The notes under the pieces: model-generated | Database searches by the model: none | What the model was told of the DNA's origin: nothing | The model's input: the letters and a program-made list of their open reading frames with translations, nothing else | Shown here: in pieces, positions 1 through 64,000 of the stretch | How positions within the stretch are numbered: position 1 is the stretch's first letter | How the letters are laid out: the number at the start of each line of letters is the position of its first letter | Made by a program: the position numbers and the translations under genes | From: an uncultured Actinomycetota bacterium | GTDB lineage: Bacteria; Actinomycetota; Thermoleophilia; Gaiellales; Gaiellaceae | Length of the DNA stretch: 64,000 nt | Assembly (NCBI GenBank): GCA_963723405.1 | Contig: CAVRQF010000007.1 | Coordinates: forward strand, 138,801-202,800 | Direction: 5' to 3'

Positions 1-447
1 GTAGTGGACCATGCTCGGCGACGGGATCGTCAGCTTGGGGACGGCAGAGGTGACCGCACTCTGGAGGAACCGGAGGTCCTCGCCGAAGATGGTGCTGGAG
101 AGTGCGACCTTGCCGGTGACGTGGAGGGCCGCAGCCTCGAACTCGAGGTCTCCCTGCTCGTTGTGGAAGCGCACCGTCACCCTGTCGTCGGCCGTCTGGA
201 TGCCGTCGAGCTGGTAGATGAAATCCATGTGCCAGGAGCCTCGGCGAAGCTCGCCGTCGGTGGCGGCCTGGAGCCCCACGCCCTCCTGAAGCGCGACCGC
301 GCCGAGGATCGCATCCGACTCGACGGCTCTCAGCTCGGCCGCGTCGATCGCGCCGCGGGCGAGCTCCGCGCGCGCCCGCAGGAGCTCGGGAGGACGGAGC
401 AGGCTGCCGACGTGGTCGGCCCGGAAGGGCGGCTGCTCCCTGCGCAC
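1..447 (-). CDS. Cobalamin-independent methionine synthase II (MetE C-terminal-like) family protein, N-terminal part; continues beyond window start
   Basis: Not in the ORF track because it runs off the window. The reverse frame starts at GTG 447, with an in-frame TAG upstream at 457-459. It reads VRREQPPFRADHVGSLLRPPELLRARAELARGAIDAAELRAVESDAILGAVALQEGVGLQAATDGELRRGSWHMDFIYQL, a typical N-terminus of this family. Confidence 0.7.
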   Translation of the reverse strand, partial: MRREQPPFRADHVGSLLRPPELLRARAELARGAIDAAELRAVESDAILGAVALQEGVGLQAATDGELRRGSWHMDFIYQLDGIQTADDRVTVRFHNEQGDLEFEAAALHVTGKVALSSTIFGEDLRFLQSAVTSAVPKLTIPSPSMVHY

Positions 448-502
448 GGCGAGACCCTACGACACCGGGCCGTCGGATGCCGGGCCGTCGTATTCTGGGC
501 CG

Positions 503-2677
503 ATGTCCGGGTGGCGATCGGCGATGCGCATCCGCGACCCCGGCTGGGTGTCGTTGCGAAGCGCGGTCCGCGCGGCGATCGTGATGCCGTCGGTGTTCGC
601 GTTCGCGGACAAGGTGATCGGCGAGGCGCAGGTCGCCACGTTCGCCGCCTTCGGGTCGTTCGCGATGCTCGTCCTCGTCGAGTTCAGCGGCCCGACACGG
701 AGCCGGGTGACCGCGTACGTCGCACTCGCGTTCGCAGGAGCCGCGAACATCGCGATCGGAACGCTCTGCTCGAACGAGGCGTGGCTCGCGGCGGCGGCGA
801 TGGGCGTGATCGGCTTCGCCATCCTGTTCGCAGGGATCGTCAACGGCTACTTCGCCGCCGCGACGACCGCGGCGCTCTTGACCTTCATCCTGGCGTCGAT
901 GATCCCGGCGCCCGCCTCGGCGGTGCCCGAGCGTCTCGAGGGATGGGCGCTCGCCGCGACAGCCGGCGATCGCCGCCCAGCTCCTCATCTGGCCGCGACG
1001 GCTACAGGCGCCGCTCCGCCGCGACGCCGCGGTCGCCGCGGGCGCCCTCGCCGAGCTCGCGTCCAGGGAGCTCGAGCGGGATACCGCGGGGCTCGCGGAC
1101 CGTGTCCAGGCTGCCGCAGGGGCGGTTCGCGGCCTCCGTACCCGCTTCCTCGGCACGCTGCACCGCCCCTCCGGCCCGACCTCTGCCCAGGCTGCGCTGA
1201 ACGCGCTCGTCGACGAGCTCGATTGGGTCTTCGTGCTCCTCGCGCCTCCCGGGGAGATCCCGGCGCTCGAGGTGTGCGCCGCGGAGAACGCGGCCGCGGT
1301 CGAGGCGGTGGTCGAAGCCCTCCGCGTCTCGGCCGCGACCCTCGGCGGCAGCGACGAGCTTCCCGACCTCGGACGGCTGCAGCGAACCCGCGAAGCTCTC
1401 GCCCAGGCCCTGGTCCGCGACATCGTGTCGGCTCGAGCCGGAGCGGCGCGGCCGACTCGATCATGACGACGCTCCAGGCGTCCTTCCGGGTCCGAGCGCT
1501 CTCGGGGGCCGCCGAGCAGGCCGGCGTCTATGCGATCGCGGCCGCGGGCCATGGAGTCGTGGAGCCCGGCGAGCCTCGTCCGGCTCGAGCGCCGCTTCGC
1601 GCCTCGCTGCGCGCGATCGCCGAGCACGCCAATCCCGGCGACGTCTGGTTCCGCAACAGCCTGCGTAGCGCAATCGGGCTCGCTGTCGCCGTCTACATCG
1701 CCCAGCGATCGGGCGTTCAGCACGGGTTCTGGGTCGTCCTCGGGACGCTGTCCGTGCTTCGCTCGAACGCCCTCGGCACCGGCTGGTCGGTCGTCTCGGC
1801 GCTCGCCGGCACGGCGGTGGGGATCGTGATCGGCGCCCTGCTCGTCATCGCCATCGGCTCGCACGAGGCCGTCCTCTGGGCCGTCCTGCCGTTCGCAGTG
1901 CTGCTCGGCTCGTACGCCCCCCGGGCGATCTCGTTCGCAGCGGGCCAGGCGGGGTTCACGGTCGTTCTCTTCGTGCTCTTCAACATCCTCCAGCCCGTCG
2001 GCTGGCGCGTCGGCCTCGTCAGGCTCGAGGACATCGCGATCGGCTCGGCGATCAGCCTCGGCGTCGGCCTGCTGTTCTGGCCGCGCGGCGCGGGCGCACT
2101 CCTGCGCGAGAACATCGCGACCTCGTACTCGCGCAACGCCGACTACGTCCTCGCAGCCGAGCGCGAGCTCGTCGACGGCGAGAGTGCGGACGCCACGGCA
2201 GCCGCCGCGGCTGCGGCCGCGACCGCGGCCCACCGCCTCGACGACGCCTATCGCCAGGCCCTCACCGAGCGCTCGGCCCGACAGGACGCCGTCGGCGGCC
2301 TCGTGCCGCTCGTGGCGGGTGCGGCTCGTGTGCGGCGGGCCGGGAACTCGCTCTCGGCGCTGACCCGGATGTCCGAGCAAGGAGAGCGACTCACCGACTG
2401 CGCGGCGAATCTCGACGGCGAGGCTCACGCCCTCCGGGCCTGGTACGTCACGCTCGGCGACGCCCTCGTCCGCCACACCTCGGTGCCGCCGCCGCAGGCA
2501 CCGGACCCCGAAGGCCGCCGGCGGCTCCTCGGCTGCGTCCGCGAGGCTCTCTCGAGCGGCGACAAGGCCAGGATGCGCCCGGCGCTCGATCTCATCTGGG
2601 CCGGTCAGCACCTCGACGCGCTCGCGGCGCTCGAGGAGCACCTCGGCCGGCATGCAGCCGCGGCGCAGGCCGGGTAG
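503..2677 (+). CDS. FUSC family (fusaric-acid-resistance-like) membrane protein, frameshifted
   Basis: ORF 503..2677 has an N-terminal TM block ([23 protein letters not shown]...) and a FUSC core ([46 protein letters not shown]...FWPRGA). Residues ~155-310 of this frame are Arg/Pro-rich nonsense, while frame 1233..1466 reads protein-like. This implies at least two compensating frameshifts, near 960-1000 and near 1460. Confidence 0.7.
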
Positions 2678-2695
2678 TGCTGCGAGACTGGCGGG

Positions 2696-3159
2696 GTGAA
2701 TGCGCTCGACGAGGTGGGGGGCCACGCCCTCGGTGTCCGGAAACGGATCGCGCTGATCGCGCACGACAACCGGAAGGCCGACCTCCTCGCCTGGGCGCGG
2801 TTCAACCGGGGGACGCTCTCGAAGCACGAGCTGTTCGCCACGGGAACGACCGGCGCGCTTCTCGCCGAGGAGCTCGGCCTTCGATCCACCGCTTCCTCAG
2901 CGGCCCGCTCGGAGGCGATCAGCAGGTGGGCGCTGCGATCGCCGAGGGACGCCTCGACGCGGTCATCTTCTTCTGGGACCCCCTCGAGCCCCAGCCGCAC
3001 GACGTGGACGTCAAGGCGCTCCTGCGGGTCGCCGTCGTGCACAACATCGCGATCGCCTGCAACCGCGCGACCGCCGACTTCGTGCTCTCGAGCCCCCTGA
3101 TGGGCCAGGAGTACGTCCCGAGCTTCACTCCCGAGGCAGCGGGAACCGTGGGCGGCTGA
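2696..3159 (+). CDS. mgsA: Methylglyoxal synthase, one frameshift near 2880
   Basis: ORF 2696..3100 begins [62 protein letters not shown]. The remainder ([61 protein letters not shown]) lies in frame 2677..3159. Confidence 0.85.
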
Positions 3160-3177
3160 CCGGCGCCGTCGCGCTCG

Positions 3178-3396
3178 TCACTGCTCCTCGTCGCCGGCAG
3201 GTGAGCCCTCCAGCACGGCTGCGGCATCCTCCGCGTCCGCTTCGCCGACGAGGAGCCGAGCGCCGCCCGTGAGGCCGAACGGATAGGCGCCGCCGGCGTC
3301 GTCGGACTCGATGACCGACTCGATCCCGGAAGCCGCGAGCGCGCCCTGGGCGATCTCGGCGGCGCTTCGACTCGGGTAGATGCCGATCTGGATCAT
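3178..3396 (-). CDS. DUF2007-like small protein (putative signal-transducing protein fold)
   Basis: ORF 3178..3417 reads MIQIGIYPSRSAAEIAQGALAASGIESVIESDDAGGAYPFGLTGGARLLVGEADAEDAAAVLEG. I prefer the ATG at 3396 over the TTG at 3417, but the start is uncertain. Confidence 0.5.
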   Translation of the reverse strand: MIQIGIYPSRSAAEIAQGALAASGIESVIESDDAGGAYPFGLTGGARLLVGEADAEDAAAVLEGSPAGDEEQ

Positions 3397-3480
3397 CTGT
3401 CGGGAAGATTGAAGCAAGACGGGCCGGGCCGCTCTGGGGACGCGCTGACGTGCCCCGCCTCACATCAAGCCTCTAGGCTC

Positions 3481-4775
3481 CGGACACGCACAGGGTTGTC
3501 ATCATCGGCGGCGGTTTCGGCGGGCTGCAGGCGGCGCTCGCGCTCCGGCGCGCCGCCGGTCGAGGTGACGCTCGTCGACCGGCGGAACTTCCACCTCTTC
3601 CAGCCGCTGACCTATCAGGTGGCGACCGGGGCGCTGTCACCCGGCGAGATCGCCTATCCGCTCCGCGCGATCTTCGAGCGGCGACCGCAACGTCAGCGTC
3701 ATGCTCGCCGAGGTCGCCGACTTCGACCTGGACTCAGCGAGGTGCGGCTCCGCCAGGCGGCGGACGTTCCAGCCCGGGAGCGCTCGCCGTACGACACGCT
3801 GATCGTCGCGGGCGGGTCGCGCTACTCGTACTTCGGCCACGACGAATGGCGTGACCACGCCGCCGAGGTGAAGTCGCTCGAGAGCGCGCTCGTCGTCCGA
3901 AGCCGTCTCCTGAGCGCGTTCGAGGCCGCCGAGGTCGAGACCGATCCCGATCGTGCGCGCCGCGTGGCTGACGTTCGTCGTCGTCGGGGCCGGGCCGACC
4001 GGCGTCGAGATCGCCGGGCAGATCGGCGAGCTCGCGCGCGACACCCTCCGTCACGACTTTCGCCGCGATCGACCCGCGCGCTGGCCCGGATCCTTCTCGT
4101 CGAGGCGGCTGACCGCGTCCTGACGACCTTCCCGCCGTCCCTGTCGGCGAAGGCCGCGCACTCGCTCGAGCGGCTCGGCGTCACCGTCCTCACCGGCAGG
4201 AAGGTCACGGGGATCGACGGGGAGGGCGTGCTCGATCGACGAGCGAGCGCGTCCCGGCACGGACGGTCGTCTGGGCGGCCGGCGTGACGGCGTCGAGCAT
4301 CGCCGCCACGCCTCGCCGAGCTCACCGGGGCGCGGCTCGACCGCGCCGGGCGGGTCACGGTCGAGCCGGACCTGACGCTGCCCGGCGCATCCGGAGGTGT
4401 TCGCGCTCGGCGACATGGTCCGCGTCGGCGAGACGGGTGCTTCCGGGCGTCGCGCCGGTCGCGATGCAGCAGGGCCGCTACGCCGCGGCGTCGTTGCCAC
4501 CGGCTCGCCGGCGCGCGACACGCACCGTTCCGTATCACGACAAGGGCAACCTGGCGACGATCGGGCGGGCCGCCGCCGTCGCCGACCTCCACGGGATCAG
4601 GCTGAGCGGCTTCCCCGCCTGGGTGGCGTGGCTGAGCGTCCACCTCTTCTACCTGGTGGGCTTCCAGAACCGCGTCATCGTCCTCATCCGCTGGTCGGTC
4701 AGCTTCTTCACCCACGACCGCGGCGCCCGGCTCATCACGAACGTCAGGCCCCAGTCACCTCCGCCCGGGCCGTGA
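3481..4775 (+). CDS. ndh: Type II NADH dehydrogenase (NDH-2), heavily frameshifted
   Basis: Several frames jointly read VVIIGGGFGGLQAALAL, VEVTLVDRRNFHLFQPLTYQVATGALSPGEIAYPLRAIF, YDTLIVAGGSRYSYFGHDEW, WLTFVVVGAGPTGVEIAGQIGELARD, ILLVEAADRVLTTFP, VVWAAGV, LPGVAPVAMQQGRYAA and HDKGNLATIGRAAAVADLHGIRLSGFPAWVAWLSVHLFYLVGFQNRVIVLIRWSVSFF. There are at least 6 frame changes, and the VVIIGGG frame has no start codon. Confidence 0.8.
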
Positions 4776-4825
4776 GCGAGCACGCCCACCTGGCGGGCTG
4801 ACCCGGCGGCTAGCCTGGCGATCCC

Positions 4826-5257
4826 GTGTTCCTGAACATCCTCGTTGCCATCGACGGCTCGCCCTCGTCGGTCGAGGCGCTCGAGAAGGCGGTCGACCTG
4901 GCCAGGGCGATGCGGTCGAAGCTGACGCTCATCACGGTCGCGCCGCCACCCTCCTACTACGTCACCCTCGCGGGCGTGAGCGGCGAGACCATGCGGAGAG
5001 AGCTCGACCGCTGGGCGGAGTCGACGGTGAACGAGGCCGCCGCGCTCGTCCCCGACGACGTGATCGCACACCGTGTGCAGCGGAGCGGCCACGCAGGGCC
5101 GGAGATCGTGAAGGAGATCGAGCGCGGAGGCTATGACCTCGTCGTGCTCGGCACCCGCGGCCGGGGACGGGCGCAGGAAGGGCTACTCGGGAGCGTGAAC
5201 AGCTACCTCCACTTCCACTCGCGCGTGCCGATGCTGACGGTGCCCGACGAGGGTTAG
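4826..5257 (+). CDS. Universal stress protein (UspA family)
   Basis: Intact ORF: MFLNILVAIDGSPSSVEALEKAVDLARAMRSKLTLITV...GYDLVVLGTRGRGRAQEGLLGSVNSYLHFHSRVPMLTV. Confidence 0.85.
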   Translation: MFLNILVAIDGSPSSVEALEKAVDLARAMRSKLTLITVAPPPSYYVTLAGVSGETMRRELDRWAESTVNEAAALVPDDVIAHRVQRSGHAGPEIVKEIERGGYDLVVLGTRGRGRAQEGLLGSVNSYLHFHSRVPMLTVPDEG

Positions 5258-6258
5258 CTCTTCCGGGCGCGGCTGGGAGCGACCCGCGGCGGCTCGTCCG
5301 GCTGCTTCGGATAGACAGGCGGCCAGGGAGCATCCATGAGCCCGGCTGCACGATCGCGCTCGTGCAGCGCGAGGAGCGGCTCGAGCGACTGCGGCGCTCC
5401 CGCGATCCCTTCCCACGGGTCGCCGTTCGCGCGCACACGCCCGGGCACGGTTGCGATCGTCAGCTCGTCGGGGTGGATCTCGTCGATCTCCTCCCAGCGC
5501 AGCGGCGCCGAGACCTGGGCGCCGGGACGGGCGCGCACGGACCAGGCGCCGAAGACCGTCTTGTGCGGCGCGTTCTGGTTGAAGTCGACGAACACGCGGC
5601 GGCCGCGCTCCTCCTTCCACCATGCGGCCGTGATCAGCTCGGGGCGGCGGCGCTCGAGCTCGCGTGCGGCGGCGACCGCCGCGGCTCGCACCTGGTAGGA
5701 GTCCCAGCGCGGCTCGAGCCGCACGTAGACGTGGAGGCCCCGGTTCCCCGTCGTCTTCGGGTAGCCGGTGATCCCGAGCTCGTCGAGCAGGGCGCGCACC
5801 TCGGCGCCGGTGGCGCGCACCTCGTCGAAGCCGACGCCCGGCTGAGGGTCGAGGTCGAGCCGCAGCTCGTCGGCGATCTCGGGGAGGCTCGCCGGGTACG
5901 GCCAGACGTGGAAGCCCAGGCACGCGAGGTTCACCGCCCAGACCACGTGCGCCATGTCGGCGAGCACGAGCGCGCGCGACGTCGTCCCGTTGGGGGTGCT
6001 GACGACGGTCGTCTCCAGCCACCCGGGCGCAGAGTCGGGAACGCGCTTCTGGAAGAACGAGCTTCCCTCGGCGCCGTTCGGGAAGCGCTGCAACAGGGTC
6101 GGCCGGCCGCCGGCAGCCCGCAGGAACGGCTCGGCGACCGCGAGGTAGTAGTGCACGAGGTCGAGCTTGGTGTCGCCCCGCTCCGCGAAGAGCACCTTGC
6201 CGGGGCTCGTGATCCGCAGGTCGCGGCCGGCGACCTCGAGCACGACCTCCTCGGTCAC
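5254..6258 (-). CDS. ligD: NHEJ DNA polymerase/primase, LigD polymerase-domain protein (stand-alone)
   Basis: C-terminal 334 codons of ORF 5254..6876: VTEEVVLEVAGRDLRITSPGKVLFAERGDTKLDLVHYYLAVAEPFL...FFQKRVP...GFHVWP...LDLDP...YPKTTGNRGLHVYVRL...VFVDFNQNAPHKTVFGAWSVRARPGAQVSAPLRWEEI. The GTG start at 6258 overlaps the upstream gene stop (GTGA). Confidence 0.85.
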   Translation of the reverse strand: MTEEVVLEVAGRDLRITSPGKVLFAERGDTKLDLVHYYLAVAEPFLRAAGGRPTLLQRFPNGAEGSSFFQKRVPDSAPGWLETTVVSTPNGTTSRALVLADMAHVVWAVNLACLGFHVWPYPASLPEIADELRLDLDPQPGVGFDEVRATGAEVRALLDELGITGYPKTTGNRGLHVYVRLEPRWDSYQVRAAAVAAARELERRRPELITAAWWKEERGRRVFVDFNQNAPHKTVFGAWSVRARPGAQVSAPLRWEEIDEIHPDELTIATVPGRVRANGDPWEGIAGAPQSLEPLLALHERDRAAGLMDAPWPPVYPKQPDEPPRVAPSRARKS

Positions 6259-7297
6259 GGCGTCTCGCCGAAGGCGTACTCCCAGAACCGGCGCATGAGC
6301 GGCGTCGAGGTCGGCCCCGTCATCTGGACCTGCGTGAGCAGGACCCCGACCGTGCCGGTCGCCGGCGAGACGTGCGCGGCCGTTCCGGTGCCTCCGACCC
6401 AGCCGTAGCGGCCGTCGGCGGCGACCGACCCGCCGAAGCCCCAGCCGGCTCCCTCGAGGAAGATCGTCGAGTCGGCGCGCTCCTCGGCGGTGAGGTGGTC
6501 GGTCATCATCGACCGGACGGACTCGCGGGACAGCAGCCCCTCGCCCTCGGCGAGGAGCATCCGGCCGAACTGGTTCCAGTCCGAGAGCGTCGAGACGAGC
6601 CCGCCGGCTCCCGAGGCGAAGACCGGAGGCTCGTTCCAGAGGGCACCGTCGAAGTCGCCGTGGTACGGAGGAAGCCAGGCGTGCTTGGCCGCCGGCACGT
6701 GGAAGCCCGTGTCCTTCATCCCGAGCGGCTCGAAGATCCGCTCCGCGAGGAAGTCCGGCAGCGACCGCCCCGAGGCGCGCGCGACGAGGACGCCCTGGAT
6801 GTCGGAGCACGTGTTGTAGAGCCAGGCCTCGCCGGGCTGGTTGAGCATCGGGACCCCTGCGAGCGTGACGAGCCACTCGTCGGGCGTCTCCTTCACGCCG
6901 AAGAGCGGGAGCTTCCGGAAGAGCTCGCCGACGGCAGGGAGCGAGAAGTCGGACGGGAACCCCCAGCCGGCCCGGAAGGTGAGCAGGTCATCCACGGTGA
7001 TCGGCCGTGCCGCGGGGACGAGGTCGTCGACCGGGCTTGCCGGCGTCCGGACGACCTGGGGCGACTCGAGCTCCGGCAGCCAACGGGCGATCGGATCGTC
7101 GAGCGCGACGACGCCGTCGTCGACGAGGAGCATCACCGCCGCGGCGGTGATCGGCTTGGTGATCGAGGCGACCCGGAAGATCGAGTCGGGCCCGACGTCT
7201 CCCGACGCTTGCGACCTCGAGCTCGTCGCGCGCGGCCGACGAGCGCGGCGGCGCCGGGGACGCCGGCGCTCTCGAGGAGGTCGTGCAGCTCGCCCAT
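6255..7297 (-). CDS. Serine hydrolase, beta-lactamase (class C/esterase) family, frameshift near 7200-7240
   Basis: ORF 6255..7136 reads ...LTFRAGWGFP...EAWLYNTCSDIQGVLVARASGRSLPDFLAERIFEPLGMKDTGF...GAGGLVSTLSDWNQFGRMLL. The N-terminus, from ATG 7297, is in another frame (MGELHDLLESAGVPGAAALVGR...) and carries the SxxK motif (IFRVASITKPITAAAVMLLV). Confidence 0.75.
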
Positions 7298-7344
7298 CTC
7301 AGGTGAGACTCTGCCCGCTCGCGTAACTCAGCGCCAGCCGCAGC

Positions 7345-7726
7345 TCAGGACGAGTGGATCTTCTGCGTCACCGACTTCACGGCCTTCGACGAGGTATCGC
7401 CCTTCGTGAGCGCGAAGACGAGCGAGGTGTTGCCCTTGCCGACCACCTTGAACACCAGGACGACGTTCGAGCCGACGTCAGCCTCCGAGACCTCGCGGAC
7501 GATCGTCGAGTCGAAGCGGCGGGCGATCCTCCAGACGAGCCCCGAGCTCGCACTCGCGTGCGGAAGCGCGACGGCGACGAGCTGGCCGGGCCTCGTGGCG
7601 GTGGTCGCGACCTGCCCGGCCGGGATCGGTCCCAACCGGCGTCGAGTCCGCGAGCGCCGCAGTCGCGCCGGAGAGCAGCGACACGAGCGCGACAAGCAGT
7701 GCCAGCCCCGCCTTCACGACGTTCAC
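7345..7726 (-). CDS. Small secreted protein of unknown function (weakly chagasin/I42-inhibitor-like), one frameshift
   Basis: ORF 7478..7726 supplies a signal peptide (MNVVKAGLALLVALVSLLSGATAALA). ORF 7345..7695 supplies the body (GQVATTATRPGQLVAVALPHASASSGLVWRIARRFDSTIVREVSEADVGSNVVLVFKVVGKGNTSLVFALTKG). The two join near 7625. Confidence 0.45.
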
Positions 7727-7735
7727 GCTACCGGT

Positions 7736-7888
7736 TCAGCGGTCGGTGCAGGGCTCGGGCCGGCGAGGGAGCGCGAGCTGCCGGCGAAAGCGCCTGCGGG
7801 TCGGCCTCCGGGCCTCTTCGCTCGCGGCGAGCAGCACGCGCCGGCGATTGTCGATGGTCTGGAACTGTGTCACCTGCGGGTACGTCAT
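7736..7888 (-). CDS. Hypothetical small protein divergent from the MarR gene
   Basis: ATG at 7888 is preceded by GAGAGGAG. The sequence is MTYPQVTQFQTIDNRRRVLLAASEEARRP.... The Arg-rich tail may be out of frame, and I recognise no homology. Confidence 0.25.
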   Translation of the reverse strand: MTYPQVTQFQTIDNRRRVLLAASEEARRPTRRRFRRQLALPRRPEPCTDR

Positions 7889-7920
7889 CGCACATCTCCT
7901 CTCATTATTGCTTCCTGAGA

Positions 7921-7970
7921 AGTTACTTTCCAGATAGCTTCTTGTCAAGTTACTTCCTCGTCAGTTACAT
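7921..7970. promoter_or_regulatory. AT-rich divergent promoter region with three AGTTAC(T/A)T direct repeats (candidate MarR operator)
   Basis: AGTTACTT occurs at 7921-7928 and 7948-7955, and AGTTACAT at 7963-7970. All lie directly upstream of the MarR ATG (7979), in the only AT-rich patch of this neighbourhood. Confidence 0.35.
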
Positions 7971-7978
7971 TTGAGGTC

Positions 7979-8470
7979 ATGGCCGGGAACGAGGACGCCG
8001 TCGACCGCATCACGGCCCAGTGGCTCGAAGAGCGGCCCGATCTCGACCCCTCGCCGATGAGCGTCATCGGGCGCATCGCCCGGATCGCCCACCTGACCGA
8101 CCGGGAGCTCCACCGTGTCTTCGTCCGCTACGGGCTGTCCGGCGCCGACTTCGACGTGCTCGCAACCCTTCGCCGCAGCGGCGGCAGCCTGACGCCGACC
8201 GAGCTCAGCCGCTCGACGATGGTGACGACCGGAGGGATGACCAAACGGCTCGACCGGCTCGAGGCCGCTGGGCTCATCAGCCGCGAGGCCGATCCGAGCG
8301 ACCGGCGCGGCAAGCTCATCGCCCTGACCGGGGAGGGCCGCGCGCTCGTCGACGCCGCCGTGAAGGATCACCTGGAGAACGAGGAGCGAATCCTCGCCAC
8401 CTTGCCGTCCGCCGACCGGGAGAAGCTCGCCGGGCTGCTCCGGCGCCTGCTTCTCGCGCTCGACAACTGA
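7979..8470 (+). CDS. MarR family transcriptional regulator
   Basis: Intact ORF: ...RYGLSGADFDVLATLRRSGGSLTPTELSRSTMVTTGGMTKRLDRLEAAGLISREADPSDRRGKLIALTGEGRALVD. Confidence 0.9.
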   Translation: MAGNEDAVDRITAQWLEERPDLDPSPMSVIGRIARIAHLTDRELHRVFVRYGLSGADFDVLATLRRSGGSLTPTELSRSTMVTTGGMTKRLDRLEAAGLISREADPSDRRGKLIALTGEGRALVDAAVKDHLENEERILATLPSADREKLAGLLRRLLLALDN

Positions 8471-8553
8471 CCCCGACGGCGCCCGCGGCTCACCGATGAG
8501 GTTGGCGTTTCGTGCAAGTCTCTGCAGGTGAACCCGAGACCAGGAGGACCACG

Positions 8554-8956
8554 ATGTCGAACCTGCAGACCAAGCTGAAGATCAACTCGGTCGGACGCGT
8601 GTGCGTCACCGTCGCCGACACCGACCGCGCGATCGACTTCTACGTCGACACCCTCGGCTTCGAGAAGGTCGTCGACGTGCCCATGGGCCCCGACATGCGC
8701 TGGGTCGAGGTGAAGCTGCCCGGGACGAAGACGACGATCGCCCTCGCGCCTCCGCCGCAGGGCCAGGAGGCGGGCGGAAGCCAGACGGGCATCTGCCTCG
8801 ACACCTCGGACGTGGACGCCGACCACGCGGCGCTCGCGGCAGCCGGGGTGGATGTGGACGACGCGGTCGACCCGCTGGGGCGACCCGACGCCGCCGATGT
8901 TCTGGCTGCGGGATCCCGACGGGAACTCGCTGATCGTCGTGCAGCCCTCGTCCTAG
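8554..8956 (+). CDS. VOC (glyoxalase/bleomycin-resistance) family protein, one frameshift near 8880
   Basis: ATG 8554 follows CAGGAGGA. It reads MSNLQTKLKINSVGRVCVTVADTDRAIDFYVDTLGFEKVVDVPMGPDMRWVEVKLPGTKTTIAL. The C-terminus (PMFWLRDPDGNSLIVVQPSS, stop 8954-8956) is in the +1 frame. Confidence 0.75.
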
Positions 8957-9073
8957 TCCGAGGAAGGCGCGCCATGCCGGGGCGCTTTCCGGCATGGCGC
9001 TCGAGCCGGGCGGAAGCACGCCTGGCTCGATCGTGAAATCCGCCAGGCCCTCTCCTGCGTAGCTGCCCGTGAG

Positions 9074-9680
9074 ATGGCATTTGCACTCGACCGCAGAGGA
9101 GCGCGCACCTCGACCGGCGGCGTCCGGGACAGCGCGGCCTGGGTCGGAGTCAGCGACGGCGAGCTTCTCCTCGCGATCGCCGACGGGAGCAGCGAGGCGT
9201 TCGAGGAGCTGCACGAGCGCTACCACCGCGCGATGCTCGGGCTGGCGCTTGAGCCGGCTCCGGGATCGGGGACGTGCCGAAGATGCGGTGCAGGAGGTGT
9301 TCGCCTCGGTCTGGCGCGCCGCCGGTACCTACCGGCCCGACCTCGGCCCCGGGGCGCCCTGGGTGTACGCGGTCGCGCGGAACGCGATCACGAGCCGGTG
9401 GCGCAAGAGGGTCGAGCCCGTCGGCGAGGCCTTCGACGAGCCTTCGCTCGAGCCCGGGCCGGCCGAGCAGGCCGAGCAGTCATGGCAGTCGTTCTGCGTC
9501 CACCGGGCGCTCGAGACGCTCCCGCGCCACCAGCGCGAGCTCGTCGAGCTCGCCTACTGGGGCGGGCTCTCCCAGACCGAGATCGCCCAGCAGCTCGAGC
9601 TCCCGCTCGGCACCGTCAAGACGAGGACCCGTGCCGGGCTGAAGCGCCTCGCCGAGGCGCTCAAGGAGGACCTGCAGTGA
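9074..9680 (+). CDS. ECF-type RNA polymerase sigma-70 family factor, one frameshift near 9250
   Basis: Frame 9074 reads SDGELLLAIADGSSEAFEELHERYHRAMLGLAL. Frame 9069..9680 reads RDRGRAEDAVQEVFASVWRAAGTYRPDLGPGAPWVYAVARNAI...LPRHQRELVELAYWGGLSQTEIAQQLELPLGTVKTRTRAGLKRL. Confidence 0.8.
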
Positions 9681-10264
9681 GGCGGCCCGACTTCGACGAG
9701 ATCGTCGGGACCGAGGGGTCGCCCGAGGAGCTCGCGGAGCTTCGCGGGATCCACGAGCTGCTCCTCGCGGCGGCCGCCCCGCCTGTCGTCGAGGGCAGGC
9801 AGCGGGCGCCGAGGACGAAGCCTGCTGAAGCCTGCTCCGCCGCTCGTGGACGCTCGCCGCGGTCGGCCTCGCGGGCCTCGCCGCTTCCCTTGCGGCGGCG
9901 CTTGCGATCGGCCAGGGGGGCGGTGGCGACAGCGACTCGAGGCTGGCGTTCACGCGTCCGATGCACGGCGTCGGCGCCGCGGCCGCGGCGAGCGCCGTCG
10001 TCCGGGTCGGGCGCGAGGACGCGAACGGCAACCGGACGCTTCGGATGAGCGTCCACTCCCTTCCGGCCCTGTCGAGCGGCTGGTACACGCTCTACCTGAC
10101 GAGCAAGGACGAGCCGATGGTCGCCTGCGGGGTGTTCGAGACCGGCCGGTCCGGAGTCGACCCGCGTCGAGATGAACGCCCCCGCAGACCTCGGCGAATA
10201 CGACGGCTGGATCGTGACCGCAGCCGTCCCGGGCCGGCCGTCCCGGGTGCTGCTCACGACGTAG
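9677..10264 (+). CDS. Putative anti-sigma factor / membrane protein cotranscribed with the ECF sigma, frameshifted
   Basis: The GTG at 9677 overlaps the sigma gene stop (GTGA). Pieces read VRRPDFDEIVGTEGSPEELAELRGIHELLLAAAAPP, a TM-like LAAVGLAGLAASLAAALAI, and MHGVGAAAAASAVVRVGREDANGNRTLRMSVHSLPALSSGWYTLYLTSKDEPMVACGVFETG...YDGWIVTAAVPGRPSRVLLTT. These sit in three frames. The function is inferred from position only. Confidence 0.4.
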
Positions 10265-10265
10265 C

Positions 10266-10790
10266 CTAGGTCGCAGCGAGCTCGCGCTTCACCGACCGCA
10301 GCTTGAACGCGACGAAGAGCTCCGTGATCCCGCGCGTCAGGGCGACGACCCCGACGTAGACGACGAGCAGGATCGCGCTCTGCCGGAAGCTTCCCGCGAC
10401 CCAGAAGGCCAGCACGATCTCGAAGATCCCGAGCACGAGCTGCAGCCACCAGAGGTCGAAGTAGCCCTTCGTGAAGAACGCGACCGTGACGTCGAAGATG
10501 CCCTTCACGAGCAGGAAGAAGGCGATCAGGGCGGCCAGGGTCGCGAACGCGTTGTGCGGGTGCACGAGCGCCCACAGCCCGGCGATGACGAAGAGCACGC
10601 CGAGGATCCCGTGCACGATCTTCCAGCCGGTCGTCCAGACCCCCATGCCGATGAACTCGTTCACGCCCGCGATGAGCGCGACGATCCCGAACAGGTAGGA
10701 GATCGCGTAGACGGTCGTGTAGTCCCACTGGAAGAGGAGCAGGGCGAAGACGAGCCAGCCGATCCCCGTCACGAGAAACAGCCACCACAT
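10266..10790 (-). CDS. HdeD/DUF308 family membrane protein
   Basis: Intact ORF of repeated TM helices: MWWLFLVTGIGWLVFALLLFQW...GILGVLFVIAGLWALVHPHNAFATLAALIAFFLLVKGIFDVTVAFF.... Confidence 0.8.
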   Translation of the reverse strand: MWWLFLVTGIGWLVFALLLFQWDYTTVYAISYLFGIVALIAGVNEFIGMGVWTTGWKIVHGILGVLFVIAGLWALVHPHNAFATLAALIAFFLLVKGIFDVTVAFFTKGYFDLWWLQLVLGIFEIVLAFWVAGSFRQSAILLVVYVGVVALTRGITELFVAFKLRSVKRELAAT

Positions 10791-10959
10791 GCCCGTCGCC
10801 GACTTCGAGAACCTCGCGCTCCTCGAACGTCATGTCCATCGCCTGCCTCCTTCGTCGGATCACGGCCTGACCCCTCGCCGGATCGTCGCAGACCGACAGG
10901 ACGGGCGGTTCGTTCGCCTCGAGGCATTCGAGGCGAACGACCTCCCGTCGCGGGCCAGG

Positions 10960-11354
10960 TCAGGCCAGGGCCTTGGCCTTCAGCTGGTCGAACTCGGCCT
11001 GGCTGATCGTGCCGGTGTCGAGCAGCGCCTTCGCCTTCGAGATCTGGTCCGAGGCGGAGTCCGACGAGCCGGCGACCGACTTCACGTATGAAGTCCATGC
11101 TGGCCTGCTGCGCCTGCGCCTTCTGCCTGCGCGCGCTCGCCCATCCCCTTTCCGTTGACGATCAGGTAGATGAAGATGCCGAGGAAGGGAAGGATGATCA
11201 CGAAGATCGTCCAGAGCGCCTTCGCCCCGCCGCCGATGTCGTGGCGGCTGAACAGATCGCCGAAGACCGTGAACAGGAGCCAGAAGAACAGGATCCAGGC
11301 GAAGAAGACGAACATCGTCCACATCACCTGGCCGAACGTGTACGCAAGGAGCAC
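10960..11354 (-). CDS. PLD-nuclease-N-terminal (PLDc_N) membrane domain + SHOCT domain protein, frameshifted
   Basis: ORF 11082..11354 reads MLLAYTFGQVMWTMFVFFAWILFFWLLFTVFGDLFSRHDIGGGAKALWTIFVIILPFLGIFIYLIVNG. The C-terminal SHOCT motif (ISKAKALLDTGTISQAEFDQLKAKALA) is in frame 10960..11322. Confidence 0.65.
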
Positions 11355-11379
11355 TTAACCCTCCTGGGGTCGGGAACGA

Positions 11380-12240
11380 TTATGAACTGCCGGAAGTATT
11401 GCCTGCCCCGGCAAGATACGTGCGGCGACCGGCGAGGACGGGCGAGAGCGCCGCGCAGGCGACGACGACCGAGGCGCTGAGCCCCAGCCAGAAGAAGAGC
11501 GCCATGAAGACGCCGAAGCCCGAGAAGTCCTTGGCGTACAGATCGATCCAGGGCGCCATCGCGAAGCTCGAGAGCAGCATGAGGCGACGATCCCGACGGA
11601 GGTCAGCGCCGCGCTCGCAACCAGGTCCCGGGTGCTGAGCTGCCCGTGCGTCAGGAACCGGGGCGCCCACACGAAGTAGGCGAAGAGCACGAGGAGCCAG
11701 GCCGGGGCGATGGCCGTGTTCGCCCACGGCGGATGCTCGGCGATCGCCGTCGTCTGGACGAGAAGCAGGGCGATCAGGCCGAAGAGGACGAGCAGCACGA
11801 GCGCGAAGCGGGCCTCGTCGCTCAGCCGCTCGGGAAGGTCGAGCCTCCACGCCCGCGCGTAGACGAGCTGGAGCACGCGGCCGAACCCGACGCCGAAGAT
11901 CGAGGACGGTGACGATCGCGAAGAGCGCGGTACCGAGCTCGTGGCTGCGATCGCCGGCGAGGACGCCGCGCAGCATGACCGCGGTCGGCCGGTTCAGGTC
12001 GTAGCGGGCGACGAGGTGGTTGGCAAGCGCCGTCGGGTTGCGCTCGAGGTAGTTCGCGAGCACGAGAATCGCCGGCACGATGCCGAGGAAGACGTAGAGG
12101 GCGAGAAGGAGAGACTGCAGCGGCCCGTCGATCCTGCGGTAGCGACGCCACCAGGAGACCGCGACGCTGCGGCGGGAAGCCTCGTCGCCGCCTCGCGCCC
12201 AGGCCCGGGCTCCGCGGGTCGCGCCCCGCACCCCGCCCAT
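11380..12240 (-). CDS. YihY/BrkB (virulence factor BrkB) family membrane protein, copy 1, frameshifted
   Basis: Pieces lie in at least 3 frames: RRIDGPLQSLLLALYVFLGIVPAILVLANYL, LQLVYARAWRLDLPERLSDEARFALVLLVLFGLIALLLV...FAYFVWAPRFLTHGQLSTRDL, and LLSSFAMAPWIDLYAKDFSGFGVFMALFFWLGLSASVVVACAALSPVL. Confidence 0.7.
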   Translation of the reverse strand: MGGVRGATRGARAWARGGDEASRRSVAVSWWRRYRRIDGPLQSLLLALYVFLGIVPAILVLANYLERNPTALANHLVARYDLNRPTAVMLRGVLAGDRSHELGTALFAIVTVLDLRRRVRPRAPARLRAGVEARPSRAAERRGPLRARAARPLRPDRPASRPDDGDRRASAVGEHGHRPGLAPRALRLLRVGAPVPDARAAQHPGPGCERGADLRRDRRLMLLSSFAMAPWIDLYAKDFSGFGVFMALFFWLGLSASVVVACAALSPVLAGRRTYLAGAGNTSGSS

Positions 12241-12302
12241 CGGCCCATTCTAGGAGTGCCGGCCGGAAGCGAACTACGGCCCGAGCCGGTAGCGTCCCCC
12301 TG

Positions 12303-13742
12303 ATGGGAGCGACCGAGACCGAAGACGGCGTCGAGACCGAGCAGGCGCAGCCGACCCCGGTCGCCCATTTCACGGTCGCCGAGCGCGCAGCTCGCGGCAA
12401 GGCCGCGCGCGCAGAGGTGCCGCGGTCCGCTCACGCCGAGTGGGAGCCGTCGCCGATCCGCGCCGACCCGGTCGAGCTGCTCGAGCAGCAGGGCGCGAGC
12501 CGCGTGCCCGAGCTCGTCCCGATCCGGTACGGGCGGATGCTCGTCTCGCCGTTCACGTTCTTCCGCGGCGCCGCCTACCTGATGGCGGCCGACCTCGCCG
12601 GATCGCCGCGCACGGGCCTCCACGCCCAGCTCTGCGGCGACGCGCACCTGTCGAACTTCGGCGGCTACGCCGCCCCCGATCGCAGGCTCGTCTTCGACAT
12701 GAACGACTTCGACGAGACGCTGCCCGGGCCGTTCGAGTGGGATCTGAAGAGGCTTGTCGCGAGCTTCGCCGTCGCCGGGCGGGACCGCGGCTTCGACGCC
12801 GCCCGCCGGCTGCCGATCAACCTCGCCGTCACGCCGGCCTACCGCGAGGCGATGGCCGAGTTCGCAGCGATGCGCACCATGGACGTCTGGTACTCCCGCG
12901 TGGACGTCGAGGATCTCATGGGCCGCGTCGGCTCCGAGGTGAGCGCCAAGGCGAAGGAGCGCTTCCATCGGAACGTCGCGAAGGCCCGCGCCAAGGACAG
13001 CCTCGCGGCGTTCAACAAGCTCACCGAGACCGTAGACGGCGAGCCGCGGATCGTCGGCGACCCGCCGCTCCTCGTTCCGGTCTCCGACCTTCCCGACGGC
13101 GACCAGGCGTGGAGTGCCGCCCGCGGCGTCGTCCGCAAGTACCGGGAGACACTCACGGGCGATCGCCGCCATCTGCTCGAGCGCTTCCGCATGGTCGACG
13201 GGGCCCGCAAGGTCGTCGGCGTCGGGAGCGTCGGGACGAGGGCCTACATCGTCCTCTTCCTCGGACGGGACGACGAGGACCCGCTCTTCCTGCAGATGAA
13301 GGAGGCCCAGGCATCGGTCCTCGAGCCGTTCCTCGGGAAGAGCGAGTTCGAGACCCACGGGGAGCGGGTGGTCGAGGGGCAACGTGTGATGCAGGCCGCG
13401 AGCGACATCATGCTCGGCTGGATCCATGTCAAGGGCCTGGACGGCGTTCCACGCGACTTCTACCTCCGGCAGCTCTGGGACTCGAAGGGCTCCGCCATCG
13501 TCGATGTGATGGAGCCGAAGACGCTCGAGGTCTACGGAAGGCTCTGCGGCCAGGCCCTTGCTCGAGCGCACGCACGCTCGGGTGATGCTGTCGCGATCGC
13601 GAGCTACCTCGGCACGAGCGACTCCTTCGACCGGGCGCTGGCGGAGTTCGGCGAGCGCTACGCGGACCAGAACGAGCTCGACTACGCCGCGCTCAGGGCT
13701 GCCGCCGACTCGGGTCGGATCGAGGTCCAGGCCGGTCTCTGA
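12303..13742 (+). CDS. DUF2252 domain-containing protein
   Basis: Intact 479-aa ORF: ...PRSAHAEWEPSPIRADPVELLEQQGASRVPELVPIRYGRMLVSPFTFFRGAAYLMAADLAGSPRTGLHAQLCGDAHLSNFGGYAAPDRRLVFDMNDFDETLPGPFEWDLKRL.... Confidence 0.85.
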   Translation: MGATETEDGVETEQAQPTPVAHFTVAERAARGKAARAEVPRSAHAEWEPSPIRADPVELLEQQGASRVPELVPIRYGRMLVSPFTFFRGAAYLMAADLAGSPRTGLHAQLCGDAHLSNFGGYAAPDRRLVFDMNDFDETLPGPFEWDLKRLVASFAVAGRDRGFDAARRLPINLAVTPAYREAMAEFAAMRTMDVWYSRVDVEDLMGRVGSEVSAKAKERFHRNVAKARAKDSLAAFNKLTETVDGEPRIVGDPPLLVPVSDLPDGDQAWSAARGVVRKYRETLTGDRRHLLERFRMVDGARKVVGVGSVGTRAYIVLFLGRDDEDPLFLQMKEAQASVLEPFLGKSEFETHGERVVEGQRVMQAASDIMLGWIHVKGLDGVPRDFYLRQLWDSKGSAIVDVMEPKTLEVYGRLCGQALARAHARSGDAVAIASYLGTSDSFDRALAEFGERYADQNELDYAALRAAADSGRIEVQAGL

Positions 13743-15199
13743 AGAGGCGGGTGCAGCGCCTCGAGCTCGCCGGGGTCGGCGAGCAGGTGGACGCGATCGC
13801 CCGGCTGGAGCTCGAGACCGCCGCTCGGACGGGTCGCGGCGCCGTCGCGCACGACGAGCGTCATCCAGGCGTGCTCGCCGAGCGGAAGCTCGCGGATCGC
13901 CCGGCCCGCGGCGCGCGAGCCCGCCTGAACGACGAGCTCGTGGGCGTCCTCCGGCTCCTCGGGGAGGCGGATCGAGAGCTCCCAGGGGAGAGCCGGCCGG
14001 TCGCGCATCGGGACGTGTAGGCGCCTCGCGACGGACGGCGACGAGCGTCCCCTGCGCCAGCGACCGAGACGAGCACGACGACGAAGACGACGCCGTAGAG
14101 ATGCGTCGGCGCCGTCGACGCCTTCGAGGACGGCGAACGCCGCGAGCAGGATCGGCACGGCGCCCTTCAGGCCGCACCAGGCGATGAACGCCCGCTCGCC
14201 CGTGTCAGCCGGGCCCGGCCGAGCGTGAGCAGGACGACGAGCGGCCGCGCGACGCAGCGCCATCCCGAGCGGCGAGCACGATCCCTCGAGCCAGGTACGC
14301 GGCCGGGAGCGAGCCGATCGGGATCGTCAGCCCGAGGAGCGACGAAGACGACGAGCTCGGCGAGGCTCGCAAGCGAGCCCGAGAACCGCTCGATCTCGCC
14401 CTTGTACGGGAGCCGCTCGTCTCCGACGACGATGCCGGCGATGAAGACGGCGAGGAAGCCGGACCCGTGGGCGAGCGAGGTCACGGCGTAGAGGGCGCCG
14501 GCCAGGACGAGCGCAAGCACCGGGTAGAGCCCTTCGCTCGGGAGCCGGAGGCCGCGAAGCGATCGGGATCAGGAGCTTCGCGCCGGCGAACCCGAAGGCG
14601 ACACCGACGGCCATCTCGATCGACGAACTCCCTCACGACGACGAGGAAGGAGCTGTCGGGCGTGGGTCGCGAGGTCGATCATCCCGACCATCAGCGCGAT
14701 CCCGGCCGGGTCGTTGAAGCCCGCCTCGCCCTCGAGGATCGTCCCCGAGCCGGCCGGCGACCTCGCGGCGCCCGAGCACGGAGAACACGACCGCGGGGTC
14801 GGTCGCGCGCGATCGCGGCGCCGACGAGCCCGGAGAGGATCCAGTGAAGCCGAGCGCGTAGTGGGCGAGCAGCGTGACGAGCCCCGCCGTGAGCGAAGGT
14901 GCCGAGGACGCCGATCGAGAGGATCGCGGCGGCCGAGGCCCGGAACCGGCGCCAGCCGATGTCGAGGCCGCCGTTGAAGAGGATCACGATCAGCGCGACG
15001 ACCGCGACCCGCTCCACCGTCTCGATCGGGAGCGTGTCGCAGGCGCGGCCAGAGCTCGGAGGCGGTCGCGGCGGCGAGCAGGAGGATCGCCGGGACCGGC
15101 ACCGGCACCCGTTCGGTCAGCTTCGTCGAGAGGACCGCGAACGCGAACCCGGCGGTGACGACCAGGATGATCGCTGACGAAGTCGCTGATCTCGGCCAT
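13682..15199 (-). CDS. Cation:proton antiporter (NhaP/CPA1-like) with C-terminal TrkA-C/RCK_C-like domain, heavily frameshifted; 3' end uncertain
   Basis: Fragments lie in at least 6 frames: MAEISDFVS + AIILVVTAGFAFAVLSTKLTERVPVPVPAILLLAAATASELWP, VVALIVILFNGGLDIGWRRF, ILEGEAGFNDPAGIALMVGMIDLA, MLALVLAGALYAVTSLAHGSGFLAVFIAGIVVGDERLPYKGEIERFSGSLASLAELVVFV, ERAFIAWCGLKGAVPILLAAFAV and ELVVQAGSRAAGRAIRELPLGEHAWMTLVVRDGAATRPSGGLELQPGDRVHLLADPGELEAL. Confidence 0.7.
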
Positions 15200-15472
15200 G
15201 GCAACGGAATGCCGACCAGACTTCCCGGCGCACCTCGGTGGACGCTAACACGCTGGGCGAGAGGGGTAGTTCGTCGCAGACCATTGCGTCCGCGCACGGC
15301 TCTCCGTATCCTGAAGGGGTCATGTCCGTGTGCCTGACCCTCATGCGCCGCACTGCCGGAACGAGCCCCATGTGCCCGCGCCGGCTCGCCGGCTCAGGGC
15401 ACCTGTAGGTCCGTCCGCCTCCTCGGGGCGCGGGCCTCGGTTCGGTTCACACCCGCGTTCCAAGGAGGAGAC

Positions 15473-16326
15473 ATGACATTCGCATCATCTAGTCAAAGCG
15501 CGATCCCAGCCGTGGAGGCCCGTGACCTCCGCAAGGAGTTCCGGCGCAAGGGCAAACGACGGCCGGTTCGCCCGGCGCCGCCGCGGTGGCGGCCCTCGAG
15601 GGCGTCACCTTCACCATCGCCCGCGGCGAGTGCGTGGCCGTGCTCGGGCGGAACGGCTCGGGGAAGTCGACGCTCGTCCGGCTGCTCTCGACGCTGCTCC
15701 TCCACGACGGAGGCTCGGCGCGGTCTTCGGCCACGACGCGTTCACGCACGCCCCGCGCTGTGCGGCGCCTCGTCAACCGCGTGTCGGTCGAGGCCAGTTC
15801 TTCAAGCGCATGAGCCCCGAGGAGAACCTCTCGTACGCGGCGCGTTTCTACGGCATGACGCCGGCGAGACGCGCGAGCGGATCCCCGCGATCCTCGAGCG
15901 GGTCGGGTTCCCGATCGAGCGCCGCGGGGAGCCGATGGAGGACCTCTCGCGCGGGATGCAGCAGAAGGTCGCGCTCGCCCGCGCGCTCCTCACCTCGCCC
16001 GTCCTGCTGCTGCTCGACGAGCCGACGACCGGGCTCGACCCGCGCTCGAAGCTCGAGGTGCAGGAGTTCGTCCGCTAGATCCGCAGCAGCACGACGCGAC
16101 GATCCTGCTCTGCACCCACGACATCGCCGAGGCCGAGGCGCTGGCGGACCGGATCGGGATCCTGGACGGGGGCGAGCTCATCTGCCTCGGCACGGCCGAG
16201 GCGCTCGGGCCGCTACGGCGCGACACGCTCGAGGGAGCGTTCTTCGCCGCCACCGGAAGCGAGTTCGCAGAGGAGGGAGACGAGGAGAGGGAGGTGTTCG
16301 ACGCTGATGCTCTCGGCGCGAGCTGA
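15473..16326 (+). CDS. ABC transporter ATP-binding protein (ABC-2/DrrA-like), frameshifted and with an in-frame TAG
   Basis: Walker A (GRNGSGKSTLVRLLSTLL) is in the 15586 frame. The signature and Walker B (LSRGMQQKVALARALLTSPVLLLLDEPTTGLDP) are in the 15473 frame. The H-loop region (ILLCTHDIAEAEALADRIGILDGGELI) is in a third frame. TAG at 16076-16078 interrupts EFVR/IR. Confidence 0.8.
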
Positions 16327-17123
16327 TCGGGCTTGCCGGCGTCGTCGAGCGCAACAGATATCTCGTCAGGCGGTACGCGTGGTGGGAGCTGGCGTGCTTC
16401 TTCTGGACGGTCGCGAACACGATCACGATCGTCTTCATCGCCAAGGGCGTCGAGGCGACCGGGTGCAGGTCGAACGTGAACGAGTGACGATCGTGCTGCT
16501 GATCGGCGCGGTCGTCTGGGCGTACCTCGGGATGCTCTTCGAGATCCTGACCGAGACGGTCGCCTGGGAGCGCTGGGAGGGCACGATCGAGTACACGTTC
16601 ATGGCGCCGCTCTCGCGGCCCGGCGCACCTGCTCGGCATGGGGGCGTTCGCGGTCGTCTACGGCATCGTGCGCGCCGGTGCTCCTGTTCGCGGTCGTCGC
16701 CGCGTTCTTCACTGTCGCTTCCCGAACGCGAACTTCGCCGCCGCGATCGTGGTGCTCGCGGTCGCGTCGTTCTCGTTCCTCGGCATCGGCATGATGACGG
16801 CCGTGCTGCCGCTGATCTCGCCGGAGAAGGGAGCCCAGCTCGGGTTCGTCGCGCAGGGGGTCATGCTCGTCGTCTCGGGCGTCTACTACCCGGTCTCGGT
16901 GCTGCCCGAGTGGATGCAGTGGCTCGCGATGATCTCGCCGGCGACGTACGCGCTGCGAGGGATGCGCGCGGCGATCCTCGACGGCGCCGGGATGGCAGTG
17001 CTCTGGGGAGACATCTGGCCGCTGCTCCTCATCGGCGTCGTCGCGGTGCCGCTCGGCCTCGAGGTGTTCCGCCAGGGCGAGCGCTACGCAAAGCGGCACG
17101 GCAAGCTGAAGCGCTCGGGGTAG
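16307..17123 (+). CDS. ABC-2 type transporter permease, frameshifted
   Basis: Pieces read ELIGLAGVVERNRYLVRRYAWWELACFFWTVANTITIVFIAKG, IVLLIGAVVWAYLGMLFEILTETVAWERWEGTIEYTFMAPLSRP, and ORF 16638..17123 (ANFAAAIVVLAVASFSFLGIGMMTAVLPLISPEKGAQLGFVAQGVMLVVSGVYYPVSVLPEWMQWLAMISPATYALRGMR...). Confidence 0.7.
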
Positions 17124-17237
17124 CCGTGAGGTGTAGGTGTCGGACACCGGGTCCTGTGCTCGCCGCGGCATCGGGGCTCGTACGGTGTCCGATACCTCTT
17201 GCCCCGACGCGGCCCTGCGGCCAGAATGCGCACACGG

Positions 17238-18276
17238 ATGAGCTACGCCGCCGCAGACGACCGCTACGACCACATGACCTACCACCGCTGCGGCCGCAGC
17301 GGCCTGAAGCTGCCGGCGATCTCGCTCGGCCTGTGGCAGAACTTCGGCGACGAGCGGCCGCTCGAGATCGAGCCGGGCGATCCTGCGCCGCGCCTTCGAC
17401 CTCGGCATCACCCACTTCGACCTGGCCAACAACTACGGCCCGCCCTACGGCTCGCGCCGAGGAGAACTTCGGCCGACGTCTTGCCAAGGACCTCGCGCCC
17501 TACCGCGACGAGCTCGTCATCTCGACCAAGGCGGGCTACGACATGTGGCCCGGGCCCGTACGGCGAGTGGGGCTCGCGCAAGTACCTGCTCGCGAGCCTC
17601 GACCAGAGCCTGCGGCGGATGGGCCTGGACTACGTCGACATCTTCTACTCGCACCGCTTCGACCCCGACACGCCGCTCGAGGAGACGATGGGCGGCGCTC
17701 GCGACCGCGGTCCGGCAGGGCAAGGCGCTCTACGCCGGCATCTCGTCCTACTCCGCCGAGCAGACCACGCGAGGCCGCCGGCGATCCTGCGCGAGCTCGG
17801 CGTGCCGCTCCTGATCCACCAGCCGTCGTACTCGATGCTCAACCGCTGGATCGAGGACGGACCTGCTCGACGTCCTCGGCGAGGAGGGCGTCGGCTGCAT
17901 CGCCTTCTCGCCGCTCGCCCAGGGGCTGCTCACCGACCGCTACCTCGGCGGCATCCCGGACGGACTCGCGGGCGAGCCGGCCCGGCGTCGCTGTCGCCGA
18001 CCAGCTCTCCGACGAGACGATGGCCAAGGTGCGCGCCCTCAACGAGATCGCCGCCGCGCCGCGGCCAGACCCTGGCGCAGCTCGCGCTCGCCTGGGTGCT
18101 GCGCGACCCGCGCGTCACCTCGGCGCTGATCGGCGCGAGCAGCGTCGCGCAGCTCGAGGCCAACGTCGCCGCGCTCGACAAGCCGTCGCTTCACGGCCGA
18201 CGAGCTCGCCGAGATCGACCGGTACGCGACCGACAGCGGCATCAACCTCTGGGGGCCTCGTCGAGCAGCGGAATGA
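17238..18276 (+). CDS. Aldo/keto reductase (YghZ/Tas-like), frameshifted
   Basis: Pieces in three frames: MSYAAADDRYDHMTYHRCGRSGLKLPAISLGLWQNFG, FDLANNYGPPYG, LVISTKAGYDMWPGPYGEWGSRKYLLASLDQSLRRMGLDYVDIFYSHRFDPDTPLEETMG, GKALYAGISSYSAEQT, LLIHQPSYSMLNRWIE, GCIAFSPLAQGLLTDRYL and TLAQLALAWVLRDPRVTSALIGASSVAQLEANVAALD. The stop TGA at 18274-18276 overlaps the next gene's ATG. Confidence 0.8.
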
Positions 18277-19134
18277 TCCGCTCGGCTCTGTTCGTGCCGG
18301 CGCACCGCGACGGCTGGGTCGAGAAAGCGATCGCTGCAGGCCCGGACGCCGTGATCCTCGACCTGGAGGACTCGGTCCCGGCGGACGAGAGGGAGAAGGC
18401 GCGCGAGCTTGTCGGCGCCCGGGAGTCGCGGCCTCACCGAGGCCGGGATCGCGGCGATGGTGCGCCCCGGCGAGCCCGGCGACCTCGCGCATCGCCGGTC
18501 GAAGGACTGTCGGCGCTCGTGCTCCCGAAGATCGACACGCTCGAGGACGTCGGCGCGATACGCCGAGCTGCGCTCCCGAGAGCGCCGGCCTCGTCGTCAC
18601 CCTCGAGACCGCGCCCGGCTACCTCGCCGCGCGCCGAGCTCGCCCGGGCCCCGCGGGTCGTCGGGCCTCTTCGCCGCGACCGGCAGGGGAGGGGACGCCC
18701 AGCGGGAGCTCGGCTACCGCCCCACCCCGGCCGGGCTCGAGACGCTCTACATCCGCTCGCACGCCGTGCTCGCCGCCCGGCGCTGCCCGGCTCCCCCACA
18801 TCCTCGCCGGGCCCTGGCAGGAGCTCGCCAACCTGGGCGGGCTCCGGTCGCAGGCGGCGAGCTCGACCGCAGACCTCGGGTTCACGGCGAGCCGTCCTGA
18901 TCCACCCGGCCGGCGTCGCGACGTCAACGAGATCTACAGCCCGAGCCGAGAGGAGCTCGACGTACCACCTGGGCCTCGCCGCGGCGTACGAGGAAGCGGA
19001 GCGGAGCGGCGTCGGCGCCGTCGACTACCGCGGCGACCACGTCGACGCCGCCCACTACCGAGCCTCGCTGGAGCTGCTCGAGGCGGCCCGGCGGCTCGGG
19101 TTTCTGCAACCGACGAGCGAAGGAGGCAACCTGA
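18273..19134 (+). CDS. HpcH/HpaI aldolase / citrate lyase beta (CitE-like) acyl-CoA lyase family protein, frameshifted
   Basis: Pieces read MIRSALFVPAHRDGWVEKAIAAGPDAVILDLEDSVPADEREKAREL, VLPKIDTLEDV, VVTLETAPGYL, VLIHPAGVAT/VNEIYSPSREEL and YHLGLAAAYEEAERSGVGAVDYRGDHVDAAHYRASLELLEAARRLG. They are spread over three frames, so the end is inferred from the next gene's start. Confidence 0.7.
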
Positions 19135-19588
19135 ATGGCCGGGAGGCACTACGAGGACTTCGAGGCTCGGTGACGTGTATCGGCACGCGATCCGGCGGAC
19201 GGTCACCGAGACCGACAACGTCTGGTTCTCTGCGCTGACCCACAACGCCCAGCCCCTTCACATCGACGAGGAGTTCGCCACGCGCCTCGATCCACGGGAC
19301 CCGGATCGTGAACAGCATGTTCACCCTTGCGCTCGTGGTCGGGATCAGCGTCGAGGACACGACCTTCGGCACGACGCTCGGGAACCTGGGCTTCGAGGAG
19401 GTCGTCTTCCCCGCCCCGGTCCGGCACGGCGACACGATTCACGTCGAGACGGAGGTGTCGCCAAGCGAGAGTCGAGGTCGCGGCCCGGAACCGGCATCGT
19501 GACCATGGAGCACCGCGGCTTCAACCAGTGCGATGAGCTCGTTTGCCGCTGCCGTCGCAACGCGATGATCACGCTGCGGGCCACCTGA
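19135..19588 (+). CDS. MaoC-like (R)-hydratase / dehydratase family protein, frameshifted
   Basis: AAGGAGG lies 8 nt upstream of ATG 19135. Pieces read MAGRHYEDFE..GDVYRHAIRRTVTETDNVWFSALTHNAQPLHIDEEFA, IVNSMFTLALVVGISVEDTTFGTTLGNLGFEEVVFPAPVRHGDTIHVETEV and GIVTMEHRGFNQCDELVCRCRRNAMI. Confidence 0.7.
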
Positions 19589-19604
19589 CTCGCAGGGGGA
19601 GCCT

Positions 19605-20572
19605 TCAGCGCGCGTCGCGGACGACGACCGTGTCCGCGAGGAAGTCCTGCAGGGCCCGCCGCCGGTCGGTGACGAGCGCAGGCAGGAACCCGAGGAACAC
19701 GATCGCGATCGAGAGCAGGAGCCCGACGAGCCGGACGAAGGCGCGGCCCGGGCCGAGGCTCCGCCCCGCGGCGTGAGCACGCGCAGGCGGACGAGCGCCA
19801 TGCCGGGCGTGCTCCCGGACACCGACCAGAAGAAGACGAAGTAGGCGATGACCGTGACCGCGAGCCCGACGCCGGAGAGGATCGCGTCGACCCAGGTCGG
19901 GAGCCCGCCGGCGAGCGAGGCGATCAGCGCCACGAGCGCAGCGCCGGCGAGGAACGCAAGGTTGACGAGCACAGCGTCGAGGGCGAGCGCGAAGCCGCGC
20001 GTCGCGAACCCGGCCTCGGCGGGCTCGGTGGTGCGGCGCGGCCGGCCGAAGAGGCGCCGCGGCCCGCGCTCGAGCGAGTCGTCCATCCCCTCGAGGCTCG
20101 ACCGCATCCGCCCGAGCGCGTCCTGCGCGGCGTCGCCGCTCTGCCGCATGAGCGCCGCCCGGACCGCCGGGCTCGCGAGGGTCTCCTCGAGCGCCCGCCT
20201 GAACGCCGGGCTCTGGAGCGCGCGGCCGACGAGCGCGTCCGCCTCCTCGCTTGCGAGCGCGGTCGAGAGCGCAGCCTCCAGGTCGGCGCGGCGTAGCGCC
20301 TCGCGCGCGACCCGCTCGATCACGTGGTTGTCGACGAGCGAGCGCGCCACGGCCTCGGGGAACGGGCCGGCGAGCAGCCGGTCGACGAGGTGCTCGATCT
20401 CGGGTGCGGCGAGCGCGCCGACCGCGGCGTCCTCGAGCTCGCGCCGCGCCTCGGCGCCTGCGCTCGACCGCAGCCCGGCCCGCACCGGATAGAGGACGAG
20501 ACGTGCCGTGCCGCGACCGGCGGCCGCGACCATGCCGTCGCGCTTCGGCTTCGGAGCGCTTGCCATGCCCAT
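19605..20572 (-). CDS. RDD family membrane protein with long N-terminal helical region, one frameshift near 19750
   Basis: ORF 19439..20656 reads ...GFATRGFALALDAVLVNLAFLAGAALVALIASLAGGLPTWVDAILSGVGLAVTVIAYFVFFWSVSGSTPGMALVRLRVL. The true C-terminus (AFVRLVGLLLSIAIVFLGFLPALVTDRRRALQDFLADTVVVRDAR, stop 19605-19607) is in another frame. The start is taken at an internal Met. Confidence 0.65.
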
Positions 20573-20733
20573 AGAGAAGCAGGTCGGACGCTCGAACGCG
20601 AGATCGTGTACTTTCTGCGGCGGTCGACGGCCCTCGCTGGTCGTCGCGAAGGGCACAGCTGCCCCGTCGCTCCGAAGGTGAGAGCGCGCGGGGCTTCTTG
20701 GCGTGGTCCGCAGGCGAAAGGAGGCAGGCGAAG

Positions 20734-22567
20734 GTGACGGAGATGCTCGAGAAGCTGAACGAGACAGGCCCGGCCGCGCCGTCGCCGATCGTCGCCTACC
20801 TCGAGTCGCTGCTCGAGCGGCACGCCGACGACTCGAGCGGCGAGCTCGCGACCTACATCCCCGAGCTCGCAGCGGCCGATCCCGATCTCTTCGGCATCTG
20901 CCTCGTCACCGTCGACGGCGCGGTCTACGAGGCAGGCGACACGCGCCACGAGTTCACGATCCAGTCGATGTCGAAGCCGCTCACCTACGGGCTCGCGCTC
21001 GAGCTCGCCGGGCAGGACGCGGTGCGCCGGCGCGTCGGCGTGGAGCCGAGCGGCGACCCCTTCAACGAGATCAGCCTCCACCCTGCGACGGGCACGCCGG
21101 TGAACCCGATGATCAACGCCGGCGCGATCACGTGCGCCGGGCTCGTGCTCGACCACGCCGACGGATCCTCTCGAGACGCTGCTTCGGACGTACTCGGGCT
21201 ACGCGGGCCGCCGGCTCTCGTGTCGACGAGGCCGTCTACCGCTCCGAGGCCGAGACCGGCCACCGGAACCGCGCGATCGCCCACCTTCTTCGTAGCTTCG
21301 GCGTGCTCGCGAGCGACGCCGAGGCCGCGGTCGACCTCTATTTCCGCCAGTGCTCGGTCGCGGTCGACTGCCGTGATCTCGCGTTCATCGCGGCCACGCT
21401 CGCCGGCGGGGGCGTCAACCCGCGCACCGGCGAGCGGGCGGTCCGCGAGGACGTCGTCCGCAGCGTGCTCAGCGTCATGACCACCTGCGGCATGTACGAC
21501 GGCGCCGGCGAGTGGCTCGTCTCGGTCGGGATACCGGCGAAGAGCGGGGTCTCGGGCGGCGTGCTTCGGCGTCCTCCCCGGCCGGCTCGGCATCGCGGTG
21601 TTCTCGCCCAGGCTCGACGATCAGGGGAACAGCGTGCGCGGCGTGAGCGTGTGCCGCGACCTCTCCCACGACCTCGCGCTCCACCTCGTTCGCCCCGGTG
21701 AGCGGAGCGCGACGCCCGTGCGCGCCTCCTACACGCTCGGGGCGAGGCGCTCGAAGCGCCGGCGGACCGAGGCCGAGCTCGAGGCGATCCACGCGCTCGC
21801 GCCGAGCGCACGGCGGTGTTCGAGCTCCAGGGCGAGCTCGGGTTCGTCGCCGCGGAGGCGGTGTCGCGTAGCGTCGTCGCCCGGCCACGAGCGTCGAGCT
21901 CGTCGTGCTCGACCTCGCAGCGGGTGCACCGCGTCGACCGGGCCGGCCTCGACTTCGTCCCGGCGCTCGCATCGTTCCTCGCGGCCGGGCGGCGGCCAGC
22001 TTGCGGTCTCCGGAGGCGCCCTCGAGACGGCCGGCCCGGACGTGCTCGTGTTCTCGCGGCTCGACGAGGCACTCGAGTGGTGCGAGGACGAGCTGCTCGG
22101 CGGGTCGGCGGCCCGACTCGACTCGAGCGTTCCCGCTCGAGGGTCACCGGCTCTTTCACGGCCTCACCTCGGAGGAGATCGGCAGGCCTTGCTCCCTCGC
22201 CTCGGGACGATCAGCGCGGCGCCCGGCACGGTCCTCGTCCGCAAGGGGGATCCTGCCGACGAGCTCTTCCTCGTGACCGCGGGGCGCCTCAGCGTCTACG
22301 CGCCGAGAGGCCCTCGCGCACCGGCTGACGACGCTCTCGGCGGGGATGACGTTCGGCGAGCTCGCCTACGTTCGGCGCGAGCCGCGGTCGGCCGACGTCG
22401 TCGCCGACTCGCCAGGTCGAATGCCGCAGCTCTGTCCGTTCGCGCTGCTCGACGAGCTGGCCGCGAACGAGCCCGTGCTCTACGGCAAGCTCCTGCGCAA
22501 CCTGCTCGAGGTCGTCTCCGGGTCGCTCCGCCTCGCGAACGACGAGCTCGCCCTGCTCACCGGCTGA
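20734..22567 (+). CDS. glsA: Glutaminase A fused to STAS and cyclic-nucleotide-binding (cNMP) domains, frameshifted
   Basis: AAAGGAGG lies 9 nt before GTG 20734. The glutaminase core reads [50 protein letters not shown]...[14 protein letters not shown]...[25 protein letters not shown]...[29 protein letters not shown]...[29 protein letters not shown] and [22 protein letters not shown]-like segment follows ([16 protein letters not shown]...[11 protein letters not shown]). A cNMP-like segment comes last ([10 protein letters not shown]...[25 protein letters not shown]...[21 protein letters not shown]). There are at least 6 frame changes. Confidence 0.8.
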
Positions 22568-22603
22568 GACGACGCCTGCCAGGACGTGCGAGAATCGGCC
22601 GCG

Positions 22604-23720
22604 ATGGCTGACGCGGGTGCCCTTGCTCCGGTGGTCCCGTTCAACGACCCGTCGCGGAAGCGGCGGCTGCGTCAAGGTCGCCGCGCTGGATCGCCGGGAC
22701 CTGCGTCGTCGTGGTCGTCCTCAACATCCTCGGCGTCGACGTCACGGGCTGGCTCTCCGATCTCTGGAAGCAGATCAAGGCCGTCCCGCCCGGGTACATC
22801 GTCGCCGGCGCTCGTGTTCCAGACCGGCCAGACGATCTTCGCCGGCCTCTCCTACTACGGGATCCTCTCGGCCGCCTACCCCGGCGAGGTCAGCCTCGCG
22901 CCGATCATCACCGCGTACGCGGTCGGCGTCGCGATGAACAACTTCCTGCCGGCGAACATCGGCACCTTCGTCACGCTGCTGATGTTCGTCGCGCTGATCC
23001 CGAGCTGCACGCGTCGGCGGCGCGATCGCCGCCTACCTCGTCCAGAAGATCTTCTTCACGATCGCGGGCACGTTCGTCTACCTCTACCTCTTCCTGTCGG
23101 TGCCCGGATCGTTCGACCTCAACCTCGGGAACATCTCGGCGCACCCGGTGTTCACCGTCGTGCATCGTCGTCGGGGCATCTTCGCTGATCGTGATCGTCG
23201 CGCGGATCTTCTGGCGCCAGGTGAAGAAGCTCTGGGCCCAGGCGAAGAAGGGCGGCGTGATCCTGTCCGACCCGAGGCGCTACATGACGCGGGTGTTCCT
23301 GCCGTCGTTCCTCTCGTACGTCTGCAAGTACGCCGTGATCGGCATCTTCCTGGCCGCGTTCTCGATCCCGGTGACGTTCGAGTCGATCACGTGGATCGTC
23401 GGCTCGGGGTCGCTCGCGAACGTCGCGTCGTTCACGCCCGGCGCGGTCGGGATCACCCAGGCGACGAACGCGCTCGCGCTCGACGTCTGCTGCAACGTGC
23501 CGCAGAGCGACGACGATCGCCTACTCGACCGCCCAGCAGCTGATCACGACCGGGTGGAACGTCATCTTCGCCCTGATCCTCGTGCTCGCGGTGTTCGGCT
23601 GGACGGGCGGCAAGCAGCTCGTGTCGTCGTCGTACTCCGACGCGAAGGAGCAGGTCGCCGAGCAGAAGGAGGCCGGCGCCAGCGCAAGGAGGAAAAGAAG
23701 GCCGACGAAGGAAGCCGGGG
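22604..23720 (+). CDS. Flippase-like / lysylphosphatidylglycerol-synthase transmembrane-region family protein, frameshifted; 3' end uncertain
   Basis: Pieces read MADAGALAPVVPFNDPSRKRRL, VVVLNILGVDVTGWLSDLWKQIKAVPPGYIVA, LVFQTGQTIFAGLSYYGILSAAYPGEVSLAPIITAYAVGVAMNNFLPANIGTFVTLLMFVALIP, and IFWRQVKKLWAQAKKGGVILSDPRRYMTRVFLPSFLSYVCKYAVIGIFLAAFSIPVTFESITWIVGSGSLANVASFTPGAVGITQATNALAL. Confidence 0.55.
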
Positions 23721-23752
23721 CAGGCCGCGGACACGGACGGCTCGCGCCTCCT

Positions 23753-24669
23753 TCACCTCGGTCGGCTTCTGCGGCGACGAACAGCCCGAGCACCGCCTCG
23801 CTTCACCTGGGTCAGCACCGGAAGGCCGGGGCCGGTCGGCTCGGGCCGCGCCCACGCGGCGGCGAGCTCGGCGCCGAGCAGGAGCGCCGAGGAGTACAGG
23901 TACACCGAGTAGAGGAACACGAGCCCGACGGTGAGCGAGCCGTAGATCACGCTGAGCGAGCTCGCCTGGTCGTAGACGAAGCCGGAGGCGAGCGAGATGA
24001 GCGTGAGCAGCACCGCGGTCACGAGCGCACCGGCGAGCCCGTCCCGGAAGCCGATCCCGCGGGTCGGGACGAACCGGTAGAGGAGCAGCACGACCGCGAC
24101 GACGAGCGCGAAGGCGAGGCCCGGCGCCCCGAGGTGGGCCAGGGTGCCGCGCGCCGACGCCGCCCACTTGGCGTCGCGTACTTCTCGACGATGCCGCCGA
24201 GCGCGTCACGAGCGCGGTGCAGAAGGACGAGCGCGCCGGTGCCGACGACGAGAAGGACGTCGACCAGCTTGCCGCGGGCCGTCGGCCGCGTGTAGACGAC
24301 GTGCATCGCGGTCTCGAGCCCCTGCCGGATCGAGCTCATCATCCCGGTGGCGGCCCAGCCGAACACGAGCAGCGAGACGAGCCCCGCGGCGCTCGCCGGC
24401 GTCGCGATCGAGCTGAGGGCCTTCTCGACGTCGTTCCTTCCTGCGGACGAGACCGGCAGGAAGTCGACGATCGCATTCACGACGTTTGCGCGGATCTCGT
24501 CGTCCTGGAGCACGAGCCCGAAGATCGACACGAGGACGATCGCGAGCGGGACGATCGAGAAGAGCACCCGGTAGGCGATGCCCGCCGCCTGGAGCGGGCA
24601 GTGGTCGGCGTAGAACCCCTGGACGGACTCGGGGACGACGCGAAGGAGCTTCCTGGCGGTGGCCCTCAA
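23753..24669 (-). CDS. YihY/BrkB family membrane protein, copy 2, frameshifted
   Basis: ORF 24019..24669 reads (M)RATARKLLRVVPESVQGFYADHCPLQAAGIAYRVLFSIVPLAIVLVSIFGLVL.... ORF 23753..24091 reads LLLYRFVPTRGIGFRDGLAGALVTAVLLTLISLASGFVYDQASSLSVIYGSLTVGLVFLYSVYLYSSALLLGAELAAA. The TTG start at 24669 overlaps the GST stop (TTGA). Confidence 0.7.
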
Positions 24670-25360
24670 CCCGCGGGCGAGCTCACGTACTCGATATAGC
24701 CGCGCACGTCTGCGGCCGGCTCGCTGTACGCCTCGCCGAGGGTCTCCTCCATCCGGGCCATGTAGTCGGTCGCCCAGGCCGGGTAGTCGTAGTCGATCGA
24801 CTTCAGGAACTCGAGGGTGGCCGAGAGGCGGATGTCCGCGATCGACGGGCGGTCGCCGCCGATGAAGGGCCGGTCGGCGAGGAAGAACGTCTGGTAGACC
24901 TCCAGCGGGCTCGCGATCGCCGCGGCCGCGTCCTGCGCGGCCTGCGCCTTCATCTCGTCGGTGGCGCCGCGGCCGTCCCCACCTCGCCGGCGTACTGGCC
25001 GAACCCGAGCGTCGGGTAGGTGGCGCGCGCGACGAGCGGGTAGAGCGTGGCGAGGTGGTAGGCCATGGCCGCGTCGGTCATGGCACGCTCTCCGGGCTCG
25101 GTCGGGTAGAGATCGCCGAGGCCGTGCTTGTTGCACAGGTACTGCATGATCGCGCAGCTCTCCCAGAGAGCGCCGCGCGGTAGTCCCTCGCACTCGAGCA
25201 GCGGCGTGAGCCGTGAGGGGTCCTTCGCGACGAAGTCCGCGTCGGCCTGATGGCCCCACACGTCGACCTCCTCGAACTCGAGGCCGGCGGCGCGCACGAA
25301 GATGCGGGCGCTGAGGTTGTTGACGCTCGGCTTGAGAATGCTCAGGGTGTTCGCTGCCAC
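24666..25360 (-). CDS. Glutathione S-transferase family protein, one frameshift near 24960
   Basis: ORF 24950..25360 reads MAANTLSILKPSVNNLSARIFVRAAGLEFEEVDVWGHQADADFVAKDPSRLTPLLECEGLPRGALWESCAIMQYLCNKHGL.... The C-terminal domain is in frame 24666..25259 (FLADRPFIGGDRPSIADIRLSATLEFLKSIDYDYPAWATDYMARMEE). Confidence 0.75.
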
Positions 25361-25388
25361 GTTCGACTCCTCCGAGGTAGGGGCGGGA

Positions 25389-25982
25389 TCAGACGTCTGT
25401 CTGACCGGGTAGGGATGGGCTGCGGTCGGCGGAGAGCGACCCCCGCGACCGTTCGACCAGGAGCTCGATCGCGTCGGCGAGGTGCGCCTCGGCGATCGCG
25501 TAGTCGCCGCGCTCGACCCGGAGCCTGTGCGCCTCGAAGAGCACGTCGACGTGGTTGTGGCCGAAGGGCGGCTCGAACCGGTAGGAGGCGAGCTCGATCG
25601 TCAGGCCGAGGGGATCGTCGAAGTAGATCGAGTCCATGAAGCCCCTGTCCTTCGGGCCGCTGTGCTTGACGCCCCGCTCCTCGAGCCGGAGCGCGGCCTG
25701 CTTGAAGACGGCCTGTGAGACGTTGATCGCGATGTGGTGGACGCAGCCGGGGTCGGTCGGCGTGCGGCTCGGGTCGGGAACGCGGCTCTCGTCGGTGAAG
25801 ATCGTGATCAGGCGGCCGTCGCCCGGGTCGAAGTAGAGGTGGCTCTCGAGCTCGTTGTCGAGGTTCGGCTGCTCGAAGACGAACGGCATCCCGAGCAGCC
25901 CTTCCCAGAAGTCGATCGACGTCCGGCGGTCGGCGCCGACGAGCGTGATGTGGTGGACGCCCTGGCTCTGGATCTTCCGCAC
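25389..25982 (-). CDS. VOC family protein (glyoxalase/extradiol-dioxygenase fold)
   Basis: Intact ORF: (M)RKIQSQGVHHITLVGADRRTSIDFWEGLLGMPFVFEQPNLDNELESHLYFDPGDGRLITIF...VHHIAINV...GPKDRGFMDSIYFDDPLGLTIELA. The GTG start abuts the upstream gene's TAG. Confidence 0.8.
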   Translation of the reverse strand: MRKIQSQGVHHITLVGADRRTSIDFWEGLLGMPFVFEQPNLDNELESHLYFDPGDGRLITIFTDESRVPDPSRTPTDPGCVHHIAINVSQAVFKQAALRLEERGVKHSGPKDRGFMDSIYFDDPLGLTIELASYRFEPPFGHNHVDVLFEAHRLRVERGDYAIAEAHLADAIELLVERSRGSLSADRSPSLPGQTDV

Positions 25983-27297
25983 CTACGCCTTCTCCTTCCT
26001 CTCGACGAGCCTCGACTTGTACTCGCTGCGCTCGATCGACCCCCACGGGACGAGCTCGACGCTCGCCTGGACGACCAGGACCGCGCGAAGTCTGTCACGG
26101 ATCGCGTCCGCGAGTGAAGGCTCGGCCTGCTCTCCCCGGGCCAGCTCGACCGCGATCGGGAGCGGCGGATCCTGCTTCACGCCCGGCGAGGCCGGGCGCA
26201 CGACGATGTTGCCGCTGACGCTCGGCGCGAAGCCGCCGACGACCTCTCTGACCGCCGACGGGAAGACGTTGACGCCGCGGACGATCAGCATGTCGTCGGT
26301 GCGGCCCACGCACCTGACGCGCGGGCCTGTGCGGCCGCAGGGGCAGGGGCTCGTGTGCACGACGACGTGGTCCCGGGTGCGGAAGCGGAGGAGCGGCGCC
26401 GCCCGGTTGCGCAGGTGGGTGAGGACGAGCTCGCCCGCCGCGCCGTCGGACAGCTCGACCGCCTCACCGGTGCCCGGGTCGATCAGCTCCGGGTGGACGA
26501 AGCCGCGGGCACCGAGATGCATACCGTCCTGGGCCTCGCACTCGCCCCACAGCGAGATGCCGATGTCGCCGATCCCCATCGCCTCGGTGACCTGCGCTCC
26601 CCAGCCGGCCTCGAGGGCGGCCCGGAAGGCCGGCTCGCCACCGCCCGGCTCGCCCGCCACGAGCACGCGCTCGACGCTCGATCCGCGCAGGTCGAACCCT
26701 CGCCCTGCGGCCCACTCGATGACGTAGGCCGCATACGACGGGGTCAGCACGGCAGCCTCGGGGCGAAGGCGGTCGATCGCGGTAACGAGCCGCTCGGTGT
26801 TGCCGGTGCCGACCGGGACGTGGCACAGGCCGATCTGGTCGAACGAGGCGAGCGCGGCGCCGGCGACGAACGGCCCGGCGTTGTAGGTCGAGACGATCCG
26901 CTGGCCGCGCCGGATGCCCGAGGCGGCATAGCTGCGGGCCGAGCCGGTGACCCAGTCGTCGAGGTCGCCGGCGGTGAGCGGGATGAAGCTCGGCGTGCCC
27001 GTCGTGCCCGAGGTCGAGTAGATCCGGACGAGCTCCTCGGGCCTCGCGCAGAGGTGCGAGCCGACCGGGTTGTCCGGCGTGACCGTCTCGCGCAGCTCCT
27101 CCTTCCCGGTGAGCGGGAGCCGTGCGATCTCTTCGAGCCCGCCGGCCTCGGCGGCGCCCGCGATGCCGGCCCGACCGAGCTTCTCCCGGTAGAAGGCCGA
27201 GCGGTCGACGAGGTAGGCGAGCTGCTCGCGGTAGCCGGCCTCGTCGATCCGCGAGCTGCTCCTCCCAGGCCCGCGCCTCGACCTCCGGCTCGAGCAT
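25983..27297 (-). CDS. Phenylacetate-CoA ligase (PaaK / coenzyme F390 synthetase-like) family protein, frameshifted in the N-terminal half
   Basis: ORF 25983..26750 reads ...TPSYAAYVIEWAAGRGFDLRGSSVERVLVAGEPGGGEPAFRAALEAGWGAQVTEAMGIGDIG...LLRFRTRDHVVV...CPCGRTGPRVRCVGRTDDMLIVRGVNVFPSAVREVV. The N-terminal pieces are MLEPEVEARAWEEQ, AFYREKLGRAGI, LPLTGKEELRE and VRIYSTSGTTGTPSFIPLTAGDLDDW. Confidence 0.8.
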
Positions 27298-28058
27298 CAC
27301 GCCTCGGAGCCCTCGTAGTCGACGGCTTCCTCCGCGCCGGCGGCGAGCGCGAACCCGGCGGGCTCGGCCTGCTCCTCGGCGAGGTGCGCGAGGATCCCGG
27401 CCGTCCGGGCGAGCACGGGGACGGCCTTCACCATGTTCGGCGCGAAGCCGAGGTCGAGCATCACGGCGGCGATCGGCATCGAGACGTTCATCGGGAGCGG
27501 CCTGCCCCATGCCTCGGCGGCGGCGGCGCCGAACTCGCGGGCGAGGGCCACGTAGGCGCCGCTGATCCCGCGCGCGTCGGCGAGCTCGAGGATCCGCTCG
27601 GCGCGCGGGTCGACCGGCTTGTGGACCGGGTGGCCGAACCCGGGGAGGCGCGCGCCGGCATCACGAGTCCTCGCTGCGATCTCCCTCGGGTCGCCGCCTG
27701 CCCGCGCCTCCTCGAGCAGCCGCGCACATTCTCCCGCCGTGCCCAGGATCACAGGGCCTGCGCCGAGAATCCCGGCCGCCACGGCTCCCTGGAGCGAGCC
27801 CGGATCGGCCGCGAGCGTCATCCTTGCGGCGATGCTCGTCGGCATCATCCCGTGCTCGGCGATCGCGACGAGGAGCAGGTCGAGGAAGAATCGCTGGTCC
27901 TCGGTCGGCTCCTCCCCGGTCATCAGGAGATGGAAGTAGTCGACGAACCCGAGCCTCCCCATCACGTCGCTCGTGAGGTCGCGGCCGCGCACTTCGACCC
28001 GGTCGGGATAGGCCTGGGCGATCCTCGTCACCGGCCTTCCCGGCTTGCCGATCCTCAT
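27297..28058 (-). CDS. Citrate-synthase-fold protein, short form (citryl-CoA lyase-like)
   Basis: Taken from Met64 of ORF 27297..28247: MRIGKPGRPVTRIAQAYPDRVEVRGRDLTSDVMGRLGFVDYFHLLMTGEEPTEDQRFFLDLLLVAIAEHGMMPTSIAARMT...RLPGFGHPVHKPVDPRAERILELA...NVSMPIAAVMLDLGF...ARTAGILAHLAEEQ. Its stop overlaps the PaaK-like start (TGATG). Confidence 0.75.
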   Translation of the reverse strand: MRIGKPGRPVTRIAQAYPDRVEVRGRDLTSDVMGRLGFVDYFHLLMTGEEPTEDQRFFLDLLLVAIAEHGMMPTSIAARMTLAADPGSLQGAVAAGILGAGPVILGTAGECARLLEEARAGGDPREIAARTRDAGARLPGFGHPVHKPVDPRAERILELADARGISGAYVALAREFGAAAAEAWGRPLPMNVSMPIAAVMLDLGFAPNMVKAVPVLARTAGILAHLAEEQAEPAGFALAAGAEEAVDYEGSEA

Positions 28059-28851
28059 GGGCGGCAAACTAACGGAGATGCTCGCGCGAACCGCAGCTCT
28101 CGCAGCGCTCGTGCTTCTCCTGGCCGCGCCTGCAGGAGGCTCGCTCCGGCTTCCCGAGCCGCTCCCGAGCCGCACGATCGACCTCCCGATCCTGATGTAC
28201 CACCGGATCGGGCCCGTGAGCCCGGGCCTGCCCGCGGTGACGCGCACATTGACTGTGAGCCCCGAGGACTTCGCCGGCCAGATGGAGTGGCTCCACCGGC
28301 ACGGCTACCACGCGGTCTCCCAGCTGCAGGTGTTCCGGGCGCTCGAGCAGGGGCGCCCGTTGCCGCCGAGGCCGGTGATGATCACGTTCGACGACGGCTA
28401 CCGCGACGTCCTGTGGCACGCCGCGCCGGTGCTCCACAGGCTGCACATGCCGGCCACGGAGTACGTGATCAGCGGGCGCGTCTCGAACGGGGACCCGAGC
28501 TTCCTCACCTGGCCGCAGCTCGGGCGGCTGGAGAGGCTCGGGGTCACGATCGGCTCCCACACCGTCAGCCACCAGGATCTCGTGCTGATGCCGCCGTCCC
28601 AGGCACTCGCCGAGCTGCGCGACTCGCGGCGGGCGCTCGAGCAGCATCTCGGGCACCCGGTGCAGTGGTTCGCCTACCCCTTCGGCGCCGAGAACGCGAC
28701 GGTGGTCGCGCTCGCGCAACGGGCCGGGTACGTGCTCGCGGTGACGACGAAGGGCGGCACCGCGCAGTCCGCCGCCGCGCCGCTCCTGCTGCACCGCGAA
28801 GAGGTCACGGACGCAACGGGCCCGGCCGGCCTCGCCGGGCTCGTCGGGTAA
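28057..28851 (+). CDS. Polysaccharide deacetylase family protein (secreted)
   Basis: ORF 28045..28851 has a signal-like LARTAALAALVLLLAAPAGG, followed by LPILMYHRI...VMITFDDGYRDVLWHAAPVLHRLHMPATEYVI...LTWPQLGRLERLGVTIGSHTVSHQDL...FAYPFG. Candidate starts are TTG 28045, ATG 28057 and ATG 28078. ATG 28057 overlaps the divergent gene's ATG (CATG). Confidence 0.8.
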   Translation: MGGKLTEMLARTAALAALVLLLAAPAGGSLRLPEPLPSRTIDLPILMYHRIGPVSPGLPAVTRTLTVSPEDFAGQMEWLHRHGYHAVSQLQVFRALEQGRPLPPRPVMITFDDGYRDVLWHAAPVLHRLHMPATEYVISGRVSNGDPSFLTWPQLGRLERLGVTIGSHTVSHQDLVLMPPSQALAELRDSRRALEQHLGHPVQWFAYPFGAENATVVALAQRAGYVLAVTTKGGTAQSAAAPLLLHREEVTDATGPAGLAGLVG

Positions 28852-28852
28852 C

Positions 28853-30521
28853 TCAGGGAACGATCGAGACGAGCGTGCCGATCGGCGTGTAGGGCCAGAT
28901 CTTCGCGGCGGTCGCGTTCGGCGCCTCGACGCAGCCGACGCTCTGTGGAAAGCCGTAGGTGGGCCGGTCGAAGCCGTGGATGGCCTCGCCGCCGTTGAAG
29001 TAGCTGATCCACTTGATCCCCGGGTCGACGTACTTGCTCCCGTCGGGATTGGTGCCGCGCATCGTCCCCTCGGGGATGTGCTCGAACACGGCGTGCGTCC
29101 CGAACGGCGTCGGCGCGGCGGGCACGCCCGTGTTGATCCTGGCGGTCATGATCACCTGGCCATCGCTCCAGAGCGTCAAGCGTCTGCGGGACGGTGCGGT
29201 GCACGACGACGTAGCTGTAGAGCCGGGCATGCTGCCCGGCGAGCGCTGCCTTGATCAGCGTGTGCCAGGTGGTCGGCCCGGGGATCCCGTCGACGGCGAG
29301 CCCGTGATCCGCCTGGAAGGCCATCACGGCGCCCTGCGTCACGCGCGTCCAGGTGCCTGGCTTCCAGAGCGCCGTCAGCTGCGTCGGGGTGTTTGCGTAC
29401 CGCCACGAGAAGGTCCCGGGCGGCGCGTGGAGGGCGGCCGCCTTCTGGGCTGCCGCGGTATCGGCCACCGCCGCGCCGGCCGCCTGCCAGCTGAGCGGAA
29501 GGTAGCCGAGCTCCGCCAGGAGCTGGTGGAGCCGGACGGTCGAGCCGACCGGGACGCTCCAGGTGAGGCTCGCGGCCGTCTGGGTCTTCCCCGGCGAGAG
29601 GATGTCCGTGGGGGCCGGCAGCGTCACGACGACGGGCCGGCCGAGCGCGAAGCCCGACCCCGTCGGCCTGAACGTGAGCTGGTTCGCGGAGGTCTGGCTC
29701 CAGATCCCGGGCGTCGGCGGGTCGAGCGCGGGCCGCGTGACGCCGAGCACGGCCTTCACGGGCTGGGAGAAGGTCAGCTCGATCGGGGTCGTCGGCTCGA
29801 TCGTCGTGCCGGGCGCCGGCTTCACGAGCGCCTCGAGCCGGTCTCCCTCGGGGAACCAGCTCACGCGAGCGGGAGCCGACAGCCGTTCCCAGGTCCTGGC
29901 CGCGGCCGCCACGGTGAGGACGCCGAAGCGGTTCGGGCCCGTCGCCAGGAGGCCGGTGCGAAGCACGGCCCGCGGCTTCGCGAACCGCATGCTCTGCTGC
30001 TGGAACCCGGGGAGCTTCAGCTGGAGGAGGCTCGCGGGCTCGCTGAAGTGGAGCTCGACCGGCGCGCCCGGGGCGAGGTGGAGGAGCGTCGTCCTCACGT
30101 CCGTTCTCGGCGTCGTGACTGTCGTCTCGACGGTCTTCTCGCCCCCGAGGAGCCACGAGACCCACGACGCGCGGCGGACGGTTGCGGTCACGCGAAGCTG
30201 CTCGCCCGACGCGAGCTTCCCCTTGGGCCAGATCTCCCCGGCCCGGAGGGAGACCGGGATCGTCCGTCCCTGCGAGTCGTGGACCGTCACTCGCTCGACC
30301 TGCTCGCCGACGGGCGCATTCTTCACCGCCGCGAGGGCCTGGGGGGCGCTCTCGATCGCGGCCGCCGGCCACTCGAAGCGGACCGCGGCGAGCCCGGCCG
30401 CGGCCAGCAGGACGATCGCGACGAGCGCGATCGCCGGGCCACGGCGCGAGCTGCGACGCGGCCGCCGGCGCGACGGGTACTGCGTGGTCGACCCCCTCCG
30501 CGTGGACACCCTGCACTCCAT
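28853..30521 (-). CDS. L,D-transpeptidase (YkuD domain) with peptidoglycan-binding and Ig-like N-terminal regions, one frameshift near 29180
   Basis: ORF 28674..30521 has an N-terminal TM helix and long beta-rich region, plus a PG-binding-like segment (VTQGAVMAFQADHGLAVDGIPGPTTWHTL). The YkuD catalytic part is in ORF 28853..29230 (LTLWSDGQVIMTARINTGVPAAPTPFGTHAVFEH...ISYFNGGEAIHGFDRPTYGFPQSVGCVEAP). Confidence 0.8.
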
Positions 30522-30562
30522 GGTGCCAGCCGGGTCCGACCTCGGCTCTAGACTCAGCCCCG

Positions 30563-31756
30563 ATGAGCGAGATCACCCCTGAAGCCGCCCCGCTCGCGGC
30601 GGGCGGGGGATCCGGCCGGCAGCCGGGCGTCCTCCCGTCGCAGGAGCTGCGTGAGGCGATCGCAGCGGACTGGATCCGCTCGGACCTCTACCGGATCCCG
30701 GCCACGAGCATCCAGCCGGCGAGCCTCGACCTGCGCCTCGGCGACTTCGCCTGGGCGCTCCGCTGCAGCTTCCTGCCGGACGCCGCCTCGAAGGTCGAGG
30801 AGAAGATCGCCGACATCGCCTTCCAGAGGATCGATCTCCGCGACGGAGCGACGCTCGAGCGCGACCGGCCCTACCTCGTGCCGCTGATCGAGGAGCTCGC
30901 GCTGCCGGACGAGATCCGCGGCAAGGCGAACCCGAAGAGCTCGACCGGCCGGCTCGACGTGTTCACCAGGGTGCTCACCGACGGCAACCCGTCGTTCGAC
31001 GAGATCCCGTTCGGGTACCGCGGCAAGCTCTACCTCGAGGTCGTACCGCGGTCGTACGCGATCCACGTGAAGACGGGGCTCGCGCTCAACCAGCTCCGCC
31101 TGTTCACCGGAGACGCCCGGTTGAAGGACGACGAGATCCGAACGCTCCACGAGGAGTTCCCGCTGCTCTACCTCGACTCGCACGCGCTTCGCGCCTGGGA
31201 GCTCACGATCTCGGACGGGCTGTTCCTGAGCGTCGACCTGAGCGGGCCTACCGAGCGCATCGTCGGCTACCGGGCGAAGCGAAACAGCCTGCCGATCGAC
31301 CTGTCGCGTGTCCACGGCTACGGCTGGCGCGACTACTGGGAACCGGTGTACCCGGAGCCGGGATCGCGGATCGTGCTGGAGCCCGAGGTCTTCTATCTGC
31401 TGCTCTCGGCCGAGGGCGCGTGCATCCCGCCGGCATACGCGGCGGAGATGACGGCCTACGACCCGACGGCCGGCGAGCTTCGCACGCATTACGCGGGCTT
31501 CTTCGATCCGGGCTTCGGCTACGACCCGCGGGGGCGCCGGCACGGCTCGCGGGCCGCGCTCGAGGTGCGCGCCCGGGACGTGTCCTTCATGGTCGAGCAC
31601 CGGCAGCCGATCTGCAAGCTTGCGTTCGAACGGATGCTCGAGCTACCGGACGTCCTCTACGGCGCCGGGCTCGGATCGAACTACCAGGGCCAGGAGACGA
31701 TGCTGAGCAAGCACTTCGTCGAGCAGGCCGTGGCCCGCTCCCCCGAGCCCGCCTGA
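30563..31756 (+). CDS. 2'-deoxycytidine 5'-triphosphate deaminase, long DCD-family (PF06559-like) protein
   Basis: Intact from ATG 30563: MSEITPEAAPLAAGGGSGRQPGVLPSQELREAIAADWIRSD...IQPASLDLRLGDFAWALRCSFLP...YLVPLIEELALPDEIRGKANPKSSTGRLDVFTRVLTD...GELRTHYAGFFDPGFGY...ALEVRARDVSFMVEHRQPICKLAFERM. Confidence 0.8.
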   Translation: MSEITPEAAPLAAGGGSGRQPGVLPSQELREAIAADWIRSDLYRIPATSIQPASLDLRLGDFAWALRCSFLPDAASKVEEKIADIAFQRIDLRDGATLERDRPYLVPLIEELALPDEIRGKANPKSSTGRLDVFTRVLTDGNPSFDEIPFGYRGKLYLEVVPRSYAIHVKTGLALNQLRLFTGDARLKDDEIRTLHEEFPLLYLDSHALRAWELTISDGLFLSVDLSGPTERIVGYRAKRNSLPIDLSRVHGYGWRDYWEPVYPEPGSRIVLEPEVFYLLLSAEGACIPPAYAAEMTAYDPTAGELRTHYAGFFDPGFGYDPRGRRHGSRAALEVRARDVSFMVEHRQPICKLAFERMLELPDVLYGAGLGSNYQGQETMLSKHFVEQAVARSPEPA

Positions 31757-31811
31757 ACAACCGCTGATCGACCGGGCCCGGTCAAAAAACGCGATCGGTA
31801 GCATCGGCCCC

Positions 31812-32285
31812 ATGACCCAAGCGACCATCACCACGAATCACGGAGCGATCGGGCTCGAGCTCTTCGACGCCGACGCTCCCAAGACCGTCGACAACTTCGT
31901 CAAGCTCTCACGCGACGGGTTCTACGACGGCGTCGTCTTCCATCGCGTGATCCCCGATTTCATGATCCAGGGCGGCGACCCGACCGGCACCGGAATGGGC
32001 GGTCCCGGCTACCAGTTCGAGGACGAGCCGAACGGCCACGAGATCGCCCGGGGCGTGATCGCGATGGCGAACTCGGGCCCGAACACGAACGGCTCGCAGT
32101 TCTTCATCGTCACCGCGGGAGCGTGTCCCTGGCTGAACGGCCTCCACACCGTGTTCGGCCGGGTAACCGACGGGATGGATGTCGTCGACGAGATCGGGGG
32201 CGCCGCCACCGACGGATCCGACCGGCCGCTCGCCGAGGTGCGGATCGAGTCGGTCGCGATCGACTCCGGCGGCGACGAAGGCTGA
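31812..32285 (+). CDS. Peptidyl-prolyl cis-trans isomerase, cyclophilin type
   Basis: Intact ORF: ...GAIGLELFDADAPKTVDNFVKLSRDGFYDGVVFHRVIPDFMIQGGDPTGTGMGGPGYQFEDE...VIAMANSGPNTNGSQFFIV...LNGLHTVFGRV. Confidence 0.9.
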   Translation: MTQATITTNHGAIGLELFDADAPKTVDNFVKLSRDGFYDGVVFHRVIPDFMIQGGDPTGTGMGGPGYQFEDEPNGHEIARGVIAMANSGPNTNGSQFFIVTAGACPWLNGLHTVFGRVTDGMDVVDEIGGAATDGSDRPLAEVRIESVAIDSGGDEG

Positions 32286-32306
32286 TCCGTTCGGCCCGCT
32301 GACGGT

Positions 32307-32337
32307 GCCGGGGCGGCGCGCCCGCGCCGGCCCCGGC
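32307..32337. terminator. GC-rich hairpin between the convergent cyclophilin and sigma genes (candidate bidirectional terminator)
   Basis: GCCGGGGCGGCGCG-CC-CGCGCCGGCCCCGGC forms a ~14-bp stem with one bulge. It lies between stop 32285 and stop 32364, and there is no clear U-tract. Confidence 0.4.
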
Positions 32338-32363
32338 TCCCGCCACGGACCAGAGGTGTTGCT

Positions 32364-33491
32364 CTACCCGACGCAGTCCTTCAGACCCTGCGCCTCGGGT
32401 AGCGACTCGAGCTTCTTCAACGTGTTGTTCTCGATCTGGCGGATCCGCTCGCGCGTGACCCCGAACGCCTTGCCTACCTCCTCGAGCGTGCAGGGCTGCG
32501 AGCCGTCGAGCCCGTAGCGGAGCTCGATGACGCGACGCTCGCGAATCGGGAGCGACGCGAGCGCGCTCTCGATGTCCGAGCGGCGGAGGGTCAGCGAGGC
32601 TGACTCGAACGGCGACTCGGCCTCCTGGTCCTCGACGAAGTCGCCGAGCTCGGAGTCCTCCTCCTCGCCGATCGGCTTCTCGAGCGAGATCGGATGCTGC
32701 GCCATGCGCAGGATCTCGCGGACGTCATCGGTCGACATCTCGAGCTCCTCGGCGATCTCCTCCGGGAAGGGCTCTCGTCCGAGCCTCTGAACGAGCTGCC
32801 GCTCGATGTGAACGACCTTGTTGAGCTTCTCGACCATGTGGACGGGGATCCGGATCGTCCGGGCCTTGTCCGCGATCGCCCGCGTGACGGCCTGGCGGAT
32901 CCACCATGTCGCGTACGTGGAGAACTTGAACCCTTTGCGGTAGTCGAACTTCTCGACCGCGCGGATGAGACCGAGCGAGCCCTCCTGGATCAGGTCGAGA
33001 AATGAGAGGCCCCGTCCGAGGTACCCCTTCGCAATCGACACGACCAGGCGGAGATTCGCCTCGATCATCTGGGACTTTGCGAGCATGTCGCCGCGCTCGA
33101 TCCGCTTGGCCAGATAGACCTCCTGGTCGGCGGTGAGGAGCGGCACCCGCCCGATCTCGCGCAGGTAGAGCCTGAGCGAGTCCAGCGAAGGCTCGACGGT
33201 GAGGTCGAGCTTCGGTGAGTTCTTCTCCTCCGGAACGAGCGGCTGCTCGTGTGGAAGCGCCTTGTGCTGCTCGCCCTCGACGAGCTCGACGCCGTGATCG
33301 ATCAGATACGTCGTGAAGTCCTCGAGCTGTTCCTTGGTGAGCTCCACTTCCTCCACACCCGCGACGATCTCGTCGTAGGTGAGGAAGCCCTTTTCCTTCC
33401 CCGTCTCGACAAGCTTGTGGAGCTCTTCTACTTCGGGTAGGGAGATGTCGACCGTGAGCAACTGACCCCAACCTCCGGCTCGGATGACCAA
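32364..33491 (-). CDS. rpoD: RNA polymerase sigma-70 factor, RpoD/SigA-like (regions 1.2-4 present)
   Basis: Intact ORF: ...[27 protein letters not shown]...[82 protein letters not shown]...[21 protein letters not shown]...[45 protein letters not shown]. The track start is TTG 33491. An alternative TTG at 33461 has GGAGG 10 nt upstream. Confidence 0.85.
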
Positions 33492-33870
33492 CCTGTCCTC
33501 GCTGAGCCGGCACCCCCACCGGCTCGCCCCGTCCTAGCGCGCGAGACTTTACACGACGATTTCGCAAAATGGGAGACTTCTTCACGCGCGGAATCGGCAC
33601 GACTCCTGGGCACGGAGGCGTCGGTCGTACTAGCGAGCGTTAAAGACTGACGGCGGCCAAATGGCCGCCGTCATAACCCCACCGCAGGAAATGATTGCCG
33701 TCAGTTCCCGGGTCAGGGAGTCTTGATGTGAGCCGCGCCGGCCCCGCCACATCGGGTCTGCGCGGACACGACCAATAATCGGCCCGAGCGCCCCACTTGA
33801 TCCATCCCCGTTTTGGTGGTTCACTGCCTCACTTGACTTCGCTTCATCCCTGATTGTCTAGTTTCCAGGG

Positions 33871-35673
33871 ATGGCCTCGAGGTTCGAGACGCGGTTGGCG
33901 GAGGGTCCTCCCATCGTGGCCGATGGAGGGATGGGGTCGCTCCTGACAGCTGCAGTGCCCCGGCTCCGGTCGCCGGAGGAAGCGAACCTGCGAGCTCCGC
34001 GCGCGGTCGTGTCGCTGCACGTGAGCTTCATCGAGGCCGGGGCAGAGCTGATCGAGACGAACACCTTCGGGGCGAACCGGCGAAAGCTCGCGTCCCACTA
34101 CCTCGAGGAGGACTTCGAGCGGATCAACTCCGCCGCGGTGAAGCTCGCGCGAGAGGCGCGCGAGCTGACCGGCCGCGACGTGTTCATCGGAGGGGCGATC
34201 GGGCCGCTCGGAGAGGCGGCGAGCTCGGAGCGCCGCCAGGAGCTCTTCGCGGAGCAGGCGGCGGTGCTCGAGGGCCGGGGCGCCGACCTGTTCATGCTCG
34301 AGACGTTCTTCGACCTCGAGGAGCTGGCAGACGCGATCGCCGCGGTCCGGGGTGTCTCGTCGCTCCCGATCGTCGCGCTGATGACCTTCGACGACGACGC
34401 CGAGACGCTCGCGGGGGTGACCGCCGAGCAGGCCGCCGAGCGGCTGGCCGGGCTCGGCGTCGCCGCGATCGGCGCGAACCACGGGGCCGGGCTCCTCGCC
34501 GCGCTCACAGCGCTCGAGCGGATGCAGGCGCCGGGACTGCCGCTCGCGACGCTTCCGAACATCGGCCTCGCGAGCCTCCTCGGCGGGAGGGTCGTGTACC
34601 CGCACGCAACGCCGGAGTACTTCGCGGAGTTCACGGCACATGCCCGCGAGCTCGGCGCCCGGGTGATCGGCGGCTGCTGCGGGACGACGCCGACCGAGAT
34701 CGCGGCGATCCGTGCCGCCGTGGAGGCTGCACGCCCGGCGCGGACGCGACTCGACGCCGACGCCCGTGAGGTGGCGGTCGCGCTCGGCGAGGAGCGCCGC
34801 GAGACGCGCCTTGCGACGGCGCTCCAGGAAGGTGAGTTCGTCGTCTCGGTGCAGCTCGACCCCCCGCTCGGCGGCTCGAGCCGCGGGCTGCTCGAGGTCG
34901 CCGCCGAGCTCGAGGCCTCGGGGCTCGTCCGGTTCGTGGACGTGAACGACAACGCCACGGCCCGCGCCGGGATCAACGCGCTGATGGTGTCGTCGCAGAT
35001 CGAGCGTGCGACCGGCCTCGAGACGATCCCGCATTTGACGACCCGCGACTCCAGCGTCCTCGGGATCGAGTCCCAGCTCCTGGGCGCGCACTCGGAAGGC
35101 GTGCGCAACGTCCTCGCCGTCACCGGCGATCCGCCCGAGGTGGGCGACTACCCGGGGTCGCAGGGGGTCTACGAGATCGACTCGGTGGGGCTCACGCGGC
35201 TGATCGCCGGCCTGAATCGGGGCGAGGACTTCAACGGCCGCCCGATCGACGCGCCGACGTCGTTCTTCGTCGGCGTGGCGGTGAACCACAACACCGACGA
35301 CGCCGACGAGGAGGCGGCGAGGCTGCAGGCGAAGATCGCCGCCGGCGCCCAGTTCGCGATGTCGCAGATCGCCTACGACCTCGACGCCCTCGTGAGCTTC
35401 GGCGAGACGGTGGCCGGGTTCGGGGTGCCGCTGCTCGTCGGGGTCTTCCCGCTCACGAGCTACCGGCTGGCGCTACGGCTCCACAACGAGGTGCCGGGGA
35501 TCGTGGTGCCGCAGGCACTCCAGGACGCGCTCGAGGCGGCCGGCCCGGACGCCGCCGCGATCGGCATGGCGCACGCCCGTGAGCTGATCGTCGCGGCGCG
35601 CGAGCTCTTCCAGGGGGTCTACGTGGTTGCGCCCTACCGCAAGCCCACGTCGGTGCTCGAGCTACTTGCGTAG
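33871..35673 (+). CDS. Bifunctional homocysteine S-methyltransferase / 5,10-methylenetetrahydrofolate reductase (YitJ-like)
   Basis: Intact 600-aa ORF. The N-terminal Hcy-binding domain reads ADGGMGSLL...ELIETNTFGANR...GCCGTTP. The C-terminal MTHFR domain reads FVVSVQLDPP...IPHLTTRDSS...NVLAVTGDPPEVGDYPG.... Confidence 0.85.
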   Translation: MASRFETRLAEGPPIVADGGMGSLLTAAVPRLRSPEEANLRAPRAVVSLHVSFIEAGAELIETNTFGANRRKLASHYLEEDFERINSAAVKLAREARELTGRDVFIGGAIGPLGEAASSERRQELFAEQAAVLEGRGADLFMLETFFDLEELADAIAAVRGVSSLPIVALMTFDDDAETLAGVTAEQAAERLAGLGVAAIGANHGAGLLAALTALERMQAPGLPLATLPNIGLASLLGGRVVYPHATPEYFAEFTAHARELGARVIGGCCGTTPTEIAAIRAAVEAARPARTRLDADAREVAVALGEERRETRLATALQEGEFVVSVQLDPPLGGSSRGLLEVAAELEASGLVRFVDVNDNATARAGINALMVSSQIERATGLETIPHLTTRDSSVLGIESQLLGAHSEGVRNVLAVTGDPPEVGDYPGSQGVYEIDSVGLTRLIAGLNRGEDFNGRPIDAPTSFFVGVAVNHNTDDADEEAARLQAKIAAGAQFAMSQIAYDLDALVSFGETVAGFGVPLLVGVFPLTSYRLALRLHNEVPGIVVPQALQDALEAAGPDAAAIGMAHARELIVAARELFQGVYVVAPYRKPTSVLELLA

Positions 35674-36168
35674 GTCGGAGACGATCGTCGCGAGGTGCTT
35701 CTGCACGAGGAGGATGTCGTGCGGCGGCGCGACCGTGTTCAGCTTGTGGAGCACCTCGGACTGCCGCACGTCCTTGCGTACCTCCGGGTGCCCAGGGACC
35801 TGAAGCGCGACCGCTCCGGCGACCCACGCGAGCGCGAGGCCCCAGGCGGCGCCGACGGCAGCGCCGCCGAGCGAGTCGAGCAGGCCGAGCGGCGGCAGCA
35901 GGCGTAGCCCGCCCCGGATCGTCCCTGCGAGGTACGTCGCGAAGAGCCGGAACGCGGCCATCCCGATCAGCGCGCCGCCGAGGCCCACGAGCGCCGTGTA
36001 CCTGGTGTGCGGCCCGGCCGCGAGGAAGTGAGGCGCTGCGCGGGCGCCCACCACGGCTCCGACGATGACGCCGGCGAGCGAGAAGGCGGTGACGACGAGC
36101 CCCTTCCGGTATCCGCTCAGGGCGGCGAGGCCGACGACGCCTGCGATGATCCAGTCGAGCGTGGTGAT
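35662..36168 (-). CDS. CvpA (colicin V production) family membrane protein; no canonical start codon for the conserved N-terminus
   Basis: The track ORF 35662..36054 starts at an internal GTG. The same open frame continues upstream as ITTLDWIIAGVVGLAALSGYRKGLVVTAFSLAGVIVGAVVGARAAPHF, right after a TAG at 36175-36177. The only start-like codon there is ATC at 36168. Confidence 0.6.
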   Translation of the reverse strand: MTTLDWIIAGVVGLAALSGYRKGLVVTAFSLAGVIVGAVVGARAAPHFLAAGPHTRYTALVGLGGALIGMAAFRLFATYLAGTIRGGLRLLPPLGLLDSLGGAAVGAAWGLALAWVAGAVALQVPGHPEVRKDVRQSEVLHKLNTVAPPHDILLVQKHLATIVSDLRK

Positions 36169-36200
36169 GCCCCGCTACTTCGGCGCGGGGCGGTGCTGCC

Positions 36201-36587
36201 CTACTTGTGCAGCGCGCAGTCCTCGTGCCGGCCGATCGTCGCCGGTGTCCCATCGGGCCCGAGGTCGACCATCTCGCAACCGAACTGCTTCGTGCCGACG
36301 AGCGTCACCTCGAGCAAGCAGTGATGCCGGCCGGCCTTCGTCACCGGCCCGCAGCACGCCGACACCATGCGGATCGGGCTGCTCTGCCGCAGCGCGGTCC
36401 TGTTGTAGGCGCGCAGCCAGCTCGTGCCGTAGCCCGTACAGCTCGTCGGACGCCCCGCAGGCGTCGGCGTCAAGACGGCAGGCTTGGTCGCGGTCGTGCT
36501 CGTCGTCCGCGCCTTCGTCGTGCCGCAACCGGCGAGAACTGCGGCGGTCGCGCCAACCGCCATGACCGTGAGCCAGCGCACCGTCAT
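36201..36587 (-). CDS. Putative lipoprotein, Cys-rich, unknown function
   Basis: Intact ORF with a signal peptide and lipobox (MTVRWLTVMAVGATAAVLAGCG), then a Thr/Pro linker and a Cys-rich domain. Confidence 0.55.
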   Translation of the reverse strand: MTVRWLTVMAVGATAAVLAGCGTTKARTTSTTATKPAVLTPTPAGRPTSCTGYGTSWLRAYNRTALRQSSPIRMVSACCGPVTKAGRHHCLLEVTLVGTKQFGCEMVDLGPDGTPATIGRHEDCALHK

Positions 36588-36662
36588 CTCGATCGATGGT
36601 ACGGCCTCCCGGACTCTTCGCGTGCTCCGGATGTCTCCGGGCGGCTACACTGCGCTCCGCCT

Positions 36663-36736
36663 GGGGGCGTAGTTCAGCTGGTTAGAACGCCGGCCTGTCA
36701 CGCCGGAGGTCGCGGGTTCGAGTCCCGTCGCTCCCG
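36663..36736 (+). tRNA. tRNA-Asp (anticodon GTC)
   Basis: Manual cloverleaf of 74 nt, CCA not encoded. Acceptor GGGGGCG/CGCTCCC (one G-U). D arm GTTC-AGCTGGTTA-GAAC. Anticodon arm CCGGC-CTGTCAC-GCCGG. Variable AGGTC. T arm GCGGG-TTCGAGT-CCCGT. Discriminator G. Confidence 0.93.
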
Positions 36737-36738
36737 CT
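36711..36738 (+). repeat. attL-like direct repeat (3' end of tRNA-Asp)
   Basis: CGCGGGTTCGAGTCCCGTCGCTCCCGCT is identical to 46604-46631. Confidence 0.8.
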
Positions 36739-36742
36739 GCTG

Positions 36743-36774
36743 AAAGCCCCGTGAATACGGGGCTTTCGCGTTTT
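36743..36774 (+). terminator. Intrinsic terminator after tRNA-Asp
   Basis: AAAGCCCCG-TGAATA-CGGGGCTTT (9-bp stem) is followed by CGCGTTTT. Confidence 0.55.
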
Positions 36775-37010
36775 GTAGGGGTTTGCATCCGTTCCAGCTT
36801 GCTCGGAATGGAAACGAGTTTGGAAACGAAGCCTCTCGCTCGTCCCCCACGCCGCCCGACGCATCCTGATTCCCGACGAGCAATCGCGACTCCGCTTGGT
36901 TGTGTGTCGGTCCATGCCGCGACGATCGTGTCAGCCCGCGCAACACAAACCGCGTCATCGCGAAGGGGCTACTGCCGTCCTGGCGAATACCAGACGCGGT
37001 GCCCACCGCG

Positions 37011-37468
37011 GCCGCGATCATTGATGCCCTTGTGCAGTTTCGGAACGTGGTCCTCAAGGAGTACCGGGGACTGGGAAGACGTTTGCTGCTCGGGCCGCGA
37101 TCACGATGCACCCAAGCACGTCGTACGAGGACTTCGTCGAAGGGCTTCGATATGACGAGACCCTGAGTAGCTTCGTCCGCCGCGACGGGTTCATTTTGCG
37201 GATCGTCGGCGAGGCTGAGGCTGCTCCGGATGAAGACTTTCTGGTGCTCTTGGACGAGCTCGATCGCGCGAATGTCCCAAAGGTCCTGGGCGACCTCCTG
37301 CTCACCTTGCAAACATTCCCTCGGCGGGCCCCCGAAGCGGCCGTCCAGTCTGAGATCTCCACTCCCCTGCAACGGGCGGCGCCGAAATCCGACACTCGAG
37401 CTGCCCGGCGCGACGCCCCTACAACTCGGTCGGCGTCAAGTACTACTCCCGATCGGGTGAGGGCGTGA
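37011..37468 (+). pseudogene. McrB-family AAA+ GTPase (restriction-system subunit) remnant
   Basis: Across a frameshift it reads IIDALVQFRNVVL / QGVPGTGKTFAARAAITMHPSTSYEDFVEGLRYDETLSSFVRRDGFILRIVGEAEAAPDEDFLVLLDELDRANVPKVLGDLLLTLQ. This matches the E. coli McrB blocks QGPPGCGKTF, FHQSYSYEDFIQGYRP, DGIF and IIDEINRANLSKVFGE. Downstream, the frame degenerates and the C-terminal half is absent. Confidence 0.65.
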
Positions 37469-37568
37469 GGAAACAAGCTGTCGGAAGAGACCCAGACTGC
37501 GACACGCCTCCAAGCGACTGTAGTGATGACGCCTCTTCGACCGTCCCTCGATGGCTTCGGGTGATGAG

Positions 37569-37690
37569 TTAGGGCGACATGCTCTCAGCCATTTTCAGAT
37601 GCATCTTCAAGATCGGCAACGCCGCGGTCGCCGCGCTCTTGAGCGCGGTCGCTGCCCGTGCTGGTCCGACTCGCCGTCGAGGGTCGGTTT
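37569..37690 (-). pseudogene. DUF4142 C-terminal fragment (inverted copy of the 3' end of gene 44670..45170)
   Basis: Encodes ...ALKSAATAALPILKMHLKMAESMSP*, versus ...ALKSAATAALPILKMHLNMAESMST* at 45170. About 105 nt align at roughly 85-90% identity in inverted orientation (by eye). Confidence 0.65.
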
Positions 37691-37695
37691 CCGGC

Positions 37696-37969
37696 TTAGT
37701 AGAGGCGATGGTTGCTCGCACGTCTCGCCCATTCGACGAGCCACGCGACGGTCTCTTCGGCTTCCGCCGGTTGGCGACACCAGGCACGGAAACTCGCGCC
37801 CGAGCAGTGGAACTCGTGGGCGAGTGGCCGAGGAGATGATCTCCATGCGCATCGAGTAACGCTCAGTCAGGCTTCCAAGGTGGCGCAACGACGCCGCGTT
37901 AGAAGGCACGACGAACTCAACGTCAACAACCTGCCTTCCTGTCATAGCTGACGTATTGGGCTGGAACAT
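37696..37969 (-). CDS. Small conserved ORF, paralog of 49965..50273, frameshifted (function unknown)
   Basis: Reads MFQPNTSAMTGRQVVDVEFVVPSNAASLRHLGSLTERYSMRMEIISS, then after a frameshift AEETVAWLVEWARRASNHRLY* (TAA 37696-37698). The paralog reads RVVEVEFGGASAAALLRHLGSLTERHAMRMEILS...AELTVAALVEWVRRASS. Confidence 0.45.
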
Positions 37970-37979
37970 CACGCCTAAT

Positions 37980-38004
37980 ATTCCCGGCAATTCGTGAAAT
38001 TAAC
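37980..38004 (-). promoter_or_regulatory. Candidate sigmaB/sigmaF-type promoter (GTTA-N15-GGGAAT), possibly leaderless
   Basis: The minus strand reads GTTAatttcacgaattgccGGGAAT. GTG/ATG of ORF 37696..37969 begins 7-10 nt after the -10 element. Confidence 0.3.
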
Positions 38005-38113
38005 AATGCTTTCAGAACAGGACTCAAGTCGCGCTGAAAATCGGCGCGAAGCCGGGTCGACAGTCGCCCCCCTTGCGCAAAACGCACAGTTCGCCGAAGA
38101 GTCTGATGCCTGA

Positions 38114-38148
38114 GTGGCCGCGCACGTTCCAATCGCGCACGCGGCCAC
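38114..38148 (-). terminator. Hairpin downstream of the PRC-barrel gene
   Basis: GTGGCCGCG...CGCGGCCAC forms a 9-bp stem about 30 nt after the stop at 38180. There is no U-tract. Confidence 0.35.
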
Positions 38149-38179
38149 GTCTTCAGCCGGAAGGTGGTCCCAGCGTGCC

Positions 38180-38539
38180 TTACCAGTCCTGCCAGCCGGC
38201 GCCGCCGCGGTCGTAGTACGCCCCAAGCTGGCCTCGATAGACGTCGTCGCGATAGTTGTCAGCATCGAACTCCGGCGAGTTCTTGATCTGCTCCTTGGTG
38301 CGGTTGACGTACACCTTCTCATCTTCCCCGTCAACGCGGCTGATCACGCCCGCCGGAAGCATTACCTTCTTACCGAAAATCCACGGCCCGGTGTCGACGA
38401 CGATATACGCGGAGCCCACGTCGTTGCTGGTCTCGTCGATTTTCCCAATCGACCCATCCAGTGCTTCGACCCCATAGCCCGTAAGGTCGAGAGAATCGAG
38501 CGATTGCTCGCGATACGTCCAGATCTCTATCGCACTCAT
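38180..38539 (-). CDS. PRC-barrel domain-containing protein
   Basis: Intact ORF with GGGAGGA 5 nt upstream: MSAIEIWTYREQSLDSLDLTGYGVEALDGSIGKIDETSNDVGSAYIVVDTGPWIFGKKVMLPAGVISRVDGEDEKVYVNRTKEQIKNSPEFD.... Confidence 0.8.
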   Translation of the reverse strand: MSAIEIWTYREQSLDSLDLTGYGVEALDGSIGKIDETSNDVGSAYIVVDTGPWIFGKKVMLPAGVISRVDGEDEKVYVNRTKEQIKNSPEFDADNYRDDVYRGQLGAYYDRGGAGWQDW

Positions 38540-38580
38540 AGCGTCCTCCCTGATGCATTTGCTCGTTGATCGCGACGGTG

Positions 38581-38606
38581 GTACCCGCGTTCAGTCCGCA
38601 CAAACC
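38581..38606 (-). promoter_or_regulatory. Candidate sigmaB/sigmaF-type promoter (GGTTT-N15-GGGTAC) for the PRC-barrel gene
   Basis: The minus strand reads GGTTTgtgcggactgaacgcGGGTAC. The -10 element ends about 40 nt upstream of ATG 38539. Confidence 0.45.
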
Positions 38607-38714
38607 AACCGACGGCTTGAACTGATTGCGGTGACCGGTCACGCTCTTAGGCGCCTGCGGCAACTGCACGCAGCTCCGCGATCACCGGCTCCATTAGAGG
38701 CCCACAACGTAAGG

Positions 38715-38810
38715 CTAGGTGCGGCGCACGAAGTAAACAATCAACAACACGAGCAGGATGATCACCAAGATCCCGATCAGCCCATAACCAGTGCCGGCCA
38801 TCGCAAGCAA
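38715..38810 (-). CDS. 31-aa hydrophobic small membrane peptide
   Basis: A perfect AGGAGG (38818-38823) lies 7 nt upstream of TTG 38810. The peptide is (M)LAMAGTGYGLIGILVIILLVLLIVYFVRRT*, a single TM helix with a basic C-terminus. It is too short for the ORF track, apart from a longer spurious 95-aa extension. Confidence 0.45.
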   Translation of the reverse strand: MLAMAGTGYGLIGILVIILLVLLIVYFVRRT

Positions 38811-38846
38811 CGTATTACCTCCTAGTTGACGTAACCCTGAGTAGTG

Positions 38847-38871
38847 ATGCCCGTCACCGCGATGCGCAAAC
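38847..38871 (-). promoter_or_regulatory. Candidate sigmaB/sigmaF-type promoter (GTTT-N15-GGGCAT) for the small peptide gene
   Basis: The minus strand reads GTTTgcgcatcgcggtgacGGGCAT. The -10 element ends about 24 nt upstream of the SD. Confidence 0.4.
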
Positions 38872-39234
38872 AGACACATCGGAATAACTGCTACTTCTTG
38901 GCACGGGTTCGCGGGCCGCCTGGTGTGACTAGAGCTCGATACGCGCGAACCCGCCTCCATTGGACGCCGCGACCTGCCCAGACTTTCGCCTTCGTCACAC
39001 ACTCCAGCTGTTCCCGACTTGCGGCCGGACGGTGTTTACAGTGCTTGCACATGTCGCCGTGCTCACTCAGCTCACTCGTTACAACCTGTCAGACAACGAG
39101 GAGCGCGAGCGGCTCATACGACAGGTAGGGCGTAGTCGCGCCCGGCCTCGACATTTGAACGTAATCCGCTTACTGCGCGGCATGACCTTCGCTCGCGGAT
39201 GCCAGGTTCGCGCTCGACGTCGGCCTCGAATCCG

Positions 39235-39480
39235 TTACAAACTCAAGGGCCTTGTCGGGCTGACCGTCGCTCCGCCGTTCCCGGGCCTGATCCTATCTCT
39301 CGGTGTCGGGCGGCAGTTCCGACGGCGGCTCGCCGGGTCAGGGACCGGATACGGGGTGCCCGGGTCAGGGGAGGGGTAAGGCGTTCCCGGATCGGGTGGT
39401 CTCGGTGGGGTCGGCTCCGGGTCAGCCGGGCCTGGGAGTGGGGGCGTAATCAAACACAGCGAGCGTGTCACGACGACCAT
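39235..39480 (-). CDS. Hypothetical Pro-rich protein with PDPGTPYP repeats (doubtful)
   Basis: Part of ORF 39235..39555: MVVVTRSLCLITPPLPGPADPEPTPPRPPDPGTPYPSPDPGTPYPVPDP.... The underlying DNA is an imperfect ~26-nt tandem repeat (39331-39420). I see no RBS and no homology. Confidence 0.2.
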   Translation of the reverse strand: MVVVTRSLCLITPPLPGPADPEPTPPRPPDPGTPYPSPDPGTPYPVPDPASRRRNCRPTPRDRIRPGNGGATVSPTRPLSL

Positions 39481-40201
39481 GTCCAGGGAATGCCCAAACG
39501 GAAGTCTCCAGAAACACCCCGTAGGATCTCCGGCTCCGCCATGTGGAGGTGGCAATCCTCCGTTTGCGAACTCGAGGGCATGTGCTCGTTACACGCCGTC
39601 CGTCGTATGCCGCGACGCGGTCATGCCGATCCTCACCGGCTCTGGAAGTCGGCGTGCAGCTCGGGCACACAGTAAGCGGCGCGCGACGTCACCTCAGGCG
39701 CTTCGCCCCGGCGCTGCAGCCTGCGGCCCATCTGCAGCCCGGTCGGGCTGTAGATGCGGGATGGTCGGGTCGGAGGACAGGTTGAGGTGCGCAGCGACCT
39801 TCGGCGCGCAGTCAGCGAACAACCGCTGGATGCCGTGCCCAACTAGGCGGCGGCGCTGACCCGGCAGAGATTCCGACAAGTCCGATCCAGGTATTTCTCG
39901 CCGCGTTCTTCCCTCGCCGTGCGTGACTCGGCAGGCACCTCGCACAAGTTCTGTGGGGGTCTCGAGCTGGCTGGAGTGCCGCAGCTGGCCCAGGTTGAGT
40001 GGATCGAGCCGGAGCCGCCTGAGGGTGTGAGGCGGTCGAGGTCGAGGTACGTCGCGATGACGAGATCGCGAAGATGGTCTCTCTTTGACGTTGAGCGTTG
40101 GCGCCATCATCACGTCGACGGCGGGCTTTCCCGCGCGGCCGTCAGGCATCAGAATCCTGACCTGCCTCGGCGTCGCGAGCGCACCGAGCAGGGGGCTTCG
40201 G

Positions 40202-40570
40202 TTAGAGGGGGGCTCTCATTCGGATTGTCGTGCCGTGCGGTTCGCTGGTTATTTCGACGTGGGGCATGAGGACGCTGATCATCATGAGGCCGCGTCCACG
40301 CTCGTCGTTGTCGAAGCGTGCGTGCTTCCAGGTGCCGGTATCGGTGACCGCGACCGTGAGGCTGTCTTGCTCGATCGCTGCGCGGACTTCGACCGTCACG
40401 CAAGGCTCGGCGTGTTCGATCGCGTTCGCGGCGGCTTCATGGGTGGCGAGAATGACTGAGCTTCTCAGCTCGTCGGAAAGCTCGGTCTGGTCCAGCCATG
40501 TGCCGAGGTCACGGCGAAGCTCACCGAGCCGGCTGAGTTCGCAGGGGAGGGATGCCACGAAGACCTCCAC
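40202..40570 (-). CDS. RsbW/SpoIIAB-like anti-sigma-factor-type Ser kinase (HATPase_c_2), cassette A
   Basis: From GTG 40570: VEVFVASLPCELSRLGELRRDLGTWLDQTELSDELRSSVILATHEAAANAIEHAEPCVTVEVRAAIEQDSLTVAVTDTGTWKHARFDNDERGRGLMMISVLMPHVEITSEPHGTTIRMRAPL. The N-box is EAAANAIEHA and the G2-like box is GRGL. It is 94/122 identical to 49593..49961 by my count. Confidence 0.8.
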   Translation of the reverse strand: MEVFVASLPCELSRLGELRRDLGTWLDQTELSDELRSSVILATHEAAANAIEHAEPCVTVEVRAAIEQDSLTVAVTDTGTWKHARFDNDERGRGLMMISVLMPHVEITSEPHGTTIRMRAPL

Positions 40571-40609
40571 TTGCGGGTTAATTCCGCGAGGCGTCGAAAC
40601 CAAACACGG

Positions 40610-40945
40610 TCACGCCAACGCCTGCTCACGGTCTGGGACGCAGTCGAGATGCTCTAGGAGACCGCTGATTTCAAGAGCCGTGCGAACGATCATGGCGGTG
40701 CCGAGCTGTAGACGCAGCCGCGACCCTCGGCTCCGGGCGAGCCGGTCAGCCAGCGCAAGGTTGTGAAGGAACGAGGAGTCGATGAACTGCGCGTCCGTTA
40801 CGTCGATGACGACGAGATCGTTCGTCTCGACCAGCGAGGTGAAGAGCTCTCGAACGTCAGTCTTGGTCGCGACGTCGTGCTCACCATGCACCTCGACAAC
40901 GGCGGCTCCGACCCTGGGCCGGAGCACATGGAGATCGGGGATCAT
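40610..40945 (-). CDS. STAS domain anti-sigma-factor antagonist (RsbV/SpoIIAA-like), cassette A
   Basis: AAGGAG precedes ATG 40945: MIPDLHVLRPRVGAAVVEVHGEHDVATKTDVRELFTSLVETNDLVVIDVTDAQFIDSSFLHNLALADRLARSRGSRLRLQLGTAMIVRTALEISGLLEHL. The phosphorylatable-Ser context is FIDSS. Confidence 0.8.
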   Translation of the reverse strand: MIPDLHVLRPRVGAAVVEVHGEHDVATKTDVRELFTSLVETNDLVVIDVTDAQFIDSSFLHNLALADRLARSRGSRLRLQLGTAMIVRTALEISGLLEHLDCVPDREQALA

Positions 40946-41061
40946 CTGAGTTCTCCTTCGAACATGAGGACATCGGGACAGTTCGTCTTCAAGCCGGAAG
41001 TTCTCTCGGTTCCTGTTGATCCGTTTCGGTTGGAGGGCGAGCCTCGTGGTTGCTCGCCAGC

Positions 41062-41412
41062 TCACGTTGGGCCTCGACCGCCGAGGGTCGAGTCGTCTCC
41101 GAGTTCGGTCACGCCGAAGAGCCCGAGGAGCGCCCCGACGTCCTGCCCCTCTTGGGCGGGGTGCCGCATCGCGATCGAGGGGTTCACCCGGTAGCGGTTG
41201 CGACGGCCGACTCGAACACGCTCCAGATATCCGGACTCGACCAGGTCGGTGACGATCCGATGCGCTGCTCGCTCCGTGATCCCGACCTTCAACGCGATCT
41301 CGCGCAGGCGGACGTTGGGGTCTCGGGAGATGCAGAGGAGTACCTGCGTGTGGTTCGACAAGAAGTGCCACGACTTGTTCTCGCCATCTGACATACCGGA
41401 CTTTTTTAGCAT
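41062..41412 (-). CDS. Winged-helix (MarR/ArsR-like HTH) DNA-binding protein, cassette A
   Basis: From Met16 of ORF 41062..41457: MLKKSGMSDGENKSWHFLSNHTQVLLCISRDPNVRLREIALKVGITERAAHRIVTDLVESGYLERVRVGRRNRYRVNPSIAMRHPAQEGQDVGALLGL. Confidence 0.75.
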   Translation of the reverse strand: MLKKSGMSDGENKSWHFLSNHTQVLLCISRDPNVRLREIALKVGITERAAHRIVTDLVESGYLERVRVGRRNRYRVNPSIAMRHPAQEGQDVGALLGLFGVTELGDDSTLGGRGPT

Positions 41413-41445
41413 AACTTTCTTAGCATGTCTAGTCTGTCCGCAGAA
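41392..41445 (-). promoter_or_regulatory. Conserved upstream/5' region shared by both cassettes (candidate promoter-operator with ATGCTAA direct repeat)
   Basis: Minus strand here: TTCTGCGGACAGACTAGACATGCTAAGAAAGTTATGCTAAAAAAGTCCGGTATG. At 48792-48845: TTCTGTGGACAACTTAGACAGGCTAAAGAAGTTATGCTAAAAATGTCCGGTATG. Confidence 0.35.
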
Positions 41446-41478
41446 GCATCTCGGCAATCACGCACCAAGCTCCAAGGC

Positions 41479-41510
41479 GCGGGGCGTGGCGCCTGGTCGC
41501 CACGCCCCGC
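41479..41510. other. Perfect 13-bp GC hairpin upstream of cassette A
   Basis: GCGGGGCGTGGCG-CCTGGT-CGCCACGCCCCGC. There is no U-tract on either strand. Confidence 0.3.
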
Positions 41511-41775
41511 CACACCCGAGGACGACACGAGCAGGCGATCGCGATCTACCGCTATCCGGCCGCAGCCGAGCCAGGGACACGACCCGGCGACGATGCGCTG
41601 CATCGGCTCGAGCAGATCTTCTAACGTCAAAGCGCCGGCAGACCCAGGCCTGAAGACACTCTTCACCGAGCGCATCCCGACCCATGCCGACCACCTGACC
41701 CGAACCGCTCACTCTGACCTGTTCCTCGGCCCGGCACAAGGCGCTCTTTCGGCCCTGTCCTTCGGGTTCGAGCGT

Positions 41776-42096
41776 TTAGGGCTTCCGCAAGTACCTCCCG
41801 CGTACCCTGAACCAGTCCGTTGCCCCGAGCCACGCGACGGCTGCAGTCCAAGCGTCCTCCGAATAGCCGTTCGCGTTCAGCCGCGCGCTGAACACGGACC
41901 TCAAAGCCATCGGCATGTCCGGGTACGCGGTCTTCAGGCGCGCTTCCATCAGAAGCATTCGATCCAGAACGTCTTGAGGGCCACCCGCCTCGACGTGCGT
42001 ACGCATCTCGACCTCTTCCAGCGCGAGCCGTAACCAGAGCGCAGGACCGTCCCCGCGGGGCTCCTCCTCCTCCTCCTTCGCGTTGCGGCGCCGCAT
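41776..42096 (-). CDS. Hypothetical protein (island cargo, unknown function)
   Basis: ORF reads ...MRTHVEAGGPQDVLDRMLLMEARLKTAYPDMPMALRSVFSARLNANGYSEDAWTAAVAWLGATDWFRVRGRYLRKP. The composition is protein-like, but I recognise no family. Confidence 0.3.
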   Translation of the reverse strand: MRRRNAKEEEEEPRGDGPALWLRLALEEVEMRTHVEAGGPQDVLDRMLLMEARLKTAYPDMPMALRSVFSARLNANGYSEDAWTAAVAWLGATDWFRVRGRYLRKP

Positions 42097-42536
42097 CAGT
42101 GCCTCGCGGCATACCCACGTTCCCGCACGCCGAACCCATTGCTCGGATCGTTGAACCTAACGGCATACACTCTGGCTGCCCTGCCTCTGTCCGCCTCCAA
42201 GCGGGTGCGTCCATGGCATTAGCTGTAGGACCTGAACACGGTGGCTGCGAGACGAGATTGGGCCACGGCTTCACTATCGCCATTTGTCGTCGCGCAGTAA
42301 GAGCAGCGCTCCACCCCGGAGCTCGTAGCCTTCCCCTCCTTACGCGCACGGCGGAAAGCCTCCCGGCGCCGCTCAACTTTCCCGGCCTCCCGCTTCGTGT
42401 ACCCGTTTGGGCTCGTCTGTTTGCACCGACCTCGCGGCACGGACGAGCGCCGCACGTCAACCGCTGCGCGCCCTCGAGCACGACGCCGCACTCCGACGAG
42501 GCCTTCGCCTCGACCGGGTTCCAGCGTGAAAGGACA

Positions 42537-42680
42537 TTACGTCTCGTCGTCGACCTTCCAATTCGCCGGACTGCACGCCTCGCAGAACCGGCGGGGACGG
42601 CCACGCCCAGGACGCCGCTCGAAACTTACGCCGCACGACTCGCACGCCCGGGGGGCGGGTCCAACGGGCGACGAGATTCA
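42537..42680 (-). pseudogene. Zinc-ribbon (CxxC...FCxxC) protein fragment typical of actinobacterial mobile elements
   Basis: The minus frame reads PVGPAPRACESCGVSFERRPGRGRPRRFCEACSPANWKVDDET* (TAA 42537-42539) with no usable start codon. A second CG..TCG..PC fragment lies just downstream in another frame. Confidence 0.3.
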
Positions 42681-43232
42681 CGCGCCATTCCCGTTGCGAG
42701 TGGAAATGTTACGCCCCGAGTTCTGGAGCCAGGTCGGAGAGATGCTGACGAGCCCGCGAGATTCGAACTCAACGTCAACGACGTGTGTCGCTGTTAAGAC
42801 CGACGTCTCAACCTCGGACATACGCTCTGTGTTTCCCGATATAAGGCGCGGCATTAACCAAACAGCCTGTACTCGAGCCTCGTATTTTGGGATGCATCGG
42901 AATCAAAGGACCGGGTCGCCATCGGTGATCGCTCAGCTCGTGATCGCAGACGAGGCCAACGTTCGATCGCTTCAGCGTCGCGAGCTGAACGCCGGCTTCG
43001 CCCACGTCCGGCTCCACGCGGACGCGCGCGTGAGCGTCGAAATCGACGACCAAGCCCGGCTCCTGCGCCTCGCACAACAGAGGTGAGGTGACCTAGGGAT
43101 GTGCTCAACTTCTCCGACCGGGGCCGGGACGGGTTCCGCTCGGAGCGCGCAGCTGCGGCTCTGAATGACCGGGCCGCAGTCGACGACGCCTCGATGCCGT
43201 GTTGCGGGCGCTACGGACGCGGCACCGTGGCG

Positions 43233-43901
43233 CTATCGGGACGGCCCCTGGCCGAGCGGGGTGTGGTCGAGTTCCCGGGTGAGTTCCGGCAGCGAGTCGT
43301 AGACTGCGACGGCGCCGGCGTCGAGGAGCTCCTGGCTCGACCAGCCGCCGGTGAGGACGCAGATCGTCTCGAGGCCCGCGCCGGCTGCGGCCTCGATGTC
43401 CCAGCGGGAGTCGCCAACCATGACGGCGTGCGCCGGCTGCTCCGCCTTCGCGAGAGCGGCGTGGACGATGTCGGGATGCGGCTTCGAGCGTTCTACATCG
43501 TCGGAGGTCGTCCAGTCGTCGATCAGGTCCCGGACGCCGAGGACCGTGAGGAAATGGTCGAGATCGTTCCGGCCCGCAGAGGATGCGAGGATCGTTGCGA
43601 TGCCGCGGCGGCGCAGCTCTCCGACAAGCCCCGCGGCGCCGTGGAGAGGCTCGCACTCGTCGCGGATCGTCCCGAATTCGCTCTCCTTCTGTTCGCGAAG
43701 CCGGTCTCCGAGGCTGCGCTCGACATCGTCGTCTGTCAGGGCCTTGACGATCTGGTCGCCACCCATGCCGATGTGGCGGTGTATGCGCCAAACCGGCAGG
43801 ACGATGCCCTGCCCACGGAACGCCCGGTACCAGGCGAGCGCGTGATGGTAGTTCGTGTCGACAAGCGTGCCGTCGAGATCGAGCAGCGCGGCGGTAGGCA
43901 T
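43233..43901 (-). CDS. HAD family hydrolase (beta-phosphoglucomutase/phosphatase-like)
   Basis: From Met92 of ORF 43233..44174: MPTAALLDLDGTLVDTNYHHALAWYRAFRGQGIVLPVWRIHRHIGMGGDQ...ILASSAGRNDLDHFL...DVERSKPHPDIVHAALAKA...VMVGDSRWDIEAAAGAGLETICVLTGG. Confidence 0.8.
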   Translation of the reverse strand: MPTAALLDLDGTLVDTNYHHALAWYRAFRGQGIVLPVWRIHRHIGMGGDQIVKALTDDDVERSLGDRLREQKESEFGTIRDECEPLHGAAGLVGELRRRGIATILASSAGRNDLDHFLTVLGVRDLIDDWTTSDDVERSKPHPDIVHAALAKAEQPAHAVMVGDSRWDIEAAAGAGLETICVLTGGWSSQELLDAGAVAVYDSLPELTRELDHTPLGQGPSR

Positions 43902-43910
43902 CTTCGCCTC

Positions 43911-43937
43911 GTACCAACCGACGGGGTGTATGAAACC
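43911..43937 (-). promoter_or_regulatory. Weaker sigmaB/sigmaF-type promoter candidate (GGTTT-N16-TGGTAC) before the HAD gene
   Basis: The minus strand reads GGTTTcatacaccccgtcggtTGGTAC, 9 nt before ATG 43901. Confidence 0.25.
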
Positions 43938-44615
43938 GAGCCGCCCGATAATGCATGGAAGAAATGAAGCGGCCAGGAGGTCGCAGGGCCGCTGCTCGCG
44001 CCGCGTCAGCAGCCTCGCCCCATCCGTGATCCCGGCGCTTGCGGCGCTTTCATGAAGGGTTAGGCGTGGCCGTCGGAGGCCGCACCATCCGCTAGCTTCG
44101 CGGGAGAGCACGGTCGATCGTGTTCGGAAGCTGTAGCCGCGGCCAAGGGTGGACGCGCCGGAGGCGGCGCCCATTCGAGAAAGCGGTACTTCGAGCGAGA
44201 TCTCGTCGGCGGGCGCGTCGCGGTGCGTGACGGAGCAGAGTCGTCGAAGCTTCCTTCGCTCCGTCCTTCGCCTTCTCTGCGTTCTTGGCCTTCGCAGCCG
44301 CGCGGCTCGCGCTCGTCGTGAGCGTGCCCGACAGGTCCTCGGACTCCTTAGGCAGGAGTCGGAGTCGACGAACTCGCTCGAAACATTGCCGTCCCATTCG
44401 CGACGCTGCGTCCGAGGGGGAGCGGCACACCACTGAGTAGCGTTTATCCCCGAAACGGCTGGCAGGCCGCCCGAGGGCGCCGACCTAGAAGGCTATGAGC
44501 ACCTCACCAGCAGTCACGTAGGGTGCTGCGACGTTCAGGTCTGGGAGGTTCTCGGCGAGCCACGCGGCGGCGACCCGATTCGACTCGTGCCCGCCTGGTC
44601 CTCGCACTCGCCGAT

Positions 44616-44640
44616 GTGTATCGCAGCCCGGCGGGGGTAG
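44616..44640 (+). promoter_or_regulatory. Candidate sigmaB/sigmaF-type promoter (GTGT-N15-GGGTAG) for the DUF4142 gene
   Basis: GTGTatcgcagcccggcggGGGTAG lies about 30 nt upstream of ATG 44670, with the GAGGAGGGG SD in between. Confidence 0.3.
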
Positions 44641-44669
44641 AGCAGGGGAAACACGACCGAGGAGGGGAG

Positions 44670-45170
44670 ATGCATAAGCGCGCCCTACTGCTCACACTCG
44701 TTCTTGCGTCAGGGTTTGTCACGATGGCGGCAGCTGCGCCCGGACCCACGAACCAGGACCGAACGTTCGTAATGACCGCGGGCCACGCCGGCGCTGCCGA
44801 AATCGCCGCGGCGAAGCTGGCGCTGACGAAAACGAACAACTCGTCGACGGTCGCGTTTGCGCGGCGAATGATCCGCGACCACACGATGCTGGCGGCGAAG
44901 TTGACCTCGACAGCCCGGGCCGTCGGACTGATGCCCCCGACCACGCCGAGCCCGGCACAGACAGCCTCGATCGAGGCGCTCCGCAAGCTCAGCGGGACGG
45001 CGTTCCTGCAGAAGTACCGCCTGAGCCAGATCTCCGCTCACAAGGACGCGGTCGCGCTCTTCACGGCCGAGTCCGAGCGCGGGCAGACACCAGCTCTCAA
45101 GAGCGCGGCGACCGCGGCCCTGCCGATCTTGAAGATGCATCTGAACATGGCCGAGAGCATGTCGACCTGA
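44670..45170 (+). CDS. DUF4142 domain-containing secreted protein
   Basis: From the internal ATG of ORF 44523..45170: MHKRALLLTLVLASGFVTMAAAAPGPTNQDRTFVMTAGHAGAAEIAAAKLALTKTNNSSTVAFARRMIRDHTMLAAKLTSTARAVGLMPP...FLQKYRLSQISAHKDAVALFTAES.... Confidence 0.8.
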   Translation: MHKRALLLTLVLASGFVTMAAAAPGPTNQDRTFVMTAGHAGAAEIAAAKLALTKTNNSSTVAFARRMIRDHTMLAAKLTSTARAVGLMPPTTPSPAQTASIEALRKLSGTAFLQKYRLSQISAHKDAVALFTAESERGQTPALKSAATAALPILKMHLNMAESMST

Positions 45171-45174
45171 CTCG

Positions 45175-45335
45175 CCCCATCAGGCCGCGTCCACGCTCGA
45201 CGTTGTCGAAGCTTGCGTGTTTCCAGGTGCCGGTGTCCAGTTTGTCCAGGAACTCGATCTGATCTAGACACTCGGCGAGCTCGAGGCGAAGCGCGCGAGA
45301 CGAGATCGACCTCGTCCGGGGTCCTCATCGGATCG
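45175..45335 (-). pseudogene. Third, internally deleted copy of the RsbW-like kinase gene
   Basis: The minus strand reads ...LELAECLDQIEFLDKL-DTGTWKHASFDNVERGRGLMG. It matches the kinase N-terminal segment (L..WLDQ...DKL) and the DTGTWK..FDN.ERGRGLM block, but lacks the ~45 aa between them. Positions 45181-45240 align with 40280-40335 of cassette A. Confidence 0.5.
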
Positions 45336-45815
45336 TCGAGGAGATCGACCCGACGAGCGTTTTGCCATGAGCCGAAGGAGAACGATGATGGGGACATCGC
45401 GGTTGGGCGAGGGAATTGCAGCCTCGGGAAGGATCGGTGCCTGCGGAGCGGGCGCATCACAGGACTTACTGAAATCGTTGTCTTGTCCGCCTACAACCCG
45501 AGGGGGTCTGGATGGGGCAGGATCTCCGGTGAACCACATGGAAGAGGGGGCACGCCCTAGACCAGTAGTTCGGCTAGATCCCTGCTATGAGTGGCGTCTC
45601 GGCACGGTCCGAGTGTTGCGCTCTTCGTTCGGCCGACAGTCTCGTCGGATGCGCGAGCGGCCCCGTACGGCTGGCCGTTGACTTCGCCCCGCGTCGACCT
45701 TCAGGCGTTCGTTCTGGACCATTCGTCTGTCGGGACGAGCGGAACTGAACCGAACAGCGCGGCGCCCGAAGCTCGGGCGCCGCGCTCGTCGAGAGGCTTC
45801 GTTCGCTAGCCGGGT

Positions 45816-46346
45816 CTAGGCGTCGCTGCCGTCGTCGGTGCCGACGACGTGGATGTCGACGTACATACCGCCCGACTCGTGGCCCGTCGTCTGGCAGAGG
45901 AGTCGATACCAACCGTGCTTCAGGAGGACCTTCGTTGTCGAATCGACCTCCGTGCTCGTGCCACACGGTGCGGCAGGGTTAGCCGCCGCGGGATCGTTAC
46001 AGATCGGCGTGAGTTCCTGAGCGGCCGACCCCACGGGCCCACACGCCGAGTCTGACCTCGGGCAGCTTCTGAGCGCGATGTTGTGCATGCCGCTCGTGTC
46101 GGCCGCCGACAGCCAGTAGGTGCCCGGGTTGATCGTCAAAACCTGGTGCACAGCCCCGTGCCCCAACGCATCGGAGTCACCGAACTTGACGTCGATGCAA
46201 CCGAAGACGCCCGCCCCGCAACTGAACGATGCATTCAGGGTCCGACCCTGCGCCGACGACTTCCCCGCCATCAGCGCGAACGCGATTGCCACCGCTGCCA
46301 CGACGAGGAGCGGGAGTGCCACACGATAGTTGGATGCTTTCTTCAC
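45816..46346 (-). CDS. Secreted cupredoxin-like (type-1 copper, plastocyanin-like ligand pattern) protein
   Basis: Intact ORF with signal peptide MKKASNYRVALPLLVVAAVAIAFALMAGKSSAQG. Candidate ligands are GMHNIAL (His) and LLCQTTGHESGGMYV (Cys-x4-His-x4-Met) near the C-terminus. Confidence 0.55.
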   Translation of the reverse strand: MKKASNYRVALPLLVVAAVAIAFALMAGKSSAQGRTLNASFSCGAGVFGCIDVKFGDSDALGHGAVHQVLTINPGTYWLSAADTSGMHNIALRSCPRSDSACGPVGSAAQELTPICNDPAAANPAAPCGTSTEVDSTTKVLLKHGWYRLLCQTTGHESGGMYVDIHVVGTDDGSDA

Positions 46347-46603
46347 TGACGTTCCCCTTTACCCAGTTGTCTTGTCCGAACGAGCAGGAATGCGTTCAGG
46401 TCCCCCCGTTGGCGCACCTATTGCGACCCGGCCGCAGAAACTCACCGTCTCACAGGATCAGGGCGAAGTCAACTTGCAAGATCGGACGGGCGGATTCGAA
46501 CCGAGCCTTCTGCTCCCAAAGCCAATCGGGGCCGTGGCACGAACTCCGCAGACCGAAATGGCTTGTCTACACAGCGCTCGGCCGCTCTCGGCACCCCAGT
46601 ACA

Positions 46604-46631
46604 CGCGGGTTCGAGTCCCGTCGCTCCCGCT
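46604..46631 (+). repeat. attR-like direct repeat (displaced tRNA-Asp 3' end)
   Basis: CGCGGGTTCGAGTCCCGTCGCTCCCGCT is identical to 36711-36738. It is followed by a hairpin (46643-46672) that could be the original tRNA terminator. Confidence 0.75.
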
Positions 46632-46860
46632 CTCGAAAACCCCGCATCCCGCCTAGCTTGCGGCCGGATGCGCGTCGTCCAACCGGCGAAGCCCGTGCCG
46701 CACACGTCGTCTCGGGTCGGTGACTCGCGTCGACGCGCAAGGATGCGAGCGTGTCCGGGACGGTCCGTCGACGCCGCGACTCGCGCCGCGGAGCTCGTCG
46801 ACGGGCGCCGGCCGAGCAGCACGAAGTGAAGCCGTGCTGGGCTCGACCTAGACTCACGCC

Positions 46861-47028
46861 GTGCCGTACCACGCGCAGAAGACCGGGCAGGTCAGGCCGG
46901 GACTCAAGATCCATGAGCTGAAGGCCGACAACCGTGCGGTCTGCGGCAACTCGCGCCGGCAACCGATGGACGACCTCGGGCCCGGAACGGTGACGTGCGA
47001 ATCCTGCGCGCGGGACACCGGCCACTGA
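46861..47028 (+). CDS. Hypothetical 55-aa Cys-containing small protein (doubtful)
   Basis: GTG 46861: (M)PYHAQKTGQVRPGLKIHELKADNRAVCGNSRRQPMDDLGPGTVTCESCARDTGH*. It is below the track length cut-off, and I see no homology. Confidence 0.2.
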   Translation: MPYHAQKTGQVRPGLKIHELKADNRAVCGNSRRQPMDDLGPGTVTCESCARDTGH

Positions 47029-47062
47029 TCCGCATCAACCGAGCGATATTCGGGAGGCCTGA

Positions 47063-48223
47063 GTGGCCAGATTGCGGGCGATCGAGGCGCCATGGCGCAC
47101 TATCGTTCGGCGAGTGGATCCCAACGGTGCTCTGACTGAGCTTGCGTTGTCGCTTGTTGAGACGGAGTCGGTGAATCCGGGGCTCGCGGCCGACGGGTCG
47201 GGAGAGGGCGAAGCGGCCGAGGTCGTTGCGGAATGGTCTCGGGCGGCGGGGCTGCAGGTCGAGCTCGATTATGTTCTGCCCGGCCGGCCGAACGTGGTGG
47301 TAACTGCGCCTGGCACGGGAAGCGGCCGGACCCTGTTGCTGAACGGGCACCTCGACACGGTGGGCGTCACCGGGATGGAGTACCCGTTCGCTGCGGATGT
47401 GCGCGACGGGCGGCTTTACGGGCGTGGCGCCTACGACATGAAGGGTGCGCTGGCCGCCGCGCTCGTCGCCGCAGCCCAGTTGCGACACGAGAAGCTCGCG
47501 GGCGACGTCGTGGTGGCGTGCGTCATCGATGAAGAGCTTGGCTCCGCCGGGACCGAGCGGCTGGTGACATCGCGAACCGCCGACGCGGCGATCGTCTGCG
47601 AGCCGACCGATGAGCGTGTCTGCATCGCGCACAAGGGATTCGTGGGCTTCGAGGTCGAGACACGTGGCCGTGCCGCTCACGGTTCGCGGCCGGATCTCGG
47701 TGTTGACGCGATCGCGGCGATGGGACCGGTGCTGATCCGGCTCCAACAGTTGGCCGACTCGCTCGAACAGGAGGCCGGGTCACCCGCTCCTCGGTGCCGG
47801 CTCGATCCACGCCTCACTGATCGAGGGCGGCCAAGAGTATTCGAGTTACCCGGAGCGATGCCTGTTGACCGGTGAGCGACGCACCGTGCCGGGGGAGTCG
47901 ACGGCCGACATCGAGGAGGAGTTGCGTGGCCTGGTCGGCCAAACCGATGCGAACGTCCGGATCACGTTTGCCCGCCACCCATTCGAGATCGACGCTGCGG
48001 CAGATTGCCGCGACAGGTCGCGCGATGTGCCGGAGATGACCGTTTCCATGGGATCGCGTTCTGGACGGACGCCGCGCTCGTAGCCGAAGCGGGTATTCCT
48101 ACCGTCCTCTATGGGCCGCGCGGGTCTGGAGCACACGCGAGCGAGGAATGGGTTGAGCTCGCAAGTCTGGAACGATGCGCCCGCGTCTACCTTGAAACCG
48201 CTCGCGCACTCTGCGCCGCATAG
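47063..48223 (+). CDS. M20 family metallopeptidase (ArgE/DapE/acetylornithine deacetylase-like), frameshifted
   Basis: ORF 47063..47875 reads ...LVETESVNPG...LLLNGHLDTVGVTGMEYPFAADVRDGRLYGRGAYDMKGALAAALVAA...VVVACVIDEELGSAGT...IVCEPTDERVCIAHKGFVGFEVETRGRAAHGSRPDLGVDAI. It continues in two other frames (SIHASLIEGGQEYSSYPERCLLTGERRTVPGES, then FWTDAALVAEAGIPTVLYGPRGSGAHASEEWVELASL). Confidence 0.75.
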
Positions 48224-48313
48224 ATCACCGCGGTTCATCGACGGCGCAGGGGTTCTCGTTCGGCCCACGTCCTCCCAGCCTCACCGAGCGGCGCGGCTAG
48301 CGTTCGCTGAACG

Positions 48314-48742
48314 ATGCGCGAGCTCGAGACAACCGAACTGAGAGCGTTTCTGCTCGCGGGCACGCGGACTGCGAAGGTCGCGGTTGTGCGTCGAGACGGG
48401 TCACCCCTGGTGACGCCGGTCTGGTTCCTCCCCGACGAGGACGGGTCGATCGTGTTCGAGACGGGTCGGAGCTCCGTGAAAGGCCGCGCGCTCTCACGCG
48501 ATCCGCGGGTGTCGATCTGCGTCGAGGATGACGAGCCCCCGTTCGGGTTCGTTCGCGTCGACGGGATCGCAGAGCTCTCCGATGACCACGACGAGCTGCT
48601 GTCGTGGACGATCAGGATCGCGGCGCGCTACATGGGCGAGGATCTTGCGGAGGAGTTCGGTCGCCGGAACGCAGCTCCGAGCGAGATGCTCGTGCGGGTG
48701 CGACCCCATCGCATCATCGCGCAGGTCGAGTTGGCCGACTGA
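48314..48742 (+). CDS. PPOX-class (pyridoxamine 5'-phosphate oxidase fold) probable F420-dependent enzyme
   Basis: Intact ORF: MRELETTELRAFLLAGTRTAKVAVVRRDGSPLVTPVWFLPDEDGSIVFETGRSSVKGRALSRDPRVSICVEDDEPPFGFVRVDGIAEL.... Confidence 0.8.
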   Translation: MRELETTELRAFLLAGTRTAKVAVVRRDGSPLVTPVWFLPDEDGSIVFETGRSSVKGRALSRDPRVSICVEDDEPPFGFVRVDGIAELSDDHDELLSWTIRIAARYMGEDLAEEFGRRNAAPSEMLVRVRPHRIIAQVELAD

Positions 48743-48824
48743 CACCTCGCCGAGAGCGCCACGTTCACCGATTCTCGGGTACTCGAGGTGGTTCTGTGGA
48801 CAACTTAGACAGGCTAAAGAAGTT

Positions 48825-49163
48825 ATGCTAAAAATGTCCGGTATGGCTGGTACTGCAATCAAGCCTTGGCGATTCCTGTCGAATCACGCCCAGGTGCTCC
48901 TCTGCATCTCGCATGACCCCAACGCCCGTCTACGCGAGATCGCGCTGGAGGTCGAGATCACGGAACGAGCAGCGCATCGCATCCTGACCGACCTGATCGA
49001 GGCGGGATACGTGGAGCGTGTTCGGGTCGGCCGTCGCAACCGTTATCTGGTGGACCCATCGGTTGCGATGCGGCACCCTGCTCAACACGGACAGGAGGTC
49101 GGAGCGTTACTCGGGCTCCTGGACGTGAGCGATCTCCAGGAACCTGGAGGAGGTCCGGAATGA
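48825..49163 (+). CDS. Winged-helix (MarR/ArsR-like HTH) DNA-binding protein, cassette B
   Basis: From the internal ATG of ORF 48528..49163: MLKMSGMAGTAIKPWRFLSNHAQVLLCISHDPNARLREIALEVEITERAAHRILTDLIEAGYVERVRVGRRNRYLVDPSVAMRHPAQHGQEVGALLGL. Confidence 0.75.
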   Translation: MLKMSGMAGTAIKPWRFLSNHAQVLLCISHDPNARLREIALEVEITERAAHRILTDLIEAGYVERVRVGRRNRYLVDPSVAMRHPAQHGQEVGALLGLLDVSDLQEPGGGPE

Positions 49164-49218
49164 CGGCAAGGCCGCCTACACGATGCCTTCATGTCCTCGT
49201 GTACGAAGGAGAACCCAG

Positions 49219-49554
49219 ATGAGTCGCGATCTCCATGTGCTGGTACCGAGAGCCGGCGCAGCCGTGGTCGAACTACATGGTGAGCACGACATAGCCACCA
49301 GGACCGAGGTTCGAGAGCTGTTGGCCTCGCTGGTCGAGGCGAACGATCTCATCGTTGTCGACGTGACGGAAGCTCTCTTCATCGATTCGTCGTTCCTTCA
49401 CAATCTTGCGCTGGCGGATCGTCTTGCGCGGACCCGAGGTTCGCGGTTGCGCCTACAACTCGGCACAGCCTCGATCGTTCGCACGGCTCTTGAAGTCAGC
49501 GGTCTTCTGAAGCGTCTCGATTGCGTCGCAGACCGTGAGGAGGCGATGGCTTGA
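49219..49554 (+). CDS. STAS domain anti-sigma-factor antagonist, cassette B
   Basis: AAGGAG precedes ATG 49219: MSRDLHVLVPRAGAAVVELHGEHDIATRTEVRELLASLVEANDLIVVDVTEALFIDSSFLHNLALADRLARTRGSRLRLQLGTASIVRTALEVSGLLKRL. Confidence 0.8.
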   Translation: MSRDLHVLVPRAGAAVVELHGEHDIATRTEVRELLASLVEANDLIVVDVTEALFIDSSFLHNLALADRLARTRGSRLRLQLGTASIVRTALEVSGLLKRLDCVADREEAMA

Positions 49555-49592
49555 CCGGCTTCAGATCCCGCGCCCCGGGGAACTAGGGCGGA

Positions 49593-49961
49593 GTGGAGAC
49601 CTTCGTGACGACCCTCGCCTGCGAGCCGACGCGACTCCGTGAGCTTCGCCACGACCTCGCCGCGTGGCTGGATCAGCTCCAGCTCGTGGACAAGCTGCGA
49701 AGCGCAGTCATCCTCGCCGCCCACGAGGCTGCGGCAAACGCAATCGAGCATGCCGAGCCTTGCACATCGGTCGAAGTCCGCGCAGCGATCGAGCAAGACA
49801 CCATCACGATCGCCGTCACCGACACCGGCACCTGGAAAGACGCAAGCTTCGACAACGACGAGCGTGGACGCGGGCTGATGATGATCAGCGTCCTCATGCC
49901 CTACGTCGAGATCTCGAGCGAACCCCGCGGCACCACAATCCGAATGAGCGCCCGTCTCTGA
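49593..49961 (+). CDS. RsbW/SpoIIAB-like Ser kinase (HATPase_c_2), cassette B
   Basis: Intact ORF: (M)ETFVTTLACEPTRLRELRHDLAAWLDQLQLVDKLRSAVILAAHEAAANAIEHAEPCTSVEVRAAIEQDTITIAVTDTGTWKDASFDNDERGRGLMMISVLMPYVEISSEPRGTTIRMSARL. Confidence 0.8.
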   Translation: METFVTTLACEPTRLRELRHDLAAWLDQLQLVDKLRSAVILAAHEAAANAIEHAEPCTSVEVRAAIEQDTITIAVTDTGTWKDASFDNDERGRGLMMISVLMPYVEISSEPRGTTIRMSARL

Positions 49962-49964
49962 TCG

Positions 49965-50273
49965 ATGCGAGGCGCCCAACCTGCAAACAGGCAGATGCCA
50001 CGACTCCGGACGCCGGCTGCAACGACAACCCGCGTCGTCGAGGTCGAGTTCGGCGGCGCCTCCGCTGCGGCGTTGTTACGACACCTCGGAAGCCTGACCG
50101 AGCGTCACGCAATGCGGATGGAGATCCTCTCCCCCGGTTCGTCGACAGCACCTCCCTCTCGGGCGCGGATCACCGTGCCTCGTGCCGCGAGCCATCGCGA
50201 AGCCGAACTGACAGTCGCCGCACTGGTCGAATGGGTGCGACGCGCGAGCAGCCGTTCACCTCAGCGAGCCTGA
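49965..50273 (+). CDS. Small conserved ORF (102 aa), fourth gene of cassette B, unknown function
   Basis: The ATG lies 3 nt after the kinase stop: MRGAQPANRQMPRLRTPAATTTRVVEVEFGGASAAALLRHLGSLTERHAMRMEILSPGSS...AELTVAALVEWVRRASS. A frameshifted paralog sits at 37696..37969, which argues that it is a real gene. Confidence 0.5.
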   Translation: MRGAQPANRQMPRLRTPAATTTRVVEVEFGGASAAALLRHLGSLTERHAMRMEILSPGSSTAPPSRARITVPRAASHREAELTVAALVEWVRRASSRSPQRA

Positions 50274-50291
50274 GCGCCGGTAGGAGCTGCG

Positions 50292-51023
50292 ATGTACACG
50301 CACGCCCTAGTGTCAAACCGGGCGACGCCGGGAATCGCTGACCCAACCTTGTCCGCCGTGTCGCAGAAAGCACCCACACGTCAGGATGCGCGCCGGAGGC
50401 CCGCCCTGCGGCGAGTGCTTGTCTGCGCGCTTGCCGCAGTCGCGGTCGGGGTGATACTCGCGCTCCTTGGAACACCGTGGTCGGTCGCGGCCAGCGGAGG
50501 ATGGGCAATCGGAGCCCTCACCTTCCTGGTGCTCGTATGGCGGGACGTTCTGCTGCTAGGCCCCGACCAGACCGAGGACGCAGCCCGGGTCGAGGACTCG
50601 TCGAGAGCTGCTGCCGACACTGTCCTGCTCGCCTCGTCGGTCGCGAGCCTCATCGCCGTCGCGCTCGTCCTGGTGGGCGCGCGCGACCACCAGGGCCTCG
50701 CCAAGGGCGCCTACATCGTCCTCGCCGTCGCAAGCGTCGTCATCGCCTGGGCAGCGGTCCATACCGTCTACGCCCTCCGCTACGCCCGCCTCTACTACGC
50801 CGAACCGGTAGGGGGCATCGACTACCACGCCGACGACCGACCCGACTACCGCGACTTCGCCTACCTCGCGCTCACGATCGGCATGACCTTCCAGGTCTCA
50901 GACACCGACCTCACGGCGAAACCCGTCCGCCGACTCGCGATCCAACACGCGCTGCTGTCCTACCTCTTCGGCGCAGTGATCGTCGCGCTGATGATCAACA
51001 TCGTCGGCAGCCTCGCCGGCTGA
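50292..51023 (+). CDS. DUF1345 domain-containing membrane protein
   Basis: Intact ORF with GGAG 6 nt upstream: ...WAIGALTFLVLVWRDVLLLGPDQTEDAARVEDSSRAAADTVLLASSVASLIAVALVLVGA...AAVHTVYALRYARLYYAEPVGGIDYHADDRPDYRDFAYLALTIGMTFQVSDTDL.... Confidence 0.75.
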   Translation: MYTHALVSNRATPGIADPTLSAVSQKAPTRQDARRRPALRRVLVCALAAVAVGVILALLGTPWSVAASGGWAIGALTFLVLVWRDVLLLGPDQTEDAARVEDSSRAAADTVLLASSVASLIAVALVLVGARDHQGLAKGAYIVLAVASVVIAWAAVHTVYALRYARLYYAEPVGGIDYHADDRPDYRDFAYLALTIGMTFQVSDTDLTAKPVRRLAIQHALLSYLFGAVIVALMINIVGSLAG

Positions 51024-51094
51024 CCCGAGGGTCGCGGCGGCCCGACGGCGATGAGCGGTGTTTCATCCCAGCGACCGTCGGGAAGCCCACGACA

Positions 51095-52060
51095 ATGATC
51101 GAGATCGGTTACGCCCTCTCGTCCGAGGAATCCGGCCCAACGGCCCTCGTCGAGAACGCAACCCACGCCGAGCGCGCCGGCTTCAGGTTCGCGCTGATCT
51201 CCGACCATTTCCATCCGTGGCTCGACGAGCAAGGAGAGAGCCCGTTCGTCTGGGCCACCATCGGAGCGATCTCGGAGGCCACGAGCTCGCTCGAGCTGGG
51301 CACCGGCGTCACCTGCCCGATCATCCGCCTTCATCCGGCGATCGTCGCCCAGGCATCCGCGACGTGCGCGGCGCTCATGCAGGACCGTTTCCTCCTCGGC
51401 CTCGGAACCGGCGAGAACCTGAACGAACATATTCTCGGCGACCGCTGGCCCAGCCACGACGAGCGCCTCGAGATGCTCGAGGAAGCAATCTTCGTCATCC
51501 GCCGGCTCTGGTCCGGCAGCCTCGTGAGTCATCGCGGGGCGCACTACACCGTCGACCGTGCCCGGCTCTACACCCTCCCGCCCACACCGCCCCCGATCGC
51601 GGTCGCGGCAGCAGGGCCGCATGCAGCCGAGCTCGCCGGCCGGATCGGCGACGCGCTCATCACCACAACCCCGGACCCTGACCTCGTCACGGCCTTCAAA
51701 CACGCAGGCGGCGAAGCCAAGCCCTGCTACGGCCAGCTCACAGTCTGCTACGCGCCCACGCGCGACGAAGCCGTCGCGACCGCCTGCAACCACTGGCGCA
51801 ACGGCGCCCTCGGCGGAGACCTCGGGCAAGAACTCGGGCTGCCACGCCACTTCCGTCAAGCCACCGAGCTTCTCTCCCCAGCCCAGGTCGCCGGCAACAT
51901 CGTCTGCGGCCCCGACCCGGACGAGCACCGCGCCGCGATCGAGGAGTTCGCAAACGCCGGATTCGACCGCGTCTACATCCATCAAGTCGGGCGCGACCAG
52001 CGGACGTTCACAGACTTCTACCAACGCGAGATCCTCGACGCGCCCCTCGCGACCCGATAG
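51095..52060 (+). CDS. LLM-class (luciferase-like) F420-dependent oxidoreductase
   Basis: From the internal ATG of ORF 50477..52060: MIEIGYALSSEESGPTALVENATHAERAGFRFALISDHFHPWLDEQGESPFVWATIGAISEATSSLELGTGVTCPIIRLHPAIVAQASATCAALMQDRFLLGLGTGENLNEHILGDRWP.... Confidence 0.85.
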   Translation: MIEIGYALSSEESGPTALVENATHAERAGFRFALISDHFHPWLDEQGESPFVWATIGAISEATSSLELGTGVTCPIIRLHPAIVAQASATCAALMQDRFLLGLGTGENLNEHILGDRWPSHDERLEMLEEAIFVIRRLWSGSLVSHRGAHYTVDRARLYTLPPTPPPIAVAAAGPHAAELAGRIGDALITTTPDPDLVTAFKHAGGEAKPCYGQLTVCYAPTRDEAVATACNHWRNGALGGDLGQELGLPRHFRQATELLSPAQVAGNIVCGPDPDEHRAAIEEFANAGFDRVYIHQVGRDQRTFTDFYQREILDAPLATR

Positions 52061-52176
52061 GCACGCCGTTCATCGGGGGCATCTCCGGGAAAGCCGCGAC
52101 GGCCGGGTCCTGGAGAGGGCGCTCATCTCCGCACCCGCCGGGGAAGCGCCAGAAACCCGGAGGGCACGGCTAGTGC

Positions 52177-52647
52177 TTACGGTCCTGGCGTGAGCGCTAG
52201 CGTCATTCGAGGAGCAGGCGCGAACCGGGTTGACGTCTCGCCGGTGATTCGAAATCCGAGCCGCTCGTAGAACCCGAGTGCGCGCGGGTTCGCAGTCACC
52301 GTGACTCGGTTCGCACCTTCGGTCGCCGCCCGAGCCGCGACGTCCTCGACGAGCAGCCGGCCCACGCCAAGCCCCATCGAATCGGGCTCTACGAAGAGAT
52401 CGTCGAGCTCGCACGCCGCGTCCTCAACCGAGAGGACCACCGAGAATCCAACAGGTCGGTCCGTACTGTCCACTGCCACTCGGACTCTCCCTTCGGCGAT
52501 CGCTCGATGAGGTGGCTCGATCGCATCGGGGTGAGCCGCAAGGTGCGCTCGGTCTTCATCCCAGACATCAGACGAGCGGCGGTGGAGCTCCTCGAGCGCA
52601 AGCGCCTCGCCGGGCACTGCATCCCGAATCCGGTCGACTGTGCTCAT
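52177..52647 (-). CDS. GNAT family N-acetyltransferase
   Basis: Intact ORF: ...VGFSVVLSVEDAACELDDLFVEPDSMGLGVGRLLVEDVAARAATEGANRVTVTANPRALGFYERLGFRITGE. Confidence 0.8.
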   Translation of the reverse strand: MSTVDRIRDAVPGEALALEELHRRSSDVWDEDRAHLAAHPDAIEPPHRAIAEGRVRVAVDSTDRPVGFSVVLSVEDAACELDDLFVEPDSMGLGVGRLLVEDVAARAATEGANRVTVTANPRALGFYERLGFRITGETSTRFAPAPRMTLALTPGP

Positions 52648-52746
52648 CCAGCAACGCTACCGCGTACCTCGCGCGCGACTACTGCCTCGTCAATGGTACG
52701 CCGCCGGATCCGCTGAGCCCGACGGCGTGGCATCTACGATCGTGCC

Positions 52747-53586
52747 GTGGGAGGCGACGAGCAGGACCGCGTCAGGCTGGAGAACTGGACGGCGATGGCC
52801 GCAGGTTGGGAGCGCGCTCGGGAGGAACGGGAGAAGATGGCCGGGCCCGTCACCGACTGGCTCATTCGCGAGCTCGCGCCCAAGCCCGGGGACACGGTGC
52901 TCGAGCTCGCGGCTGGACAGGGCGACGTCGGGTTCCAGCTTGCACCGACCCTTGGCGCGGGCGGCCGCCTCATCTCGAGCGATTTCAGCCCGGCGATGGC
53001 CGAGATCGCTCGGCGTCGAGGCGCCGAGCTCGGTCTGACGAACATCGACCACCGCATCCTGGACGCCGAGCGGCTCGAGCTCGCCGACGATTCGGTCGAC
53101 GGCGTCCTCTGCCGCTGGGGCTACATGCTCATGCCGGATCCGGCAACAGCCCTCGCCGAGACGAGGCGAGTGCTTCGCTCCGGCGGACGGCTCGCTCTCG
53201 CGGTCTGGTCGAGCGGCGGCCGCAACCCCTGGATCTCCGCCGCCGGTCGCATCCTCGTCGCGCACGGGCACATGCCGCCTCCGGAGCCGGGCGAACCGGG
53301 GATGTTCGTGCTCGGCGATCAGGAGCTGCTGCGCCCCCTGGTCGAGAACGCCGGGTTCGCGAACGTGCGGATCGAGGATGTGCCTGTCCACAACCACTAC
53401 TCGAGCGTGGACGAGTACGTCCGCCGGTCGAGCGGGATGGGCGGCATGTTCGCGAGAGCCTGGGCGGAGGCGCCCGAGGACGAGCAAGAGCGGTTGAAGG
53501 ATGAGTTTCGCGAGGCGTTTGCACCGTTCGCCGTCGACGGCGGATACGAGCTGCCGGGCGTCTCACTCTGCGCCGTCGCGAGCTGA
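52747..53586 (+). CDS. Class I SAM-dependent methyltransferase (paralog of 55920..56795)
   Basis: Intact ORF: ...PGDTVLELAAGQGDVGFQLAPTLGAGGRLISSDFSPAMAEIARRRGAELGLTNIDHRILDAERLELADDSVDGVLCRWGYMLMPDPATALAETRRVLRSGGRLALAVW. Confidence 0.8.
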   Translation: MGGDEQDRVRLENWTAMAAGWERAREEREKMAGPVTDWLIRELAPKPGDTVLELAAGQGDVGFQLAPTLGAGGRLISSDFSPAMAEIARRRGAELGLTNIDHRILDAERLELADDSVDGVLCRWGYMLMPDPATALAETRRVLRSGGRLALAVWSSGGRNPWISAAGRILVAHGHMPPPEPGEPGMFVLGDQELLRPLVENAGFANVRIEDVPVHNHYSSVDEYVRRSSGMGGMFARAWAEAPEDEQERLKDEFREAFAPFAVDGGYELPGVSLCAVAS

Positions 53587-54030
53587 GTGGCGACGAGCTA
53601 TCGACTCGGCCGGACGAGGCGGCTCATCAACGCCGTCGTCACCCCGCTTGTCCGCTTCGGCCTCGCCGGCCGGAACACCTACCTTCTGACCGTCGAGGGG
53701 CGCACGAGCGGCCGGCACTACTCGACGCCCGTCACGCTGGTCGTTGACGGGGAGGAGCGATGGCTTGTCGCACCCTACGGCGAGCGAAACTGGGTCAAGA
53801 ATGCTCGGGCGGCAGGCTGGGTCGAGCTCAGTCGGGCGGGAACGTCCGAACGGCTCGACGTCACCGAACTGGAAGCGGCCGAGGCTGGGCCAGTCCTCCG
53901 AAGATATCGGCGGAAGTACCGGCTGACCGGCCCGTTCTTCGACGCCGGGGCCAACGCCCCGGTCGAGGCGTTCATCGCCGAAGCCCCTCGCCATCCGGTG
54001 TTCCGCCTCAGCAGGCCGGACCGGAATTGA
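53587..54030 (+). CDS. Nitroreductase/deazaflavin (F420H2)-dependent oxidoreductase family (DDN/DUF385-like)
   Basis: The GTG start lies immediately after the previous stop: ...LINAVVTPLVRFGLAGRNTYLLTVEGRTSGRHYSTPVTLVVDGEERWLVAPYGERNWVKNARAAGWVELSRAG.... Confidence 0.8.
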   Translation: MATSYRLGRTRRLINAVVTPLVRFGLAGRNTYLLTVEGRTSGRHYSTPVTLVVDGEERWLVAPYGERNWVKNARAAGWVELSRAGTSERLDVTELEAAEAGPVLRRYRRKYRLTGPFFDAGANAPVEAFIAEAPRHPVFRLSRPDRN

Positions 54031-54155
54031 CCCGATCGTGTCCTGTGCGGCGCCGGCGCCCGCACCTACCGTGGGTCATGGCAAGTCCGGTGCCTGAGCC
54101 GACCCCCGGCGAACGGCGCACCCCTGTGGTAGGTGGGGCCTGCCCGGGCTATTGC

Positions 54156-55026
54156 TCACTGCGCGAGAGACTCAGGGGTCTGCGGTGGAGTCTCTCGCGC
54201 AGGTAATTCCCCCAGGGGCACGCTGAGGTCGCAGACGAGCGTCTCGGGTGTCGCTGTCCGCTGATCGGCGATCAGGAGTTGGCGGAGCGGGCCGATCGGC
54301 TCGCGCCCGTTCTCCCTCGTCCAGCGCTCGAGCGCATCACAGGCGGGGAGCAGTGCCGGCCAGCCCATCTCCCTCAGCGCGAGCCGGATGAAGGCCTCGT
54401 CGTGAGCGGCCTCGACCCGTCGCTGGATGCCGCCGTTCGACCGCGGGGCCGAAGCCGCGCCGGCGACCGGTCGGCACAGCTCGATCGGGCCGTCGCTGTC
54501 GGCGCTCACGTCTCCGTAGAAGACCACGAATGGCACGCCGGCGATCCCCTCGAGACCCGGCCCGCAAGCACGCAGGCGCGAGAAGGCCTCGCCGAAGAAC
54601 GCATCTGTTTCCGAGACGTTCACGTGGCGGTTGATCGAGACCAGCGTCCGCTCCTGCATGCTCCGTACCTCGACGTCGTACACGGTCGGCTCCTCTCCTC
54701 GCAGTCGTCCCTGGAGGTAGGCGAGCAGGTCGCGGCGCTCGACACGCTTTGCCTCGAGCCCGTCCCACCAATCGGTGAGCATCTGCGCTGCCTCGGCGCC
54801 GTCGAGTGCGAGCAACTCCCCGATCACCGTCAACGGCAGCTCGAGCTGACGGAGTAGCCCGATCAGACGCGCCGGCTCGATCTGCTCTTCGCCGTAGAAC
54901 CGATACCCGGAGCTCGGGTCGACGAAGGCGGGCACGCACGAGGCCCAGCTCGCCGTAGATGCGAAGCGCCTTCTGCGAGAGACGCGTCTGTCGAGAGAAC
55001 TCGCCGATGCCGAGATGGGTCGTCAC
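54156..55026 (-). CDS. MerR family transcriptional regulator with GyrI-like effector-binding domain, one frameshift near 54935
   Basis: The N-terminus is in frame 54337..55026 (MTTHLGIGEFSRQTRLSQKALRIYGELGLV). The rest is in ORF 54156..54935 (PAFVDPSSGYRFYGEEQIEPARLIGLLRQLELPLTVIGELL...VEVRSMQERTLVSINRHV...). Confidence 0.75.
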
Positions 55027-55129
55027 GCTTTGCCTCCAAGCCGGGACGATGATCCCGGTCGTCCAATAGTGGAGGCTGCCCCAAGGGCAAAGTCAAGCGA
55101 TCAGAATCTGTTCGCCGATCGGGAGGTTC

Positions 55130-55810
55130 TCACGTCTGACTCCCCTGTGGGCGCGCTCGTTCGGGGGTCAGAAGCTGCGAGCAGAGGAGCTTGCCGAGCC
55201 ACTGCTCGTAGCGGTCGGGGGTCCAGCCGCGTTCGCTGGTGAGCAGCTGGTAGAGCGTCGGCTGGTTGAGAGCCCAGAGCGTGTCGGCCGCCGCGTCCAG
55301 GTCGAGCTCGGGCGCGAGCGCGCCGTCGTTCGCGAGGCTCTCGACGATCGTGCGCTGGTTGTCGTGGAAATCGGCCTGGATCCTGTTCCATAACGCACCG
55401 ATTTCGGGATCCCCCGGCGCGGCGGCCCGGATTGCCTCCATCACGGCGGCCGCGCGCTCCTTGACAAGACGTGAGTTGCGGGCGGTGAGCAGGAGGCGGC
55501 GGCACGGGTCCGGCTCGTCGATCGCCTCCCGGAACCAGTCTTGTTCGCCGACGGGTACAGCGTCCTGCTCGCCGCGTAGCGCGCGGTGCCAGACGGCGCG
55601 CAGCAATCCCGGCTTGCCTTCGAAGTTGAGGTAGACGGTCTTGAGAGCGACACCTGCGGCGGCGGCGATCGCTGCCACCGAGGTGGCGGCATAGCCGTCC
55701 CGCTCGAACAGGCGCTGCGCCGCGTTCAGGATCAGTTCCCGCGTCCCCGCGGCCTGCTCGCGGCGCCGGGGCGAGTCATACGGACGCCGCATCTTGCCCG
55801 GCTTCGTCAT
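55130..55810 (-). CDS. TetR/AcrR family transcriptional regulator
   Basis: Intact ORF: ...RREQAAGTRELILNAAQRLFERDGYAATSVAAIAAAAGVALKTVYLNFEGKPGLLRAVW.... Confidence 0.85.
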   Translation of the reverse strand: MTKPGKMRRPYDSPRRREQAAGTRELILNAAQRLFERDGYAATSVAAIAAAAGVALKTVYLNFEGKPGLLRAVWHRALRGEQDAVPVGEQDWFREAIDEPDPCRRLLLTARNSRLVKERAAAVMEAIRAAAPGDPEIGALWNRIQADFHDNQRTIVESLANDGALAPELDLDAAADTLWALNQPTLYQLLTSERGWTPDRYEQWLGKLLCSQLLTPERARPQGSQT

Positions 55811-55832
55811 TCCACTACTCTACCCGCGTTAT

Positions 55833-55853
55833 CACTACACCGGTCGTGTAGTG
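55833..55853. promoter_or_regulatory. Perfect palindrome CACTACAC-N5-GTGTAGTG (candidate TetR operator 1)
   Basis: Seen in the 109-bp divergent intergenic region between the TetR gene and the methyltransferase gene. Confidence 0.5.
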
Positions 55854-55876
55854 GATCTGCTACCCTCCTCGCGTAT

Positions 55877-55899
55877 TGACTACTCGGCCGATGTAGTCA
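55877..55899. promoter_or_regulatory. Palindrome TGACTAC-N9-GTAGTCA (candidate TetR operator 2)
   Basis: It lies in the same intergenic region and shares the half-site core ACTAC/GTAGT with operator 1. Confidence 0.4.
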
Positions 55900-55919
55900 C
55901 AACGCGAAGGGAGACTCGA

Positions 55920-56795
55920 ATGTCTACGACCACAAGCACACCCGCGGATCAGGTTCGCCGGCACATCCGTGAGCTGTGGGCCGCCGTGGCAGACGCCTGG
56001 GAACAGCACGCAGACTTCGTCGAGGCACGCGGCGCCGAGCTCACGAGGCAGCTTCTCGTCGAGGCGGAGCCGAAGCCGGGCAAGAACGTGCTCGAGCTCG
56101 CCGCCGGCGCCGGCGACGTCAGCCTCGCCGTCGCCCCACTCGTCGCCCCGGGCGAAGTCGTGATCTCCGACGTCGCTACCGAGATGGTCGCGATTGCGGC
56201 GCGCCGCGTCGAGGCCCGCGGCCTCGGGAACGTCTCCTTGCGCACCTTCGGTGCCGAGGCAATCGACTGCGACGACGCGACGTTCGACATCGTTCTCTGC
56301 CGCGAGGGGCTGATGTTCGCAGCCGACCCGGGACTCGCGGTCCGCGAGATCACGCGCGTGCTCCGTTCCGGCGGACGGATGGCAGTCGCGGTCTGGGGCC
56401 CGAGGGCGGCGAACCCCTGGCTTGGGCTCGTCTTCGACGCGGTCAGCGCCCAGGTGGAGCGGCCGCTACCGCCGCCGGGCATGCCGGGACCGTTCGCGCT
56501 GTCCGACGCTGAGAGGCTCGCTCAGCTGCTCTCCGCGAACGGCCTCGACCAGGTCGCCGTCCGTGGGGTACCCGTTCCGCTCACCGCGCCATCGTTCGAC
56601 GAGTGGTGGAGCCGCGCCTCCGCCCTCGCGGGCCCCTTGACGACGATCCTCGCCGGGCTGCCGAAGCCGGCGCAGAGCGAGCTCGCCGACCGGCTTCGCG
56701 CGGCGGTTCGCCCGTTCGAGGCGAGCGACGGCGCCCTGCACTTCCCCGGCCTCGCGCTGCTCGCGTCCGCAGTGAGAGGAGCACGAAATGACTGA
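55920..56795 (+). CDS. Class I SAM-dependent methyltransferase
   Basis: ATG 55920 follows GAAGGGAG: MSTTTSTPADQVRRHIRELWAAVADAWEQHADF...GKNVLELAAGAGDVSLAVAPLVAPGEVVISDVATEMVAIAARRVEARGLGNVSLRTFGAEAIDCDDATFDIVLCREGLMFAADPGLAVREITRVLRSGGRMAVAVW. Confidence 0.8.
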   Translation: MSTTTSTPADQVRRHIRELWAAVADAWEQHADFVEARGAELTRQLLVEAEPKPGKNVLELAAGAGDVSLAVAPLVAPGEVVISDVATEMVAIAARRVEARGLGNVSLRTFGAEAIDCDDATFDIVLCREGLMFAADPGLAVREITRVLRSGGRMAVAVWGPRAANPWLGLVFDAVSAQVERPLPPPGMPGPFALSDAERLAQLLSANGLDQVAVRGVPVPLTAPSFDEWWSRASALAGPLTTILAGLPKPAQSELADRLRAAVRPFEASDGALHFPGLALLASAVRGARND

Positions 56796-57519
56796 CCAGT
56801 TCCCGGACACCGCGATCGTGCTGGGCGCCCGCAACCTCGGCGCCGCGATCACGCGCGATCTCCTGGCGGGAGCCGCCCGCGTCGCAACGATCGCCCGCAC
56901 CCGAGCGGACCTCGACCTGCTTGCCCGCGACGGCGCCGTCACGATCACGGCCGACGCCTCCGACCCGGCCGAGCTCGAGGCAGCGCTCGACCGCGCCGCG
57001 GGCACGATCGGCATGCCCGAGCTGATCGTCAACGCCGTCTCCGCGAGCCGACCGGCGAAGGACGGGAAGGGTTTCGGCGGCGGCGCGATCGCCTCGTCGA
57101 GCGTCACCGGCCTCGACACGTGGACAACCCCGGTCGTCCAGCAGGCGCTCACTTTCCTCCGCGCCTCGGCCCGCGCCCTGGAAGGGCGAACGGGCACAGT
57201 CGTGCAGATCACCGGCGCGCCCGCCAGGCGCGCGAACCCCGAACGCGGCCTCGTCTCGGCGGGCATGGCTGCCCTCCGCGCACTCACACACGCAGCCGCT
57301 CAAGAGCTTCGGGAGTCGGGAATCCACGTCGCCCTCCTGATCGTCGACGGGATCATCGAGTCGCCCAAGACAACGGGGATGGCACGACACCTGCCGAGCA
57401 ATGCGCTCGTACGCCACGAGGACGTCGCCCAAGCCGTTCGCTTCCTCGCCGCCCAATCAACGCGCGGAATGACCCACGAGCTCGTCCTCACACCAACTGG
57501 AGGACGCTGGATCCCCTAA
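56788..57519 (+). CDS. SDR family oxidoreductase
   Basis: Intact ORF that overlaps the previous gene by 8 nt: MTDQFPDTAIVLGARNLGAAITRDLLAGAARVATIARTRADLDLL...VVQITGAPARRANPERGLVSAGMAALRALTHAAAQELRESGIHVALLIVDG. Confidence 0.8.
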   Translation: MTDQFPDTAIVLGARNLGAAITRDLLAGAARVATIARTRADLDLLARDGAVTITADASDPAELEAALDRAAGTIGMPELIVNAVSASRPAKDGKGFGGGAIASSSVTGLDTWTTPVVQQALTFLRASARALEGRTGTVVQITGAPARRANPERGLVSAGMAALRALTHAAAQELRESGIHVALLIVDGIIESPKTTGMARHLPSNALVRHEDVAQAVRFLAAQSTRGMTHELVLTPTGGRWIP

Positions 57520-57820
57520 CTCGAGCGCGAGCGCAACCGTCGTCTTGACACACCGGGTCGGGCGTGAAAGGGGGCCGACGTCGGCGAGATCGCCACTCCG
57601 TTCAGGCCCGGGGACGGTCCCGTCCTCGCTTTGTTAGCCGCGAGGGAGCGAGCATGCCGCTCGGCAAAGGCGTGCTCGAGGGATCGATCTGCCCCGGGGA
57701 CTAAGTTCGGGAACTAAAGTTGGGGCGTGACAAAGCTGGCTCTCGAGAGGACGATTGTCCGTCGAGATCGTCGGACGGAGCGCGTAGACGAGCAGGGCGG
57801 GTGAGCACGGCCTACTCGCG

Positions 57821-58263
57821 TTGCAACGCGCGGCCGGCAACCGGGCTGTCGCGCAACTCCTCCAGCGCGCCCCCCAGGGAGCGAAGGAGGAGCGTCTCAT
57901 CTTCTCGAAGGTCGCCGTTGCGACCGGCGAGGCGCTGTATGCCGGCAAGTGCGACGCCGAGCTCTCGGCGCCGACGGTCGATGTGAAGTGGTCGGGGGGC
58001 TCCTGGGAAAGGACCGAGCGATCACCTTCGAGTGCGGGTCACAATCCTTCCGGTTCTCCTCCTTCCGCGGGTGGTTCGACGAGCGCTTTCCGTGGAGTAT
58101 CGACACCGCGGATGGAGGGAGTGCATTCGTGACGGAGCCGGTCGAAATGGCACTCGACGACATCTACGACGACTACGAGGAAGCCGGCGCGAAGTTCTGG
58201 AGCGGTTACCACACGATCAGAGACGCCTTGAAGTCGGATCTGAAGGAGTTCTGCGCGAACTGA
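57821..58263 (+). CDS. Hypothetical protein with N-terminal LQRAAGNRAVAQLLQR motif, one frameshift near 58005
   Basis: TTG 57821 frame: (M)QRAAGNRAVAQLLQRAPQGAKEERLIFSKVAVATGEALYAGKCDAELSAPTVDVKWSGGSWE. This joins ORF 57949..58263 (DRAITFECGSQSFRFSSFRGWFDERFPWSIDTADGGSAFVTEPVEMALDDIYDDYEEAGAKFWSGYHTIRDALKSDLKEFCAN). Confidence 0.4.
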
Positions 58264-58325
58264 CGCATGCGGCGCTGTAGCTTTCCGGTCGAGATTTCGT
58301 CCCGGTCGGAGAGAGGGAGACACAG

Positions 58326-58763
58326 ATGAGCCAGGATGCGCAGACGTTCGAAGGACAGTGCTATTGCGGTGTGGTCAAGCTCACGGTCACGGGTGAGCCC
58401 GAGGGCGCCGGCTACTGCCATTGCGTCTCGTGCCGGAGCTGGTCCGCCGGGCCGGTCAACGCGTTCACGCTCTGGAAGACCGACATGGTCGAGGTAACGG
58501 AAGGCGCAGACCAGATCGGCGAGTACCACCAGAACGACCGGAGCTACCGCCAGTGGTGCACGGCCTGCGGGGGCCATGTGCTGACCCGGCATCCGCACTG
58601 GGGCCTGATCGACGTGTACGCGGCGACGATCCCCTCGTTTCCCTTCACGCCCGGCGTCCACGTGAACTACGAGTCGACCGTGCTGCCGATGAAGGACGGC
58701 CTGCCCAAGCTCAAGGACTACCCGACCGAGCTCGGCGGCTCCGGCGAGACGCTGCCCGAGTAA
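58326..58763 (+). CDS. GFA (glutathione-dependent formaldehyde-activating / CENP-V) family protein
   Basis: Intact ORF: MSQDAQTFEGQCYCGVVKLTVTGEPEGAGYCHCVSCRSWSAGPVNAFTLWK...YRQWCTACGGHVLTRHP. Confidence 0.85.
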   Translation: MSQDAQTFEGQCYCGVVKLTVTGEPEGAGYCHCVSCRSWSAGPVNAFTLWKTDMVEVTEGADQIGEYHQNDRSYRQWCTACGGHVLTRHPHWGLIDVYAATIPSFPFTPGVHVNYESTVLPMKDGLPKLKDYPTELGGSGETLPE

Positions 58764-58927
58764 CTCTCGGCGACCCGCTTCCGAAAACCGACGCTGGTCA
58801 CCCCGCGCAGCCTTTACGCGGCGTTTACCCAACCCATCCAACTCGCTAACTGCGAGATGACCGTCGGATGACGGGAGTGGGTTAAACCCAAGCCGACCAC
58901 AAACTGTCAGCGACCGGGGGACGACAC

Positions 58928-60568
58928 ATGACGTTCAAGGCAGGAAGGCGACTAGCAATCGGAGCGGCGACGCTCCTGCTCATCGCGGCGACGACAGCCG
59001 AGACGGCGGGCGCGCAGGACGCGACCAGGCAACAGGGCAAGCGGCACGCCCACCACCAGCGCCACTACCCGGGCTGGGGCATCAACCTCGATCTCCGGCT
59101 CAGCGTCTCGCCGGTCGTAGCGGCACCCGGCGGTCAGGTGACCTATACCGCGACCGTCACGAACCGGGGCCGCCGAAGCGCGCCGAGCGCAGGGTTCCTG
59201 AACCGGATCCCGAGGCAGACGACGTTCGTCTCGTCGACTGCGAGCCAGGGCAGCTGCAGCGGCAGCCGGCTCGTCTACTGCAACCTCGGCGCGCTTGCCC
59301 CCCGCACCAGCGCGACCGTCACCATCGTCGTGACCGCCGGCGGCACCGGCTGGATCAACGACACCGGCTGGGTCTCGAACAACCCGCCAAGGCACTGGCA
59401 GGACGCAAAGAGTGTCGGGAGCTGGGTTCGCAACACGAGCCCCGATCTCGACCTTGCCCTCACGGGCTCGCCGGGATCGGTGAGCACCGGCCAGCAGGTC
59501 ACCTACGCTGCGACGATCACCAATCGCGGCTCGGGCGCAGCCTCGACCGCCGGGTTCCAGGACGTGATCCCTGACGGCAGCACCCTCGTCTCGGCCTCGC
59601 CGAGCCAGGGCACCTGCAGCGGCAGCCCGACCATCGTCTGCAGCCTCGGCTCGCTGAGCCCGGGAGCGAGCGCGACCGTCACGGTCGTCGTGACCCCCAC
59701 CCACGCCGGCTACATCACCGATCGCGGTTGGGTCTCCACCAGCCCGCCGGGCAGCTGGCAGCACGAGCGGTCGGTCACGACGGCGGTCCGGGACTCGAGG
59801 CCCGACCTCGACTTCCACCTCGTCGGCTCTCCCTCTGCGGTCGACACCGGACAGCAGGTCACCTACACGGCGACGATCGGCAACCACGGCTCCGGCGCCG
59901 CCCCGACCGCAGCGTTCCAGGACCTGATCTCGCCGAAGACCACGCTCGTGTCGGCCACCCCGAGCCAGGGCACCTGCAGCGGCAGCCCGACGGTCGTCTG
60001 CAACCTGGGCGCACTCAATGCCGGCGCGACCGCGACCGTCACGATCGTCGTGACCACGACCCAGTCGGGGAACGCCACCGATCGGGGCTGGATCTCGACC
60101 AACCCGCCCGGCGACTGGCGCCACGAGCGTGACGTCACGACAACCGTGCGCGACGTCAAGGCCGATCTCGACTTCCACCTGGTCGGATCGCCCTCGTCGG
60201 TCACCGCCGGCCAGCAGGTCACCTACACGGCGACGATCGGCAACCACGGCTCCGGCACGGCGGCCACCGCCGGCTTCCAGGATGTGATCCCGGGCAAGAC
60301 CACGCTCGTCTCGGCCACCCCGAGCCAGGGCACCTGCACCGGCAGCCAGACGATCGCCTGCAACCTCGGCTCGCTGGCACCGGGGGCGACGGCGACCGTC
60401 ACGATCATCGTCGCGACGACACAGCCCGGCTCGATCATCGACCGCGGCTGGGTCTCGACGACCCCGCCCGGCAACTGGCAGCACGAACGTGACGTCGTCA
60501 CGGACGTGAACGTTGCGCCCCCGGCTCCCGCCGCGACGACCACGACGACGACCACCACCTCGAAGTAG
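58928..60568 (+). CDS. Secreted DUF11 (conserved repeat domain) protein with four 120-aa tandem repeats and a poly-Thr C-terminus
   Basis: Intact 546-aa ORF with signal-like AIGAATLLLIAATTAETAGA. The repeat units start at residues 54, 173, 293 and 413 (DLDxxL..SP..V..GQQVTY.ATI.N.GSG.A....FQD.IP..T.LVSA.PSQGTC.GS.T..C.LG.L..GA.ATVT..V......G...DRGWVST.PPG.W.HER). It ends in PPAPAATTTTTTTTSK. Confidence 0.85.
   Translation: MTFKAGRRLAIGAATLLLIAATTAETAGAQDATRQQGKRHAHHQRHYPGWGINLDLRLSVSPVVAAPGGQVTYTATVTNRGRRSAPSAGFLNRIPRQTTFVSSTASQGSCSGSRLVYCNLGALAPRTSATVTIVVTAGGTGWINDTGWVSNNPPRHWQDAKSVGSWVRNTSPDLDLALTGSPGSVSTGQQVTYAATITNRGSGAASTAGFQDVIPDGSTLVSASPSQGTCSGSPTIVCSLGSLSPGASATVTVVVTPTHAGYITDRGWVSTSPPGSWQHERSVTTAVRDSRPDLDFHLVGSPSAVDTGQQVTYTATIGNHGSGAAPTAAFQDLISPKTTLVSATPSQGTCSGSPTVVCNLGALNAGATATVTIVVTTTQSGNATDRGWISTNPPGDWRHERDVTTTVRDVKADLDFHLVGSPSSVTAGQQVTYTATIGNHGSGTAATAGFQDVIPGKTTLVSATPSQGTCTGSQTIACNLGSLAPGATATVTIIVATTQPGSIIDRGWVSTTPPGNWQHERDVVTDVNVAPPAPAATTTTTTTTSK
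59084..60508 (+). repeat. 4 x 360-bp coding tandem repeat inside the DUF11 gene
   Basis: The period is exactly 120 codons. Units 3 and 4 share long identical nucleotide runs (for example CAGCAGGTCACCTACACGGCGACGATCGGCAACCACGGCTCCGGC). Confidence 0.85.
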
Positions 60569-60579
60569 GTCTCTCCCCG

Positions 60580-60616
60580 GGGGTTGTGAGCCGGCCCAGA
60601 CCCGGCTCACAACCCC
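60580..60616. terminator. Perfect 15-bp hairpin between the convergent DUF11 and MFS genes (bidirectional terminator candidate)
   Basis: GGGGTTGTGAGCCGG-CCCAGAC-CCGGCTCACAACCCC. The MFS stop codon (60607-60609) lies inside the right arm. Confidence 0.6.
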
Positions 60617-62100
60617 ACTCCCGCCGCTAGGCAGCCTCCTCGAGAACCTCCTCCTCGTCCACCGTCGGTCCGGGCCACTGCCGGTGCGATCGCCGGGTTC
60701 CGCCGCACCACCGCGACGACCCCGAGCACAGCAGCTGCGAGCGGGACGAAGATCGCCGCGTGGTAGGCGCTCAGCACCTCCTGCGGGCTCGTGCCGGTCG
60801 TGTCACTGTTCACGACCGCCGTGACGACCGCCAGCACGAGGGCCGCGCCGAGCTGGAACGACGTGTTCACGAGGCCGCCCGCGAGGCCCTGCTCCTCCGG
60901 CGCGACTCCGCTCGTCGCCGCGACGTTGATCGGGCCGAACGCAAGCCCGAACCCGAGCCCGGCGAGGAGGAACGTCGGGAGCATCACGGCGTAGCTCGAC
61001 TCGAGATCGATCGGCAGGAACAGCACGTAGGCGAGCCCGATCGAGACGAGCCCCGCCACCGTGAGCCTGGCGACGCCGAAGCGCCCGATCAGCGCGCCCA
61101 CCCGAGGAGAGAGGACCGCCACGAGAGCGCCTGCCGGGAAGATCGCAAGGCCCGTTTCGAGCGCCGACCAGCCCCGCAGCTGCTGCATGTAGAGCGTCGC
61201 GATGAACTGGAACCCGATCCAGGACGCCAGTGCCGCCGCGGCGAGGTTCGCGCGCACGAGCGTCGAGGCGCGGAAGATCCCGAGCCGGACGATCGGCGCC
61301 GGAGAGCGCCGCTCCCACCGCACGAACGCGGCGAGGATCCCCACGATCGCAGCGAGCGAGACGAGCGTCCGCGCCGAGCCCCACCCCACGCTTGGCGCCT
61401 CGACCAGCGTGTAGACGAGCAGGAGCATCCCGCCCGTCAGCATGACCGCCCCGGGAAGGTCGAAGCCGCGGCGGTCCGCCGCGCTGCGGACGTCGTGAGG
61501 CACGAGCTTCAGGCCTGCGATCAGAGCCACGAGGGCGACAGGCGCCGGGATGAGGAACGCGAGCCGCCAGCTCACCTCGGTGAGGAGCCCGCCGAAGACG
61601 AGCCCGAGCGAGAAGCCCGTGGCGCCGGTCGCCGTGTAGACCGAGAGCGCCTTGTTGCGCGCCGGGCCCTCGGCGAAGGTCGTCGTGATGATCGAGAGGC
61701 CCGCGGGCGCCGTGAAGGCCGCGCTCAGCCCCTTGACGAAGCGGGTGATCACGAGCACCGTCGGGTCGGTCGCGATCCCGCCGAGCGCGGAGGCGACGAC
61801 GAACACTCCGAGCGCGATCAGGAAAACCCGGCGCCGTCCGAGGAGGTCGGCCGCCCGGCCGCCGAGGAGCAGGAAGCCGCCGTAGCCGAGCACGTAGGCG
61901 CTGACGACCCACTGCAGCGAACTCGTCGACATCCCGAGATCGCTGCGAATCGACGGCAGCGCGACGCCGATCATCGAGACGTCGAGCGCATCCAGGAAGA
62001 GCGCGGCGCAGAGGACGAGCAGCGCACCCCGCGCGCGCCCCGTCAACGTCGGTGAGGAGAATGCTGTACTGGTCACGATCTTCGGCCCCCTTGTCGGCAC
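60607..62100 (-). CDS. MFS transporter, DHA2 (EmrB/QacA-like, 14-TMS) drug:H+ antiporter family
   Basis: Intact 497-aa ORF: ...LVLCAALFLDALDVSMIGVALPSIRSDLGMSTSSLQWVVSAYVLGYGGFLLLGGRAADLLGRRRVFLIALGVFVVASALGG.... Confidence 0.9.
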   Translation of the reverse strand: MPTRGPKIVTSTAFSSPTLTGRARGALLVLCAALFLDALDVSMIGVALPSIRSDLGMSTSSLQWVVSAYVLGYGGFLLLGGRAADLLGRRRVFLIALGVFVVASALGGIATDPTVLVITRFVKGLSAAFTAPAGLSIITTTFAEGPARNKALSVYTATGATGFSLGLVFGGLLTEVSWRLAFLIPAPVALVALIAGLKLVPHDVRSAADRRGFDLPGAVMLTGGMLLLVYTLVEAPSVGWGSARTLVSLAAIVGILAAFVRWERRSPAPIVRLGIFRASTLVRANLAAAALASWIGFQFIATLYMQQLRGWSALETGLAIFPAGALVAVLSPRVGALIGRFGVARLTVAGLVSIGLAYVLFLPIDLESSYAVMLPTFLLAGLGFGLAFGPINVAATSGVAPEEQGLAGGLVNTSFQLGAALVLAVVTAVVNSDTTGTSPQEVLSAYHAAIFVPLAAAVLGVVAVVRRNPAIAPAVARTDGGRGGGSRGGCLAAGVGL

Positions 62101-62173
62101 ACGATGCTATTGTTCGACCGGCACCGTACATCATATGTTCGACCCACGTCAAATAAGACGGTGATCAAATAAG

Positions 62174-62497
62174 ATGCAAATCGAACAACCTGTAGGCAGC
62201 GAACCGGCCGTTCAGCTCGACGGCATGCGGATCCTCCAGGCGCTCGCCGATCCCGTCCGGCTCGAGATCGTCCGTCAGCTGGCGGGGTGCCTCTCGGGCA
62301 ACGAGCTCACGTGCGGCGCCGTCGCCCTCCCGGTGACGAAGTCGACGGCGAGCCATCACTTCAGGACGCTGCTCGATGCCGGCGTCATCGCCGAACGCAG
62401 CGAGGGCACCCGCAAGTTCCTCCACCTGCGACGTGAAGAGCTCGACCGCGAGTTCCCGAACCTGATCGACTCCGTGCTCCGCGCCACCGCGGCGTGA
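62174..62497 (+). CDS. ArsR/SmtB family transcriptional regulator (divergent from the MFS gene)
   Basis: Intact ORF: ...MRILQALADPVRLEIVRQLAGCLSGNELTCGAVALPVTKSTASHHFRTLLDAGVIAERSEGTRKFLHLRREEL. Confidence 0.85.
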   Translation: MQIEQPVGSEPAVQLDGMRILQALADPVRLEIVRQLAGCLSGNELTCGAVALPVTKSTASHHFRTLLDAGVIAERSEGTRKFLHLRREELDREFPNLIDSVLRATAA

Positions 62498-62670
62498 ACC
62501 GACGTCGAAGGCCGGCTCGAGACGGGGCAGATCGCCCTCACTGCCGGACGATGGAAGTACCTCGCCGGCAGGGCACCGGCGACCTCCTGCGTCGTGAGAT
62601 AGCCAGACCGAGAGCCCGGGCGGGCGGGAAGCCGAAGCTCCCCGCCCGCGGGCCCAGTGGCTCGCCCTAC

Positions 62671-64000
62671 CTAGGCGAGCAGTTGCTTGACGTAGCCCGG
62701 CAGCAGCGGAAGCTTGCGCGGCTGCCTGCCGGTGGCGTCGAACACCGCGTTCGCGATGGCCGCCTGGATGTACCCGTTCGGCCCTTCGCCACCCATCCCG
62801 AAGAGCCCGCCGGAGGCGACCACGCTCGGGTTGGCGATGGGAATGGCCTTGACGGTCGGAGCGTCCTTGAAGCGCAGGATCGGGAAGGTGACCCAGTCGC
62901 GACTCGTGACCATGCCGGTGTCGAACACGACCTGCTCGCTCAGAGCCTCGCTGGTACCCATGATCGCACCGCCCTCCATCATCCGCTGCTGCTGCTTCGG
63001 ATTGATGAGGACTCCGAGGTCGCCGACGGTGGTGATGTTGAGCACCTTCACCCGTCCGGTCTTCGGGTTCACCGTGACATGGGCAACGGCGGCCCACACG
63101 GCACCCTCCCGGCTCATCTGGCTGGCACCCTGACCGACCAGGTTCGCCCCGCTCTTCGCCTTCGGGTTCGGTGACGGGCGGGTCTCCCAGCCGGATTCCT
63201 TCCTGACCAACTGGAGCACGTTGGTCACCCGCGGATCGGTGGTGTTGTCGAGCCGGAACTGGATCGAGTCGGCCTTCGCCGCGGCGGCGAGCTCGCTGAT
63301 CGCCGATTCCTGGGCGAAGTTCTGCTGCCGCTGTGCCGGCGTCCGCATGCTGTGGTCGCGAACACCGATCTGGGTGTCGAAGTCAGGCGCCTTGGGGTCG
63401 TTTCCGAGCTGGAACGTCCCGTACGCAACCTGGAGCGCGTTCGGGACCTTGTCGTAGACCCACGGGTCCGAGACGCTGTTGACGATGGAACCGAACGTCC
63501 CCGGGTACGGCACCAACCCGATGCCGCTGACCGTCGGCAACCCGGCGAGCAGCGCGCCGACCAGGCGGTCGTCCTGCATCGCGGGCATGTAGTGGTTCGC
63601 CCGGAAGGCGGTGAGCTTGCCGTTCGCGTCGAGGCCGGCCGTAACGTCCGAGTACGCGGCCGGATGCTGCGTCGACCACTGCATGTCCTCGCCGCGCATC
63701 CACTGGAGGCGGACCGGCTTGCCGACCGCCTGCGAGAGGATCACCGACTCCTCCTCTGCCCCGGTGCTCCCGCCGTTGCCGCGGCCGTAATGGCCGGAGC
63801 CGTCGTACCAGCGCACGACGACCTTCTCGAGCGGGACACCGAGCATCAGCGAGATCAGCCAGCGGGTCGCGCCCGGGTTCTGGTTGTGCATGTGCACGTA
63901 CGTCGTGCCGTCCGCACGGCAGTCGCCGACTGCACACGTGGGGCCGATCGGTGCGTGCTTCTCGTACGGGTACTCGTAGGTCGCCGAGAGCTTCGTCGTG
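62671..64000 (-). CDS. Molybdopterin-binding oxidoreductase, xanthine dehydrogenase/aldehyde oxidase family (IorB-like beta subunit), C-terminal part; 5' end outside window
   Basis: ORF 62671..63897 is open to the window edge (TTKLSATYEYPYEKHAPIGPTCAV...). It reads ...VRLQWMRGEDMQWSTQHPA...FRLDNTTDPR...VAHVTVNPKTGRVKVLNITTVGDLGVLINPKQQQRMMEGGAIMGTSEALSEQVVFD...SGGLFGMGGEGPNGYIQAAIANAVFDATG. Confidence 0.85.
   Translation of the reverse strand, partial: TTKLSATYEYPYEKHAPIGPTCAVGDCRADGTTYVHMHNQNPGATRWLISLMLGVPLEKVVVRWYDGSGHYGRGNGGSTGAEEESVILSQAVGKPVRLQWMRGEDMQWSTQHPAAYSDVTAGLDANGKLTAFRANHYMPAMQDDRLVGALLAGLPTVSGIGLVPYPGTFGSIVNSVSDPWVYDKVPNALQVAYGTFQLGNDPKAPDFDTQIGVRDHSMRTPAQRQQNFAQESAISELAAAAKADSIQFRLDNTTDPRVTNVLQLVRKESGWETRPSPNPKAKSGANLVGQGASQMSREGAVWAAVAHVTVNPKTGRVKVLNITTVGDLGVLINPKQQQRMMEGGAIMGTSEALSEQVVFDTGMVTSRDWVTFPILRFKDAPTVKAIPIANPSVVASGGLFGMGGEGPNGYIQAAIANAVFDATGRQPRKLPLLPGYVKQLLA

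Follow-up and report, generated by a model that had tools for sequence, protein, structure and literature searches.

The segment between positions 36738 and 46631 of the window (the whole 64,000-nucleotide stretch of DNA analysed) is best explained, with a probability of about 0.7, as a decayed, non-autonomous and CIME-like remnant left by at least one integrative element at the 3′ end of a tRNA-Asp gene, lying within a composite region. The setting is the chromosome of a soil bacterium of the Gaiellaceae (Thermoleophilia). The island is of an ordinary type; its location is a busy insertion hotspot, and it forms one layer of a larger patchwork. It is neither a phage nor a plasmid: no phage match was obtained, and plasmid matches were limited to the PRC gene.

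Direct repeat and left end

The 28-mer CGCGGGTTCGAGTCCCGTCGCTCCCGCT occurs exactly twice in the window, both times on the + strand (Table 1), and two copies were seen in none of 100 shuffles. No third copy was found at up to three mismatches, and a permissive blastn-short search gave no further degenerate tRNA fragments. The repeat had been described as exact and direct, which it is, but its tRNA share is the last 27 nt plus 1 nt and not 26 plus 2. The 3′ part of the intact tRNA-Asp is the regenerated attL copy; where relatives' loci have this tRNA gene, its identity is 94.6-100 %.

The terminator hairpin downstream of the intact tRNA recurs after tRNA-Asp in the Gaiellaceae loci L004 and L005, whose islands are otherwise unrelated, together with the next ~70 nt, in agreement with the earlier suggestion that this terminator is island-borne. 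In the L004 element the integrase at the attR end is truncated, and in L016 a variant of the left-end arm follows a fragment of a different tRNA. In the arm, the 8-mer TGGAAACG has two direct copies (36809-36816 and 36821-36828), a pair which within the window is confined to the left end and which may represent arm-type binding sites. The L004/L005-type elements sharing the arm have att cores of 41-46 nt compared with the 28 nt of the window repeat, so a chimeric history is needed, which is an extra assumption.

Table 1 Features of the tRNA-Asp region (window coordinates)
Feature	Position	Strand	Evidence
tRNA-Asp(GTC), intact, integration target	36663-36737	+	ARAGORN; Rfam tRNA 71.5 bits
attL core, tRNA positions 49-75 (T-stem to 3′ end) + 1 nt	36711-36738	+	exact 28-mer
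Strong, canonical intrinsic terminator, hairpin + U-run, element-borne	36741-36775	+	-22.4 kcal/mol, z -5.0
Conserved element left end, putative P′ arm	36776-36842	+	common to L004/L005 directly after tRNA-Asp
Truncated AAA_5/McrB-like NTPase remnant	37058-37312	+	six-frame Pfam AAA_5 E 0.04, profile 6-91 of 139
DUF4142 gene 3′-end fragment copy	37566-37646	-	inverted repeat I5, 91 % to 45093-45173
Fragment, inverted homologue of 50034-50132 (beyond attR)	37832-37930		inverted repeat I4, 77 %
PRC-barrel-like 119-aa protein, cargo	38180-38539	-	Pfam PRC E 0.0019
Small hydrophobic peptide gene, ~28-31 aa	38715-38804	-	81-82 % nt to called 31-aa gene, L161-L163
HATPase_c_2 anti-sigma-factor-type serine kinase (RsbW/SpoIIAB-like), copy A, intact	40202-40603	-	Pfam 4e-23
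STAS anti-anti-sigma (RsbV/SpoIIAA-like), copy A, intact	40610-40975	-	six-frame Pfam STAS 2.6e-6
Winged-helix (MarR/IclR-like) regulator, copy A, intact	41062-41457	-	Pfam HTH_24 4e-7
HAD-family hydrolase, cargo	43233-43901	-	Pfam Hydrolase 2e-28
DUF4142 protein, cargo	44523-45170	+	Pfam DUF4142 5e-37
60-nt remnant, third HATPase_c_2 gene	45178-45237	-	92 % to 40283-40342, 95 % to 49821-49880 (D5/I6)
176-aa protein, no known domain	45816-46346	-	GC3 0.81; no Pfam match
attR-type core, displaced tRNA-Asp 3′ fragment	46604-46631	+	28-mer copy
Compositionally atypical segment, possible older or accreted layer	46632-50300		tetranucleotide z 3-5, GC 0.655
55-aa Zn-ribbon ORF just outside attR	46861-47028	+	~88 % nt / 92 % aa to L078 18883-19002
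M20 peptidase gene, at least 2 frame breaks, outside repeat-bounded unit	47063-48270	+	Pfam
wHTH-STAS-HATPase_c_2 trio, copy B, inverted, intact, beyond attR	48784-49968	+	I1-I3, 81-82 % to 40195-41453; Pfam

The tRNA-Asp site in relatives

The comparison set comprised 160 Gaiellaceae loci, 67 of them informative; 18 of these contained 25 units of 0.66-9.9 kb bounded by tRNA fragments. All fragments (25/25) were direct and downstream of the tRNA, none being inverted downstream. A fragment start at the T-stem recurs independently in L014, L031 (twice), L032 (twice), L051 and L126; an integrase was present in none of these five short-class loci examined. An anticodon class with fragments of 41-46 nt also occurs. 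[quoted passage not shown]

Recombinase genes are found at the tRNA-Asp site in several relatives: Phage_integrase by Pfam (L026, L055, L042 and L004), tyrosine integrases by a local HMM (L070 and L013) and large serine recombinases (L006, L046 and L011). One filled/empty pair was seen, L056 having 6.9 kb with four units and L038 the tRNA followed directly by the common flank. Because of this hotspot evidence from Gaiellaceae relatives, the 28-mer is assigned to the T-stem crossover class, and its initial interpretation as an attL/attR-type scar of site-specific integration at the tRNA-Asp 3′ end is upheld.

For the window's own island neither an empty site nor an alternative occupant was found, and its right flank was absent from all available genomes and contigs. 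The closest relative, L081, with 92 % aa identity for the anchor, has a contig that breaks off right at the tRNA. Run X2 gave the same depth (~3x) for the island and its flank, no contig skipped the island, and the reads, at this low depth, included no excised or circular form. Since there was neither an empty site nor a circular junction and the depths were equal, insertion is argued here by analogy with the relatives.

Recombinase search and gene content

As already noted from the reading frames, no recombinase is detectable between the repeats. Six-frame Pfam searches of both strands, run with stops changed to X (E ≤ 0.1), gave no Phage_integrase, Resolvase, Recombinase, transposase or Xis match, and a lineage-specific integrase HMM (unfiltered, E ≤ 100) and tblastn with seven local recombinases returned random matches only. 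Pfam did recognise, at 3e-14, an integrase fragment of only 204 aa from the same lineage that served as the positive control.

Intact-looking genes cover only ~36 % of the repeat-bounded segment; with the AAA_5/McrB-like, DUF4142-tail and HATPase_c_2 fragments, this low coding density confirmed the decay proposed at the outset. The AAA_5/McrB-like remnant has a weak Pfam match, with Walker A (GVPGTGKT) and Walker B (LLDELDRAN) motifs visible. The PRC-barrel-like protein belongs to a widespread stress-associated family, with about 8000 homologues (best 87 %), and those in Streptomyces plasmids are annotated 'PRC-barrel domain-containing protein'. The small hydrophobic peptide gene adjoins the PRC gene in L161-L163. 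The DUF4142 protein may be secreted or a lipoprotein, and the 176-aa protein has an N-terminal hydrophobic stretch, an apparent signal peptide judged by eye from the translation.

Composition and the region right of attR

The GC content was 0.639 between the repeats, compared with 0.709 in the 36.6 kb upstream, and the tetranucleotide distance rose sharply at the tRNA to z 3-6 in the island. Low GC could partly stem from the high non-coding fraction rather than from foreign origin. The reported drop in composition between the repeats was reproduced, but the return to baseline was not at attR: GC was 0.655 after it, and the tetranucleotide profile remained atypical (z 3-5) for ~3.7 kb more, to ~50.3 kb, with baseline restored at ~50-51 kb. 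The AT-rich patches were not unmatched in the flanks, as the 100-nt interval with the lowest GC anywhere in the window (0.41, compared with 0.45 at 37.9 kb) lies at 7.85 kb.

The identity of the Zn-ribbon gene to its L078 counterpart is limited to the ORF, and the L078 copy adjoins arm-like repeats just inside attR. The anchor genes of the window and the L078 genome share just 64 % aa identity, and on these comparisons the Zn-ribbon gene has moved horizontally. In the adjacent M20 peptidase gene, removal of nt 47772, the state seen in the strain of run X2, recovers ~100 codons, but a second break persists. In L162/L163 a DUF1345 gene adjoins the PRC gene, but in the window attR lies between the two. 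No distal att site was found for the 46632-50300 layer, and the composite model accordingly relies on its composition and on paralogy. The 28-mer at 46604 is probably an internal junction of an accreted, decayed composite and not the edge of the foreign DNA.

Alternative explanations

The preliminary description had instead drawn one discrete 9.9 kb island ending at the 28-mer, with native chromosome to the right of 46631 and the hairpin at 46643-46672 as the original tRNA terminator. This is unlikely, even though the segment is bounded by an exact direct repeat, GC is lower inside it than after attR and a hairpin does follow attR. The atypical k-mer profile continues beyond attR, the trio paralogue and other fragments connect its two sides, and the first ORF past it is the moved Zn-ribbon gene, found in an island in L078. 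The right flank is next to tRNA-Asp in no relative, close homologues (91-94 % aa) of PPOX, its first intact gene, are found in unrelated contexts, and the hairpin is weak (z -2.3), lacks a U-run and is unconvincing as a terminator.

That the 28-mer is no att scar, being the relic of a second, tandem tRNA-Asp gene whose 5′ part has gone or having arisen by chance when a variable region was locally rearranged, is very improbable. The region is heavily rearranged, and two complete tRNA-Asp genes lie within 11 kb in L028, so duplicates do occur in the family; against this stand the absence of residual similarity to the tRNA 5′ part upstream of the 46604 fragment, the independently repeated start at the T-stem boundary, the uniform orientation and position of the relatives' fragments, the integrases adjoining the same tRNA, and an element end, common to other islands, directly after the intact tRNA. 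It is also quite doubtful that the unit is still mobile as a non-autonomous (CIME- or hitcher-like) element, its attL and attR being recombined by an integrase from elsewhere in the genome or from an incoming element. Such mobility would fit cores identical over 28 nt around a much decayed interior with internal paralogues only 77-95 % identical, and for both Streptococcus and Streptomyces it is documented that CIMEs are mobilised through accretion (PMC5704250). In the relatives, 23 of the 25 repeat-bounded units had no integrase by the lineage tyrosine-integrase HMM and loose recombinase-motif screens, with Pfam applied to the largest ORFs only, so other recombinase families are possible there. 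However, no excised or circular form was present in the reads at ~3x depth, no locus yielded an integrase for att sites of the short class, identity over 28 nt may persist by chance at modest divergence, and relatives show turnover only where they differ by ~10 % at the nucleotide level, which is not evidence for recent movement.

Comparison with known systems

AICEs such as pSAM2 and SLP1 reside in actinobacterial hosts, integrate at tRNA 3′ ends and have direct att repeats of tens of nucleotides. The window's segment shares the host phylum, the tRNA 3′-end integration and the direct repeats, but six-frame Pfam gave no int, xis, rep or FtsK-like tra gene or remnant. With the tDNA islands of Islander (Hudson, Lau & Williams 2015, PMC4383910; Williams 2002 cited there) it shares an intact tRNA and a direct displaced 3′ fragment at the ends, the supply of the tRNA-regenerating sequence by the island, and a recognised crossover start, the beginning of the T-stem being one of the sublocations recognised for such islands (PMC4383910) and the window belonging to the T-stem/junction class. 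Unlike the window's island, Islander islands are required to have a tyrosine integrase gene (PMC4383910), and in the window the right edge of foreign DNA probably does not match the fragment.

CIMEs (Pavlovic et al. 2004; Bellanger et al. 2011; reviewed in PMC5704250) likewise lie at sites of tandem element accumulation and decay, but were defined in Firmicutes from identified ICEs/IMEs, whereas the window's unit has no known parent element and the window no recognisable remnant of a conjugation module; CIME-like mobilisation in cis or trans is putative here. Prochlorococcus tycheposon islands (bioRxiv 10.1101/2020.12.28.424599) also adjoin tRNA genes, with successive integrations pushing older elements inward and partial tRNAs and degenerate remnants scattered inside. 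They belong to another phylum, however, their hallmark genes are absent here, and the recombinases of the present hotspot are instead ordinary Phage_integrase-family and large serine recombinases.

Proposed history

By analogy, one or more site-specific insertions by a tyrosine recombinase into the tRNA-Asp 3′ end, with crossover within the T-stem/acceptor part, would have displaced the original 3′ end to become the 28-mer at 46604, while attP would have given the replacement 3′ end, its own terminator and the conserved arm (36741-36842). Genes for integration, excision and transfer would have been deleted afterwards, as the anatomy suggests, leaving gene fragments alongside a presumed surviving cargo of PRC-barrel stress protein, wHTH-STAS-HATPase_c_2 partner-switching module, HAD hydrolase, DUF4142 protein and 176-aa protein. 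Successive insertions at the one tRNA would shift older elements rightwards, with deletions and rearrangements eroding them; the accreted region most likely extends from 36.7 to ~50.3 kb or further, with the 28-mer inside it. The unit has no mobility of its own, and with both att cores intact it would in principle be excisable by a cognate integrase acting in trans.

The direct repeat at tRNA-Asp

The 28-mer CGCGGGTTCGAGTCCCGTCGCTCCCGCT, corresponding to tRNA positions 49-75 plus one base, was present in exactly two copies, at 36711-36738 (attL, the 3' end of the intact tRNA-Asp gene) and at 46604-46631 (attR, the displaced copy), both on the + strand and identical at 28/28 nt. No additional copy with up to 3 mismatches was found in the window, two copies occurred in 0 of 100 shuffles, and blastn-short at permissive settings, with the complete tRNA as query, revealed no third, degenerate tRNA fragment in the 64 kb, including the region right of 46631. 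The attR fragment begins where the T-stem does, at tRNA position 49, which is a crossover sublocation known for tDNA islands; such sublocations are the anticodon loop or the T-loop / T-acceptor junction (PMC4383910). An eroded 44-nt att as the origin of the repeat was rejected, since uniform decay would not leave 28 nt unchanged beside 14 nt that carry 7 changes.

The tRNA-Asp locus in related genomes

Related loci were fetched via the anchor gene (fused homocysteine-methyltransferase/MTHFR) located 1 kb upstream, giving 80 loci of species-representative genomes and 80 of metagenomes. The named genome records belonged to Gaiellaceae, Gaiellales, Thermoleophilia or unclassified Actinomycetota, and the metagenome contigs carried no taxonomy. 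Anchor protein identity to the window was 82 % in the best representatives and 92 % in a short metagenome contig, L081; exact-protein look-ups of the sigma-70, MTHFR, PPOX and STAS proteins returned nothing on record. The contig of L081 (Ga0066903_100135154), the closest relative, has its 3' end precisely at the final bases of tRNA-Asp, probably an assembly break at repeated or strain-variable att sequence; a contig break at this tRNA is a practical hazard for the binning of such genomes.

The upstream order sigma-70, MTHFR, tRNA-Asp was conserved in the relatives. In the congeners L031, L032 and L043 (~89-90 % nt identity) collinear homology extended up to the last tRNA base and then stopped, which makes the tRNA 3' end a sharp breakpoint of synteny; in L004 and L005 it ended ~90 nt beyond the tRNA. 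The downstream region was compared with the loci by tblastx, with a cut-off of at least 70 bits per HSP against high-GC compositional noise. None of the window's content downstream of the tRNA recurred at the locus in any relative examined, and its right flank was not shared by any genome compared.

The site was hypervariable among relatives. The full tRNA was present in 103 loci, 67 of which included at least 1 kb of downstream sequence, and 18 of these 67 contained a total of 25 units bounded by tRNA 3' fragments, 0.66-9.9 kb in size, with as many as four in succession (L056). All fragments (25/25) were in direct orientation downstream of the tRNA, with no inverted fragment in the 458 kb of downstream sequence searched. 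They fell into two length classes, one of 41-46 nt with its start in the anticodon stem/loop and one of 25-28 nt with its start at the T-stem, the latter including that of the window, and these classes match the tDNA-island crossover sublocations (PMC4383910). A filled/empty pair was formed by L056, with 6.9 kb of four units, and L038, with the tRNA and then the shared flank. A second candidate pair, L005 and L016, was rejected, the common sequence being only a 32-nt terminator. The 28-nt repeat behaves in Gaiellaceae as an att site would.

In most units of L014, L031, L032, L051, L056, L077, L126 and L155, one or two cargo genes were present and no recombinase was detected; among the cargo of the relatives' units were a BTAD-SBP regulator, a LuxR-STAND ATPase, a cyclase-NB-ARC-TPR protein, MscL and an epimerase. 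The attR copies of the short (T-stem) class in L031, L032 and L051 had the conserved inner flank GATCGCGGGGGTAAAG in common.

Left end of the element

The ~105 nt following the intact tRNA were near-identical in the window, L004 and L005, with complete divergence beyond. It opens with a strong terminator (-22.4 kcal/mol, z -5.0, U-run), after which comes TTGCATCCGTTCCAGCTTGCTCGGAATGGAAACGAGTTTGGAAACG; no Rfam family accounted for the conserved motif. Terminator and arm constitute an element-borne left end, so the suggestion of the preliminary description that the first terminator is island-borne was right. Its companion proposal, that a hairpin after attR is the original tRNA terminator, fared poorly, this hairpin being weak (z -2.3) and without a U-tract.

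A variant of the conserved stretch was found in L016 after a fragment of a different tRNA, which suggests that related elements of differing tRNA specificity may have the arm in common. At L016:13060-13180, a terminator and then the conserved arm known from the window come after GGTCGGGGGTTCGAGCCCCTCACCGCCCACTA, a fragment with resemblance to another tRNA's 3' end. A parallel layout of terminator, spacer and two copies of TTGGAGCA was seen in L016 and L078 and represents another element family. The paired 8-mers (TGGAAACG in the window) are putative arm-type binding sites.

Gene content of the segment and search for a recombinase

Reading frames were picked by third-position GC and then compared with Pfam, and a full six-frame translation with stops changed to X was scanned in addition. 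In the relatives, GC3-based picking missed the integrases, and gene lists of this kind are unreliable for mobile genes. Intact-looking genes made up only about 36 % of the repeat-bounded segment.

Features of the window and recombinase genes beside tRNA-Asp in related loci (positions without locus label are those of the window)
Feature	Position	Strand	Basis or remark
tRNA-Asp(GTC), single	36663-36737	+	ARAGORN and Rfam
AAA_5/McrB-like remnant, Walker A and B motifs	37058-37312		six-frame Pfam
DUF4142 3'-end copy, remnant	37566-37646		
PRC-barrel-like protein	38180-38539	-	Pfam; cargo-like
wHTH regulator, STAS and HATPase_c_2 trio (copy A)	40202-41457	-	Pfam; cargo-like
HAD hydrolase	43233-43901	-	Pfam; cargo-like
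DUF4142 gene	44523-45170	+	Pfam; cargo-like
HATPase_c_2 fragment, 60 nt	45178-45237		
176-aa protein, apparent signal peptide	45816-46346	-	cargo-like
DUF1345 gene	50292-51023		
Large serine recombinase (Resolvase + Recombinase + Zn_ribbon_recom)	L006:13575-15158	-	beside tRNA-Asp
Large serine recombinase (Resolvase + Recombinase + Zn_ribbon_recom)	L046:15378-17258	+	beside tRNA-Asp
Large serine recombinase (Resolvase + Recombinase + Zn_ribbon_recom)	L011:14185-14640	-	beside tRNA-Asp
Tyrosine integrase ORF running into tRNA gene	L026:12882-14090	-	
Tyrosine integrase ORF running into tRNA gene	L070:4948-6381	-	
Tyrosine integrase ORF running into tRNA gene	L013:12448-13188	-	

The six-frame Pfam scan of both strands (E ≤ 0.1) detected no integrase, resolvase, transposase or excisionase domain in the segment, and no conjugation or replication domain; phage-type domains were likewise absent from the six-frame scan. 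Neither a lineage-specific HMM run with --max nor tblastn identified an integrase in the segment. As a positive control, Pfam picked up the integrases of the relatives, even a 204-aa fragment at 3e-14. An apparent integrase match at 36685-36930 was spurious, the tails of the seed ORFs being translated tRNA from the opposite strand, and tails reading through the tRNA gene in this way were trimmed from the seeds. No similarity to phages was found among 50,697 phage records, and plasmid matches were limited to the PRC gene. This gene was also considered as a tie to the integrase-bearing island of L026, a link that was given less weight, the gene family being large (about 8000 close members) and not element-specific.

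Recombinases at tRNA-Asp in relatives

Tyrosine integrases adjoined the tRNA or attR in L026, L070, L055, L042, L013 (truncated) and L004 (C-terminal half). The integrase ORFs of L026, L070 and L013, which lie on the strand opposite to the tRNA gene, extend into this gene and reach a stop codon only in its D-loop region, so that att/tRNA sequence supplies their last ~25 codons; integration or excision would alter the C-terminus of these integrases. The loci yielded no integrase cognate to the short att class.

Large serine recombinases were present at the tRNA-Asp site in L006, L046 and L011, and the ORF of L006 abuts the tRNA and reads into its 3' end. According to the Islander paper, tDNA targeting is known for tyrosine recombinases only (PMC4383910); a serine integrase using the tRNA-Asp site, if true, would be unusual against that statement.

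Composition and the region right of attR

The GC content was 0.709 upstream, 0.639 between the repeats, 0.655 at 46632-50300 and 0.690 at 50.3-57.5 kb. The strand-symmetric tetranucleotide profile left the core signature exactly at the tRNA (z 3-6) and did not return to baseline at attR, remaining at z 3-5 until about 50-51 kb. Judged by this profile and by the features right of attR described below, the foreign DNA probably does not end at the 28-mer. AT-rich patches between the repeats had been described as having no counterpart in the flanks: the patch at ~37.9 kb was present (minimum GC 0.45), but the flank contains a lower one, at 7.85 kb. Within the 'core', GC fell to 0.65-0.67 with tetranucleotide z of 2.5-2.7 at 10000-12000 and 32000-34000, the latter spanning the sigma-70 gene region.

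The intact trio at 40195-41453 had an inverted, intact paralogue (copy B) at 48784-49968, right of attR, with 81-82 % identity, and smaller repeat fragments pair 37.8 kb with 50.0 kb and 45.2 kb with 49.8 kb. The layout could have come from an inversion between the trio copies, but this origin was rejected because attR would then be inverted with respect to the tRNA. Right of attR, the first ORF encountered is a 55-aa Zn-ribbon gene (46861-47028). It had ~88 % DNA identity, confined to the ORF, to a gene of L078 that lies beside arm-like repeats just inside attR, with an anchor protein identity between window and L078 of only 64 %. In the genomes L162 and L163, a PRC gene, a small peptide-gene neighbour and a DUF1345 gene were located within 3 kb, together with STAS and HATPase_c_2 genes. 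Homologues of the PPOX gene (48314-48742) with 91-94 % identity were found in unrelated neighbourhoods. Tandem accretion and decay, documented for ICE/IME/CIME composites (PMC5704250) and for tRNA-proximal islands of Prochlorococcus (bioRxiv 10.1101/2020.12.28.424599), is the simplest reading of the origin of the composite region.

An M20 peptidase gene at 47063-48270 contained at least 2 frame breaks. The strain in the soil metagenome run X2 had one base fewer at 47772, restoring ~100 codons of this gene, which makes at least one of the breaks either polymorphic or an indel of the assembly; 'pseudogenes' called from frameshifts in this assembly need to be treated with caution. Further right, a long ORF (58.9-60.6 kb) includes a 360-nt unit present three times in tandem at 59135-60000, the copies having diverged to 67-76 % identity, which suggests a protein with ~120-aa repeats.

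Mobility in metagenome reads

In run X2, which contained the window's strain at ~3x depth, island pieces, core flank and post-attR region were equal in depth. At 97 % identity no contig of this run joined 36.7 kb to 46.6 kb, and no junction reads were found in the ~3x metagenomic coverage of the strain, a depth at which rare excision could escape detection. Joints of 36.7 and 46.6 kb in Logan contigs at 90 % identity were spurious, with sides of only 20-22 nt. In four runs, recruitment at 90 % identity or above was far lower for the island than for the core, as expected for accessory DNA.

Nature of the segment

The segment is considered, with a probability of roughly 0.7, to be a CIME-like, integrase-less remnant of one or more tRNA-Asp-targeting integrative elements, forming one layer of a composite variable region. 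Two of its features agree with the CIME definition: both att cores are kept, with 28/28 nt identical, and genes for integration/excision and transfer are lacking. Its left-end terminator and arm are common to the element of L004, which retains a truncated integrase. No recognisable conjugation or mobilisation remnant was present in the segment, and no parent ICE or IME was found. With the tDNA islands of Islander it has in common the intact tRNA, the cognate 3' fragment in direct orientation bounding the island and the fragment start at a known crossover sublocation (position 49), but these islands have a tyrosine integrase gene inside the interval and the segment has none. An ICE or AICE would have an integrase, a transfer module (T4SS or FtsK-like Tra) and replication genes, none of which was detected by six-frame Pfam in the segment, and a prophage or phage satellite would have structural, packaging or replication genes or phage similarity, which were also absent.

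A broader reading, considered improbable, is that the DNA downstream of tRNA-Asp in Gaiellaceae is an integron-like accretion platform whose units are shuffled in trans, the window's unit being large and still mobilisable instead of a dead scar. Small cargo units (0.7-10 kb) with no detected integrase, each bounded by a fragment of the tRNA 3' end and carrying conserved arm motifs (TGGAAACG twice, TTGGAGCA twice, or GATCGCGGGGGTAAAG), would owe their insertion, excision and shuffling to integrases whose genes lie elsewhere or in transient neighbours. The absence of a detected integrase in 23 of the 25 repeat-bounded units of relatives, the perfect att cores of the window, the arm families conserved across species and the array of L056 fit this reading.

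The island of the window, as a CIME-like remnant, is itself of an ordinary, already known kind. The att classes, conserved arm motifs and adjoining tyrosine and serine recombinases of the relatives are starting points for site-specific recombination tools in high-GC actinobacteria, and DNA well past a recognisable att scar may still be accessory, which matters for annotation and binning. In the Gaiellaceae, abundant soil actinobacteria with almost no cultured members, mobile DNA gathers and decays at the 3' end of one tRNA-Asp gene, bringing in stress-signalling and regulatory genes.

Follow-up and report, generated by a model that had tools for sequence, protein, structure and literature searches.

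SigB/SigF-type promoter motifs upstream of genes in a tRNA-flanked, low-GC segment of an uncultured Actinomycetota genome

Genes and motifs of the low-GC segment

The window (the whole 64-kb stretch of DNA that was analysed) contains a low-GC segment bounded on the left by a tRNA-Asp (GTC) gene (36663-36737, plus strand; identified by ARAGORN, Rfam tRNA model 71.5 bits) and on the right by an att-like direct repeat of the 3′ end of this tRNA (46604-46644, plus strand; 28 nt exact, 41 nt at 90%). The GC content of the core segment (36.7-46.6 kb) is 63.9%, compared to 70.9% in the left flank. All six SigB/SigF-type motifs that a sequence-only reading had listed in this region are present in the sequence where it had placed them, and three of these precede the genes described below.

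The PRC-barrel protein gene (38180-38539, minus strand) encodes 119 aa with a weak Pfam PRC match (18.6 bits, under the cut-off). An AlphaFold model of the protein (pLDDT 77) matches the PRC barrels of the reaction-centre H subunit and RimM in Foldseek, and there are at least 7994 homologues. Its candidate promoter, GGTTT-N15-GGGTAC (38581-38606, minus strand), has its -10 box ending 42 nt ahead of the ATG and holds the only strict GTTT-N14-17-GGGTA match on either strand of the window (38582-38605). Upstream on the same strand, a gene for a hydrophobic (membrane) peptide of 31 aa (MLAMAGTGYGLIGILVIILLVLLIVYFVRRT; 38715-38810, minus strand) starts at a TTG codon preceded by GGAGG at 7 nt; the peptide has no family match in Pfam or NCBIfam. 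The motif GTTT-N15-GGGCAT (38847-38871, minus strand) lies 37 nt ahead of this start. The DUF4142 gene (44670-45170, plus strand) encodes a secreted or lipoprotein-like product of 166 aa (Pfam PF13628, 5e-37), its start codon being confirmed by an identical 166-aa database protein (P0121), and the motif GTGT-N15-GGGTAG (44616-44640, plus strand) is located 30 nt ahead of the ATG.

Frequency, placement and conservation of the motif

The training set of the weight matrix comprised 44 sites that precede PRC-barrel orthologues of other genomes; it includes L001 and L002, close relatives of the window's own site, but the window itself was excluded. On the two strands of the window, 128 kb together, the three best-scoring sites are those of the PRC-barrel (20.5 bits), peptide (16.4 bits) and DUF4142 (15.0 bits) genes, in that order. 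Twelve distinct sites in the window have at most one mismatch to GTTT-N14-17-GGGTA, half of which (6/12) are within 38.5-44.7 kb. The motif had been called recurrent, with a genome-wide matrix scan suggested as a check and shuffled sequence as a comparison, and a scan of the window (300 dinucleotide-preserving shuffles in 1-kb blocks) showed enrichment in segment 36738-46644, where there are 4 sites of at least 13 bits versus 0.59 expected, a count reached in none of the 300 shuffles; in the flanks (1-36000 and 52100-64000) the motif count equals the expectation. By chance, a shuffled window is expected to contain 7.3 sites of at least 11 bits and 0.6 sites of at least 15 bits, and its best site scores 14.9 bits on average. 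The window has six sites scoring 13 bits or more, of which five are correctly oriented to a start codon 5-120 nt further downstream; such positions account for 6.4% of all strand positions (position test, binomial P = 6e-6). The recurrence is real and non-random, and is carried by five sites, of which three were among the six listed and two were additional.

A perfect GTTT-N14-17-GGGTA was found within 200 nt upstream of the gene in 32 of 81 PRC-barrel orthologous loci (approximately 0.3 expected by chance), and a further 20 of the 81 have a motif with one mismatch. The loci have a background rate of 0.004 per 215 nt, corresponding to a roughly 100-fold upstream enrichment. These loci come from Thermoleophilia, Gaiellales, Acidimicrobiia, Nocardioidaceae and Kribbella, with Streptomyces represented in variant form; the spacer is mostly 15 nt (range 14-17 nt) and perfect sites are mostly 34-66 nt from the start codon, the distance for the element in general being mostly 30-66 nt. 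A Gibbs sampler run without a prior on the PRC-barrel upstream regions recovered GTTT-N15-GGG(T/C)A, in which G1-G3 and A5 of the -10 box are near-invariant, and in a three-way alignment of the upstream regions both boxes are identical, whereas the spacer and flanks differ. A recognisable motif is missing at about one third of the PRC-barrel loci, among them all four Chloroflexota-type loci.

Homologues of the 31-aa peptide adjoin PRC-barrel genes in L001, L004, L052 and L035. The motif is present in L001/L004 (GGTTT-N15-GGGCAG, 16.7 bits) and L035 (15.5 bits) and absent in L052, so that it is kept at two of three independent orthologous loci, including the GGGCA variant. The DUF4142 orthologues are from close relatives (approximately 73% amino acid identity), and at loci L083-L088, L089 and L090 the alignable stretch runs from the -35 box to the ATG, upstream of which the sequences cannot be aligned; since the entire 60 nt from -35 box to ATG is conserved among these close relatives, the DUF4142 footprint has a lower specificity than that at the PRC-barrel loci. 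Window rank and retention in orthologues support the peptide and DUF4142 sites as promoter motifs, as had been proposed, and the PRC-barrel site is further supported by the de novo recovery.

Other sites, sigma factor genes and partner-switching modules

The remaining listed sites did not stand up. The site ahead of the HAD hydrolase gene, GGTTT-N16-TGGTAC (43911-43937, minus strand; 9 nt from the ATG), is marginal, with a score of 11.5 bits in the range where several sites are expected per shuffled window and with a T in place of the near-invariant G1 of its -10 box; the closest HAD orthologue found (L089, 54% identical) is without the motif. The site GTTA-N15-GGGAAT (37980-38004, minus strand; 8.2 bits) was judged to be a chance match, as approximately 60 sites in the window score the same or better, and the small ORF that it precedes, claimed as 37696-37969, spans 37607-37969, because the frame of the ATG at 37969 extends to 37607. 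The "cupredoxin" site, GTTC-N13-GGGTAA (46359-46381, minus strand), ahead of a secreted-protein ORF (45816-46346), was likewise judged to be chance due to its 13-nt spacer, which is outside the 14-17 nt of the orthologues, and a score of under 8 bits. Its -10 box is followed, ahead of the GTG start, by a Shine-Dalgarno-like AGGGGA run. This ORF has no match in Pfam or NCBIfam, and the cupredoxin label is therefore only putative.

Two candidate promoters were absent from the earlier list. GTTT-N16-GGGAAG (51060-51085, plus strand; 14.8 bits, window rank 4) is within a 71-nt gap 3′ of a DUF1345 gene, and its -10 hexamer ends 9 nt ahead of the ATG of an F420-dependent LLM-class oxidoreductase gene (51095-52060, plus strand; TIGR03557, 446.9 bits versus a cut-off of 210), a distance at which the mRNA may be leaderless. 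The start at 51095 is supported by the TIGR03557 model, which begins at residue 4. GGTTC-N15-GGGTAT (42111-42136, minus strand; 13.0 bits) has its hexamer end 14 nt ahead of the ATG of a conserved hypothetical gene (41776-42096, minus strand; 106 aa) that has ten full-length homologues of 104-117 aa and no match in Pfam or NCBIfam; the site is kept in L144 (N14 spacer), reduced to the -10 box in L143 and missing in L145-L147. Both sites may belong to the same promoter set.

The sequence-only reading had placed the sigma factor outside this DNA. The only sigma factor genes in the window are RpoD-type (32364-33491) and ECF (9069-9680), with no SigB/F-type (group 3) gene in the 64 kb, and a Thermoleophilaceae relative (L035) has a SigB/SigF/SigG-family gene (TIGR02980, 261.6 bits versus a cut-off of 234) at a distance of 1 kb from a PRC-barrel gene that has the motif, in agreement with that proposal. 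Pfam matches define two STAS/kinase modules in the window. Module 1 (40195-41457, minus strand) consists of a winged-helix regulator (41062-41457), a STAS protein (about 40610-40975) and an RsbW-like HATPase_c_2 kinase (40202-40570/40603); upstream of it, its strand has no motif scoring 8 bits or more. Module 2 (48784-49968, plus strand), with a winged-helix regulator, a STAS protein (49183-49554) and an RsbW-like kinase (49593-49961), is an inverted copy of module 1 with approximately 81% identical DNA (inverted repeats I1-I3). The modules score far under the NCBIfam cut-offs for named anti-sigma factors (RsbA family, 53.7 versus 210). The description of the region as a "self-contained" regulon fails, as neither module has a motif of its own in the window and module 2 is outside the tRNA-flanked segment. 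In 162 kb around STAS/RsbW pairs there are 18 matches of at least 14.5 bits versus about 2 expected (a rough extrapolation from the window shuffles), some of them directly upstream of a STAS gene. Strong motif copies in related loci precede genes for catalase, DUF892 (three loci), DUF1360, glyoxalase-fold proteins (two loci), a GT4 glycosyltransferase, CorA, Rho_N and topoisomerase IB, which is a general-stress-like set.

Interpretation and relation to known regulons

The results computed here, on the enrichment of the motif, its position ahead of start codons and its retention in orthologues, indicate that at least three genes of the low-GC segment (PRC-barrel, 31-aa peptide and DUF4142) probably each use their own SigB/SigF-class promoter; the sigma factor identity, transcription start sites and stress induction we infer. 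That every motif is a chance match in GC-rich DNA is scarcely credible: three of the six listed sites do score about as expected by chance, but the shuffle and position tests contradict this reading, and at the PRC-barrel site it is refuted by the enrichment upstream of the 81 orthologues and the de novo recovery. It is unlikely that the PRC-barrel promoter alone is real and that all other sites, including those of the peptide and DUF4142 genes, come close to the consensus by chance, favoured by the segment's lower GC content. As the shuffled windows show, chance does yield sites of 15-16 bits, the DUF4142 conservation could reflect close relatedness alone, and one peptide locus (L052) is without the motif; however, the peptide and DUF4142 sites are in the right orientation 30-37 nt from verified start codons, their GGGCA and GTGT variants also occur in promoters of PRC-barrel orthologues, independent orthologues retain both sites, and no shuffle matched the segment's count of high-scoring sites.

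Another reading, which we consider quite improbable, is that the two-box element is real and is read either by a dimeric transcription factor with two half-sites or by an alternative sigma factor of the ECF or WhiG/FliA type. In its favour, the SigB/SigF-family sigma factor of this genome is a predicted one, a gene for an ECF sigma factor is present in the window, and L083 has, near DUF4142, a sigma gene that proved to be WhiG (355.9 bits versus a cut-off of 343). The WhiG/FliA consensus is TAAA-N15-GCCGATAA. The boxes found here fit neither this nor the EcfG-type GGAAC-N17-20-GTT, whereas their informative positions (GTTT; G1-G3 and A5 of the -10 box; spacing of 14-17 nt centred on 15) are those of experimentally defined SigF/SigB promoters, and the lineage has a TIGR02980 sigma gene. 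The boxes are not repeats of one another, direct or inverted, as the half-sites of a dimeric regulator would tend to be, and their spacing is fixed while the distance to the start codon varies.

The assignment to the SigB/SigF class is borne out by the agreement of the de novo motif with published consensuses and by its retention upstream of orthologues of the three genes. The SigF consensus of M. smegmatis is GTTT-N14-19-GGGTA (PMC4694148), and the motif of M. smegmatis and M. tuberculosis is also given as GGWWT-N16-17-GGGTAY, with a regulon that contains, besides genes of oxidative stress and stationary phase, the components of partner switching (PMC4694148, PMC7693655). The boxes are the same here and their placement tens of nt upstream of start codons is similar, but the spacer is mostly 15 nt compared to the wider N14-19 of the mycobacterial tables, the sigma gene is unlinked to its targets in the window, the PRC-barrel, peptide and DUF4142 genes were not found among reported mycobacterial targets, and the host is an uncultured Actinomycetota whose nearest relatives are uncultured Actinomycetota and Thermoleophilia/Gaiellaceae metagenome assemblies. 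S. coelicolor SigB and its eight homologues (SigF, G, H, I, K, L, M and N) share the box features, with a -10 box of GGGxA(T/C) in which G1-G3 and A5 are near-invariant, a -35 box of GTTT or looser GNNT, and real promoters using variants such as GGGCAT and GTGxxx (PMC8346170); the Streptomyces PRC-barrel orthologues analysed have GTGT-N15-GGGCAG. Nine cross-recognising paralogues are, however, a feature of Streptomyces, and a developmental (sporulation) context is not evident in this window.

The B. subtilis SigB promoter, GTTTAA-N12-14-GGG(A/T)A(A/T) (PMC8346170), has the same two-box architecture with equivalent spacing (GTTT-N14-16-GGG). Control is exercised there, and presumably here, by an RsbV/RsbW-type pair of STAS protein and kinase, but the Bacillus sigma gene is in one operon with rsbV and rsbW, whereas the pairs here are joined to a winged-helix regulator with no adjoining sigma gene. 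B. subtilis SigB also controls the catalase gene katE. Catalase is a stress-sigma target in the SigF (PMC4694148) and EcfG (PMC6599016) regulons. In Sphingomonas melonis, EcfG reads GGAAC-N17-20-GTT, and its targets include PRC-barrel, topoisomerase IB, catalase, glycosyltransferase and PNPOx-type 'general stress protein 26' genes (PMC6599016), families that also stand behind GTTT-N15-GGGTA in the loci analysed here. As EcfG is of the ECF family with an unrelated motif, the likeness is in the regulated genes and not in the mechanism. PRC-barrel and DUF4142 proteins had been called typical members of SigB/SigF regulons, for which no supporting paper was found in the literature searched; the one PRC-barrel regulon match examined is to the alphaproteobacterial EcfG regulon, with its different sigma factor and motif.

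In the proposed promoters, a -35 GTTT (or GTGT) is separated by 15 nt of free sequence from a -10 GGG(T/C)A, the end of which is 30-42 nt from the start codon. Both boxes would be recognised by RNA polymerase with a sigma factor of the SigB/SigF/SigG family whose gene is outside the window; this sigma factor is presumably restrained by STAS/RsbW-type partner switching and freed under stress or in stationary phase, and the three genes would then be co-induced with genes of the catalase, DUF892 and DUF1360 types at other sites of the genome. The promoter appears to move with its gene, the same gene-plus-promoter units being seen in differing neighbourhoods of other Actinomycetota. This is a known promoter class with an ordinary mechanism, here in a new, little-studied lineage.

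A conserved promoter-type motif and its downstream genes

Scanned over both strands, the window contains the strict motif GTTT-N14-17-GGGTA (-35 box, spacer and -10 box) once, at 38582-38605(-), ahead of a gene encoding a PRC-barrel protein (38180-38539, minus strand). Orthologous loci of this gene were fetched from other genomes (82 loci, 81 with enough upstream sequence to be scanned), and a perfect motif was found ≤200 nt upstream of the PRC-barrel gene in 32 of the 81, with 20 more loci carrying a one-mismatch motif (52/81 with at most one mismatch). As the remainder of the same loci contains 0.004 perfect sites per 215 nt, ~0.3 loci would be expected by chance. The -10 box of the majority of perfect sites ends 34-66 nt ahead of the start codon, and a three-way alignment with the nearest relatives showed identical boxes with diverged spacer and flanks. 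With 79 non-redundant upstream regions as input and no motif specified beforehand, the best solution of a Gibbs sampler was GTTT-N15-GGG(T/C)A; in the Streptomyces orthologues the variant GTGT-N15-GGGCAG occurs. Gene neighbourhoods vary widely among the PRC-barrel orthologues, indicating that the promoter travels with the gene.

At E ≤ 1e-5 the PRC-barrel protein (119 aa) has at least 7994 homologues, and its very large family is highly conserved, with 70-87% identity within the top 120. The Pfam match is weak and below threshold, and no solved relative was found by a family profile search. The assignment is confirmed by the predicted structure, as the AlphaFold model (pLDDT 77) matches the PRC barrels of the reaction-centre H-subunit and RimM. 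The model places the C-terminal third of the protein (RTKEQIKNSPEFD...), which is helical, outside the barrel.

Allowing one mismatch, the window contains 12 distinct sites, six of them within 38.5-44.7 kb. A two-block weight matrix was built from 44 orthologue sites and scanned over the window, giving sites of at least 13 bits at 38582(-) (20.5 bits, PRC-barrel gene), 38848(-) (16.4 bits, a 31-aa peptide gene), 44616(+) (15.0 bits, a DUF4142 gene), 51060(+) (14.8 bits, an LLM-class oxidoreductase gene), 42112(-) (13.0 bits, a 106-aa ORF) and 30994(+) (14.5 bits, inside a gene and with no gene downstream). Comparison with shuffled sequence, named as a possible refutation in the sequence-only reading, showed enrichment in one part of the window: the low-GC segment 36738-46644 has four sites ≥13 bits relative to 0.59 expected, a count not reached in any of 300 dinucleotide-preserving shuffles, while the motif count in its flanks equals expectation in the same test. 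Five of the six sites ≥13 bits precede a start codon by 5-120 nt in the correct orientation, positions that make up 6.4% of strand positions (P = 6e-6). A sigma-70 consensus scan of 37.5-45.3 kb yielded zero promoter-like sites, below expectation, and a terminator scan of the same interval yielded one terminator-like site, also below expectation. Searching 36-52.5 kb against Rfam gave a tRNA and no other RNA family.

The 31-aa hydrophobic peptide gene (38715-38810, minus strand) has a TTG start with GGAGG 7 nt upstream, and its homologues adjoin PRC-barrel genes in loci L001/L004, L035 and L052. The motif lies 51-66 nt upstream of the orthologues in L001/L004 (16.7 bits, with the GGGCA variant in L001 as in the window) and L035 (15.5 bits), and there is none upstream of the homologue in L052; the motif is thus kept in two of three independent loci. 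For the DUF4142 gene (44670-45170, plus strand), the start at ATG 44670 is confirmed by an identical database protein. Its orthologues (L083-L088, L089 and L090) can be aligned from the -35 box to the ATG and are unalignable further upstream, and the motif is kept in 3/3 independent loci. This footprint is weaker than that of the PRC-barrel gene due to the orthologues being close relatives.

Two sites that the sequence-only reading had not listed precede further genes. The 106-aa ORF (41776-42096, minus strand) is, judging from ten full-length homologues, a genuine gene; its motif is kept in one orthologous locus (L144), partial in a second (L143) and missing in L145-L147, and is regarded as a candidate promoter. 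The F420-dependent LLM-class oxidoreductase gene (51095-52060, plus strand; TIGR03557, G6PD family) has a candidate site whose -10 hexamer ends 9 nt before ATG 51095, a start supported by the TIGR03557 NCBIfam model beginning at residue 4 of the protein. The distance between hexamer and ATG is compatible with a transcript lacking a leader.

The six sites listed in that reading all have correct coordinates, and they differ in quality. Those of the PRC-barrel, peptide and DUF4142 genes are good predicted promoters. The site of the HAD hydrolase gene (43233-43901, minus strand), at 43912(-) with 11.5 bits, is marginal; a 54%-identical orthologue in L089 is located behind catalase genes without a motif of its own. 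The remaining two were dropped as chance matches: the site at 37981(-) upstream of a small ORF (37607-37969, minus strand) on its score of 8.2 bits, and the site at 46359-46381(-) upstream of a secreted ORF called a cupredoxin gene in that reading (45816-46346, minus strand; no family match) on a 13-nt spacer outside the range of 14-17 nt and a score below 8 bits. The small ORF is paralogous to a second one at 49965-50273(+) (66% identity in the first 41 aa), and neither has a known family. The copy at 49965, directly behind a kinase gene, is matched by homologues in L083 (74% identity) and L002, and the copy at 37969 diverges past approximately residue 46 and may be degenerate.

Promoter class and the search for a sigma factor

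The -35/-10 boxes of the three supported sites are GGTTT/GGGTAC (PRC-barrel), GTTT/GGGCAT (peptide) and GTGT/GGGTAG (DUF4142), all of which agree with a GTTT box tolerating GNNT and a GGGTA box with near-invariant G1-G3 and A5. All three sites, like the majority of orthologue sites, have a 15-nt spacer, within the 14-17 nt range, and the spacer columns carry no information in the orthologue sites. In the de novo matrix the -10 base frequencies are G 0.94, G 0.87, G 0.82, T 0.59 or C 0.23, and A 0.96. Several sigma factor classes were weighed against this pattern. The window motif is unlike that of EcfG, and its boxes and spacing do not fit the WhiG/FliA motif. They match those of experimentally defined promoters of the group 3 general-stress sigma factors SigF and SigB: M. 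smegmatis SigF recognizes GTTT-N14-19-GGGTA or, alternatively, GGWWT-N16-17-GGGTAY (PMC4694148, PMC7693655), promoters of the nine S. coelicolor SigB homologues and of B. subtilis SigB have matching boxes and spacing, and the near-invariant G1-G3 and A5 agree with the SigB-type -10 box (PMC8346170). Sequence, statistics and conservation support the proposal of SigB/SigF-type promoters at these three sites.

No SigB/SigF/SigG-family sigma gene is present in the 64-kb window, where the only sigma genes are RpoD-type (32364-33491, minus strand) and ECF-type (9069-9680). A gene of this family was found in the Thermoleophilaceae locus L035, 1 kb from a motif-bearing PRC-barrel gene (TIGR02980 score 261.6, cut-off 234.35). 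The sigma gene located 3 kb from DUF4142 in L083 was considered as the missing factor and rejected, as it is actually WhiG. In the Gaiellaceae loci L056 and L064, ~1.1 kb separates the PRC-barrel gene from an 84%-identical orthologue of the RpoD-type principal sigma gene, so that a loose linkage of the two genes is seen in more than one lineage.

The tRNA-flanked segment and the STAS/kinase modules

The window has a GC content of 70-72% with a lower-GC stretch from approximately 36 to 50 kb, and its genes have their closest relatives in soil-metagenome assemblies labelled uncultured Actinomycetota, Thermoleophilia or Gaiellaceae. An intact tRNA-Asp gene (36663-36737) marks the left end of the segment, and a direct repeat of the tRNA-Asp 3′ end is located at 46604-46644 (28 nt exact, 41 nt at 90%); the repeat begins at the T-arm and there is no second tRNA. 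The 9.9-kb segment in between is 63.9% GC compared with 70.9% in the left flank, and GC at third codon positions is ~0.70-0.78 compared with 0.85-0.93, so that both a tRNA with a repeat and a deviant composition, two marks of a tRNA-integrated island, are present. No recombinase domain was found in the ORFs or by six-frame Pfam scanning of 36738-37570 (forward frames) and 38830-40210 (all frames), which yielded a weak AAA_5 fragment alone; in the gaps at 42.1-43.2, 45.2-45.8 and 46.3-47.1 kb the integrase search covered ORFs. The segment also contains a C-terminal DUF4142 remnant (37566-37646, minus strand), a 91%-identical inverted duplicate of that gene's 3′ end, and a 60-nt kinase gene fragment (45178-45237) with 92-95% identity to the two complete kinase genes. 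These remnants point to an earlier rearrangement inside the segment and suggest its decay, and the segment looks like a decayed tRNA-integrated island.

To the right of the segment, an M20/M28 peptidase ORF (47063-47875, plus strand) spans only a portion of the Pfam model and its end is overlapped by an ORF in another frame (47865-48083); on these two grounds the region 47063-48083 may be a frameshifted pseudogene. It is followed by an F420-dependent PPOX-class oxidoreductase gene (48314-48742, plus strand; TIGR03618) and, further on, by a DUF1345 gene (50292-51023, plus strand). With the LLM-class oxidoreductase at 51095-52060, two F420-dependent enzymes are encoded just right of the segment, thus the organism probably uses coenzyme F420.

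A module of a winged-helix regulator, a STAS protein and a HATPase_c_2 kinase is encoded at 40195-41457(-), with an inverted copy (~81% DNA identity) at 48784-49968(+). Both contain an RsbV/RsbW-type pair, in which a STAS antagonist with a phosphorylatable serine is adjacent to a HATPase_c_2 serine kinase: the STAS proteins match PF01740 and PF13466 and have the serine context FIDSS (...LFIDSSFLH...), and the kinases match PF13581 at 1e-23 to 1e-24 and show the usual N- and G-box motifs on reading of the sequence (HEAAANAIEH, DTGTW, GRGL). None of the named anti-sigma factor families in NCBIfam fits the kinase, with all scores far under the cut-offs (RsbA family, 53.7 vs 210; SpoIIAB, 27.4 vs 135; RsbW, 24 vs 145). 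The STAS/kinase pair is kept in the majority of 52 metagenome loci, and no SigBFG-like gene was found in their flanks. The winged-helix gene was rejected as a conserved partner since it is missing from 52/52 of these loci, and the idea that the kinase controls the regulator was dropped for this reason. In the locus L090, a winged-helix/STAS/kinase triad adjoins DUF4142 and IS110/DDE transposases.

Matrix matches of at least 14.5 bits around the STAS/kinase pairs number 18 in 162 kb compared with ~2 by rough extrapolation from the window shuffles, some of them immediately ahead of the STAS gene (L105, L137, L119) or pointing away from it. Association makes a link of the modules to the motif regulon plausible, in the manner of rsbW3 in M. 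smegmatis. The weight-matrix scan detected no motif upstream of either window module, and the earlier suggestion of a self-contained regulon was not demonstrated.

Predicted regulon content and meaning

Strong copies of the motif elsewhere in the fetched loci (24 at ≥16 bits) precede genes for DUF892 proteins (three loci), glyoxalase-fold proteins (two loci), a DUF1360 protein, a large catalase, a GT4 glycosyltransferase, a Rho_N-like small protein, CorA and topoisomerase IB. In the flanks of PRC-barrel orthologues in L020, L034, L055, L057, L002, L016 and L079, it is strong GTTT-N15/16-GGGTA sites that stand before the DUF892, catalase, DUF1360, glyoxalase-fold, glycosyltransferase, CorA and topoisomerase IB genes. 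The targets of EcfG in Sphingomonas include PRC-barrel, topoisomerase IB, catalase and glycosyltransferase families (PMC6599016). Although EcfG is an unrelated sigma factor, these families overlap with the motif-bearing genes of the fetched loci, and the regulon content appears convergent with that of EcfG. PRC-barrel and DUF4142 proteins had been described in the sequence-only reading as typical SigB/SigF targets; no paper tying either to a SigB or SigF regulon was found, leaving that description undemonstrated.

It is possible, but in our view rather unlikely, that the segment is a decayed mobile element in which stress genes, each with a SigB/SigF-type promoter of its own, and an accompanying partner-switching module arrive together, the genes plugging directly into the general-stress sigma network of the host. 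If so, the PRC-barrel protein and the 31-aa peptide would be core, uncharacterised members of this regulon across Actinomycetota, and the content of the actinomycetotal general-stress regulon would converge with that of the alphaproteobacterial EcfG regulon.

The mechanism is already known and the lineage is new. No experimentally defined regulon was found in the literature for uncultured soil Actinomycetota, including Thermoleophilia, Gaiellales and Acidimicrobiia, and the comparative evidence extends the textbook SigB/SigF class to them. The conserved predicted targets that it provides are concrete: the small PRC-barrel protein, which is very widespread, the 31-aa membrane peptide and the DUF4142 protein, with catalase, DUF892 and DUF1360 genes in addition from neighbouring loci. 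With the weight matrix, general-stress regulons could be predicted straight from metagenome assemblies, and the chief value of the analysis is the comparative definition of regulon members in uncultured Actinomycetota.

Follow-up and report, generated by a model that had tools for sequence, protein, structure and literature searches.

In the RsbV-RsbW and SpoIIAA-SpoIIAB systems, a single-domain STAS protein with a DSS phospho-serine is encoded beside a small serine kinase of the HATPase_c_2 type; in M. tuberculosis, related modules are joined in Rv1364c, a PAS-PP2C-RsbW-like kinase-STAS fusion that is tied to SigF regulation and carries no winged helix (wHTH). Many actinobacterial homologue pairs, including the RsfB/UsfX and BldG-type orphans, are not located beside a sigma gene (PMC8346170). 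These orphans frequently target SigB-like sigmas encoded elsewhere, as observed for BldG, and Streptomyces coelicolor possesses 9 SigB homologues against 45 RsbW and 17 RsbV homologues (PMC8346170). Regulation without any sigma factor has been described for CapK/CapS: the anti-sigma-like GHKL kinase CapK phosphorylates CapS, a STAS-wHTH repressor, on the conserved serine of its STAS domain, leading to the release of CapS from DNA, and the wHTH autoregulates its own promoter (Chambers et al., EMBO J 2026, PMC13373217).

In this study, we analyzed a 64,000-nucleotide stretch of DNA (the window) from an uncultured bacterium of the Actinomycetota, class Thermoleophilia, in which a wHTH gene, a STAS gene and a kinase gene form a cassette that is present twice. 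Sequence comparison and the analogy to CapK/CapS give about an even chance that this cassette is a sigma-independent switch of the CapK/CapS kind, in which a kinase-controlled STAS protein would modulate an autoregulatory wHTH factor.

Organization and age of the two cassettes

Cassette A extends from 41394 to 40202 on the minus strand and cassette B from 48843 to 49961 on the plus strand, each encoding a winged-helix protein of about 106-110 aa, a 111-aa STAS protein and a 122-aa HATPase_c_2 kinase:

48806..48845, plus strand: cassette B control region, 40-nt block with the conserved start ATG at 48843
48843..49163, plus strand: wHTH_B, 106 aa, minimal MarR/ArsR-like winged helix with a C-terminal helix
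49219..49554, plus strand: STAS_B, 111 aa, RsbV/SpoIIAA-like, putative phospho-acceptor Ser57 in FIDSS
49593..49961, plus strand: Kinase_B, 122 aa, RsbW-type HATPase_c_2 serine kinase
49995..50273, plus strand: ORF4, 92 aa from the conserved start, with an in-frame homologue in a B-like cassette of a relative (L082)
41392..41431, minus strand: control region of cassette A, conserved block shared with cassette B; wHTH start ATG at 41394
41062..41394, minus strand: wHTH_A, 110 aa
40610..40945, minus strand: STAS_A, 111 aa, Ser57 in FIDSS
40202..40570, minus strand: Kinase_A, 122 aa from GTG; a start at the upstream TTG (40603) would give 133 aa
39828..41464, minus strand: A-type unit, 93% identical in DNA to a relative (L001), flanks unrelated

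Pfam and tblastn confirmed both cassettes at the places given in the initial annotation, with profile matches to HTH, STAS/STAS_2 and HATPase_c_2 on the three proteins. The copies share 73.6% (wHTH), 79.3% (STAS) and 77.0% (kinase, 94/122) of their residues by tblastn, the last two reproducing the earlier counts of about 80% and 94/122. At the DNA level they form inverted repeats of 81% identity (40195-40973 with 49191-49968, and 41101-41453 with 48784-49136), and this similarity far exceeds chance. Their inverted orientation and spacing of 7.4 kb were also as described, but the cassettes do not face each other: they are arranged head-to-head and are divergently transcribed. A relative's genome carries an A-like and a B-like cassette on one contig with 230 kb between them. 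Because both versions occur in a related genome, sequence comparison indicates that A and B are old paralogues and not the product of a recent local duplication.

The winged-helix protein and its control region

Alignment with 65 related loci placed the conserved wHTH start at the second ATG, at 48843 in cassette B and 41394 in cassette A, which shortens the previously proposed length of about 115 aa to 106 and 110 aa. The proteins matched HTH_24, HTH_IclR and MarR_2 in Pfam; the AF2 model of wHTH_B (pLDDT 75) showed an H-H-H-wing-H topology, and its best Foldseek matches were MarR/ArsR/AspA. The motifs GRRNRY and MRHPAQ are invariant in the family. The protein consists of a DNA-binding fold plus one helix, without an effector or sensor domain of its own, while another family member (P0183) has GAF and PAS sensor domains attached, which fits the wHTH as an output domain fed by a partner. 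The family is large and unnamed, comprising 2824 clusters at 50% identity, uncharacterised and centred on Thermoleophilia and Actinomycetes.

The 40-nt control block is nearly invariant across both window copies, L001 and L082, and a corresponding conserved element is found at the wHTH start in the 65 related loci. In cassette B it contains a TAGACA-N18-AAAAAT promoter-like site, for which the chance expectation was 0.1, and a GCTAA-N8-GCTAA direct repeat. Since the -10-like hexamer ends 7 nt ahead of the ATG, the sequence suggests a leaderless mRNA. Each cassette is a self-contained, probably autoregulated operon.

STAS and kinase proteins

The serine of STAS_B aligns with the DSS serine of SpoIIAA, among solved structures the nearest to the window STAS. 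Ser57 is invariant in 39/39 wHTH-linked STAS proteins, where the only other column without variation is Phe54, and STAS_A is preceded by a strong GAAGGAG ribosome-binding site. The kinases matched HATPase_c_2 with E values of 1e-23 to 1e-24 (1.9e-24 for Kinase_B), and Kinase_B displays the N-box HEAAANAIEH (Asn49), DTGTW at 77 and GRGL at 92. Its best NCBIfam match was the C-terminal kinase part of the RsbA-type MEDS-HATPase_c_2 anti-sigma family (NF041045), although the window kinases lack a MEDS domain. The closest solved relative is the Rv1364c kinase domain (3ke6, E 1e-5), which has the motifs D.G.WKD...GRGRGL in common with the window kinase; the modules that form one multidomain protein there are separate proteins here. 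Read by eye, the short window kinase (122 aa) has only 9 residues from DTGTW to the G2 box, presumably a difference from SpoIIAB. By these comparisons, the STAS protein and the kinase are ordinary actinobacterial RsbV/RsbW types.

Linkage of the winged helix and STAS in other genomes

Among 80 wHTH loci drawn from a one-genome-per-species collection, 36 have a Pfam-confirmed STAS gene as the direct upstream neighbour of the wHTH gene, in divergent orientation. The other 44 lack a neighbouring STAS gene, and in about 16 of these a Cys-rich small protein is encoded instead, so a link to STAS is not obligatory in the family. A kinase is missing from the vicinity of most divergent pairs (kinase in 7/80); in L031 the wHTH gene is divergent from a STAS gene and a gene for a dCache-SpoIIE-HATPase_c_2 protein, and L053 holds an additional RsbW-like kinase and STAS. 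In the close relatives L001, L099 and L100, genes for wHTH, STAS and HATPase_c_2 proteins again form a co-directional triad, within unrelated flanks.

In addition, at least 11 clusters (P0270 and 10 more) are wHTH-STAS fusion proteins of 239-276 aa, 68-85% identical over their full length, one of them coming from a Streptosporangiaceae MAG contig of 299 kb and another seen on 23 contigs. The fused wHTH part matched the family profile with an E value of 3e-28 and is, in P0293 (L103), 50% identical to the window protein; the fused STAS domain, whose closest solved relative is RsfB, retains the serine. In P0293 and P0299, the two fusion clusters for which contigs were read, the next gene on the same strand encodes a MEDS-HATPase_c_2 kinase with the exact RsbA-type architecture, giving the window order of wHTH, STAS and kinase. 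The adjacency in 36/80 loci, the triads in relatives and the recurrent fusions bear out the wHTH as an integral part of the module and not a chance neighbour; the small fourth ORF shows no such conservation.

Sigma factors and comparison with CapK/CapS

Exactly two Sigma70_r2 proteins are encoded in the window, which agrees with the reported lack of a group-3 sigma gene:

32367-33491, minus strand: primary sigma factor, regions 1.1 to 4
9069-9677: ECF sigma factor, Sigma70_r2

No SigB/F-type sigma was detected in about 90 wHTH-family loci, while the same scan, as a positive control, did find sigma genes adjoining distant kinases without a wHTH. With no such gene adjacent in any related locus, these data do not indicate that a sigma gene was simply lost here. 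The initial annotation regarded a sigma-less kinase cassette as unusual, but this arrangement is ordinary in Actinobacteria, as the surplus of RsbW and RsbV over SigB homologues in S. coelicolor illustrates (PMC8346170); the novel point is the winged-helix protein, not the absence of a sigma gene.

Compared with RsbV-RsbW and SpoIIAA-SpoIIAB, the cassettes are set apart by the lack of a cis sigma gene throughout these loci and by a dedicated wHTH gene linked or fused to STAS. They also differ in that the window yielded no PP2C phosphatase, so the phosphorylation cycle is incomplete in cis. The logic resembles that of CapK/CapS, which was established by experiment whereas ours is read from sequence, and the domain order of CapK, HTH-STAS-GHKL, equals the gene order of the cassettes (PMC13373217). 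In contrast to that system, the modules here are separate proteins or are fused as wHTH-STAS, opposite to the STAS-wHTH of CapS; no recognisable immune operon lies downstream of the cassettes, which gave no PADLOC matches; and the hosts are Actinomycetota/Thermoleophilia instead of mainly Proteobacteria. The PDB sequence matches included no CapS entry; the likeness is one of described logic and domain order, and the two sets of genes apparently arose independently.

In the switch that we favor, the wHTH would bind the conserved repeat element overlapping its own promoter and start codon. The STAS protein, a detached and in some lineages fused input domain, would be its regulatory partner and alter its oligomerisation or DNA binding, and phosphorylation of the invariant Ser57 by the kinase would flip the state. 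We infer these protein-DNA, protein-protein and phosphorylation steps from the domain identities, conserved linkage, fusions, invariant serine and absence of a sigma gene; under them the transcriptional output would be the wHTH itself, not a sigma factor.

Alternative explanations

Several observations weigh against STAS modulating the wHTH: 44/80 loci have no adjacent STAS, most divergent pairs lack a nearby kinase, and a divergent layout is also expected if the wHTH merely controls STAS transcription. A possible but less probable explanation is an orphan canonical switch, in which STAS and kinase would be the anti-anti-sigma and anti-sigma factors of a distal SigB/F-like sigma and the wHTH only a local (auto)regulator. 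Both proteins are typical RsbV/RsbW relatives, types whose homologues in actinomycetes far outnumber SigB-like sigmas and whose orphans, like BldG, often act distally (PMC8346170), and the 36 divergent loci and the operator-like element fit simple transcriptional control. However, such control is hard to reconcile with recurrent wHTH-STAS fusions, with a wHTH that has no sensor domain of its own, and with a sigma gene that is missing from all of the roughly 90 family loci yet present beside distant wHTH-less kinases. The kinase might instead sequester the wHTH in the manner of an anti-sigma factor, to be displaced by unphosphorylated STAS through partner switching. Gene order, co-transcription of the three genes and the position of kinase genes after wHTH-STAS in triad and fusion loci are compatible with this, but the partner of the wHTH indicated by conservation and by the fusions is STAS and not the kinase, which makes sequestration improbable and less likely than modulation by STAS. 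Most wHTH-STAS pairs lack a nearby kinase, moreover, and the associated kinases differ in architecture (bare, MEDS-fused or Cache-PP2C-fused), which argues that the substrate they share is STAS and not the wHTH.

The initial annotation had named the wHTH or the small fourth protein as the output; linkage to STAS and the fusions favor the former, whereas the distribution of ORF4 largely refutes the latter, leaving it a very slight likelihood. The 102-aa ORF reported after kinase B does exist, but its conserved start at 49995 lies 33 nt past the kinase stop and yields 92 aa. ORF4 follows the kinase in cassette B and, with its frame conserved, in the B-like cassette of L082, and it is probably a real though rare coding gene. 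It is absent behind the kinase in cassette A, L001, L099 and L100, and sequence comparison shows that it is not a conserved cassette member. Only two other homologues were found among 5.8 billion clusters: one (L102) comes after the end of a DUF4142 gene and not a kinase, and the other (L101) is on a contig that begins 57 nt upstream of it, so that the preceding gene is not visible. ORF4 had no match in Pfam, NCBIfam or PADLOC, and its AF2 fold (beta-alpha-beta-beta-alpha) is of low confidence.

Remnants of further copies are present in the region:

45178..45297, minus strand: remains of a third kinase copy, in which an N-terminal piece runs straight into a DTGTWK..GRGLM piece, with the N-box deleted; syntenic counterpart in L001
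37711..37957, minus strand: ORF4-like copy with a frameshift, located 2.2 kb downstream of the kinase of cassette A

These remnants, which point to past rearrangement, and the inverted repeats of about 1.2 kb would suit the earlier proposal that recombination between the copies inverts the 7.4 kb between them. Such a switch is nevertheless highly improbable: at 81% identity the copies share no exact match longer than 33 nt and just four runs of at least 20 nt, a relative has the paralogues 230 kb from each other, and the intervening genes (a HAD hydrolase, a DUF4142 protein, a 176-aa unknown ORF, a broken M20 peptidase and a PPOX protein) include no recombinase. An island bounded by tRNA-Asp contains cassette A but not cassette B, so the closeness of the two looks incidental.

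Organization and Divergence of the Two Cassettes

Annotation of the window, based on its ORFs, their GC3 and Pfam matches, recovered two collinear gene sets, cassette A and cassette B, each encoding a small winged-helix protein (wHTH), a STAS protein and a HATPase_c_2 kinase, and the ORF list and Pfam scan agree with the initial annotation in this respect. The genes are as follows:

41394-41062, minus strand, wHTH_A (ORF list; Pfam HTH_24/HTH_IclR/MarR_2)
40945-40610, minus strand, STAS_A (ORF list; Pfam STAS/STAS_2)
40570-40202, minus strand, kinase_A (ORF list; Pfam HATPase_c_2)
48843-49163, plus strand, wHTH_B (ORF list; Pfam HTH_24/HTH_IclR/MarR_2)
49219-49554, plus strand, STAS_B (ORF list; Pfam STAS/STAS_2)
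49593-49961, plus strand, kinase_B (ORF list; Pfam HATPase_c_2)
ending at 50273, plus strand, ORF after kinase_B (ORF list)

The three genes are separate, with intergenic gaps of 55 nt (wHTH-STAS) and 38 nt (STAS-kinase), and cassette B is followed on its 3' side by a small ORF (ORF4), a DUF1345 gene and a luciferase-like oxidoreductase gene. Protein identity between A and B is 73.6% for the wHTH, 79.3% for STAS and 77.0% (94/122) for the kinase, reproducing the earlier counts of about 80% and 94/122 for the latter two. In each of the three genes the substitutions are predominantly at third codon positions, so both copies are under purifying selection.

The HMM searches proposed with the initial annotation matched STAS, HATPase_c_2 and HTH families in the cassette proteins. 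Both STAS copies consist of a single STAS domain that exceeds the cut-offs of Pfam STAS and STAS_2 (TIGR00377 matched below its cut-off only), and Ser57 of their FIDSS motif aligned to the FMDSS serine of SpoIIAA. Both kinases matched HATPase_c_2 with E values of 1e-23 to 1e-24 and carry the N-box HEAAANAIEH (Asn49), DTGTW and GRGL motifs; the spacing between DTGTW and the G2 box, as read from the sequence, is only 9 residues, which is presumably short against SpoIIAB.

The starts of the two cassettes are 7.4 kb apart, as had been noted, but the cassettes are divergently transcribed, away from one another rather than facing each other. Inversion of the intervening segment had been suggested. 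A site-specific invertible segment needs a recombinase and short near-identical repeats, whereas the repeats here are gene copies of 81% DNA identity, whose longest exact match measures 33 nt, with just four runs of at least 20 nt; moreover, no recombinase was found among the Pfam-matched coding-like ORFs between the copies, two ORFs having no match. These features argue against such an inversion.

The Winged-Helix Family and Its Conserved Upstream Element

The wHTH family is large, including at least 1262 homologues in a word-indexed search and 2824 clusters at 50% identity (E <= 1e-10), and its members are about 100 aa long with invariant GRRNRY and MRHPAQ motifs. The winged-helix fold assigned to the window proteins was upheld by Pfam and AF2, and their length was corrected from about 115 to 106-110 aa. 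Pfam HTH_24 and HTH_IclR exceed their cut-offs, and MarR_2 scored 28.8 bits for wHTH_A and 27.4 bits for wHTH_B (cut-off 27). The AF2 model (pLDDT 75) is a bare wHTH in which a single helix precedes the HTH and a single C-terminal helix follows the wing; Foldseek placed MarR at the top, with generic MarR/ArsR/AspA similarity only (TM ∼0.5, partial target cover), and an effector-binding domain is absent by both analyses. MarR proteins span about 140-150 aa and use their N- and C-terminal helices to build a dimer and ligand domain. The window wHTH has the winged helix-turn-helix in common with them but is without the typical dimer/ligand helices. No NCBIfam model matched the wHTH, PDB sequence and profile searches returned no homologue, and PADLOC on the cassettes gave generic wHTH similarity and nothing more. 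His21 and His84 do not vary in the family alignment and Cys27 hardly does, and the strongly kept MRHPAQ loop sits between the wing and the final helix; together these are candidates for a metal, redox or partner-binding site. Three family members (P0140, P0169, and P0266) match the family profile at two distinct places, which suggests wHTH domains duplicated in tandem.

A conserved block ending at the start codon was found for both wHTH genes:

48806-48845, plus strand, cassette B element
41431-41392, minus strand, cassette A element

These 40 nt, TAGACA.GCTAA....AGTTATGCTAAAAA.GTCCGGTATG, are near-invariant in A, B and the related loci L001 (A-like cassette) and L082 (B-like cassette), and are better conserved there than the coding sequence. 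The B block scores promoter-like and its -10-like hexamer ends 7 nt 5' of the ATG, compatible with a leaderless cassette B transcript. Across the wider family, 65 loci share the block ..ACGA.A..AA.ATACGA.A...GTC..TATGTCAAG near the wHTH start, with ACG-containing direct repeats at ∼10-12 nt spacing between -45 and +14; the early wHTH codons are nucleotide-conserved as well (ATGTCAAGyCCTGA), and the -10 position is not fixed by this alignment. On sequence grounds, the conserved element is probably the promoter/operator of the wHTH family and may mark a leaderless start, and so read it would be a sign of wHTH autoregulation.

Genomic Context and Fusions of the wHTH Family

A wHTH scan of one genome per species gave at least 568 confirmed loci, mostly from Thermoleophilia/Gaiellales MAGs and some from Pseudonocardia, Nonomuraea and Chloroflexota. 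A STAS gene lies directly upstream of the wHTH gene, in divergent orientation, in 36 of the best 80 of these loci. Pfam STAS matched all 39 proteins aligned (the 36 linked to a wHTH, the window proteins and one fusion), and Phe54 and the phospho-acceptor Ser57 are the sole invariant columns. A count of 68 loci with a STAS neighbour, obtained by single-linkage clustering, was discarded because antisense ORFs had been over-merged; 36 is the HMM- and Pfam-verified number. A kinase-like gene occurs within 6 kb of the wHTH in only 7 of the best 80 loci. Locus L031 carries STAS followed by a dCache-SpoIIE-HATPase_c_2 protein, and L053 an RsbW-like kinase and a second STAS.

In about 16 of the best 80 loci the divergent position is taken by a Cys-rich "CEC...C" small protein, and in others by different small ORFs; no Pfam family was assigned to any of them. 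The Cys-rich partners are of 70-110 aa with the motif W/F-x-F-x-CEC-x(2-6)-C ... EYD (loci include L007, L010, L012, L015, L036, L038, L040, L046, L048, L051, L054, L055, L064, L068, and L072), match no Pfam or NCBIfam family, and may be an alternative input partner of the wHTH, possibly metal- or redox-sensing. Longer Cys-rich paralogues of ∼110 aa (NE..FR..N...CEC...PGHE...DPRS) lie 1-2 kb off in several STAS-type loci.

In close relatives (>=70% identity) the co-directional order wHTH-STAS-HATPase_c_2 was found at L001, L099, and L100, with unrelated flanks. L001 shares 93% DNA identity with window positions 39828-41464 and none outside, and its 685-kb contig has the B-like copy (L082) 230 kb off, where an IS630-type (DDE_3) transposase (10391-11002) stands in place of the kinase 5' half and wHTH, STAS and ORF4 are intact despite it. 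The presence of both copies in one relative, with unrelated flanks, indicates that A and B are old paralogues and the cassette a discrete unit. In addition, positions 10080-12363 of L099, 3 kb from its triad, encode STAS, a SpoIIE-HATPase_c_2 fusion and a PAS protein beside a transposase fragment.

Fusion of wHTH and STAS was also detected. Protein P0270 (251 aa) comprises wHTH (residues 4-99) and STAS (134-228) with the serine kept (EFCDSTG); clustering at 90% identity gives 11 such fusion clusters, which are 239-276 aa long and share 68-85% identity across their full length. One of them comes from a 299-kb Streptosporangiaceae MAG contig, another was seen on 23 contigs, and a distant 227-aa MarR+STAS protein was found as well. 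The wHTH part of P0293 (contig L103) shares 50% identity with the wHTH of the window. On five contigs from two clusters, a MEDS-HATPase_c_2 kinase gene lies 80-105 nt 3' of the fusion gene on the same strand, with no sigma gene near, and the order wHTH, STAS, kinase is that of the window. Furthermore, the metagenomic P0183 (379 aa) joins the wHTH to GAF and PAS sensor domains. This pattern is consistent with the wHTH of this family being an output domain that takes input from attached or adjacent modules.

Sigma Factors and ORF4

Partner switching is a textbook route of sigma-factor control, and Actinobacteria hold RsbW/RsbV homologues by the dozen that are "orphans", for most of which no target is known. 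Sigma70_r2 and r4 are carried by two of the 86 candidate ORFs in the window:

32367-33491, primary sigma, 375 aa, regions 1.1, 1.2, 2, 3, and 4
9069-9677, ECF sigma

As originally claimed, no group-3 sigma gene is present in the 64-kb window, nor in the kinase operon; a PP2C phosphatase domain was likewise not detected there when multidomain PP2C-kinase proteins were used as tblastn queries. When the two sigmas were used as phmmer queries against all 106 fetched loci, the wHTH-family loci gave no SigB/F-type sigma and an ECF sigma at one locus. As positive control served the relatives from a metagenome kinase scan, only 28-38% identical and without wHTH; an RpoD/SigB-like gene lies beside kinase and STAS in four such distant loci, so the detection works. 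The possibility raised earlier that a sigma gene was simply lost here therefore finds no support in the family.

ORF4 (92 aa) shows no codon-position GC bias and is frameshifted relative to an ORF4-like copy at 37711-37957 (minus strand), which adjoins a copy of the DUF4142 3' end (37566-37677); the full DUF4142 gene is at 44523-45170. A non-coding reading based on these features was overturned by an intact in-frame homologue 3' of the kinase remnant in L082 (92 codons; differences by codon position 26/17/34) and two further homologues among 5.8 billion clusters. One of the homologue contigs, L102, has an intact copy 3' of a DUF4142 gene end with no kinase before it, and the other, L101, starts 57 nt 5' of the homologue. 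ORF4 has no NCBIfam model and a weak AF2 model (pLDDT 63). It is probably a genuine small gene, though of very narrow distribution; the fourth gene originally reported for cassette B is thus present, with its conserved start at 49995 instead of the one assigned. As both the L102 homologue and the window copy lie beside a DUF4142 end, ORF4 may be linked to DUF4142 and not to the kinase. Neighbourhood mining, proposed as a check, recovered recurrent wHTH-STAS(-kinase) linkage and no such linkage for ORF4, which is missing from L001, L099, and L100. ORF4 is outside the conserved module, and its proposed role as output partner is very unlikely.

Comparison With CapK/CapS and Proposed Mechanism

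The closest experimentally defined system to the window cassettes is CapK/CapS. CapK is one HTH-STAS-GHKL polypeptide and CapS a STAS-wHTH repressor; CapK phosphorylates the STAS serine of CapS, which breaks the CapS dimer and frees DNA, and the pair is sited directly upstream of immune operons, including CBASS, Bub and others (PMC13373217). The window cassette has the three modules, ordered as in CapK, on separate proteins; its relatives are fused as wHTH-STAS, the reverse of CapS; and cassette B is not upstream of an immune operon, DUF1345 and oxidoreductase genes lying downstream and PADLOC matches being generic only. No CapS entry was among the PDB sequence matches. Since a literature search on HTH-STAS and STAS-wHTH architectures yielded the CapK/CapS work alone, the actinobacterial wHTH-STAS-kinase system appears undescribed within the literature searched.

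The CapK-like modules and order, together with the wHTH-STAS fusions in relatives, favour a model in which STAS would regulate the wHTH as its partner and the kinase would set their state through Ser57; we infer each interaction step and give the model an even chance. The wHTH half of the initial proposal, in which the wHTH or ORF4 was the output, accordingly survives in this conditional form, with STAS linkage and fusions in its favour. The main rival explanation is that an orphan RsbV/RsbW pair acts on a distal sigma factor and the wHTH is merely a local regulator. The sigma-less arrangement had been presented as unusual, yet an adjacent sigma is frequently absent in Actinobacteria: Streptomyces coelicolor encodes 9 homologues of SigB but 45 of RsbW and 17 of RsbV, and BldG acts on several distal partners (PMC8346170). 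We consider action on a distal sigma less probable than control of the wHTH by STAS.

With STAS as the wHTH partner, a broader reading, held tentatively and at somewhat less than even probability, is that the widespread minimal wHTH family is the dedicated output of RsbV/RsbW-type phospho-switches, sigma-independent and arisen independently of CapK/CapS. STAS would bind or be fused to the wHTH, kinases that are bare, MEDS-fused or Cache-PP2C-fused would phosphorylate STAS, and this phosphorylation would toggle DNA binding; the two window cassettes would be paralogous channels of one switch type, in a family that counts thousands of members and occurs in Thermoleophilia, Actinomycetes and some Chloroflexota. 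If true, a class of orphan RsbW/RsbV would have a dedicated winged-helix factor as assigned output, a large unnamed wHTH family would gain a function, and the CapK/CapS logic (kinase to STAS to wHTH) would extend beyond phage-defence loci of Proteobacteria. Three small proteins and a 40-bp putative operator would suffice for a direct test.

Island Context and Gene Remnants

The last 29 nt (CGCGGGTTCGAGTCCCGTCGCTCCCGCT) of a tRNA-Asp gene (36663-36737) recur exactly at 46604-46632, 9.9 kb downstream; Rfam detected tRNA only in the window. The bracketed segment contains cassette A, a PRC-barrel-like ORF, a HAD hydrolase and the DUF4142 gene, with no recognisable integrase, and GC3 falls from ∼0.9 to 0.75-0.85 from 36.7 kb onward. 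From the tRNA-Asp end repeat and the GC3 drop, cassette A looks like part of a decayed integrated island, with B just outside. The 29-nt pair resembles attL/attR of an integrated element. A further kinase copy was found:

45178-45297, minus strand, decayed third kinase copy, in which an N-terminal piece LRLELAECLDQIEFLDKL abuts DTGTWKHASFDNVERGRGLM, the N-box being deleted

In L001 a syntenic remnant with 87% identity is found 3.3 kb away from the A-like cassette. The third kinase, ORF4 and DUF4142 remnants are evidence of earlier rearrangement rather than of a programmed switch.

An M20/ArgE-like peptidase gene at 47063-48223 (plus strand) is in three frames (47063-47875, 47865-48083, and 48005-48223), probably reflecting a pseudogene or sequencing frameshifts. 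In addition, ∼360-nt tandem repeats of 72-76% identity occupy a minus-strand coding region at 59127-60496, where the product is probably a DUF11-type surface protein with repeated domains.
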